From positions 83,948,001 through 84,012,000 of the forward strand of contig NC_092351.1 of the NCBI RefSeq assembly GCF_963676685.1: 64,000 nucleotides of DNA, read 5' to 3'. A model generated the notes under the pieces. That model did not search any database. It was not told where the DNA came from and saw only the letters and a list, made by a program, of their open reading frames with translations. Origin of the DNA: Mytilus edulis (Eukaryota). Both the position numbers and the translations under genes were made by a program. Positions 1 through 64,000 of this stretch are shown here, piece by piece; within the stretch, counting starts at the first letter, position 1; every line of letters begins with the position of its first letter.

Positions 1-89
1 GAGAAGAAACTGGGATAAGTAGATTTTGGGAGGTTCTTTATAATGGAGTCGATCAAGTATAATGTTGGCAACTTCTTGGTCGCGTCAAC
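1..89 (-). CDS. PCF11: PCF11 coding exon 2 (CID domain), truncated by window edge
   Basis: Minus strand reads tttcattttctcgctacag|GTT GAC GCG..., translating to VDATKKLPTLYLIDSIIKNLPKSTYPSFF. This matches the PCF11 CID motif (human EKLPVMYLMDSIVKNV). Phase 0, compatible with exon 1. Confidence 0.93.
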
Positions 90-2877
90 CTGTAGCGAGA
101 AAATGAAATATGATTCTCTGTCGAAAGTTGTAAGTGATCTGAAAATAGAAAGCAGAAGAGCAGGCTGTTCCAAATAAAATGTGTGAATATTAGTTTTAAT
201 GCAACATTGCTGAAGTCAGAATTAAAGTGCATAATGTTGCACTTAATTTCTTATTTTTTTTTACTCGGAGAACAAAATTTTAAAAAACCCAGATCTTAAA
301 TACTCTAATTTAATTTTCTGACCATTTTGTTGCATTAAAACATACAGATGCAAAATAATTGTACAATTGCTAGTGTCAATGGAACTTGAATACACAAAAA
401 ATATTTCAATACAATTTGTGAATATCAAATCATAGATTGACACAGCAAATATTTAATTACATTGCTACACTTCTCAAATTGAAATCTTACAGCACATTTT
501 ATGGATCAGCCCATATTGAGTTTCATGTCTTAATGAAAACATACATGACATATATATTATTGAAATAATATCAAATGCACAAATCAATAAATGCGTGAAT
601 AAAAAGTAAAGTGCAAAACACATCCTGAAATTAAAATGTAAATTTAAAGCAATTCAAATCAAATCAAATATGTAAACGAAAATTAACAACAAAGCGTATT
701 AGGTGTGTTTTTCATACATACGCGTCTAAATAAGTTGTTGATTTTATGAATTTAATTTTCTTGAGAATTGAATGCATAGATGTTTCAGGTTGACGTACTA
801 TCATACTTTTTTGCGAACATATCATTGGCTACACGTCCAGTAACGAAGTGTGTAAATTATTTTGATGCTCTGTAAAATTCTAATTCATTCATTTTTTCCT
901 GATGTACATATAATCATGTCACACGGTTAGCAGGCTCAACATTTGTTTTTCTTACAAATTATGACTTGGATCGATGGAGAGTTGTCTCATTGGCACTCAA
1001 ACCTTATCTTCTTTTATCTATATGATGATATTATCGCACGAGATGATTTTATCATGTCAAGAACTGTATGTGTAATTTGTATCCAATGTACAAATGGCAA
1101 AGAGTTTTCAAAAAGATATTGTTAACATACTAGTATAATATATAATATTTAAATATTCTTTATGAACAATATATGAATATATGAATTTTCTTTAGCATAA
1201 TCCAGTTTAACTAAGTTGTGAAGTCTTCTACACAAATACTTGTTGATAACAGATCAAGACCCACTGACCATTGAATATATAAGATCAATTCATTATGATT
1301 TAAGACTTGCCAAAAAAATAAGCTTCAAAATGAAACAAAAAGTATGCCAAATAATGCCTTGCTCCAAATAAGGAACTAGAAATGTACAGAGCTAAGCCAC
1401 TAAAATATGAAACACATCAACATGTGCCAATGTGGGAGACATAACAAACATTCTTTACTGACAACAATCAACAACACAAATGGTCAAATGTGATCTCCAT
1501 TATCTGCAGGCTTAAAGTCGATTTTGATACTACTGATATTAAAATAATCATATCTATGATGTATTATATATAATTACGTGCTTGGCAATGAGCTACAACA
1601 AACAAAACGGATATGCATATGTACGAACAACATACATTCAAATTGGACAGTAAGGCCCTGACTTCTTTTAATTTTAAATCCTGTTGAAAATGTCATGGTC
1701 ATCGCGTATTTTGTAATCCAAGAAAGTTGCTGGACAAAGCTGGAATCTGCAGGAATACATGACGACCTAACTTGACATATTATTCATCCACTCTTAAATG
1801 CAGAGTTATTGGCAGACAAGAAAAACATTTCAATCTTAGGTTTGACCAAAATTGGCCATTGAAACAAACCGTCCAATAGTGAAGACCAGGAAATAAAAAA
1901 ATCACATAATTTTCTCATTGATTCAACAGCAAATTTGTGACACAAGATTGATTTCACAACCTGTAGGTGTTTTTAAAACAATTTCAACACTCTTCCCAAT
2001 TTCATGGCTACTAGTAAATTATTAGTGGAGAGAGAGCTTGAGTTATTGTTAAAAAAAACATTTAGGTCCGTGTGTGAAAAGCAGTTGATGATTACTTGAT
2101 CCGACACTTTAAAATATATATATGCATCCACCGCATGAATGAAAAATATCAAAAACAACATCTCTTCTGAGCAAGAGTCTGCATCCAAAGGTTATCTTTC
2201 ATCTCTTTCAAAATTTGATCGCTGATGAATTTTTCTTATCCTTAAATGCGTCTGTTCAAAGCCAGAACAAGCTCAGGAGTCTTTCTGTCTTTTATTTTCC
2301 CCATTGCTGTTATATTTTTTCTTACAGTTGGTTTTTGGTAGTGAAGCAATCTGCCATGTTTTCTTGAAACCCCTTCCCATTTTTGTAAAAAAAAAAATGG
2401 CAGTGTCTTTTTTCCTTTGTATTTTATAACCTGCTGCAGTCCAGTGTATCCCTTTGCCCTAACAAGATCGAAAGTCTTGAAACCAGTATAAATCTTCCAA
2501 GAACAAAGCAGTACAATGGTTTCTTGAAGTCTTTCGGTTTCCATACATAAAAGTCGTTTAGAAGTATTGTTGAACAGAAACAATTTATAGAACAGTGTCG
2601 TTATTTATTGTTTATGTATATCCCAATGGCGCCTGCAGTTTACATGGTTTCGTGAATATACATGTAGCATGACAGCATATATAGATACTTTAATCTTAAT
2701 ATTTGTTTGTTTTTGATGTTGTTATGTTGCTCAGACTTATCCATTTACATGTGCTGTCTTCTCAATGATTATAATGATCATACAGTTTGTAATCTTTACA
2801 CATTTCACCATTTAAGGTTACAAATATACCCATGTATGGTGTAGTACTGTTATGTTATTGTCCATGATAATAATGAT

Positions 2878-3193
2878 GTACTTAGGTGAGGTTAGGAAAA
2901 AATTAAGAAATTAAGAAATTAAAATTGATACTATAAGCTGGTAGATCATCAATTAAGGATAAACATTAAAATTATATTTGCAGGTATTATTTGGTCTCAA
3001 AACAAAAGAAAGAAAATCAAGAATCTTCTAACATTTTGGTAAATGACCTTTCATGAGCTATTAAGTGTTATAAATATGAAAATATAAATGGGTGTTATGG
3101 GCCAAAATATTTTACATTGTATTGTATGGAAAAACACCAAGGAGTCCAAACATTTCATGATTTGACACAAATTCCAAAACCTCACCGAAGTAC
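2878..3193. mobile_element. small MITE-like element
   Basis: 16-bp inverted termini gtacttaggtgaggtt / aacctcaccgaagtac with 1 mismatch. Confidence 0.5.
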
Positions 3194-4656
3194 GTCCATA
3201 AATAATAATTGCTTTGTTGTTTACTTTGTTATCCTCTGGTCTCTAGTGTCTCATTGGCAATCATACTATATATTATGAGAATTTGTTTTAGCACAATTCA
3301 TATGTTAATTTTTCCATGTTTATTGGTATTCTCAACAAATAAGTTGAAGTGTTACAGCAATTTCATGAAATGCATCCAATATTGCCTTAAAGCTTACTGA
3401 TAGTGAAAAAAATCAAGAAATTTCAAAACCGTAAAGCTCAATGTGTAGTGCTCAAATCCTATTTCGCAGCGTTTTCGAACTTCAAAGAAATGTCTATCAA
3501 GATATGAATCATGGCTTCCAAAACAGTCATATTCCAGACATTTATAAATGTATTACAAATGTTTACAAGTGCATGTATATTCTTTATAACGAGATGAATG
3601 ATCACCAATCAATACGCGTTTATTTTTGGTTTAATGACATGTTAAAGCTGACTATAGCGGTTATAATAAATATCAGACTCCAAGTCATCACAAATTTATT
3701 ATGGTTGCCTTTTCTTTATTCACTGCTTCAACATTTACGAATTAAGAAACGCATATAGAATCAACCGCATATATTTTACATGAGTATAGCTTATATACAG
3801 TTGGCCTATTGCTTAGCCTAGTGGTTTCTTTATGACTGACTGAACAGGAAAATAAACCAATGAACTTAAATTTAAGGTCGTCAGATGAATTTTGCCAGAC
3901 AGACATTGCACCTTACAATCATTTCATGCACCAAATATAGTTAACCTTTTACTAATACTATAGTACAAAAATGTACTACAGATACAAATATGTCTTCCAA
4001 AAGAACCAAACTAAGGATACAAAACGAGTACAGGTACACTAAACAATTATTCTGTACACCAAATATAGTTTATTTGTGTTTTCCCGAGGCTACTGGTATT
4101 CAGTGCTTTCATACTTCAGCGTTGTGCTATTAGGCAGACAGACAGCAGGGCTATTGCAAACTTCACCAATTACATATTGCATTTGAAAGATTCAAAAGGT
4201 CTCTCACAATTCAAGCCAATTAGAGTACCCCAAATGTATATGGAACCATTCACAAGGTTGCCTGACACTGGGCAAAGGTCAGTATAAATGTCCTGTTAGT
4301 TAGATTCTGGTCCAGTTAAGAGCGGTTAACTGTACCAAATCCAGTTGAATTTTCAAAGCCTTTGGAACTACATGTAGTGCTGCGAGACTTTTACTAACAT
4401 TGAACCCATAAACAATATAACAACTCAATAACTAAATAGTCAGGTGATACAGTCAAGACAGTTTAATACACAAACAAACATTTATGGAAACAAAAACAAT
4501 ATGACACATGTGCAAATTGCAATGAGTAATTCAAAGTGCTTTATACCAGGACTTGTCAAAAGAATTTTTGAACCTAAGCAATGTTTTTTCTATCACCTTA
4601 TTTACCGGTAGTTATCAACTTTTCATTTCATATTCTAAATTTAAATATGACTAAAT

Positions 4657-4845
4657 AAGAAGTGGTATGGTTGCCAATGTGAATGTGACAACTGTCTACC
4701 AGAGACCTAAGGATGAGGACATAAACAACTATATGGGTTAAACCTGTTGCTCATTGTTGAAGGTCATAAAGACCTCAAGGCGAAGTTGGTTACATTCACA
4801 TCATTTGGACTCTGGTTAGTAGTTGTCTCACTGGCAATCATACAT
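4657..4845. repeat. inverted pair of Penelope-like 3'-end repeat fragments (family A)
   Basis: 4657-4735 is the minus-orientation copy (gtggtatggttgccaat...gacaact) and 4750-4845 the plus-orientation copy (gttgtctcactggcaatcatac) of the repeat best seen at 11686-11945. Confidence 0.55.
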
Positions 4846-4922
4846 GAACATATATGAAATATTTGGTCATGTGACAGTCGTTTACGTATGCCAGGGAAAC
4901 TTAGTTACTGAAGTGTAAATGT

Positions 4923-5023
4923 AGCAAGAGCTTACATGAAAGATGGTAAACTATGCCAGAGTAGGACGATGTCAGAGGAAATCTGTTGGAGGTACGTAGC
5001 GATTCCGATGTGCAAATCTTTCG
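4923..5023 (+). pseudogene. degenerate 28S (LSU) rRNA fragment
   Basis: gaaagatggtaaactatgccagagtaggacgatgtcagaggaaatctgttggaggtacgtagcgattccgatgtgcaaatc aligns with the conserved eukaryotic LSU core GAAAGATGGTGAACTATGCCTG...CAGAGGAAACTCTGGTGGAGGTCCGTAGCG...TGACGTGCAAATCG, with scattered substitutions. No other rDNA nearby. Confidence 0.85.
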
Positions 5024-6018
5024 GTGTAGTCACAGTCAATGTTTTCAGAACGTCTTATTTGAAACAAACACAACCACAATTTCTGTGTAAATGATGTGTA
5101 TAATATTTATCTTCAAAAAAGGAAATCTTTGAGAACCAAAGTAAAAAAAAAGGCTGTATCAGGATTTTTATCTTCATCGATTGATTGCATCATGAAGTAT
5201 TCTGAACTGTGCTTTTGTATAATATTATGTTCATGGTTGCATTTCATCAATAAAATAAAAGATTGATCACAATGTAACAGGAAGACCATCGCTATTTGTT
5301 TATCGTGGATGGAGATGATTTTGAAAATGGTAAAACATAGGTTTTTCTAGATCATATTAGACATAGCATTTCAAAGACTTGCTTGAAAAAGGTATAGTAC
5401 CAACTATTTCTATCTTATTTTGGTGGGAAAGTATAGAACTGTCATTACTGTTGGGTAACTGAAAATATACATGTACATGTACATATTTTTTTTACGTCTA
5501 ACAATAGACATCATTTTTTAAGAATAATCTTCGTCAGTATTATGGAATGTTTCATTAGCACTCATACCACATCTTCTTACACAAATATTATATGCTGAGT
5601 ATAGTTTTAATGTGATTGTTTCCATGGTGCTTTTATCTCATTTCAAGCCAACTAGACTTTGCTTTGACTCATTAACCCTTGGAATTGTTTTAGTTCATAC
5701 ATGTAAAAATAGCATTTTATGTCAAAATAAACAGCTGCCCCATGAACGCATAATACGCCCATCACATTTTGAAAGCATAAAATTCAATAACTTCTCATTG
5801 TCATATCAGAAATTAATGGGAAAAAGGTATACCAACCCCCAGTAAACTGGGACTCATCGCCAGCTGTCTGACGCTTGAATCCTGGTAAAAAGGGATTTTT
5901 CTTGAAAGTTGTTAGTGGAGAAGCAGCAAATACCAATTATAAAGATGTGGTTTGACCTAACCCTGGTTCTAATCAATGACCAAGCAGTAAAGGCTAACAG
6001 TCTATCTGTCTATTGACA

Positions 6019-7181
6019 TAAGGTCAAAAAAAATATATATATGTGGTTCCAGTTACACAGTCAGGGGTGGTACTTAAACAAGTGATTTCAAAATCACTTC
6101 TTTGAGTGATTTTGGCTGTGAAATATTTAAAATTTTCGCACAGACTTTTCAAAATCACTGAAACAAGTAATTTAAGAAGTTAAAATTTAATCACTTCAAT
6201 AAGTGTTTATATCATTTTTTGGATATTTTTCCACAAGCTTGATTTTTTCTTGGTAAAAAGACCAGAATTCCATTGAAAAAACAACTATGTACATACAGAA
6301 ATTGTCATTTGCTTGATAAGCCTGCCAGTTTTTACAGTTTATTTGATTATGCAAAAACTGGAATAATTTGTTGATCAGGACATAACCAATAAATCATTCT
6401 AATTCTAAAGAAAACCAATCAGGTCACCTTATATTGTTGACCTTTGTCTGGTAGTAGGAGTAGTTAATGAATATTTGATTACAGAAAAATTCCCAAGGGT
6501 ACTTTTAAAAGCTTTAGCGCACTAACTTACTGCCCAAGCGCACTGGTGAAATTGATATACAAAGATAAAGGGATAATTGATTTATGTAGGAAAATTATAG
6601 AAAAGTTTGTGAAAATATGGAAAATCAATGAAATTAGCATTTGAAGATCAAAGAAAACACCAAAATCACTTAAATAGGTGATAACTGAATATAAAAAAAT
6701 CACTGAAATAGGTGATAATGAAATCACTTGTTTAAGTAGCAGCCCTGACTGGTTACATCCTTATCAAAATAGGATCGAGAGCTAGGTCGACAATTTTTTT
6801 TTTCTAAATTTTTAATTTGGGTTGTCAAAATCAGGGAATAAAATCTGACTGAAATTGATTCCAGCAATACTGTTTTATACACGCCCCTACTGGAAGTTCA
6901 ACGTTTTACAGGAGTTGAGTTGTAAAATAAACATTCATGATAAGTTTTTAGTTACTTTCATTGCATTCTGTTATGAATTGTTGCATTTTAGCCATAACAG
7001 ATACTTCTGATGGCCAATCAAATTCAGATGACAGAAATCTACATATCTAATTATTGAAATACACATGTACAATCCTCAAAATTTGAGAGAAATGAAAACA
7101 AATTGTTCTTGTAGAGTCAGGGTTTAAACTAAGGTGGGTCGGGTAACTGGAACCAAACATATATAATTTTCTTTTGCCGTA
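6019..7181. mobile_element. MITE (aggYcaaa...tgtggttccagttac TIR family) carrying a nested insertion
   Basis: Ends taaggtcaaaa...tgtggttccagttac and gtaactggaaccaaaca...ttttgccgta. An uninterrupted relative lies at 52762-52984. Confidence 0.6.
6058..6751. mobile_element. non-autonomous DNA transposon, 33-bp TIR, 6-bp TSD
   Basis: TIR cagtcaggggtggtacttaaacaagtgatttca / tgaaatcacttgtttaagtagcagccctgactg (2 mismatches). TSD gttaca at 6052-6057 and 6752-6757. Subterminal aaatcact repeats. Confidence 0.85.
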
Positions 7182-7518
7182 TTTATGGTATAAATATTCT
7201 TTTTTTGACAAAATGTCTTAAAAATATGTTCAACAGACTTTTTCCCTCAGAATCTATGTTGCAGAAAGTATTGTTGAACCATACAAAACTTTTCATATGG
7301 ACTTCAATTATCTGCATAGAGCATTTAAGGTTGTTCAGAATTTAAATGGTATATATTTGTGTGAGGGCACTAATAAAAAAAACAAAATTAAAAGTCAACA
7401 AACATTTAATGTACACATATGCTATAAAGTATCTTCCAATCCTGAAATACAAACTTCAATTTTAAATTTTATTACATTTCAATGGCTATGAAGAACTGAA
7501 TCCACTTAAAAACACCTT

Positions 7519-7732
7519 TGGCCAAGAAAAAAAGTTTGTGTGTTTACTCTACCCCTACCTACCCTAATTTTTATCCCCTACCCTATTTTTTTTTGCCAAT
7601 TTTGATTAAGCACTGTTAAAGTTATAATGTTGCTTCAAAGACCAACAGACTCAATGTAAAAAAAATCCTGCCTTACCCTTTTTTTCTGCATGTGACAGTA
7701 AACACACATACATACTTTTTTGTTTGGCCGTA
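7519..7732. mobile_element. MITE with ggcca...tggcc ends
   Basis: Imperfect TIR ggccaagaaaaaaagtttgtgtgtttact / agtaaacacatacatacttttttgtttggcc with internal cctac repeats. A similar element lies at 55628-55877. Confidence 0.5.
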
Positions 7733-8162
7733 TGTTAAGTTTCAAAATAAACTAAAATGGGGTAAAGATTTTTTTTTTTAATTTATAGAATATTTCTTTG
7801 AAGCAATGAAATTTGCTTTAGGCTTGGCAAAATTTAGAAATAAATTTATTAGTACTTTTGATGAACGGGAGCATGACACTACATTGAAACTTCCAAAATG
7901 ATCAGATCATATCAAAATTAGCTCAGGCATGGCACTGTATACAACATAACCTCACTTATAACGACATGGGATTTTGGATACATCACTTTTGTGTTAAAAT
8001 AAATATGGTTTTATTTGTAATGCTGTCAGTGTTGTGCATATGCCATAGTTTAATAATTTTCTGCAAGTGTAGTCTTTGTTTATGATAAAAATACATTCTG
8101 GGTAATCAATTGAGTAGATTGGTGTTATATGGACGAGTTAAATGATGTAAAGGACATTGGAT

Positions 8163-9737
8163 CAGGGATGGGGTCGATTACTTTAAAATGTAATCGATTA
8201 AATTACAATTACTTTGCTAATAAAGTGTAATCGATTACATTACAATTACACCCTATTTTATATGTAATCAATTACATTAGATTACTTTTCTTCAAAGTAA
8301 TCATGATTACTTTAGATTACTTCTGATTACATTGTATATTGCAATATCAAAGGTTTTTTTATAACTTTTTATCCTCACAAAAAGCTAATTTTGGTGATTT
8401 TTTTAAAAGCCTTAATTTATTCATCTTATTCAAAAGAATTTATATACAACATGTGTAATTTGATAAAATAGCTATAGACAAGTGTCCTTTCTCTATGTAA
8501 AAGATATAACTTTATTTTTTTCTACCAAATTTTAACTAACTGCCTAATTACCAAAAAACCTGAACAAATAAGGAAAAATTAATTAAGTATAGTTTTATTG
8601 TCTGTTGGGACATAATTGACACATCCATTAATGTTTTTACAGGTGTTAATCACTACTTCCATTTTTTTAAGCAAACAATAGGAGAGCTTGGGTATTAAAA
8701 TTTTATTGTCTTAATAACAATATATCAATAAAGTTAAAAGTGGTTGATTGTCATTATTTGTTTGAAAATTTGTAATACTTGATCTAATTAATAATTAATA
8801 GATTTATTGCCAGGTGAAAACACAAAACAACTTTGTAACTTAGGAAAGTATATACATTTCTCTTTAAATTAAGAAACAGTTTATAATGTAATAAAAGATA
8901 TTTTGTATTGATAAAAATTCTGACATCACCTATTGTTTACTATGCACATTGTTTGTAATATTATGTGATATGTATACACTGTACTGTACTTGTTTATACT
9001 GATGAGTCTTAAGGCTCAAAGTTAATAAAGAATAAAAATTAGAGAGCACATATTATATACGAATTTATGGAATTTTTTTTTTATTAAATTTGTCAATAAA
9101 TGAAATCTGGTTTTAACTTCCATTTTGAATTAAGTGGGCTCATATATTTATGTCGACCATCAATCTCAAATTAGAACTAAATGTTTTCTGCATTTGAATT
9201 TTTAAGTAGTTATGTAAAAATATTGGGTAAACTTATATGAAATTGGAGTTAATCAGAAGTTTTCAATCAAGGGGGAAAAATGCAATCAAGGCATATTCTT
9301 GTATCATAAGAGCTCAATCTCTCAACAAAATATTGGAGAGGCAATTTTCTTCAGTAAACTGTAAACAAAATAAAACACTTGGTTATACAAATTTGTTATA
9401 TAGATGATACAATTTATCACATTAAACAAGGTCCAATCATTGTGAATACTAGTTTCATGATTTTCATTCAAGCTTTACATTTTCTTATTTTCATCTTGTC
9501 TATCAATAACTATTTTCATATATATACAAGATTTGTAATCAGCAAGTAATCATATGAATGTAATCATAAAGTAATCTAAAAGTAATCATGATTACACCTG
9601 TTTTTTGCAATGTAATCGATTACATTACGATTACTTGTAATCAGAAATGGCATGATTACTGATTACATAGGATTACACTGCAAAATGTAATCGATTACAG
9701 CTGATTACGATTACTGATTACGATTACCCCATGCCTG
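8163..9737. mobile_element. non-autonomous hAT-type DNA transposon
   Basis: Ends cagggatgggg / ccccatgcctg. Exact 8-bp TSD cattggat at 8155-8162 and 9738-9745. Many GATTAC/GTAATC subterminal repeats at both ends. Confidence 0.9.
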
Positions 9738-9806
9738 CATTGGATACAATGTATATCTGTTTGGGTATGTGTATAACTTTGAAACTTCATAAAGGACAAG
9801 CTATAA

Positions 9807-10269
9807 GGTTACAAGAGCGCAATTATTTGTTTACATTTTGCCGGCAAGTTTTTAACCCCAACATGGTACTCAAAATAGAATCCTACGGCTTCTGATTGGT
9901 TGATACAGGATTGGAATTACATTTAATCAAAAGCTTATCAAATTAGGTTTAAAAATTGCCGAAAATCATATTCACATTTTACAAAGTATAGAAAATATCT
10001 TCAATTTCTGCATGTCGGAGCCATTAAAAATATGCCTTTTTAATTAAGCGAAAAAAATAGACGATCTTTTTCAACTGCATTTTAAGTCAATTTGAGCCGC
10101 ATGACCCTATATATTTTTGTGGTTGTAAAATTAATGCAACACTGGCATTTCTAGAAACAGGAACTGCTACCCGTTTTTACCTAGTTTGTGTAGCCTTCGA
10201 GAAAAAAAATACAGAATACTAGTGGTACCCTATGGAAAATGCAGTTCAAATAAATCCGCTCTTGTAACC
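9807..10269. mobile_element. MITE with GG..CC ends and 4-bp TSD (Kolobok-like)
   Basis: 13-bp perfect TIR ggttacaagagcg / cgctcttgtaacc. The 4-mer ataa flanks both sides (9803-9806, 10270-10273). Confidence 0.7.
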
Positions 10270-10426
10270 ATAAAGCCCATATCCTGAAACTTTCTCTGGG
10301 CAGGTCAAGGTCATAGAGACCATATGGGCAATGATCTCATTTCACATATAACAATGCAGTTATTTTGTTATAATTTATGATAAAATGAATTGTAAACAAA
10401 AAATAATGAAATGAAAAAACTTAAAC

Positions 10427-10576
10427 CTCTTGTAAATGAGTCTCTATAACTTGAACTATCTTGGCAGCGTGTATTTCGTTGTCTTCCGCCAACATGGTCA
10501 ACATATTTATCAACGGTTTACTATTTTGCGTGAGATCCGCAAGGGAATTTCTGTATTCTTCGGTAACGTCCTCCAT
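10427..10576 (-). CDS. PCF11: PCF11 coding exon 1 (pre-mRNA cleavage complex II protein Pcf11, CID N-terminus)
   Basis: ATG at 10576; 150 nt translate to MEDVTEEYRNSLADLTQNSKPLINMLTMLAEDNEIHAAKIVQVIETHLQE (human DYQSSLEDLTFNSKPHINMLTILAEEN). Ends GAG|gtttaa in phase 0. Not in the ORF track because it is under 60 aa. Confidence 0.93.
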
Positions 10577-10659
10577 TGTGTTCTCTGGAAATGTACAAAT
10601 AAATGTCTGTCACAATAAATGTTCTAACATATTCTTCATTTTAACTTCTTCATGTTCGT

Positions 10660-10790
10660 GTATGTGTCTGTTTTACAAATGGCGATGATCAGGTGACTAC
10701 AACGTAATCGATTTGTTAAACTGATTTTCATTGGATAAAAGGAGGAAGTTCTAAAAGCTAATTGAGTCACGTGTTACATTTATTTACGCT
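10660..10790. promoter_or_regulatory. putative PCF11 proximal promoter
   Basis: About 100-200 bp upstream of the PCF11 ATG: YY1-like aaatggcg, reverse CCAAT (attgg), ETS-like ggaagt, tgagtca and E-box cacgtg. Motif matches only. Confidence 0.4.
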
Positions 10791-11129
10791 ACAATTTTTC
10801 AATAAATATTTTTTTAGTAAAAAGGAAATTTATACGGAAATTTCTACTAATAGATTCATTTTATAATTTGTGTTTCAAGTAGATTCAGTTTTTTATGTCT
10901 CTATAACATTAAATGACCAAATACCACAATAACATTATAAAATTATTAAACTACAACGGCTGATTCAAGTTATCATGAACATATTTTTTTTGTAAAACAA
11001 TTATAAGATCACGAATGTCACTTCAGAGATCATAGCCACAGTACTTAGTTTTTACCAAGCTGTCTTTTAAATCAAGAATATGCATAAAATATTTTCCTGC
11101 TTTCTCTGACTAACCATTGCTAAGGACAA

Positions 11130-12430
11130 ATCTTCAGGTACCGTGACAAGAATTAACTAAGGCGAAATGGGAGCTTCTGTGTTCTCATTTCGCCTTAGCT
11201 GTGAATTCCAGGTAAAAAAAGGTAGAAAATATACTAAGGCCAGATGGGAATTGAACTAAGGCAAAATGAGAATTTAAATAAACAAATTAAACCTCTGTGC
11301 TTTTATAGCAATTTTAACAACATTTAATAAGGCAATGTTTCTCTTGAATTATTATTTTTAATAAAAGTGACATTTTTTATGATTTTAAAAGAAAAAAATC
11401 CACAATAAAACATGATTCATTAGGAAAGTTGCTTCGTTTATGCTTAATTTAATATAAGTTTCAATTGTATAAATTTTATTTAATTAGAAGTTCTTAATAA
11501 TCAGTCATTTATCCTTTACATTGTGCAACACAAAGAGTTAAAAAAGAAAAAAAAATGGATTCCCTCAAACTTGTTTACATACATGTATATATTACAAAAA
11601 CTTTAATAAAATAAATAAAATAACATAATTTTTTTTAAATCGTGTTATAATTATATATAATAAAGATAATACATGTAAAATACAAAAAAAAAAGAAGATG
11701 TGGTATAATTGCCAATGAGACAACTCTCCACAAGAGACCAAAATGACACAGATATCAACAACTATAGGTCAACATACAGCCTTCAACAATGAGCAATGCC
11801 CATACTGCATGGTTAGCTATAAGAGGCCCCGAAATGACAATGTAAAACAATTCAAACGAGAAAACTAACGGCCTTATTTATGTACAAATAATGAACGAAA
11901 AAGAAATATGAAACACATAAACAAACGACAACCACTGAATTACATGGTATGCTATTATTTATAACATGTACATTTTCTTTATTAGTATGCAAATTTAAAA
12001 TTGGGTTTTGAATTCAGTGCTGATTCAGAGATGAAATATTTGTTATGATAGTATGATATTTGTCTTTTATTTATTCATTGATCAAAATATGAAATATCCA
12101 TATACAATTTGTCATATCTAATAAGACTTTATTTACAAAATATAACACATGAGTAAAAAAAAATCAGAAAAAGAACAGCAGCTATAAAAAAAAATATTTG
12201 AAAAGTGGGACACCAAAGATAAATAAATATTTCATGGTAGAATTTGACATCAAAATAACAAATAATAGCTAATTGCAATACTAATAAAACATAACTTAAT
12301 TACAATGTTTACAGAAGCTCCCATTTCGCCTTAGTTAATTCTTGTGTACCTGAAAATCTGTATACTAAGGCAAACTGGGATTAATTTAATATAATTATTT
12401 TGACAGTTAAGGCAAAATGAGAATAAGCGA
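11130..12430. mobile_element. DNA-transposon remnant with long inverted repeats
   Basis: 35-bp IR acaagaattaactaaggcgaaatgggagcttctgt (11146-11180) / acagaagctcccatttcgccttagttaattcttgt (12311-12345). The ctaaggc-aaatg motif recurs in both orientations. Confidence 0.6.
11686..11945 (-). repeat. dispersed repeat family A (probable Penelope-like 3' end)
   Basis: aagaagatgtggtataattgccaatgagacaactctccacaagagacc... Related copies at about 965, 3235, 4657, 5545, 19400, 30270, 50600 and 55415. Confidence 0.7.
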
Positions 12431-12836
12431 CTGCTAACTGGCCTACGTGACATTTCCTGCTTTGTTCAGTAACGGGCTTTGTTAATTTCTGTTTCTCTTA
12501 TTCTATAATTCTACAGTTGAGAGTTTTTTTTATCTAACCTGTAAAACATTGCATATTAAAGATTTACTAGTCTAACAAATATTTAAAAAAGGCAATAGTT
12601 GTCACCATGGTCAACTTTTGAACTGAACTTAATAAAAAAGGGAAGGGTATTGCTTATCATTAATTTTATCTCTTTTACTAAGTCCACTCCTGTTTTTTTT
12701 TATGTTAAAATATACTGTTTGGTTAGCAATAACATTCGTTTCATCATGAATGTAAACTATAGATTTTTAATTGGTATTATTTTTGTAATTTTTGTAATAA
12801 GGCTGAGTGGCCGTGATGTCGAAACCAACCGTTGGA

Positions 12837-12999
12837 GTTCACGGTCTCTTATTGCAATGAAGTATCTTTACCGCGGCAGGTTCACGGTCTCTTATTGCAG
12901 TGAAATATCTTTACCGCGGCAGGTTCACGGTCTCTTATTGCAGTGAAGTATCTTTACCGCGGCAGGTTCACGGTCTTTTATTGCAGTGAAGTATCTTTA
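12837..12999. repeat. 43-bp minisatellite, ~3.8 copies
   Basis: Unit gttcacggtctcttattgcagtgaagtatctttaccgcggcag starting at 12837, 12880, 12923 and 12966. Confidence 0.95.
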
Positions 13000-13224
13000 T
13001 GCAGGGACAGTCGACACTAAGTAAACAAAAACTGTCCCTGTTTAACGTCAAAAAGATGTGAAAAGTAATTACTATTACTTGATCTTTCAGTAGATTGTTC
13101 AAAAATGAATCCTACAGTATACCCTATTCAAATGAAGAATAAGATCAGTAGACCGATCAGTTGATGGTAGAATCTATTAAAAGTCTTGTGGTAATACTAA
13201 ATTACAGTAACTTCAATCACCTGT

Positions 13225-13382
13225 GGTCATCCCTAGTTTTTGGTGGGGTTCGTGTTGTTTATCTTTAGTTTTTATGTTGTGGCATGTGTACTATTGTTAA
13301 TCTGTTAATCTGTTTGTCTTTTTCATTTTTAGTCATAGCGTTGTCAGGTTATTTCCGAATTATGAGTTTGACTGTCCCTCTC
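13225..13382 (+). repeat. Penelope-like 3' UTR fragment (family C)
   Basis: cctagtttttggtggggttcgtgttg...tgtttgtctttttcattttta is the reverse complement of the 3' UTR of the PLE fragment at 56736-56840. Confidence 0.65.
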
Positions 13383-14277
13383 TTCAAGTCTGACTGAAAA
13401 TTAGCAGGTTTATGTCGACTCGACTATATTTTTTTTAAAAGGAAAAAAATATAGACACAATGACAATGGAACATATATCAGCATATACCAAATAAATACA
13501 TCAAGGAGGCCGCCCACCCATGATATTTACAAAAATCAAGACAACACATATTAACACTTCAAAATAGAACTAGATAAAAACAGTAAACTGAAACTTTTTA
13601 TAGATGTTTTTTTTTTAACTTGACAGATCATGATCATACACAGACATAATATTTTGTGAACGATAAACTACTGCTGTCTCTAATTTTTAGAAAAAAAACG
13701 TTCGTAATAGAAAATTCTAGGCCCGGCCCTGAAACTAAAAGACCGACATGCTGTAAAACTTAGTTGCGGAAAGCAAATTGAAAAAAGCTCGATAGTACAA
13801 TCAAAGCTGGCAAAGAGTTACGATCCAGCCCCTTCCTCTTGGGAACTGGTTTTGAATAACATTTCGATCGCTAACAATTATTGAAAGTAACACAAATAAG
13901 ATACAAAAATTTACATTTTCAACTACAAATATCATTCTCTGCATATAATTATTGAAATATAACACAGAGCAAATGATACTTCCACGGTATAACCCCAGGT
14001 ACTTGTCTCAGAAAAAAATATTCCTGTAGGTATTATATATAGGGATTGATTTTAGGAGACAAGTGCAAATCTCTTGATGTGTAACTAGTAAAACAAGAAA
14101 ATGTGCATTTACATGCGAATTTAAAATTAATTTCAAGTTATTAAAAATAAGATTAATATTGTGTTTTCGAAATATTATACTAAGTTTTAATTCTTACTTT
14201 ATTATCTCTATCCACCAATGTTGTTTAGGCTTTGAACTTTGATTGTTTAGTTTTGTACAAGTATTTTTTTCTTCATT

Positions 14278-15149
14278 CAGACGTTTCGCCATATGGCCAC
14301 ACTGCCGTATCCGCTTCGGACGTTTTGCCATATGGCTACACTGCCGTATCCGCTTCGGACGTTTCGACCACACTACAGTATCTGTTGCAGACGTTTTGGC
14401 CCGCTCTATGCGGTAATCTGCGTTTTGGCCATACTGCCGTATCTGCTGCAGACGTTTCGGCCAAACTGCCTATCTACTACAGACGTTTCGGACACAAGAC
14501 CGAATCTGCAAAAGCCGTTTCGGACACAAGACCGAATCTGCAAAAGCCGTTTCGGAAACAAGTCCGAATCTGCTAAAGCCGTTTCGGACGCACGACCGAA
14601 TTTGCCACAGCCGCCTTCGACCACATTGTCGAATCGGTTAGTGCCGTTTCGACCACAGGCGTTCCAGCCATGCTGCCTGTCTGGCCATACACTATCTGTA
14701 AAGTCGTTTCGGTCATGTGGTTTTTTTTTCTTGTTGTAAAGGGACGAAAATATAGTTGTTTTTAGAAGAAGAAATAATACAAAAATTAATTTTAATAATC
14801 ATGATCTAAATCAAGTCATATGTAATTGCATAGATAAAAATAAAAATATGTTTTAAATTAAAGAATGTTATAAACATATGATTGATGTTGATGTCAAGCA
14901 GAGACATAGCATATTGAATTATCTGTCTCCGTTTCAACAGGAACCTTCTATACTAAGTATCACTATAGGATACTGCGGTTTCAAGTCAATGAAATAATCT
15001 TTTTGTATAACAATCTGTACAGTATAAAATGTATCATTAACAAAACACGGCCCAAGCATACTAGGATCAATTTGAAAGGCCAATATGACCGAATCGACTG
15101 TGGTCGAAAAGTATGTGGTCGAACTGTTAGCGTGGCCGAAACGTCTCGA
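14278..15149. mobile_element. foldback-like element with tandem ~31-bp GACGTTTCGG subrepeats
   Basis: More than 10 diverging gacgtttcggcca/gccgtttcggaca units over 14278-14715. The same motif is inverted (tggtcgaa, tggccgaaacgtct) at 15085-15147. Confidence 0.65.
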
Positions 15150-15829
15150 TTTTTTTGTATAATAAATACAAAAACAATATTTCCATATTGATCCCTGATT
15201 AGGTGTCACATCTTCGATCATTAAGTTTTTCAAAACAAACTACTTTTTGGACATATTGTTTAGATCTTTGCAACATTAACACTTGTAACTTTGGTTTTAT
15301 GTAGAGTCGTGTAGATTTTTATTTTGTTCATTTTGACATTGGTTTTCACTTTAACTTTTGACTCATGGTTGTCCTTTTGGGGGTAATTGTTGCATCTCAC
15401 TTTTTAAAATTATAATTAGGTTATTGGGTAAATCACTGTTATTGGTGAAGAGTGATGTCCCCTTGATGATTAAAAACCAACATAATGACGGGGAAGATAT
15501 ACAATCAAAATTTTAAATGTGTCTTTTAATGAGTCATTTCTAAATTAATATAGGATGATCAGCCCATAAATAGAGCATTTAAAACCCAACAATTTAGTTC
15601 TATAATATATGGTTCGATCAATATAATCTATACAAAACGTTATAAGGTGAGCATAAATTATTTCACGTCTGACACTTGAAAAATATGAAATTACAGAATA
15701 ATCATTTATTATTTTATAATCAAAAGGTATTACATTTGACCAACTGTGTTATGTGACTTCATGTACAAGGCACAGAACTTTAGAATCTTGATTAGTCGGG
15801 GGACCAAAAAGCCTCAACTTCCTCAAGAC

Positions 15830-15957
15830 TAGTCCAAATAATTATGACGTCTTGAAAGGCTATTATAATTTTTTTCTTTGACGCCTTACTTCGACAAGTA
15901 AGGCGTCAAAGAAAAAAAATATAATAGCCTTTCAAGACGTCATAATTATTTGGACTA
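15830..15957. mobile_element. 128-bp palindromic MITE with 9-bp TSD (Academ- or MuDR-like)
   Basis: 62-bp arms with 1 mismatch, 4-nt loop cgac, termini TAGT..ACTA. TSD cctcaagac at 15821-15829 and 15958-15966. Confidence 0.9.
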
Positions 15958-17244
15958 CCTCAAGACATGCAAGGACAAGCGTCTTGTTTAGTCTGTCAGA
16001 TAGGGTTTTATTGTCCATTGTAGTCGCTATTTTATATAGGATAGTTATCATCAATGACAGTTAAATCTTGCCCTTTTATGTCTGAATTGATTATCTGGGC
16101 CCTCTCAATATTGAAGAATTTAAAAGAAATGTAAATTAAAGAAACCACAATGTAATGTACAACATTTTTTTTTTATTCCATGTGGACTTTGTGTTAGTCT
16201 TGTAATATGAGGCAGGCATTACCTGTAAATGGAAACAAAGTCTATGAATTATTTTTTTGTAACTTAATATTTTAAAAAAAAAAAGAAACGGAAATACCAT
16301 AACGTTTCTGATTTTGGTTCTGTTGTTAAGAATTTTAGTTGTGAAGTTATTTAAGTTATGACGTCATATGCAATGTAAACAAAGAAACGCTATCATCAGG
16401 TAACGTTTTTTCATATCAAGGAATTATCAAAAGTGAAATTGATATTGCGTTCCTTCCTATTTTATTCTAGACTGAAATATATATTTTACTCAAAGTTTCA
16501 TACAAACGAGACCGGACAAAGGAAGTACATTGTAGATTTCTGTGCAGATGTGGGAATTCAAAACATGACATCCAAAAAATTGAACGATTTTGAGTTCATT
16601 AGTACAATGAAAATTTCGGGAAAATATATTATTAAGAACATTTAATGCTCAAAAACACACCATTATTGCATTTAACATGATTAATAATAAACATTTCCAT
16701 GAATTTCAAGATTTTATATACCATGTATACATGTACCATATAAATATCTGATTAAGTTGATTAAACTTTAATACCATAATACGAATATTTTTGAATAAAA
16801 GTAGGGAGAAGAAAACTCGGGCGAACACTCACTCACTGCAGACCCTATATGGGTGAACGGACTGAGGAAGAATGAACCCAGGGCGAACAGACCCGATACC
16901 AGACCCCTCTATAGTAGAGCTCTCGGGAACTGAAGCTCATAGTTCCTTGATGTTATTTTTTACTATTTGCAGACGATCTATGGTCCGCAAATAGTACATT
17001 AGGACCTATAGCTACAATTCTGCAGCTACATGTACTTCTATCTATAGCACATTAATTGTTGTTCATAAAAGTTGAAAATTAAAATTATAAATGAAATTCA
17101 GAATAATAAATCTGGTTATAATTCATGTAATTAGTTGATGGTTGGTTAGTTGTAGTAAATCTGTGATGATGCCCACATCTCTTTTCCAGATGTTCTTGTA
17201 CCCCCTGGGTGACACTGTATTTTATTTTGTGTCAAAATGATTTA

Positions 17245-17502
17245 GGGAGCTACCATTTGATTTTTATGGGGGGGGGGGGGGGGGGATAGGATGAAATTTA
17301 TTAAAAAAAGGCAGGACAGGATTTTGAGTTAAAAAAAAAGGCAGGATGAGTAACTTGGCAAAAAAAAAAGGCAGGATGACAATTGTAAAAAAGTCAGGAT
17401 AAGCTAAGAAAAAAAAAGGCAGGACAGAATAGACTGAAAAATAAAAAGGCAGGACAGAGATTACAAATAAAAAAAAAGGCAGGACACAATTTTTCATCCT
17501 AG

Positions 17503-17534
<32 letters not shown>

Positions 17535-17551
17535 ATCAAATAGTAGCTCCC
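17245..17551. mobile_element. PIF/Harbinger-like MITE with poly-G/poly-C TIRs
   Basis: TIR gggagctaccatttgattttta+G-run / C-run+taaaaatcaaatagtagctccc. TSD tta. Internal aaaaaaggcagga repeats. Confidence 0.85.
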
Positions 17552-17673
17552 TTATTATTTATATAATTGATATTTTAGAAAGCAGCTTTCCTGGTATGGA
17601 ACTTGCACCAATGTTTTTTGTATGATACAAGTTTGATTTTTATCTACATGATCTATTTCATATCTATTTTAGC

Positions 17674-17760
17674 ATGGAAGATTACAAGTATTTGTTTAAA
17701 GTGGTATTGATTGGTGAAGCAGGTGTTGGGAAGACATGTCTTGTTAGAAGATTTACACAG
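17674..17760 (+). CDS. RAB30: RAB30 coding exon 1
   Basis: ttttag|cATG, translating to MEDYKYLFKVVLIGEAGVGKTCLVRRFTQ, then |gtatat. P-loop GxxxxGKT. The acceptor immediately upstream implies a further 5' exon. Confidence 0.95.
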
Positions 17761-18370
17761 GTATATTTACATTAGAATATTGTGTGAGACTCTATTTACC
17801 TTGGTCATTATTCATTAGATAGTTAGCCTTTGTGTAAACATGATACATGTAAATAGATGGAATATTAAACAAAGTTGAGAATGGAAATGGGGAATGCATG
17901 AAATATGTCAAAGAGACAACAACAATCATGACAATGACTTAAGTTTTATGAGGTGATAGAAAACCATTTGTTTTTTCATAAAAAGATTACCTTACCCATG
18001 TTAAAAACTATTGAATATATTTACATAAATAATTGCTGATGTCAAAAGTATTTTGCTAAACAACAAATTTATGTTATCGAAAGATTTGAAAAAATTAAAG
18101 GTTACTCACATGACGTACAGGTAAATTTTCTCTTATTCTTCTAGCTCTCTATTGTAAATAAACATTGATGTCCCTCATAAGCGAGACAACTAAAAAAGGG
18201 ATCTCTAATTACAGGGTCAATTACGGGAATTGACAAAAAGACTATTGTCATAGGCATATATGCCTAGTGAACTTTTGGTTTCCTTTATACAAGTATCCCT
18301 ATCCATGGAATGGTCTTTAATAGATTCTTTATTATAAATGACTGATTTTATGATTATTTGTTTATTTCAG

Positions 18371-18454
18371 GGACTATTCCCTCCAGGACAGGGGGCTACA
18401 ATTGGAGTAGATTTCATGATCAAAACTGTTGAAATAGATGGAGAGAAAGTGAAA
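18371..18454 (+). CDS. RAB30: RAB30 coding exon 2
   Basis: tttcag|GLFPPGQGATIGVDFMIKTVEIDGEKVK|gtaagt. The effector loop FPPGQGATIGVDF is diagnostic for Rab30. Confidence 0.96.
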
Positions 18455-19138
18455 GTAAGTAGTTGATTATACCTCCTGCTTTTTGTGCTAACTTATAGGT
18501 CATGGGAAAGGGTTTGAGCATTGGTTATGCTGAGACCAACATGGATGCTTGAATAATCAAATGTTGGTATGAATTATAGTGATTGGACTTAGCTATAGAC
18601 ATGTTAGAGAAAGCATGTAATTTTCCATGCTATTTTGATGCTAAAAAAATTTATCTCCCCACCCTTAAAAAAATTATTTTACTAGAGGCAGGAAACAATA
18701 CATATATTTCTTTTGCCTAAAGCAAAGTTATCAAGTATTAGATATAATATTACAAATTAGAGGTAACAAAGAAATATGTCATATAGTTTTTCTGCAGAGT
18801 GGTCAGCTGAAGGTTGGAGGCAAAAGTAAAAATAAAGTTATTGATTCTAACATAAATATTTTAGAATAAATAAAAAAAGACAGGAAATATGTTGGTGAAT
18901 CAACAATTTCAAATCTAAATGAAATTTAAAGTGGCCATGAACTCACTTATCATGCACAAGTTAATCTATTCATAAAACATTTTGATCATCTAAAAAGTGT
19001 CTGTAACCATGGTAACACATGTTAAATAATGTTCTGTTTTTATATAGCTTTGCTAGGGGCAAAGTCGTACAAATACTGTAAAATCATTTAAGGTGAACTC
19101 TTCCTGTTTTATTGTTTACACTTACTTTCTATTTTTAG

Positions 19139-19322
19139 CTACAGATTTGGGACACAGCTGGTCAAGAGAGGTTCCGCTCCATTACACAAAGTTACTATAG
19201 ATCTGCAAACTCTCTTATTCTAGTTTATGACGTCTGCTGCCAAGCATCTTTTGATTCATTACCCACATGGATTCAGGAAATAGAAACTTATGCCAGTACA
19301 AAGTTCTGTGGTTACTTAGTTG
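19139..19322 (+). CDS. RAB30: RAB30 coding exon 3
   Basis: ttttag|[61 protein letters not shown](G)|gtatgt, ending in phase 1. Confidence 0.96.
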
Positions 19323-19858
19323 GTATGTTATAAATTACACAATGTTTAAAAATACCATTGTTAATCAATATCTCATAAGAGATGCACTTTTTTTTTACTT
19401 TGTTTATTGTTGAAGGCAGTTTATTGACCTATGACTGCTGAATATCACATCATTTGGACTAGGATGAATGATTGTTTCATTAGAATCATACCACATCTTA
19501 TATACATTTTACCTATATTATGTTGAATTTGAATTGTATTACAAACAACAATAGAAAATCTGTTTATCAATCCTGATTCACTTTATACAAATATACAAAA
19601 AATAACAAGGTAACTACCGGTAACAGACTGATCCATGAACAACACAATAAACGAAAAACATATACAAATTTATGATATGCCTACTTACTTACATTTTCTG
19701 ATTTATATTGAAACCAAGCTTTTTTCAATGTTGAGGTTACTGTTATAAATACTTTTATCCTCTTGAATAACTTGCTGTTAATTTTCACTCTTTTTTGGGA
19801 ATCACAACGATGTCTGTGTATAGCTCCAGATGTATTATAAATGTTTATTTATTTTCAG

Positions 19859-20112
19859 GAAACAAAACAGATAAAATTAATGACAAAGAAATACCAACAC
19901 ACATTGGACAACAATTTGCCGACAGATACGAAATGGACTTTATTGAAACATCGGCAAAAGAAGCTGATAATGTTGATAAACTTTTCTATACTATCGCCAA
20001 AAAATTGTCAAAGGAAGCCAAACAAGGGGAGTTAATTTCTGATGACACTACAAAGTTCAACACAGACAATACAACCAGTATTTCAAACTGTAGTGGGTGT
20101 TTGAAATTTTAA
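19859..20112 (+). CDS. RAB30: RAB30 coding exon 4 (terminal)
   Basis: ttttcag|GA AAC AAA..., translating to (G)NKTD...ETSAKEADNVDKLF...NCSGCLKF*. The full spliced protein is 202 aa. Confidence 0.95.
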
Positions 20113-20422
20113 AGTATTCCAGTGAAATTGTGAAATGGAATGTTCCTGTGAAGATGTGAAAAGAAATGTTATACATTGTGATTGAATATGTGAAAAATGA
20201 ATATTTTATTTTGAATGATAAGAATGATAAATTTTGTACATGTTGTAAGGCAATTGAAATATTATTTCGTTTGCCTGAAATTTTTTAATGTCAGATTAGC
20301 ATGATAAGAAAGGATAGATATTTTTGATAGTTTTGAAGACGAAAAAAAATAAATACAAATTGACTTATGTCCATAGCTACCAGTTCCAAACCAAATACTT
20401 TATAAACAAATTTCAATTTAAG

Positions 20423-20722
20423 TTTTTATGCCCCACCTACGATAGTAGAGGGGCATTATGTTTTCTGGTCTGTGCATCTGTTCGTCCGTCCGTTCGTTCG
20501 TCCGTTCGTCCGTTCGTCCGTCTGTCCCGCTTCAGGTTAAAGTTTTTGGTCGAGGTAGTTTTTGATGAAGTTGAAGTCCAATCGACTTCGACTTCAAACT
20601 TGGTACACATGTTCCCTATGATATGATCTTTCTAATTTTAATGCCAAATTAGAGATTTTACCCCAATTTCACGGTCCACTGAACATAGAAAATGATAGTG
20701 CGAGTGGGGCATTAGTGTACCA
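20423..20722 (+). mobile_element. HINE/Helentron-associated non-autonomous element
   Basis: T-run + atgcccc...ggggcat short IR, (GTYC)n microsatellite, core unit and distal ggggcat subterminal repeat. A reverse copy lies at 45932-46386. Confidence 0.75.
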
Positions 20723-22698
20723 GAATATTGAATAATTTGTTATGTTTTATTTGTAAAACAAAATCTTTTAAAAATAAAAATGCCTTCAAAAATATATAAT
20801 CAAAAGACTATTTTTGACAGATGTAAATTGAATCAGAGAAACAGAGCATTTATTTCAACCACTTTATTATCATAATTAGGTTATTCAAGAAATAATTTGA
20901 TTGTTTTGAAAGTTCTTCAATCCAGATTTTTCTTTCAAGAGTTCTGTTTGAAAGTCAAAAAGTTTTGTTTGAAAGTCAAACATGTGAACATGTAAAGTTT
21001 GTGTAAATTGTTGATGTTTTTTAAGTTAAATTTAAATTAAATAAAACAATATCATGAATATGTCAATCTATGTGTACTACATCACACTTTTTTTGCTGGC
21101 TAGTAACCATAATAACTAAAATATATGTGAACTTCACTTAAGACTGATGTTCTAAGTGATTCCTTTGTTAATTTTCACGTTCAGCTTTTCCAAACTGTCA
21201 TGACTGTGTAAATACAGTCTTTCAGATATTTTATGATGTTTAAAATGTTTACCTGACATTAGGTCTGGATGAAACCAAATTTTATTGGACTTTTTACATT
21301 GTGTGATGTACATTGGGAATGCTTAGGTTGAAAACAGTTTTTGCTATTTTTAATATCTATTTAGCTATTTTTAAGTGACATAGTCAGTCACTTAAAGTAG
21401 AAAAGACTTATATAAATTCATTTTTGTTGAATGTGTGTAGTAGACTTACAACTGTGTTGGAGTACTTATTTGTACTTTGTGCAATTTATTACTGGATAGT
21501 CTGTGAAAATAAATATTTACATTGTAAAAAGAATTACTTCATGAATGTCTTTCATTGAGTTATATGATCTGATTGGTCAATATGTTGTCACATGATTCCA
21601 TATCTCCATCCAATACCAAACCACACAAGATGAATTTTGAACCACATGAATTACATATGATTATTTTGAAAATGAATTATTTTCAAAAATTTATCCATTT
21701 TCAGAAAAAAAATGTTATTTAATTGAATGAATTTATTGATCAGATTTGTTGCATTTCAATGTACATAGAACGAAATATTTGAAGTTTGAGGCAGAAGACT
21801 TACATAAATGGTAAATGTTCAGGCTGTTCCATAAACAAAAGTTGAGCCAAAAGGCACTTTATATTTCACGTCTCTACGCAGCTAGATTATTTCGTATAAT
21901 TGCTATTTTTTCCTATAATTGCAATATTTTGTACATCTAAAATAACCTCTTCCAATGAAATTTTGAAATACAATCATTTCTGGAACAGCCCTCAGTTAGA
22001 CACACAAAAATCAAAAATTGAGTTAATTTCTTTAAAAAATGTTTAAACTTTTGCTCATGAAAAGTTTATTTTTAAATTAAAGATGAAACGGTTTACAACA
22101 CTAAAATGAGATTGTTTACTGAAATTAAAAACGAAAAATGAATATAAATTTTAAAAATGTTGATTGTATTTTAATTACATCTGGGTTGGATGTAGTGTAC
22201 ATAGGATGGTAATTCTTTCAGCTTTTAATGGGTATTGAAAAATGTTACTCAGCTCTGGTATTTTTCAAGCAACATAAGTGAACTTTTTTATTTTTAGAAC
22301 AAACTCACAAGGCCACACAAACACTCTGAAAGCATATTTGTTTTTGAATGTGAAGATAGATCTATGTGCAATATTTCAAAAGTTCATAACTGACATCTGT
22401 ATATTTTTTCCATTGTTATCTAATAAATTGGGTATTTATTGTGCCAAGTAGTTTTATTCATTTCATTGTAATAAGCTTATAACATACTTCATTTGTTGTA
22501 CAAATTTCTTGCTCAGCTTAGCTTAGACTTAGTATATGGATGCTAAGATCATAAAAACTTGTGTGTTTTCTGTTGACCTACTTGCCTATAATTTTACAGC
22601 TGAACATATATGTATATTGTGCATACTCCATCCCTGGCATATATACAAGTGTTAGTTTTTACCTCACAGGGTGCAAGATCAATTTTGGTGCTATTTAA

Positions 22699-22913
22699 GG
22701 AGGTACATGTAGACCTAGGTTAAGGAAAATAACTCTTAAAATCATCAGTACGTTTGTGTCAGCCATTTTCATAAATATGTTCTAAGCTTCTAGGATACAT
22801 AGATTATTTCCAATCTGTTTCAGGTAAATGCTTAAAACTCATTGACGAAACTTGACTTTTACAAACGCATAACTGATTTAAAGAGTTATCTCCCTGAACC
22901 AAGGTCTACTCCC
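22699..22913. mobile_element. MITE with GG..CC ends, TTAA-flanked (Kolobok-like)
   Basis: ttaa|ggagg...tagacctaggtt ... aaccaaggtctactccc|ttaa. A reverse-orientation copy lies at about 43838-44036. Confidence 0.7.
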
Positions 22914-23639
22914 TTAAAAAGTTCTTAGTAATGAAGAAATCATATTCTCTAATTCTTATTAAATTTATACTTTTGTTCTAAAGGCTGTTCCAAAATTCAT
23001 CAGAAAATCAAAAAATATAGCATTTTTGTGGATTTCCATGGTATATATTTAGTAGAAACATGAATTTCCGTGTTTGACATATTACATATTTTTTTAGGGC
23101 AGACTGTAGACTTAAACAAGATCAAATATCCACCAAAAAATAACATTTTTCCTTAATTCACGAAAAAAAGTGTATGTACCTACAAAAATAAATTAATCCA
23201 CAATATTTCAAAGATTTGAGATTTTGCTTACTGACCATCTTAGGTTATCCATCGAAAGCAGAAAACACACAGGAATAATGGTTGCTAATATAAGATTATT
23301 CAAATTTTGTAAATTTGAAATTTTATTTGTTAATAGATTATGTACCATTCAATTTATACACTTAATGGTAAACAAAGTTGTATTAATTGTGCCATATTTT
23401 TTCCTTACAATGAATGTAGTTACATTTAAAACCATAATTTTTTCAAATTATTCAAACAAATATTTAAATATATCATTACAAAATGTATTACAAAATGTAG
23501 CATCATTTTTTCCAGGTTATTTTCAATTTTTTCAATTTTTTAATTTTTTATTCTCCATTTTTATAGTGTAAATATGATGAACAAGGGATTCTAAGGGAGA
23601 TAAGCTGTATTTGAATCTTTACAATAATACGGTTATTAA

Positions 23640-23911
23640 GGTGGTACCTAACACTTTCACTAAAATTAATTTGGCTCGTTTAATTTTCATAAAATTTTGT
23701 CAAAGTATTTACTTTGAGACTTTAATAAAGATGTAAAAATTTAAATTTTTTGAACCAACCGTTTTGTCAGAAAAATTACACTGGCTATATAGCAATATGA
23801 CAAACACCAATTTTGATCATTGAGAAGCTTAATATTCCTTTTACAACACAACATAATTAAAACGTTTAGATGACTTCACAGAGTTATCTCCCTGTAATGT
23901 TAGGTACCACC
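23640..23911. mobile_element. MITE with 14-bp TIR and TTAA TSD (Kolobok-like)
   Basis: ttaa|ggtggtacctaaca...tgttaggtaccacc|ttaa. A reverse copy lies at 43467-43751. Confidence 0.85.
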
Positions 23912-24063
23912 TTAATAACTTTACATTGGATCTGAGTTTGAAGCAATTTACACTTAAATGCTGTAAACCTAGGGTATATATCAAAAGATCAGAAAACAAA
24001 TGGTTGTATATGTATTTTAAAAAATTATATAAACAAGTTGCAATACAAATATATCTACATGAA

Positions 24064-24068
<5 letters not shown>

Positions 24069-24094
<26 letters not shown>
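24069..24094. repeat. (AT)n microsatellite
   Basis: Uninterrupted AT run. Confidence 0.9.
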
Positions 24095-24100
<6 letters not shown>

Positions 24101-24589
24101 TACAATAGTTATGTATATTTGAAATCTACAAATGATGATCATACAAATTGAAGCTATCACATGACAACAAAAATGACACACCCATTTTCAATAGATCCAA
24201 ACCTTAACCATGAGCATGTCAAACACAAATATTTGTCCTAGTTATCTAGCAGGCTTCACCCAATCAAATAGGGTGATATTTGCGCCAAGAATACAACCAA
24301 TAACATGGACAGTTTTAATAATAGCATGATAGGATTTTTTTATTTTATAGCATAATTAAATTTAACCAATTGAACCTCACTTCTCGGTTCATTATTTAAT
24401 TTTATATCATTCATTTATCAATTGCTCAGTGTATAGCTAGCGTCTTCATATTTCATATTTTCTGATGAATTTTATCTTCAATTTTATTTTGTATTTTATG
24501 GAAAGTTTTACTGATACATTGTATATCATTTTAGTATTTTATGATAATTTCATGTTTTTTGTTGAATGATTTTATCTTTATACATGTTA

Positions 24590-24801
24590 TACTGTGGATT
24601 CATTTACTTTCGTGGGTACCAATTTTCGTGGATTGATGAAAGCTTACATTTTCGTGGATATTTGATTTCTTGGTTTTGCCGAAGTCTGCGTACAAGCCAT
24701 AGGAAAATTTGTCATTCGTTGAACATTTAATTTCGTGGTTCAACTGTTTCCACGAAATCCACGAAAATTGGTATCCAACGAATAATAATGAATCCACAGT
24801 A
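24590..24801. mobile_element. TA-flanked MITE (ctgtgg...ccacag)
   Basis: TIR tactgtggattcattt...ttcgtgggtaccaattttcgtggatt / aatccacgaaaattggtatccaacgaa...atgaatccacagta. Degenerate relatives at about 43400-44109 and 23000-23205. Confidence 0.8.
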
Positions 24802-25673
24802 GTAAATACACAATTTATAAGAGTTTTATTTAATCTACAATGTTATTCAGAAAGATTCTTGAGAAGCCAAAGAAGGCCTCTAACCAAAATGTCTTATAAA
24901 TGGTTTATTTACTACAATAATGTAAAGTATGTTCCCTTATGGAATTTCTACTCATTGAAGAATGTTTTTTATTTAATTTTAGTCCATCCAGAAGTTATTT
25001 TATCTTGGTTATTGACTGTTTGTACATAAGAACTTAGTAGTAAAAGAAAGAAGGACTTGTATTTTAACATTGTTTTTGCTAAAGATACTCCTTTAATGAA
25101 ATTTTTGTAATATAGCAAATTAAAGTGTTTGCCAAATCAAATTTGATGAACCTGAAAATTACAGAAAACTGAAACAGATTAAGCTGCTTCATGTTGTTTT
25201 TCAGTCAGAAAAAGAACTTACAGTGTTATATTTAAGCAGTTTAATCATTATAAGAAATATAATTTCATTTTTACAAGGGTTTTATCATGAATTCAATAAA
25301 TAGTCGGACTTTTTCTTATAATTTTTAGCTATTATTAGTTTTGTGTACCAAATGCTTATTGTAAACTGTATAGTTGTAAGGGGTACGCTAAATCTTGAAA
25401 GAATGCTGCAATATTTGCATGTTTAAAGAATCCTTAAAACCTTATAACCATGTTATCATGGTAACTAATTTACACCAAAACCTGGTGAAAGATACACATA
25501 AAATTTATATAAAACCACAGTCACATGACTGATTTAAGAGATTTTTTTTTAATTATTGACATTTACATAAATCTGTTGATCTGATATTGTTGCAATGTAA
25601 TGATAGTTTTTACATTAAAAAAATTCAAATATTATAGTCTTGCATTTTAATTACCTCCCCATTTGGTGGATAG

Positions 25674-27098
25674 ATAAAATTGAGAAAGGAAATGGGTAAT
25701 GTGCCAAAGAGACAACAACCCGACCATAGAAAAAAATAACAGCAGAAGGTCACCAACAGGTCCTCAATGTAGCGAGAAATTCCCGCACCCGGAGGCGTCC
25801 TTCAGCTGGCCCCTAAACAAATATATACTAGTTCAGTGATAATGAACGCCATACTAATTTCCAAATTGTACACAAGAAACTAAAATTAAAATAATACAAG
25901 ACTAACAAAGGCCAGAGGCTTCTGACTTGGGACAGGCGCAAAAATGCGGCGGGGTTAAACATGTTTGTGAGATCTCAACCCTCCTCCTATACCTCTAGCC
26001 AATGTAGAAAAGTAAACGCATAAAATTACGCACATTAAAATTCAGTCCAATAGAAGTCTGAGTCTGATGTCAGAAGATGTAACCAAAGTAAATAAACAAA
26101 ATGACAATGATACATAAATAACAACAGACTACTAGCAGTTAACTGACATGCCAGCTCCAGACTTCAATTAAACTGACTGAAAGATTATGATTTCATCATA
26201 TGAACATCAGGCACAATCCTTCCCGTTAGGGGTTTAGTATCATACCATCATAACATATATGAGAACATAACCCGTGTCATGCCAACAACTGGTTTTTGAA
26301 TAAATGTGTTTAGTTCCGATGCAAAGACCCTATAAGTGAATCAATATTAACGCCAAAATATGCAATCTTTAATGACCTGACAACAGTATCGTAACTATAT
26401 CCCTTCTTAATAAGTCTATTCAAAGGTTTTGTTAGTTTTTGAGGTGAATGCTGACACCTTTGTGCTTTATAAAGAATATTTCCACAAAAAATTGGATGTG
26501 AAATACCTGAATGTATAAGAAGTCTGCATGTTGAGCTATATTTACGAATGATGTCCTTATACCGATGGTAAAATTTAGTAAATGTTTTGACTAGTTTGTG
26601 ATATCGAAAACCCTGGTGTAATAATTTTTCAGTAATACATAAATTTCTCTTGTTAAAATCTAAAACATTGTTACATACACGAGCGAATCTGAAATATATA
26701 AACACGGTAAGATGGTGACAAGGGAAAATTTATGATAAAAGAGATGATTTTTCATTTCCTATCGTTAATTATCCATTTTTAGATGGTGACAAGGGAACGT
26801 CACCATCTAAAAATGGATAATTAACGATAGGAAATGAAAAATCATCTCTTTTATCATAAATTTTAGTATTCAGCTTTCTGTTAGTGATATAGATATCAAG
26901 ATCGAGGAAAGGACAGTGGTCATTGTTAGTATTAGCTTTATTTAAAGTAAGTTCAGCAGGATAAAGCAGATGTAAAGTTTTGATGTACAATGATTTTCTC
27001 GCTTTGTTGATGACCCCATGGTGGCCTTCGGCTGTTTTCTGCTCTTTGGTCATTTTGTTGTCTCTTTGACACATTCCCCATTACTTTTCTCAATTTTA
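25674..27098 (-). mobile_element. 5'-truncated Penelope-like retroelement (Naiad-type RT C-terminus + 3' UTR) with an inverted terminal copy
   Basis: Minus-strand YPAELTLNKAN...CPFLDLDI...KIYDKRDDFSFPIVNYPFLDGDVPLSPS, then RFARVCNNVLDF...KLLHQGFRYHKLVKTFTKFY...SLHRN* (stop at 26310) with no C-terminal GIY-YIG. The 3'-end repeat (family B) is at 25674-25770 and inverted at 27005-27098. Confidence 0.88.
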
Positions 27099-27556
27099 AT
27101 GGTGGATATATAAGCATATTTAGTATTAACCCTTCAGAGCAAGAAGAAATATTAAATTGCTTGAATTTATGATGAGTAATTGAGACTTGAAATATGTTTA
27201 CTTCAACGGGTTGGGGGTCCTAGATCATGTTTTTTTTATTCTTTATTTGTTTCTCCCATTATTCTCTTTTCTTTATATATATCAAAAATAAAATCAAAAT
27301 ATAACCTATATGTTTAAAGGTCTAAAGGTTTCAGCTGCTGACGGTTCGGGTCAATTGTGTATTCTTTGTCCAAAACGGACGTTGATCAGAAAAGACAAAA
27401 AAATGGACGTAGATTAGATAGGCATTACATTAACCGTCGATTTGGAAGGATATTTTATTGTGACGTCAGATTTGGACGTCGATATGAGGAACGGATGTCG
27501 ATTAGAGACAGGACGTCGATCTGAGTCTTACATATATACAAAACACTTATCACCCT

Positions 27557-27651
27557 CTCACAGACTGATATTACAAAGGGCAACACCTGTTACCGTCCTC
27601 ACAGACTGATATTACAAAGGGCAACACCTGTTACCGTCCTCACAGACTGAT
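27557..27651. repeat. 41-bp tandem repeat (2.3 exact copies, degenerate copies to ~27870)
   Basis: ctcacagactgatattacaaagggcaacacctgttaccgtc at 27557 and 27598, partial at 27639. Confidence 0.85.
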
Positions 27652-30600
27652 CATACACAACGCGTGTATTAAACTTAACACCTATTACAGACACATATAA
27701 TTCACAACATATTTTACTTTCATCATAGTGTGATGATTCACAACGTTTCCTTCCCTCTTAACAGAACTATGAAACACAACATTTGTTACAGTTCTCACAG
27801 ACTGATTATAAACGGTCAATTATAGACTTGTTATGCACAACACTTGACAGTTGTTACCATTTTCACAGACTTTCTAATATCTTGACTTATACTAGTATAT
27901 GAAAATTATCACTGAGGGTGGATTAAGAACAAATTTTGTGACTTAGTATAATTTCAATCTAACAATTGTGAATTTTCCTTTTATATGTGGAAACATTTCA
28001 TCGGTTCTGTTAAACTCGCGTTATTTAAGTGTCCCTTACTGTAAATCGATAAAAGTGCTTCGGATGCACGCAATTCATTAAGTGTTGTTTTCTTTTTATA
28101 AGAATTTGGCTCAGCGTTAAGTCTTGTAGAAACCAGGGCGAAACCCTCATTGTGACTTGGAGACGAAAAACAGCGACAAAAGCGCTATTCCTTCGTTTTA
28201 AATTGCCGCGCATGCATGTATCGGTACCTCGACCCGTACAGGGTACTGATTTTATGTCATGGATAGATACTCCATAATTATATATATATATCTTTTGTTT
28301 TTCTATCCATAAGTAATTATACATTCATTCACTAATCTAGACTAATGTGACATGTTTTCATTCTGAATATGATTTGCTAGGGAACGTTTTACAGCCGTCT
28401 ATCCATCTTTCCGAAAAATATTGGGGTTTATATTAAAACCAGTGGACAATACTTTTACTGCCGTATACGATTTGTTATAATAATTTGACATTGAAATGCT
28501 TCAACTAACAAAATTAAGTTAAATGTTCAGTTGTTTTGCGTTAGATTTGCAAGTGCATTGTTAGAGCTTTGAAGTAGGAATCACTTGTTTTGGTAGATGC
28601 TGCTTTGACAGAATCCATATAATCAAAGTGATGGAAATCACTCATGGAAAGATTAGAAGAGTAGTTTGAATTATTTCATATTAAGGTATGGTAGGGAAAA
28701 ATGAACATTTATAAAGCACTATTGCTGAAAATTGCATTTACAGCAGCTCTTTAGAAGGAAACTTGCTTTTCCAGTATGAGGATAAAATGAGCTCAAATTA
28801 AATAATATGGATCTCTTAATTTGTACGATTTTATTTAAACTGCAGTTTATATCTTATCGAAATCATGTTGCTGGTTCTGAACATGTTTAAAACAAAAACA
28901 AAAAAAGGCAAAAATTCTTCTAGAAAATGTTACCAACTATCCTTGTAAGACATAAATCTGGACCAACAGCTTAAAACTTTAAAGTGTCAACAAAAAAAAT
29001 GTTGTTTTGAGGCATTTTGTAAGTTGAAACAGAGTTTATATGACACTGAAGATTAAAAGTTTTAGAGTGCCTTTTGGTCAACTTTTTAAGTATTTTTCAA
29101 CACAGGGCAATGAAAATGTACTTTTTCAACGTAAACCAATTAAAAACTTATCTTATTGAAATGTGGATTCTTTCTTGATTGCAAAAATATATATTCACTT
29201 CTAATAAAAATTCAAATGACTAAAATAGACATAATGATTGATGGGAAATAAACTAATAAACAATGGTTTGTTATAATTTAAAGTTTTAAAATTTTTAAAC
29301 TGTTTCAAGCCAATTCCTGATAAAAAAAAAAGTGTACTAATTTAATTACAGATGATTATTGGAAATTTATGAAGTAAATTATAGGCCTTACTTGAACACC
29401 TTTTATTTATTCATATTTATATTCATATTTCATTTTTTTTAAGATCTTGTTCATCCATTTATCACTTATCTTTCAGATATAATTTACAGAATCACTTTAT
29501 GTAATGTAGATCAAAAGTAATTGGCAATAAATAAATCTATCATCCTTATAAATATCAAACATCTATACACATTTGTGTATTCAATTATGAGGTCAAATAC
29601 TTGTTTATTAAGAATTATATTGAGTGGTCTGGATAATTATGTAAGACTGAGGTTGATAGGTAATGTGGTCAATTTGATTGGCAGTTTAGGAGGTGGGGCA
29701 TTGTAATTAAAGGTCCACCTTGTCTCTGATTGTTTAGTGATAATGACAGTTGTCAATCATACTAGTTGAATCAATACCCAGTTACCTAATCAAAATGTTT
29801 TTTAAAAAGCCTGCACATCAACACACCTTAATGACATACATTATTGAATGAACTGCTCCAATAATATACCCAGTTTTTTTCAGTTTATATGTGTATTATG
29901 TGCACATACATCAGAACCATAGGGAACTATATTTCAGTGTGAATACATTTAGTAACAGTAGCTAACCTGTCCTGTTGTTAGGGAGGCCGGTGCCTAAGTA
30001 AAGATTTAGAACAAGTTCTAATCTTTCCAAAAATGTATAAAAGTATGTAACACGATAGTACATTTGTCAATGGTTTAATTTTAGTATTTTGTTTAAATCA
30101 CATTATATGTAGTAGCTGACGCACGCGGATAATTAACACCTCTTCGGATGTCTTCTAAAGGCGCGACACATTAAACGAAACGTCATACGTTCTGTTTTAA
30201 GAATAATTTCTGAGTGTTCGTCATACAATAAGTGAATTAGTCAAATTGGTATTTGCGATTTATGTATAAAAAATATGATGTGGTATAATTGCTAAGAGAC
30301 AATTCACAACTAGTGACAAAATGACGTAGAATTTAATGTAGTTGTAGAAAATCTTTACATTCTCTGTGGAATTTCCCAGTTGTGCGATGCAATGTAACAC
30401 CACGTGTTTGTAATGCAGAACATTTTGAAAATGATATCATGCATTGTGGTTTTTCCGGCAAAAGTTCCAATACTAAATGAATGTCATTATTTTAAACCTT
30501 TTAATCATTTATTGATAGAAATGCAAGGAACGGTCGGACATCAACAGTATAACGAAACAAAACATTATTTCTCAGTCACTGTAAAGAGTGATAATATTAT

Positions 30601-31004
30601 TATTTTTAAAAGACATACTAAATATATAGACAATAAAACAGCTTTGATTAATTGGTTCTCATTGTGTTTACCTTGAATTAGTTGCTATAGTTACAAGACT
30701 TTAATCTTCTGAAATTAATATTGATTTTCGTGTTATGGAATGCTCATCTTATTACTATCACAAATATAATGTCTCTCTGTATAGCGATCTAGATATTGTC
30801 CCTTTCAAAATGTGTAACATCTCACAACAGACATGCACAGTTGCAAACTAGACCCATTGGTAGCCTTCTGATGTTTTCTGTCCTTTGTTCGGCTTACTGT
30901 ATCTTTTGACCATTTCCCATTTTCATTCTCAATTTTATCATAGTATATGCACAATTGTAATGTAATAATGGGTGAAAATTACTTACAGAATATAATCATA
31001 ATTA

Positions 31005-31285
31005 TAAAGGCAACAATAGTATACCGCTGTTCGAAATTCATAAATCGTTTGAGAAAAAAACTAATCCGCGCTACAAACTAAAACCGAGGGAAACGCATCA
31101 AATATGAGAGGAGAACTACGACGCAACAGAAACACAACATTAAATGTAACTCACACACAAACGAACTATAATATAACAATGGCCATTTTCCTTACTTGGT
31201 ATAGGACATTTCAAGAAAAAAAAATGGTGGGTTGAACATTGTTTTGTGGCATGCCAAACCTCCCGCTTTTATGGCAATGTTAAAT
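31005..31285 (-). repeat. dispersed repeat family D (probable Penelope-like 3' end)
   Basis: taaaggcaacaatagtataccgctgttc... Related copies at 33487-33772 and 36885-36942. Confidence 0.65.
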
Positions 31286-31958
31286 ATATATTTTTTAATA
31301 CATCACCGGTTTTTTTCTTCTTTTTAAACTAAAATGTGTTATAATTGTAAACGAAACTACTATACACATGAATTACCTAATGTTACTTGAAAATACGTAT
31401 ACGCAATTTATAGTATGCATGCTGATCTTTTATTGACCGAAAACCTCAACACCTCCCAGACTTTCGCGCAGATTCCTCCCCTATGATTAAGATAATTACC
31501 GACATAACCATCACTGAACCTTAGACATAAACGTACTTATGCAACACTCTATCTAGACGGATTATAGGCTTGCGGTCAAACTGGTGATCAGTGCTGGTGA
31601 CGGCTCATTGTTAGGAAAAATCAAAGTTGAAAGATATTATACCGTTTTTGAGAAGGTGTTTAATGGATCGTCGAGACTAAGTGTCCATACAGATCATTAA
31701 TCACGACACGAGAACATTAGTTTTCTTGCTAATCGAAGAAATTTGATTATCAACACGTTCATGTTATGTGAACAATTAGTTTTTAATGTATTGTCTAGCG
31801 CTTTTTTAACCAGAGTTAATTATAAAAAGGAAATAATTATCCTTATTCGGAGATACATAATATTTTTCATTAAGTTTACTGTAAACAGCTGAATTAGTTT
31901 GTCAAAGTATTGTGTAATTCTATTCCTTCCATATTTGATGCCATGACTTGGCAAAAGT

Positions 31959-33271
31959 AACTAGAGGCTCTCAAGAGCCTGTGTCACTCACCTTGGTCTA
32001 TGTGCATATTAAACAATGGACACATATAAATTCATGACAAAATTGTGTTTTGGTGATCATGATGTGTTTGTAGATCTTACTTTACTGGACATTCTTCTTG
32101 CTACAGTTATCTCTATCTATAATGAACTTGGCCCAGTAATTACAGTGGAAAATATATTCTACAAATTTACAAAAATTTACAAAAATTTATGAAAATTGTT
32201 AGATAATGACTATAAAGGGCAATAACTCCTTAAGTGGTAACTTGACAATTTTGGTCATGTTGACTTATTTGTAGATCTTACTTTGCTGAACATTATTGCT
32301 GTTTACAGTTTATCTCTATCTATTATAATATTCAAGATAATAACCAAAATCTGCAAAATTTCCTTAAAATTACTAATTCTGGGGCAGCAACACAACAACA
32401 GGGTGTCTGTTTTGTCTGAAAATTTCAGGGCAGATAGATCTTGACCTGCTAAACAATTGATCCCTTGTCAGATTTGCTCTAAATACTTTGGTTTCAGAGA
32501 TATAAGCCAAAATCTACATTTTACCCTTATGTTCTATTTTTAGCCATGGCGGCAATTTTAGTTGGTTGGCAATGTCACGCCACTCATTTTGTAAACTAGA
32601 TACCCCAATTATGATTTTGGCCAAGTTTGGATTAATTTGGCCCAGTAGTTTCAGAGAAGAAGATTTTTGTAAAAGATAACTAAGATCTACGAAAAATGGT
32701 TAAAAATTGACTATAAAGGGAATTACTCCTAAAGGGGTCTACTGACCATTTCGGTCATGTTGATCTTTTTGTAAATCTTACTTTGCTGAACATTATTGTT
32801 GTTTACAGTTTATCTCTATCTATAATAATATTCAAGATAATAACCAAAAACAGTAAAATTTCCTTAAAATTGTCAATTTAGGGGCAGCAACCCTACAACG
32901 GGTTGTCCGGTTCATCTGAAAATTTCAGGGCAGATAGATCTTGACCTGATAATCAATTTTATCTCCATGTCAGATTTGCTCTAAATGCTTTGGTTTTTGA
33001 GTTATAAGCCAAAAACTGCATTTTACCCCTATGTTATATTTTTAGCCATGGCGGCCATCCTGGTTGGTTGGCCGGGTCACCGGACACATTTTTTAAACAA
33101 GATACCCCAATGATGATTGTGGCCAAGTTTGGTTTGATTTGGCCCAGTAGTTTCAGAGGAGAAGATTTTTGTAAAAGTTAACGACGACAGACGACGGACG
33201 ACGACGACGGACGCCGGACGCCAAGTGATGAGAAAAGCTCACTTGGCCTTTTAACCCAGGTGAGCTAAAAA
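31959..33271 (-). mobile_element. HINE/Helentron-associated element with ~505-bp internal tandem repeats
   Basis: Minus strand: tttttagctcacct...gtgagct, (GTC/GTCC)n microsatellite, core repeats (ttggcccagta anchors at about 32129, 32637 and 33139), subTIR aggtgag, terminal hairpin aggctc-ttga-gagcct then ctagtt. Confidence 0.85.
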
Positions 33272-33486
33272 TAGTAGGATATTCAAAATCGATTCATTTA
33301 TTGATGTTTGAATGCTTAACCTGTAGAAGCAAATAGTTCAATATGTAAGAAGGAAAATCTTTCATATACAACATACCACCATTAAAGTTAGTTCCACCAA
33401 GCTACCAATTGACCCTTAAAAGAGATATTTCATGGTGCTGAGACACCATCTGCATTTGAACTCCAAGATCCCCCAAAGGGCATATA

Positions 33487-33772
33487 TAAATAAAGACAAC
33501 AGTAGTATACCGCTGTTCAAAACTCATAAATCCATGGACAAAAAACAAAATCAGGGTAATAAACTAAAACCGAGGGAAACGCATTAAATATAAGAGGAGA
33601 ACAACGACACAACACTAAAATGTAACACACACAGAAACGGACCAAGCATCAGACAAAATCCAACAAATATAACATCAAAACCAAATACATGAATTTGGGA
33701 TAGACAAGTACCGTGACACGTCTTATCGCAATGTGAAATTACACTCAAAAATAAGAGAAAACAAACGACGCA
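33487..33772 (-). repeat. dispersed repeat family D copy
   Basis: taaagacaacagtagtataccgctgttcaaaactcataaatccatggac..., homologous to 31005 and 36885. Confidence 0.65.
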
Positions 33773-33901
33773 TATAATTTTCATTATTCAATGCTTTCAA
33801 TCAATTAGCTTTTTGTAGATGTTCTGCTGATCAGTTTTGTGGTTTTCTCCCATTTTTGTTTTCTTTTCAGAAAAAGGCAAAAAACCGAAAATTAGTGAGA
33901 C

Positions 33902-33984
33902 CATGGAAGTATTATATTGACAGGAACTACAACGATTAATTAGCATTTATTTATAACCCGGGTAGCCAATATAATACTTCCATG
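33902..33984. mobile_element. 83-bp MITE, 18-bp TIR, 7-bp TSD (P-element-like termini)
   Basis: TIR catggaagtattatattg / caatataatacttccatg. TSD gtgagac at 33895-33901 and 33985-33991. Confidence 0.85.
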
Positions 33985-34554
33985 GTGAGACATAATTCGT
34001 TTTGCAATAATTCCAGGAGACTTTTGATAATTGTGTGGGAATATGAAGTGGGTTGATCAATTTGATCTAAACATTTTTGTCGCTGACTGACTTAATTCAT
34101 ATTTTTTTTAAAACGATTAAAGCATTTTACATTCTAGACCATGCTCGTTTAAAAACAACACACTTTAAATCCGATCACTTAGGAGAATTGGGAGAAGTTA
34201 GGTTGATTTGACATTTTGGTTCAGAGTAAAAGTTTGTTTTTAAGTTTACGACCACGACGGATGCACGACGGAGGCAAAGCAATGACCAAAAGCTCTTACT
34301 TTTCCATCTTTTAAGCTCATTGTGGTATCGTTCAAACAGTCGTTTTTCCGATATATTGTACCGCAGTAGAATCTTGTGTACTCTTTTGTAAGACCTTCAT
34401 TTGGTAAATAAAACAATACTCAGTTTGAATACACTGGAAACGTTTTATAATTGAAAATATGACATTCAAAAACTTATACATAGGCTGGCTTAGGTTACAA
34501 TTAAGGTTTTGATTCTCACTGAAATTCAAACTGACGAAAGTATCATTGCCACAA

Positions 34555-36537
34555 TCATTCTGTTTCAATTCTGTAAACCATAATGTCCTGTCCTCCACAA
34601 ACGCAAATTGCTTCTCCTCGATCGTCTATCCAAATATCCGTCGGCATTTTAGTCCTCTTATCGAATTGAAGCAATATTTTATCTTTTTTTCCATTGGATG
34701 AAACCGCATTTAACGAACCATTCCCAACTTGGTCTACTACTACAACAACACCAGATGGTGTAACGGTCAGGCAACCTGGACTTTCCAATGACAACGATTG
34801 AACACTAAACAGTTCATTGCCTTGAATTGTCAAACATTTGACTTGTTTGTAGCATGATGTATACAACCAGGTACCATCACGTAGTGCTACTCCATTTATC
34901 CTGGACGTTGTATTTATATTTGATTCAAGACACAAAGTGAAATGTTGTTCTACTTTGGAGTGCAATGATGGTTTAAACTTTTGTATTTTTTCACTCGATA
35001 CAACATATAAATCGTCGTCCCATATACCTACTTTAATCACCTGCACAACATTTTTGTTAAATGACAGAGTTAGAGGTTGTTCTATTACATTATCATTAAC
35101 ATCCGCCATCAAAAGCGTACTAGAAAAACCGAAACCAGCAACTACAAAAAGATGTTTTGATTTTTTATCAAAACATAAACATTTCAAGCTGTTAAGCTTA
35201 AGATCCTTGGTAATGACAGTGGTGTTTACCACATGACCGGTTTTTATGTTTAATGTGTACAGTATTCGTTCATTCTTGCTGTCAGCTCCAACTATGGCGT
35301 AATTGTCGCCAATGGAAACCCCGCATGTAATATCAGCATCTTGAATGAATATGTTTCGAAGATGTTTTACTGCAATGCCTTCAAAGTCAACAGCTTTTAT
35401 GCCAATCTTGCGTGACAGGTTAAACAAGTTCTTTGTTCGATCTTCCGAAGTTGTCGTTTTAACAATCGCTGTTCCAATGTCTTTAATATCAGAAACCTGT
35501 GTTAGAACATAATGCTTATTGAAAAAAATATGTGTGTCAATATCAGGAATAAATCTCTTCCCAAGTTGTGTAATATTTTCGTTGATCTGGCCAATCATAG
35601 TTTTCGAATGAATGAAAAATTGAGTTTCTGTACCATATTTTCTAATGACTTCAGTTGCGCTAATCCAGTGAGCTAATGTTCTCTTGAAATCGTTGAGAAA
35701 TTGTACATCCGCTTGAATATTTAAATCCTGCTCGTCTTGTATAATTTGCAATTGTTTGATAAAGTTTCCCAACAGATCATCAATCTTACACTTAATTGTC
35801 TGCACGAACTTAACAGCATCCTTTTCTATTATTTCAGTCGTATCTTTTAGTAATTTAAGTTTCGTTTCTTTAACGACAAGAAGGATATCCGTTTCCTGTT
35901 TCATTTTTTGTAACACTTCTTCCAAGGTTTCATTACCTCTTTTCGTTATAGTAATTTCAGAAAGCGTTTTGACATTTTCGCATTTACGATGACTTGAGGT
36001 TAAACAGAATACACAACACAGTTCTTCGTGATCAGTACAGAATGCTTCAACAATGTTTGAAGGGTGGAGGCTACATTTTTCTGATATAACTTCCAGATCG
36101 AAACCAGAATCAAAGAATTTTGCATCTTCAATCGGGATGACATTATGCGAGGAAGTCAATTTCACCCAACTGTGCATACCATTACATTTTTCACAAAAAG
36201 CTTCATTGCAATCCTTGCACCAGAAGTTGGCAACGGATGTTTCGCTGTGATGCTTACAAGTATGACACTCTTGCCTTTCAGCAGTTCCCACAACGTGGTT
36301 GTCTTGCAGTATCGAAGCCCATTTTTCAATATCGACTGTTGGGTCTCTTGGTTTGACAACGGTGTGACATATTGGGCATGTAAATTGTGTTGGTTTCGGT
36401 TCTTTGTTTTGGACTGTAGCTAAGATGATTTCATGTATGCATTGTTGACAAAATGAATGAAGACAAGGCAAAATTTTGGGCGATTTCAATACCTCTAGGC
36501 AAACAGGACACTTGAACTTGAGCTTTGATTCGGCCAT
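34555..36537 (-). CDS. TRIM-family E3 ubiquitin ligase (RING-Bbox1-Bbox2-coiled coil-degenerate beta-propeller; TRIM56/33/45-like)
   Basis: Intact 660-aa ORF from the ATG at 36537 (MAESKLKFKCPVC..LPCLHSFCQQC..CPIC). B-box1 CHTC..CKDC..CEKC..H; B-box2 CSLH..FCTDH..CCVFC..H. Splice acceptor tttgtatcag 21 nt upstream of the ATG. Confidence 0.92.
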   Translation of the reverse strand: MAESKLKFKCPVCLEVLKSPKILPCLHSFCQQCIHEIILATVQNKEPKPTQFTCPICHTVVKPRDPTVDIEKWASILQDNHVVGTAERQECHTCKHHSETSVANFWCKDCNEAFCEKCNGMHSWVKLTSSHNVIPIEDAKFFDSGFDLEVISEKCSLHPSNIVEAFCTDHEELCCVFCLTSSHRKCENVKTLSEITITKRGNETLEEVLQKMKQETDILLVVKETKLKLLKDTTEIIEKDAVKFVQTIKCKIDDLLGNFIKQLQIIQDEQDLNIQADVQFLNDFKRTLAHWISATEVIRKYGTETQFFIHSKTMIGQINENITQLGKRFIPDIDTHIFFNKHYVLTQVSDIKDIGTAIVKTTTSEDRTKNLFNLSRKIGIKAVDFEGIAVKHLRNIFIQDADITCGVSIGDNYAIVGADSKNERILYTLNIKTGHVVNTTVITKDLKLNSLKCLCFDKKSKHLFVVAGFGFSSTLLMADVNDNVIEQPLTLSFNKNVVQVIKVGIWDDDLYVVSSEKIQKFKPSLHSKVEQHFTLCLESNINTTSRINGVALRDGTWLYTSCYKQVKCLTIQGNELFSVQSLSLESPGCLTVTPSGVVVVVDQVGNGSLNAVSSNGKKDKILLQFDKRTKMPTDIWIDDRGEAICVCGGQDIMVYRIETE

Positions 36538-36730
36538 CTTGGATTGATGTTTTACTTCCTGATACAAAATCAACTTAAATTCAAAAGTCTATTTAAAGAT
36601 TTGAACTGCATTCAATATATACAATTCAATCTGGTCCAAATTTTGGACTCAATTATCTGTTGATTTTTTGGTCATCATTCGGATGCCAATGTTTACACAC
36701 CCTGCTACAAATATCAAAATAACAATTGAT

Positions 36731-38464
36731 CAATACAAATACAAATATTTTTATTGGCACAAACTCATTAACAATAAATTGTTAAGACCTATGGCATTAC
36801 ATATAACTATAATAATTGACATGGTAGAATGAAAGGTTCCATGATAACATATCATGCTATTTTGAAAAGTTACAAAATGATGTATAAATAAAGGCAACAG
36901 TAGTATACCGCTGTTCAAAACTCATAAATCCATGGACAAAAATCATATAAGTTCACTATTTCTTATATTTAGACACTCTGATATGAAAGAGGAAGACAGT
37001 TTAAGTAATAATGCTGAGCTATTATTAACCAATAGAGATATTTTTTCATCAACGGTAATGTTACGCTGTGTTTGAAATCTAAAATTTATTTTATTTTCTA
37101 ATATTTCTCGCTTTGAGGTAAATCTATTACATTTTAATAAGAAATGTTGTTCATCCTCAATGTCCCCATTTTTACAGACAGGATAGTATCTTTCCTGTCT
37201 AGGAATATTAAGATGTCCTCCCTTTTCAATCATTAAAGGATGTTCACTTATGCGTATTTTGCATATTGCTGCTCTATCATTTACATTGTTTAATGAATCA
37301 ACATATGATGGTCTTTGACCCATTTTGTAGACTTGACGAAAGAAACTGAGCTTAGAAGACTCCTGTATGTTTGCATTTTGATTTTGCAAGCACTGATAAT
37401 AAATTCTCTGCTTACTTGTTCCAAGTGGTGCTTTGTTAGACAACTTTTTTTCAACAAGATATGAATATCCTAATTTTTGTAAAATTCACTGAGTTTTTCG
37501 GATCCAGGGGTTTGAAAATCTTGTTGCAAAGAAAATGTGATTTACAAGTGTATTTTCTGATGAAAGTATATACTCTAAAAAATTTATGCTTGAAAAAACA
37601 ATTTTATTTTTGAGTGGAATTCTACCAAGCTCAGCACGACAAGCATCATTTGAAGCCTTGCAATGAACACCAGGTGCTTCTTGATAAATTTAATGTGTAA
37701 TTTTGTAAAGGGTTCAGAGACCCTAAATGATGAGTTAACACCTCAAATTTCAGAACAGTACATAATTATAGGTGATATTAATGCATCGAACAATTTTTCA
37801 AGTAGTCCACATGGATAATTCAGACCAACAGTTTTTTTTAATTTTGAAATAGGCCTTTTTTGCCTTTTCCATAAAAGTATTAATGGGTAAATTGAAATTA
37901 CCAGTACATTTTATTACTATACCTAAATAAAAATAATGACTAACAGTTTCAATACAAGAATCATTGTAGGTAAATTCGTCCAAAAATGTTTTACCATTTG
38001 AATTAAATACAATAACTTTTGGACTTATCTGTGATAACTTGTAGTTTCCAACAATCACAATAATCATATAAAGCATTAAGACTGTTTTATAGTCCTTTTT
38101 TACATTTAGACAATAAAACAATATCACCTGCATAAAGAAGAATATTTAAAGAAAAGTCCACAATTACAACTGAGTCAGTATACATTGAATAAACAATTCT
38201 AAAAATTCTATTTGGAATATCATGAATCAAAAGTTTATAAAATAGTCCTATTCGCCAAACTGTATCAAAGGCTTTTTTAAGATTAATAAAAGCTGCACAA
38301 ACCTTTTTATTTTGTTGTTTGTAATGATCGATTACTGATTTAAGTGTAAATATGTGATCAGCAGTGCGACTATTTTCTTTAAAACCAATTTGATTTTTGT
38401 TGATTAAGTTTTTACTGTTTATGAAGTTAATAAGTCTGTTATAGATAACTTTATTTTTGATCAA
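36731..38464 (-). mobile_element. decayed non-LTR retrotransposon (LINE, RTE-X/L2-like), 3' portion
   Basis: Frameshifted RT pieces QIGF..RTADHIFTL..FINLKKAFDTVWR, LLYAGDIVLLS (from YADD) and YFYLG. C-terminal RISEHPLMIEKG..PRQER..C..IEDEQHFLLKC. 3' tail AATAAA+(tatttg)n at 36731-36755. Confidence 0.88.
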
Positions 38465-39828
38465 TACCTATTTAATATTTTACGAAATATAACCCAAAAG
38501 CTTTATAACAAAGGGTCTAGATGTTTTTTTTTACACATTTCTTTTTTTAAAACAATTTCTTTTATTCTTTATTTATATGGCTACTACATGTACTATTATT
38601 CTATATCTTTATTTTCTTGGTTCTTTATTCGTTCTGCCCTTTTTTCTTTTATTTACCGAAACCTTCATTTAACTCTTAGGGATGGGGTTTACTTTTTTTT
38701 ATTTATTATTTTTCCAAATTCTAAGAAAACACAGACAGGGATCATTAGACTATACACATTAATTGTGAATTGAGCATTGGGGAATTAAAATGAGAATTTT
38801 TTAATTGTTATAAAACGTCTAGTATACTATATCATGTATATCGACCAAAGTCCGCTCTATCTGGGACCGCAACTGTGCATGTGCAAATATTCATACTTCC
38901 TCATGTAACTATAAGACTTTTAACTATTTGTTTTGTGTGTGCAAAAATGTTATAACATTGGCTTTAATGTACATAAACTCTGTTATCATGGTTATAGAAT
39001 TTTGTATTCTCGTGTATTGAATAATTCTTTTGACGTTCTGGGTTCTATGAATTCTGGTCACGGGAGGTTGGTGAAAACACATCACTCAGAATGTTCACAC
39101 GAACCTTGCTTTTTTTTTTGGTAAATGTAATAGACAACTTTCGAATTCGATGCATTTCTGTCAAAAACATTGGTTTTAGTGAACATCATTCATGCGTTAA
39201 GGGGCGTCGTCACTTCCGTTCCAATGTTGAGCGAGTGGTCGGAAAACTACAAAGCTATATAGCACGAATTATTTGGCAAATTGATTTTTCATAATTGTCT
39301 TTCAGCACTGCTGTCTTTAGGAAATTGTTATTAAGTACCTACAGAAAATATTATTTTTAGTTTACCCTGCACAATAACGATTACATAGACGCTTGATGAA
39401 TGTTTATAGTGGAGGGGTACAGGCGATCCCCTCTATTTGGTAAATGACGTCATAAAGGCGAGTTTTTTTTCTGGTGACGGACAAACTCGAAAGTGGTCTA
39501 TTAAATTTCATACATTATCATTGTGTGTACTTGAGAAAGAGCAGTGGGTGTAAAAACGCAACAAAATGTTTCAGAAGCTGTATTTGTATTTCCTGAGAAA
39601 AATGCAAAGAAAATCTCGTCTTGGAAAGCGGTGTACTGAGTACTCAAGATAAGTAAAGAATTTACAATGGAAAATTAGAAATATTTGAGAACATACATTA
39701 AATAGGTTGTTATTTATTTTCTCTTCCTTTTTCAATGTTTTCCTCTTGTATACTTGCTCGTATGTTTATCCGTGTCCATCCTTCTTTTGATAATTATACT
39801 ATCATAGAACTCCAAGAATTCAATTTTT

Positions 39829-41048
39829 GATGTTCTGCTATTTCTGTGTCCCATTCACTACCGCATTGCCTGATAATGTTCTGGTATTTCTATGTTCCAT
39901 TCACTACCGCATCGCCTGACAATGTTCTGGTATTTCTGTCCCATTCACCTCCGCATTGGCTGATAATGGTCTGGTATGTCTATGTCCCATTCACTACCGC
40001 ATTGCCTGATAATGTTCTGGTATCTCTATGTCCAATTCACTACCGCATTGCCTGATAATATTCTGGTATTTCTATGTCCCATTCACTACCGCATTGCCTG
40101 ATAATGTTTTGGTATTTCTGTCCCATTCACTACCGCATTGCCTGATAATGTTCTGGTATTTCTATTTCCCATTCACTACCGTATTGCCCTATAATGTTCT
40201 GGTATTTCTGTCCCATTCACTACCTCATTGCCTATTAATGTTCGGGTATGTCTATGTCCCATTCACTACCGCATTGTCTTTGTCCCATTCACTACCGTAT
40301 TGCCTGATAATGTTCTGGTATTTCTGTCCCATTCACTACCGCATTGTCTGATAATGTTCTGGTATTTCTATGTCGCATTCACTACCGCATTGCCTGATAA
40401 TGTTCTGGTATTTCTGTCCCATTCACTACCGTATTGCCTGATAATGTTCTGGTATTTCTGTCCCATTCAATACCGCATTGCCTGATAATGTTCTGGTATT
40501 TCTATGTCCCATTCACTACCGCATTGCCTGATAATGTTCTGGTATTTCTGTCCCGTTCACTACTGCATTGCCTAATAATGTTCTGGTTTTTCTATGTCCC
40601 ATTCACTACCGCATTGCCTGATAATGTTCTGGTATTTCTATGTCGCATTCACTACCGTATTGCCTGATAATGTTCTGGTATTTCTGTCCCGTTCACTACT
40701 GCATTGCCTAATAATGTTCTGGTTTTTCTATGTCCCATTCACTACCGCATTGTTTATGTTCCATTCACTACCGCATTGCCTGATAATGTTCTGGTATTTC
40801 TATGTCGCATTCACTACCGTATTACCTGATAATGTTCTGGTATTTCTGTCCCGTTCACTACTGCATTGCCTAATAATGTTCTGGTTTTTCTATGTCCCAT
40901 TCACTACCGCATTGTTTATGTGTCATTCACTACCGTATTGCCTGATAATGTTCTGGTATTTCTGTCCCATTCACTACCGCATTGCCTGATAATGTTCTGG
41001 TATTTCTATGTCCCATTCACTACCCTACCGCATTGCCTGATTATGTTC
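39829..41048. repeat. 44/46-bp minisatellite array (~27 units)
   Basis: Unit (ta)tgtcccattcactaccgcattgcctgataatgttctggtatttc in 44- and 46-bp variants, plus a few truncated units. Confidence 0.97.
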
Positions 41049-43012
41049 ATTGCATTGCTGAGGTAACAAGCACTCAACATTCGTTGACAGCGAATACCTG
41101 TATCATTTTAGTTAAAAAAAATTTCACAACATGTATGACGTTTTTGAGTTTATTATATGTTTTAATTGTTTGCTTAGAGAGCTACGCATATATGCAAATA
41201 TGGAGGAATGTAATATGATTTTCCATCAGGTTAATTCTTAAGTAGTGCTCCTCAGAAATGGTAGTTTATATGTGCATACATCATAGTAGTGTTATATAGA
41301 TTTGATTTGAAATAAAAATATATTATGTGTTAAAGTACCGGGTATATTATCTGGTTTCCATACACGTTTTTTTGCATAAAAACTAGCTAAAGGCGCCTAA
41401 ATAAATGCAGTCCAATCCAAATCAAATATAAAGTTCCAGGGTTTACAAACCAAAACTTTCTAATTATTCTGGTAGAGTGACAAACAATTGCTCTTCAGGT
41501 AAATTATAGGAATCTCATTGAACAGGAGGTCTCATAAATGAGTTTAAACACTGTCAATTTAAAGAACTAACAAGTCTTTTGACACCCACAGTTGTCAGCT
41601 ATTTCGGTACCTTTTAAGACACTAGAGGTGTAAGTGATTTTACAATTAGGAAACAAGAATGACAGCGTATAAAAATTATATTTGGTGTTTTTCTTTTAAT
41701 TTTAAAATGTTGTCTCTTATATACACTTACGAGTATGAATATTCATTATATGTCATACCAATTTTTATCAATATACCAGTATATACAAACCATGCACAAG
41801 TGGACTATGAAATGACACTAAAAATCAAAAAGAAAAGGACACACAATATAGTTGGTATAGATTTAATAAGCAATAACAAACATACATCTAAACCAGCATT
41901 AACAATGATATATATACAATTTCTCATTTGGCAAGGGAGTTTTATGTACAGTAGCAATACTCTGGCTCTACAATAGGTACACAATTATACATGGATTTAT
42001 TGATATGTTTTCAGTTTGGCTAGAAGTATGCAACAGGGGTCTGTGATTGCAATTTTCATGATTGATACTTTTATTGATTTATAAAAATTATTACTAGCAT
42101 TTTTTTAACAGATACTACTACTGACTGATGGATGCTTGATGTCCACAAATTTAAGTGTATCTCAATTTAAAAATGAAAATTCAAATTTATGCAGTTTGCA
42201 ATGTTGCGAAAAAGTTTGTAATGAAACAAAACATATTTGTATGAAAACATAAACATGTTTCACTTTCTCCTTAGGTTATCTGTGTAATATTTAACACCCT
42301 TCTTCAAACCCATATCAAACTCATTGAATTCCAACATAAAAATAAATCCATGTACATGTACAGAAAAAAACATAAAACCAGAGTGAAAATCTAGATATGA
42401 AGGTGAGGTATCCACACACATATACACTGGGCTGTGGAGAACATTGTTCACTACATAATACAATGTAGATAGCCATAACTAAAAATATAAATGCCACTGG
42501 CAATTTCAAAGGTCTTTTATTTTAATTTTGAGAGTAATCAAGGACTAATTCATAGAAAATAACTATCTAATAATTTTGTAAGTCTGCTGGCATTTAATCT
42601 AAATGATTCATAAGTGGCACTGAAATCAGTACAGTTAGAATAAAGATTTAAACTTTCTCATGAATACCTGCAAAATGTTAAATTCAGCTTTTTTCTGATA
42701 CAAATATTTTTTCTATCACTATTTTTTTTGGGACACAAGGGCATAACAGGTACGGCCAAAATTTGTTCTTATCATAATCAAGATAGATTTTCAGGATTTC
42801 AAAATTATGATTAAATTTTTGGTCATGACTATCTACCATTTGTTAATATATTAAAATAACATTAATACAATATTCTTTTCAATACCGGTATTTTTTATAA
42901 CAACAATCTACAAAATGTCATATTCATCACTACTTATAAAAGACTTTAACAACTGGTACTTTTTTAAAAGTCAAAATCATAATAAGTCATTCTACTATAA
43001 GTACGCATGTAT

Positions 43013-43212
43013 TATTGTAAATTCAGAAATTATTGCAAGGTTTTATTAACATGAATAATGTGACTGGGTGAGCATTGCAATAATGATATCTGGCATACAT
43101 GTATTGGTATGCAGATTTTCAATAATCGCAGTAATTGATCTCACATTTTTGTCTGTTCTTCAAAATTCGCAATAATAATAAATGCATACAATAATTTAAG
43201 AATTTACAGTAA
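43013..43212. mobile_element. TA-flanked MITE
   Basis: Imperfect TIR tattgtaaattcagaaattattg / caataatttaagaatttacagta. Confidence 0.55.
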
Positions 43213-43399
43213 CTCAACTCATCATTAATAATAAAGCTACTTAAACTGATGCTGTTAAAGAAAAAAATAAATTAATAAAACATGATCTAGAACATCAAAA
43301 TACCCTTTTTCTTATCAATCTGTGTATGTTGCAGTACACATATAAAAATCACTGATCTGAAATGAGTTTTAAACCTTTGGCAAGTTCTTTAAAATTACA

Positions 43400-44109
43400 T
43401 ACTGTAGATTCAGTTATTTTCTTGGGTAGCAATTTCTCATAGAATATTAAAAATTTAGCATTTTAAGGTGGTACCTAACACTACAGGGAGATAACTCTGT
43501 AAAATCAGCAGAATGTTTTAATGACGGTGTGTTCATATGGGAATATTAAGCTTCTCAATGATCAAAATAAGTGTTTGTCAAACTGCTATATAAACAGTGT
43601 AATTTTTTTAATTAAACGGTTGGTTCAAATTTTTTGAAATATTTATTATTTATTTTATATTTTTGTCAAAGGGTCAAAGTAAATACTTTGTCAAAATTTT
43701 AAGAAAATTAAACGAGCCAAATAAATTTTAGTTAAAGTGTTAGGTACCACCTAAATGGATACTTGATTTTTGAGGTTTTTCCTAAGTCCTTTTACAACCC
43801 TATATAAAACTTGTATTTCCTTGACCATCTTTTAAAAGGGGGTAGACCTTGGTTCAGGGAGATAACTCATTAAATCAGTAATACGTTTGTAAAAGTCAAG
43901 GTATTTTAAGCATTTACCTGAAACAGAGTGGAAATAATCTATGTTACCTAGAAGCTTAGAATATATTTATGAAAGTGGTTGACACAAACATATTGATGAT
44001 TTTATGAGTTATCTCCCTTAACCTAGGTCTACCTCCTTAATTCATGGTCTACCTTTCCATATAAATCAATGAAATATGGTACCCAATGAATAATTATGAT
44101 TCCACAGTA
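43400..44109. mobile_element. nested MITE cluster (host of the 24590 family with two Kolobok-like inserts)
   Basis: Host ends tactgtagattca / tgattccacagta. Inserts at 43467-43751 (23640 family) and about 43838-44036 (22699 family). Confidence 0.75.
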
Positions 44110-45931
44110 CCTGTTTATGCTAAGACCAGCTGGGTGAAATTCTACAGTAATACTATTGAAATACTTTCAATATCCCTCAGAAAATAACGTTTAGTCAAAA
44201 ACAATTACATATTATTATCATTATGTGTTTTTCTGCCTTACTGACATACAATATCTCTATATCAAATGTGAAATCATAAATATAGCACATTTTTTTACTT
44301 CAGAAAATCAAGAACATTTACAATAATGAGTTACTGATGAAATTATGGGTCTTGCATTTATTCTTGAAAGCAAATTGCAAGCATGCTCGTAGCATCCATT
44401 TAAATAAACTTGTATCGTCATCCCGTACTTAATGTTAGGAGCTTTTATACTAAATAGGCCTGAAGGTTGTTTTCAAGAATAAACAAACAACCCATAAATA
44501 ATTTGATGAGCTAACATGTTGCAATCACACTGAAAAAAAGGCAACAAAACTTTCTTTTATAAATAAAATGATTTCTTTTTTCATAAATGACATGATTGGG
44601 CAAACACTCTTGCGAGCCGAGAAATAAGCTTATATTTACAAGCACATTCGTAATGATGTAATAGCACTATATTCTATGTGGTAAAATGTTTCCTTTCAAA
44701 GGGTCAAAGGTCAGCGGTAGATATGAAATGCAGAACTATTAATAAAATGCATTGAACAGAATCTACTTTGAACTCCTAACTGTTTTGATCTACTTCAATT
44801 AAGATCAAACAGTAAACAAGGAAGGTGTATCATCATTTTCACTTTCACTTTGTTTTTTTTAAAGTTGTTTTACATTCTAAGTAAAAATTATACACATGAA
44901 CGATGTCCAAACCATACTTTAAGTTTATGTGATTATTTCGGACATATCTTTACTGTGGTATCTATTCTCTATCACTTCAAATGTGTAGAAAACTTGTATG
45001 TTCTTCTCAACGTCATAGCAAGATTACACTCTTATATTGTCTTACCAAAATTGATATAACCCTTAAATTGTAGGTATAACTATAACTTTTTAAGTAATAT
45101 GCAGATACAAAGAATAGGAGTCCAAAGGTTTATTGGCAGTGAATTGAGATGATTTTTTTCTAAATGTTTATTTATGTTATAATTAACTTTATCAAAACAA
45201 AATTCGAAAATTTACACATGAATGCAAATTAATTACATGTAGCTGCTGTTACCAAGATGATAAATTTAAAAGATACCTATAAAAAAAAGTTCCTTCACAT
45301 TGAAATGGACAAAGAAACACCTGCAATTCAATATTTAGCTAAAATTAAATTAAAACTATTTTAACGTGGTATATTTTTAAATTTTATTTTTTCCGTTAGT
45401 ACATTTTTCTATAATCACTCCACAATTTCTTTCCCAAAATAAAGAAATGAATATGTCTAATAATGTCAGATATTTATTGTGCAAACCCCTTTGACCTTGA
45501 CCCTTGTGATACACCACACAAATTATTCAAGAACACAATATAATATCAAGCTGCCTCATCAATGACTAAATACACAAGTTAATAAATGATATGATGAGTT
45601 TCAGAGCACAGCGCCCCCTACTTCTCAATGTTTTACAGACCATTTTATCACACTTTAGGGCTTGTAAGTTAAGGTAAAAACTAAGAGAAGGGAAATGACA
45701 TTTCTCTTTAAAAAATTAAATAATGTGTTTGAATAAACGTCAGTTTCAGCAATGCTTGTAAAGCATCTATGTGACACAGAATGAAATTGAACTACATTAT
45801 CAAAAAGCTTAAAATACACTGTTGAAAAGGGTAAAAACAAACGTACATGTGACTCTATAGAGTTATGTGCTTTTTCCTAGATCCTAAAATAACACTGAAT
45901 GTAAAGAGTCAAAATTATAATAACAGTAGAG

Positions 45932-46386
45932 AACAAGAATGTGTCAATAGTATACAGATGCCCATCTCGCACTATCATTTCTATGTTTAGTTTAAAATTG
46001 GGGTAAAAACTCTAATTTGACAGTAAAATTAGAAAGATTATATCATAAGGGACATGTATACTAAGTTTCAAGTTGATTGGACTTCAACTTCATCAAAAAC
46101 TACCTTGCCCAAAAACTTTCACCAAAAAAACTTTAACCTGAAACTTGCACTATCATTTTCTGTGTTCAATTGACCGTGAAATTGGACTCAAAACTATAAT
46201 TTGGCATTATATTTAGAAAAATCATATCATAGGGAACATTTGTACTAAGTTTCAAGTTGATTGGACTTCAACTTCATCAAAAACTACCTTGACCAAAAAC
46301 TTTAACCTGAAGTGGGACAGACGGACGAACGGACGCACAGACCAGAAAACATAATGCCCCTCTTCTATCGTAGGTGGGACATAAAA
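45932..46386 (-). mobile_element. HINE/Helentron-associated element (same family as 20423), two ~180-bp core repeats
   Basis: Reverse complement of the 20423 element; the core gcactatcatttt...aaactttaacctga is duplicated. Confidence 0.8.
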
Positions 46387-47984
46387 CAAGACAGAAAACT
46401 GATGTTTGATCTGTATACTTTTACCCTGCTTCCTCAAGTAAAATCCCCTTTGGAAAAGTTTTAAAAAATAACCCTTCTTTGAAGAAACTGAATAATAAAT
46501 TAAATGTTTAATTGAATGCTTAACATGTTTAAGCTAACTACTTCCAAGCTTATTTAGCTTAATATCATTTTATAAATCAAGATAAAGTCATATATTTTAT
46601 AAACTTTTATAAATCAAGATAAAGTCATATATCTTATAAACTTGTGAAAACAATTCTTCATTTCTTTGGTTTATTTTGAGCTGAATTTATATAAAAGTCC
46701 TATAGCAAAAAGCATGTGTAACAAAATTAAATACTAGCTAAAATAATGAATTTCTTTTATGGAAAAGCTTAACTCTTATGATAAGTATATTAATATATTT
46801 GTTTTGGAAAGCAAATCTTTAATAAAAGAATCATAAACAAAGCATCCTCAATTTGAAAGCTCTAAATGTAAAAATCAAGAGATTTCATAGCAAGGATACT
46901 TGAAGCATGCTAAAGAGCTGCTATTTCTTAAATTTTTAACATTATTTTAGAGTGCCATTATTATTGTTCAAAGCCTGACTTACTATGAAATGGCTTGCAC
47001 AGAGTTACGAGGGGGCAAATGTGAAAATCTGCGAAAGAAATGGGGAAAAAAAGCCACTCTTTGCAAATTGTATAAAGCTTCTACAATCAACTGCTATGTG
47101 AAAATGTTTTTACAGTGTCGTCACGAAAATATTAAATAACGATGTATATTCTGCATTTTTACACAATACTTATGCAACAAATATAAACAATGACATACTC
47201 GGTGACAATGTCAACAATGAAATAAATAATAATCAATAAACAACAGTCTCTCTACATATAACCATATAACACTGGGATACATTGAACATCATGAACACAC
47301 GCAGTCAACCATATCACATAAGTCACACAAATAAATTTCTCACACAAGTCAATCACTCATTAAACTCTCTAACTTTACATCAAATTATCCATACATTATT
47401 TTATTCTACAAATCTCAACAAATTTAGAAAATATACAACAAATACACGAAAAAAATATTTTTTTTTTCAACTCCTGTCATGTATTTGGCCATTACTATGC
47501 AGAGAAATCTGTCTTATACGCAACCTGTGTAAACAACAAACACCTGTCTAAATCAAACAGGGTCCTAAATTGCTTTATTTTAGTAGAGTTTTAACGTATT
47601 GCAATACACATTATCTTTCATGACTAAGGAAATAGTGTACTGGGTCCTAGATTTTTCCAAGAGCAAGCTGCAAGCATGCTTTGACATACTCTTAAAAAGA
47701 AAAGGATCCTCAGAGCAGGCTTGTAACTTGCTTCAATAAAAAAATATGCAGAGTTAAAAGAATTATTGTCAAATGTTGAACATCAAAACAGTAAATAAAA
47801 TTAAGAAAAAAACTTTCATCATCATTTTTGGAAGAGAATTCTAGATTAAATATAGATTCAAAAAGAGCCTCAACATTCATGACATTAATAAATTTGGATC
47901 TATTTTCCCACAATGCCTTTTAAAAGCAGCACCTTTCATTTATTTTCCAAAGTCATGTATAAAAAAACCAATATATATCTATTA

Positions 47985-48116
47985 TAAAATTGAGAATGGA
48001 AATGGGGAATGTGCCAAAGAGACAACAACCCGACCATAGAAAAAAACAACAGCAGAAGGTCACCAACAGGTCTTCAATGTAGCGAGAAATTCCTGCACCC
48101 GGAGGCGTCCTTCAAC
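47985..48116 (-). repeat. Penelope-like 3'-end fragment (family B)
   Basis: Near-identical to 25674-25805 (aaaattgagaatggaaatggggaatgtgccaaagagacaacaacccgacc...). Other copies at about 17870 and 30850. Confidence 0.8.
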
Positions 48117-61590: not shown

Positions 61591-63712
61591 ACATATACAG
61601 CAACAAACGTCAACCATTAAATTACAATATGATAAGAAAAAATGTCCAAAGAAATGCATGTCATCTTCAATCCTTGAAAATTGGAATTCACGAAAATAAA
61701 AGAAATGACAGATAAACAACCTTACGAAAAAGGTCATTGTAAAACTTATACTTATAAGGAACAATTCATGCTTTATTTGGCAATGTACCATTCTCTTGAA
61801 ATATCGATCCAACTTTTTCTTGTAGATAAAATTCTCAACTCGAACCTGAACATGCACAATATATTTACCAGTGTACATTAAGGTAAATAGCTGACACAAA
61901 TAGGTTGAACGAGTGGTTATTACCTTAATAACCACTCTTTCAACCTCATTTTGTGACCTATATAGTATTTTACTTAGAAATGATTAAGTAACTATGATGC
62001 ACACAACTAATTGAGCCAATTAATCAAAGATTAAGGTAGTTTTTATTTTATTGTTTCTTTTGATCATAGAGCTCTTTTGTTTACTACCATAATAAAAATA
62101 CGTCTATTTACAAACGACAATTGACGATATGCAAAATGCCAATTTAAAAAAAAATTTAATAGGTCACTACACCTTTGAATTGGAAGTCACTGTGTCATCA
62201 AATATATAAAAAATTGATTGAATAAAAACCCATTTAAATAACCCACTATATATAATAAAAGTTCATGATAGATTTGATATGATTTAAAGATGACCCAATA
62301 CGTTCAATGCCATATCTTCTATGTAAGGCTACAGAGATTTCGACCACTTAACGTAATGATAGCATATCCGCTTAAAATATCTGGATAGCCTAACATGTTA
62401 ATGATATAGAGAATAAAAAAAGGTTATAAATAATGGTTATTAAGGTAGCAAATACACAGATTTTTTTATCCCAATTCCCCAGTTTTTAAATGCCGTAACT
62501 TTCTTTATTATGCTTGAAAATTTATAAAAAAAGGTATTTATGGATAGCTAACATATTACTCGTTCAAATTAACTGCAAAAGAGTGTATCAAACATTATCT
62601 ACTTTCATGTGGTAAGGATGTTTACACTAATTACAGATTAATGAGAGAATTGAATACGATAGCGATAATTTGAGACACTCTTTTGCAGCTCCTGCTGTAT
62701 TTAAAAAGATTTTGTTAAAATTTCCTTTATAGTTTAAGAAATAAAAGATCTTAATTCATTCAAGTGAACTGACCACGATTTTGCCATTAATTGCACAGTA
62801 AAGCTCATTATGTTTGGCTTTTAAAAAAAACTTTTAACTTGACATCGTTAATAAAAATCAATTTAACATTATATTGTATGCTTCTAAACGTATATTCCGT
62901 AAATACTGTTTACTAATCGGTACGTCACGAATAAAGTATAATTTTGATTATCTGCACTTTACCAGAAATTATGTCTGATAGTAAGTAATAAAACATGCCG
63001 ATTGACCATACATATCCTATACCAAATTGAATTAATAGTTTCAAATAGAAACGGAATAACAAATTGATTACACTTGACATACCTGCATTGTTAGAAATTT
63101 AGAATTATTTATTTGTTTTATTACAATATGGTTTTCCTTCGGCATTTGACACGCTTTCTGTTTGAGCATGTGCGTAATGTCTTTTGTAAAATGTATTAAA
63201 AAAAGCATGTATGTGTTTTCGTGCTTCCACCAACTTTACTTTTGGATAATAAAGACTAAATGAATAACTAAAAAATAAATAAAAATAACCCCCCAAAAAA
63301 ACCACAATCTTGGCTCAGGTATTGAGCAGCATTTACATTGTGAGAAGATGAGAAATAAATGTTGGATTGATTGGTGTTCAAATCGCACTTAGACACAAAA
63401 AGGTTTGCTTTGTAATTAACCACATATGAACTGTGCTTACGGTTTGCAAGAGCTAAATATTGAAATCAAAATGGTACTTTAAAAGAGATAGAATGGTCAC
63501 TGATGAAATGATACTACACTTTTTCATCAAATTTTACCCATCTCAAAAAAGACTCTTTTTTTCTGTCGAACTCTGCTACCGTTTTAGCATTAGCTTTTCT
63601 CTTCCTAATGATCAACTTCTTTTCCACTATGAAAACTATTTTGTCTGCAGTAGTTTTTTGGTTAGCCATTGAGTTTGGAATACTTTCAAAATGAATTAAA
63701 CTAATGACTTTT

Positions 63713-64000
63713 AAGAAAGATAAGAAGTTAGCAATATCCTTTAACTCTACTTTCCGCTATATAGATGACGTTCTTTCACTAAACAATTCAAAATTTGGTG
63801 ACTATGTGGAACGCATCTATCCCATCGAATTGGAGATAAAGGATACTACAGATACAGTTAAGTCAGCTTCATATCTTGACTTACATCTAGAAATTGACAA
63901 TGAGGGTCGGTTGAAGACAAAACTTTACGACAAAAGAGATGATTTCAGCTTTCCAATTGTGAACTTTCCATTTCTAAGTAGCAACATTCCAGCAGCACCT
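63713..64000 (+). mobile_element. Penelope-like retroelement RT fragment (open, continues past window)
   Basis: KKDKKLAISFNSTFRYIDDVLSLNN...IYPIELEIKDTT...ASYLDLHL...KLYDKRDDFSFPIVNFPFLSSNIPAAP with intact catalytic YIDD. 5'-truncated at about 63713. Confidence 0.9.

Follow-up and report, generated by a model that had tools for sequence, protein, structure and literature searches.

The window analysed, a stretch of 64,000 nucleotides from contig NC_092351.1 of Mytilus edulis, contains two divergently oriented genes, PCF11 on the minus strand (ATG at 10576) and RAB30 on the plus strand (ATG at 17674), whose start codons are separated by 7,097 nt (Table 1). As the preliminary description of this DNA had stated, no coding gene was detected between them; a Pfam scan of 13 ORF translations from the gap region yielded no family above the cut-off, and strand-specific RNA coverage between 10.9 and 15.2 kb was absent except at repeats.

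Table 1. Features of the PCF11-RAB30 locus (positions within the window).
Feature	Position	Strand	Evidence
PCF11 exon 2 (CID domain; runs past the left end of the window)	1..89	-	Weak Pfam CID match (E 0.0036); tblastn with bivalve PCF11; RNA splice junction
PCF11 intron 1, 10,337 nt, GT-AG	90..10426	-	39 spliced reads in one RNA run, contigs in two others
PCF11 exon 1 (~118-nt 5' UTR and 50 codons)	10427..10694	-	RNA 5' ends pile at 10694-10698
Candidate PCF11 proximal promoter motifs ACGTG, CCAAT, GCCATTT	10677..10775	-	Sequence reading
Dispersed element, likely non-autonomous DNA transposon	11120..12430		35-nt perfect inverted repeats 11146-11180 / 12311-12345
43-nt tandem repeat	12837..12999		Repeat analysis of the sequence
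Dispersed repeat, ~160 nt	13218..13381		42 other matches in the mussel genome
Degenerate 32-nt repeat array, GC- and CpG-rich	14287..14659		One other locus in the mussel genome
RAB30 non-coding exon 1	15438..15646	+	Stranded depth and end pile-ups at 15438-15452 in two RNA runs
RAB30 5' UTR intron, 2,026 nt, GT-AG	15647..17672	+	79, 108 and 38 spliced reads in three runs
RAB30 exon 2 (coding part 17674-17760; P-loop)	17673..17760	+	Translation, domain match, RNA junction
RAB30 exon 3	18371..18454	+	Translation, RNA junction
RAB30 exon 4	19139..19322	+	Translation, protein match, RNA junction
RAB30 last coding exon, up to the stop codon	19859..20112	+	Translation, domain match, RNA junction

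The coding part of PCF11 exon 1 (10576-10427) encodes 50 aa which match yeast Pcf11 in the PDB and likewise PCF11 proteins across animals. Bivalve and fish PCF11 align collinearly with the minus strand over ~31 kb (tblastn), whereby the remaining CID, the central and the zinc-finger exons locate beyond the window; N-terminal CID and C-terminal zinc-finger regions belong to a single gene, as is expected of a PCF11 orthologue. Of the candidate motifs upstream, GCCATTT is YY1-like. The 51-nt spacing between CCAAT and GCCATTT was considered as a conserved motif pair and rejected, as no more than 3 of 27 sequences upstream of PCF11 have it and as it had been chosen post hoc from two sequences. Intron 1 of vertebrate PCF11 was reported to undergo intronic polyadenylation (PMC6458999). 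Its mussel counterpart contains 17 AATAAA motifs within 10.3 kb of AT-rich DNA and no 3'-end pile-up in the RNA runs, the libraries being of a kind that is unable to decide on intronic polyadenylation.

RAB30 encodes a protein of 202 aa, identical to an existing protein record, and all three junctions between its four coding exons are present in RNA. When compared with PDB entries, the protein scores 266 bits with human Rab30 versus 189 with Rab43, 188 with Ypt1 and 166 with Rab33B, and exon 4 alone gives 88 bits for Rab30 versus 75. In a phylogenetic tree it nests among bivalve Rab30 proteins within a clade of 20 Rab30 rows (support 99/94), the sister of which is the mussel genome's own Rab33. 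Both results uphold the earlier assignment to Rab30. The tree is composed of non-vertebrate rows, with a partial row for the mussel's own Rab43-like protein, and the vertebrate orthology of the gene therefore rests on the PDB comparison. Outgroup proteins gave no PDB match at E 1e-100. Of 215 candidates in the mussel genome 150 were scored, and this locus is the sole one among them with more than 76% identity to RAB30.

The start positions of both genes, the mapping of which had been recommended in the preliminary description, were obtained from stranded RNA, the data being raw-read runs selected by species label with a sister species as a possible source. Transcripts of both genes are present in each of the three stranded runs. 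For PCF11, position 10694 is the end of 21 of 39, 20 of 38 and 18 of 41 molecules, while RAB30 5' ends locate to 15438-15452, resulting in a distance of 4,744 nt. From the splice acceptor directly preceding the RAB30 ATG it had been anticipated that transcription starts closer to PCF11, which was found to be correct, as the 5' UTR intron is spliced and a non-coding exon precedes it. The signature of bidirectional promoters is a distance below 1 kb (Irimia et al. 2012, PMC3514665), which the mussel starts exceed by far. Repeats occupy ~2 kb between the two RNA 5' ends, and the largest of them, the dispersed element, is present in dozens of copies in the mussel genome (83-95% identity). The presence of a 1.3-kb mobile element and of other repeats in the mussel spacer was counted against constraint.

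Considering protein records, PCF11 and RAB30 were found on one scaffold in 21 of 24 species having both proteins, as judged by shared scaffold length. Accessions or locus tags are at most 10 apart in nine of the 24, namely the brachiopod Lingula, the limpets Patella caerulea and P. vulgata, the oyster Saccostrea cucullata and the five insects Ladona, Gryllus, Anabrus, Carabus and Sitophilus. In nine same-scaffold species the numbers are 60-1020 apart, a range compatible with adjacency as well as with non-adjacency. Accession order carries no orientation, and the 5'-5' arrangement was read in DNA for the mussel and for one insect lineage. The latter is Blattodea-like (termite-like) and accounts for all of the 8 out of 40 metagenome loci in which Rab30 locates head to head with PCF11, with 795-803 nt between the ATGs. 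Transcription starts must hence be closer still, and judged from the ATGs this insect stays below 1 kb. Six other loci, covering 2.9-6.4 kb upstream of PCF11, contain no Rab30 coding exon within that range, the mussel ATG itself being 7.1 kb off. In a Daphnia-like contig the 4,967 nt upstream of PCF11 hold other genes and no Rab30; here the pair is broken. It is probably also broken in one ant, Harpegnathos, as its RefSeq PCF11 and Rab30 proteins belong to different scaffolds. In mammals, a human GWAS table annotates a SNP as 'intergenic PCF11, RAB30', which substantiates the human adjacency stated in the preliminary description, and one listed region of the horse includes both genes. We take the human genes to be oriented head to head, with a gap of ~85 kb in which RAB30-DT presumably sits. 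A human lncRNA of this name exists (PMC12512555).

Among the papers listed by a literature search for PCF11 together with RAB30, none concerned synteny by title or abstract, and no main text on the pair was found there. Neither gene is named in a supplement which we take to be that of Touceda-Suarez 2020, and both names are absent from 12 of the 16 supplementary files of a sponge histone paper (PMC5429095). The linkage is nevertheless already catalogued, as block 470 of Robert et al. 2022 (PMC8851819), classified by these authors as 'Bilateria novel', contains PCF11 (OG0003002) and the Rab orthogroup OG0000081. Both are given on the same scaffold for Capitella, Crassostrea gigas (EKC36361/36362), Euprymna, Strigamia (SMAR007484/5), Branchiostoma, Lottia and Adineta, the Rab of the last being labelled RAB37; the Rab identifiers for Capitella and Lottia are those of the Rab30 matches found here. 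Among the matches listed, the two occur together in 7 of 12 block 470 species, making the Rab the top partner of PCF11, while Ptychodera and Mizuhopecten have PCF11 in the block without it, and NAA15 accompanies PCF11 in at least five species. On the mussel contig, Rab33 and NAA15 are 57.6 Mb and malate synthase is 0.7 Mb away from the pair, meaning that PCF11 and RAB30 were kept together while other block members moved away. Among the best 120 of 366 matches there was no Rab30 record from an invertebrate deuterostome or a cnidarian, hence the amphioxus linkage rests on the published table. Overall, the linkage extends over molluscs, brachiopod, annelid, arthropods, amphioxus and mammals, as in the multi-lineage pairs of Irimia et al. 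2012, its basis being accession order or block membership in most lineages and DNA in two. The suggestion that the pairing may date from the bilaterian ancestor thereby gains support. Chance could account for the adjacency within one genome, but not for its recurrence in several phyla.

Based on these data we propose, with a probability of roughly 0.6, that PCF11 and RAB30 are divergent neighbours stemming from a bilaterian head-to-head arrangement, likely kept since a break in the region upstream of both would impair one or both housekeeping promoters. The two genes would have come to lie head to head in the bilaterian ancestor, and a single origin of the pairing is very probable given its distribution. 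The ancestral promoter may have been compact like that of the insect and later pushed apart by repeats in the mussel, for which the chances appear even. Breakpoints within the shared upstream region would disturb one or both promoters and the pair would consequently be retained, selection on this region being a marginally favoured reason for its persistence. That mussel and human acquired the adjacency separately, or that the Rab is not Rab30, is hardly credible, as no support for either was found and the orthology tests as well as the linkage in many intermediate lineages contradict it. Very unlikely is also a single bidirectional core promoter within 10580-13100 driving both mussel genes, although the divergent orientation, the upstream non-coding exon of RAB30 and the compact layout of the termite-like insect would agree with it: RAB30 5' ends locate to 15438-15452, stranded depth is ~0 over 12.4-15.2 kb in three runs and no RNA junction joins the 10.7-13 kb region to RAB30. 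Starts 4.74 kb apart with repeats in between thus speak against such a promoter in the mussel, and the reporter that had been proposed for this interval would miss the RAB30 start.

A possible, if less probable, explanation assumes that the pair is ancient and was simply left unbroken in slowly rearranging lineages, the 5' ends presenting a small breakpoint target. This would account for the broken pair in the Daphnia-like contig and probably in Harpegnathos, and for an ATG-to-ATG spacer ranging from ~0.8 kb to the repeat-filled 7.1 kb of the mussel; moreover, we know of no functional link between PCF11, which acts in 3'-end processing, and RAB30, which acts in Golgi traffic, and block 470 comprises other long-lived neighbours such as NAA15. 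However, in the mussel the pair has stayed together longer than its block neighbours, and it survives in insects and mammals, groups in which 50% and 84%, respectively, of the bilaterian blocks are gone (Robert et al. 2022, PMC8851819). More tentatively, RAB30-PCF11-RAB33 might be the fossil of a local duplication through which Rab30 and Rab33, sister Rabs of the Golgi, came to flank PCF11 in early animals. The PCF11-RAB30 half would then owe its cohesion to a shared promoter domain, stretched but unbroken, from below 1 kb (termite-like insect) over 4.7 kb (mussel) to tens of kb (human); we regard this as rather doubtful. If true, it would provide a natural series for one bidirectional promoter resolving into two.

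Irrespective of this, PCF11-RAB30 provides a clean worked example of a probably bilaterian-age pair, for which the starts are mapped in a mollusc and an insect offers a compact version, and it lends itself to asking whether shared regulation or chance keeps such pairs together. As a conserved pair of housekeeping genes, probably in 5'-5' orientation throughout, it is an ordinary case and leaves the general view unchanged, such cases numbering in the hundreds: Irimia et al. 2012 (PMC3514665) list 595 pairs and Robert et al. 2022 (PMC8851819) 256 bilaterian-novel blocks, this linkage being contained in the latter set. Block 470 and the mussel locus have the linkage of PCF11 and the Rab in common, but the block table allows for up to 5 intervening genes, is presented without strand or promoter data and does not single out the pair. 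The conserved pairs (CAMPs) of Irimia et al. 2012 (PMC3514665) are similar to PCF11-RAB30 in that unrelated, divergent genes are adjacent across major lineages; 54.8% of the human CAMPs are in 5'-5' orientation, and conserved pairs are enriched for this orientation and for co-expression. Classical bidirectional promoters such as that of HSPE1-HSPD1 share the head-to-head layout with PCF11-RAB30, and the termite-like locus stays below 1 kb even from ATG to ATG, whereas the mussel differs from this type by starts 4.74 kb apart with mobile elements between them.

The gene models proposed in the preliminary description, PCF11 on the minus and RAB30 on the plus strand, hold and diverge with an ATG-to-ATG distance of 7,097 nt. 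Thirteen open reading frames from the region between them were translated and scanned, and none reached a Pfam cut-off. Bivalve and fish PCF11 align in order across ~31 kb, the zinc-finger exons lying beyond the window. The RAB30 product (202 aa) is 100% identical to a Mytilus record named Rab-30-like, and judged by its sequence the plus-strand Rab is Rab30, as had been assumed: human Rab30 scores 266 bits against it, Rab43 189, and a 41-row tree, built of non-vertebrate rows, places it among bivalve Rab30s within a 20-row Rab30 clade (support 99/94), to which the mussel's own Rab33, on a long branch, is sister (96/91). Vertebrate PCF11 is described as self-regulating through an intron (PMC6458999), of which mussel intron 1 may be the counterpart. 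One contig of RNA run X2 (10119-10453) extends ~300 nt into this intron, and no polyadenylation site within it was demonstrated in the RNA runs.

Features of the window, its flanks and related loci (window positions unless a locus or contig is named)
Feature	Position	Strand	Remark
PCF11 start	ATG 10576	-	first 50 codons match yeast Pcf11 (PDB) and animal PCF11 records
PCF11 intron 1	90-10426	-	10,337 nt; splices to position 89
RAB30 coding exons	17674-17760, 18371-18454, 19139-19322, 19859-20112	+	all three junctions present in RNA
RAB30 5' UTR intron elements	15830-15957 and 17244-17552		near-perfect palindrome (62-nt arms) and repeat element ended by G-run/C-run
N-terminus of public Mytilus RAB30 model P0049 (242 aa)	15085-15646	+	real start skipped
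TRIM-like open frame	34555-36588	-	677 aa, RING and B-box domains
Cyclase open frame	59770-60396	+	PF04199
N run	~56.5-56.6 kb		100 N
Long open frames beyond PCF11 3' end	L006 1-3440; L007 7712-10000		presumably gag-/pol-like, retrotransposon
232-aa frame	L007 1-696		presumably Mab-21-family-like; no Pfam match
Rab33-NAA15 region	L048 2253-3998 (C8, the window's contig, 26.358-26.360 Mb); C8 26.370-26.379 Mb		other half of block 470
Daphnia-like locus	L047 1-3000		SAM-domain gene, multi-exon gene and other open frames upstream of PCF11, replacing Rab30

Read from RNA-seq ends, not CAGE, in runs possibly of sister species, PCF11 molecules end at 10694 (21/39, 20/38 and 18/41 in three stranded runs) and RAB30 molecules at 15438-15452 (ends listed for two of the three), placing the starts 4,744 nt apart, and mussel PCF11 and RAB30 thus lack a single bidirectional core promoter. 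Strand-specific depth between both starts is ~0 apart from repeats in the three runs. The acceptor noticed before the RAB30 ATG is real, as a non-coding exon joins 15646 to 17673 (79, 108 and 38 spliced reads), and it does bring the start closer to PCF11, but not across the remaining distance. Model P0049 is likely a mis-prediction, because RNA depth before 15227 is almost nil. Repeats account for ~2,011 nt of this spacer, namely a 1.3-kb element, present in dozens of copies and carrying perfect inverted repeats of 35 nt, a dispersed 160-nt repeat and two tandem arrays. The mussel (10677-10775) and termite-like (loci L009/L020) PCF11 promoters both space CCAAT and GCCATTT by 51 nt, a spacing present in only 3 of 27 PCF11 upstream sequences.

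Metagenomes searched with PCF11 exon 1 yielded 40 loci, eight of which carry Rab30 head to head with PCF11, ATGs 795-803 nt apart and Rab30 introns matching those of the mussel gene in all three positions; all eight belong to one lineage, its Rab30 nearest a Coptotermes record, and count as one observation. Among the remaining 32, 25 hold <2.8 kb of upstream sequence, and in the seven with 2.9-6.4 kb a Rab30 coding exon is absent. In the Daphnia-like locus the pair is broken, since what lies upstream there is a gene encoding a SAM domain, along with further open frames.

For protein records, scaffold length and accession numbers from homologue searches served as linkage proxy, accession order giving no strand. 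Among the matches listed, 21 of 24 species with both proteins show a common scaffold length, which together with the insect head-to-head DNA and the published block label supports the proposed age of the pairing. Numbers lie <=10 apart in nine species (Lingula XP_013419944-47; Patella caerulea SNE40_015954/5; Ladona LFUL009052/3; Gryllus GLH15246-48; Carabus GLV35194/5; P. vulgata, Saccostrea cucullata, Anabrus, Sitophilus). The spacing of 60-1020 found on one scaffold in nine others (Chelonus, Andrena, Chamberlinius, Wasmannia, S. echinata, Solemya, Tegillarca, Lineus, Gigantopelta) tells nothing on adjacency, because S. echinata shows 175 and its congener 8; for Cephus, Athalia and Haliotis, likewise on one scaffold, numbers are not comparable. 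Scaffold lengths differ in three species, of which Harpegnathos likely represents a break, while the mismatch in Homalodisca and Microctonus reflects different or fragmented assemblies.

On the mussel contig, PCF11-RAB30 lies at 83.96 Mb, malate synthase at 84.66 Mb, and Rab33 (-) adjoins and faces away from NAA15 (+) at 26.36-26.38 Mb. From its GO label, which we take to match RAB33B, and from mussel Rab33 lying beside NAA15, we infer that orthogroup OG0003400 is Rab33. The C. gigas ids of conserved gene block 470 are given in the order Rab30, PCF11, OG0003400, NAA15, malate synthase, NXT (PMC8851819). Given the mussel positions, the block is dispersed there, with PCF11-RAB30 still together. 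If OG0003400 is Rab33, PCF11 was formerly flanked by two Rabs that are sisters in the tree and are both described as derived from Rab1 in animals (PMC3425129), which would suggest an old local duplication.

We favour, at a probability of about 0.6, descent from a head-to-head arrangement in an ancestor, in which the upstream region common to both genes would withstand breakage; the spacer would have stayed compact in the insect lineage and been widened by repeats in mussel, yielding two separate promoters. Passive retention of the pair is a doubtful but serious competitor: it fits the losses in other lineages and the tolerated spacer insertions. One core promoter within 10580-13100 is highly improbable, being contradicted by the stranded RNA ends, and convergent adjacency or mis-orthology, which the Rab30 bit scores and tree contradict, is more improbable still.

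Human PCF11 and RAB30 are, we assume, head to head across ~85 kb with RAB30-DT between. Their adjacency, as stated in the preliminary description, agrees with a GWAS table annotating rs4293143 as intergenic 'PCF11, RAB30' (PMC3543264), and a horse region includes CCDC90B, ANKRD42, PCF11 and RAB30 (PMC7143816). Conserved neighbour pairs are reported as common and enriched for 5'-5' orientation (Irimia et al. 2012, PMC3514665). The PCF11-RAB30 linkage is already catalogued as block 470, labelled 'Bilateria novel' (Robert et al. 2022, supplementary file 4, PMC8851819), with at least 66 rows from 12 species among the matches listed, a block requiring three orthologues with <=five genes between. 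Among these matches, seven of 12 species combine PCF11 with the Rab orthogroup (Capitella, Euprymna, Lottia; Crassostrea gigas and Strigamia with consecutive ids; Branchiostoma, plus DDIAS and NARS2; Adineta, its Rab labelled RAB37), PCF11 occurs with NAA15 in five and with OG0003400 in five, and Ptychodera and Mizuhopecten show PCF11 and no Rab (PMC8851819). To this catalogue the present analysis adds mapped starts in a mollusc, orientation read directly in two phyla, two likely losses, a brachiopod and five insects linked by adjacent accessions, and the splitting of the remainder of block 470 in mussel.
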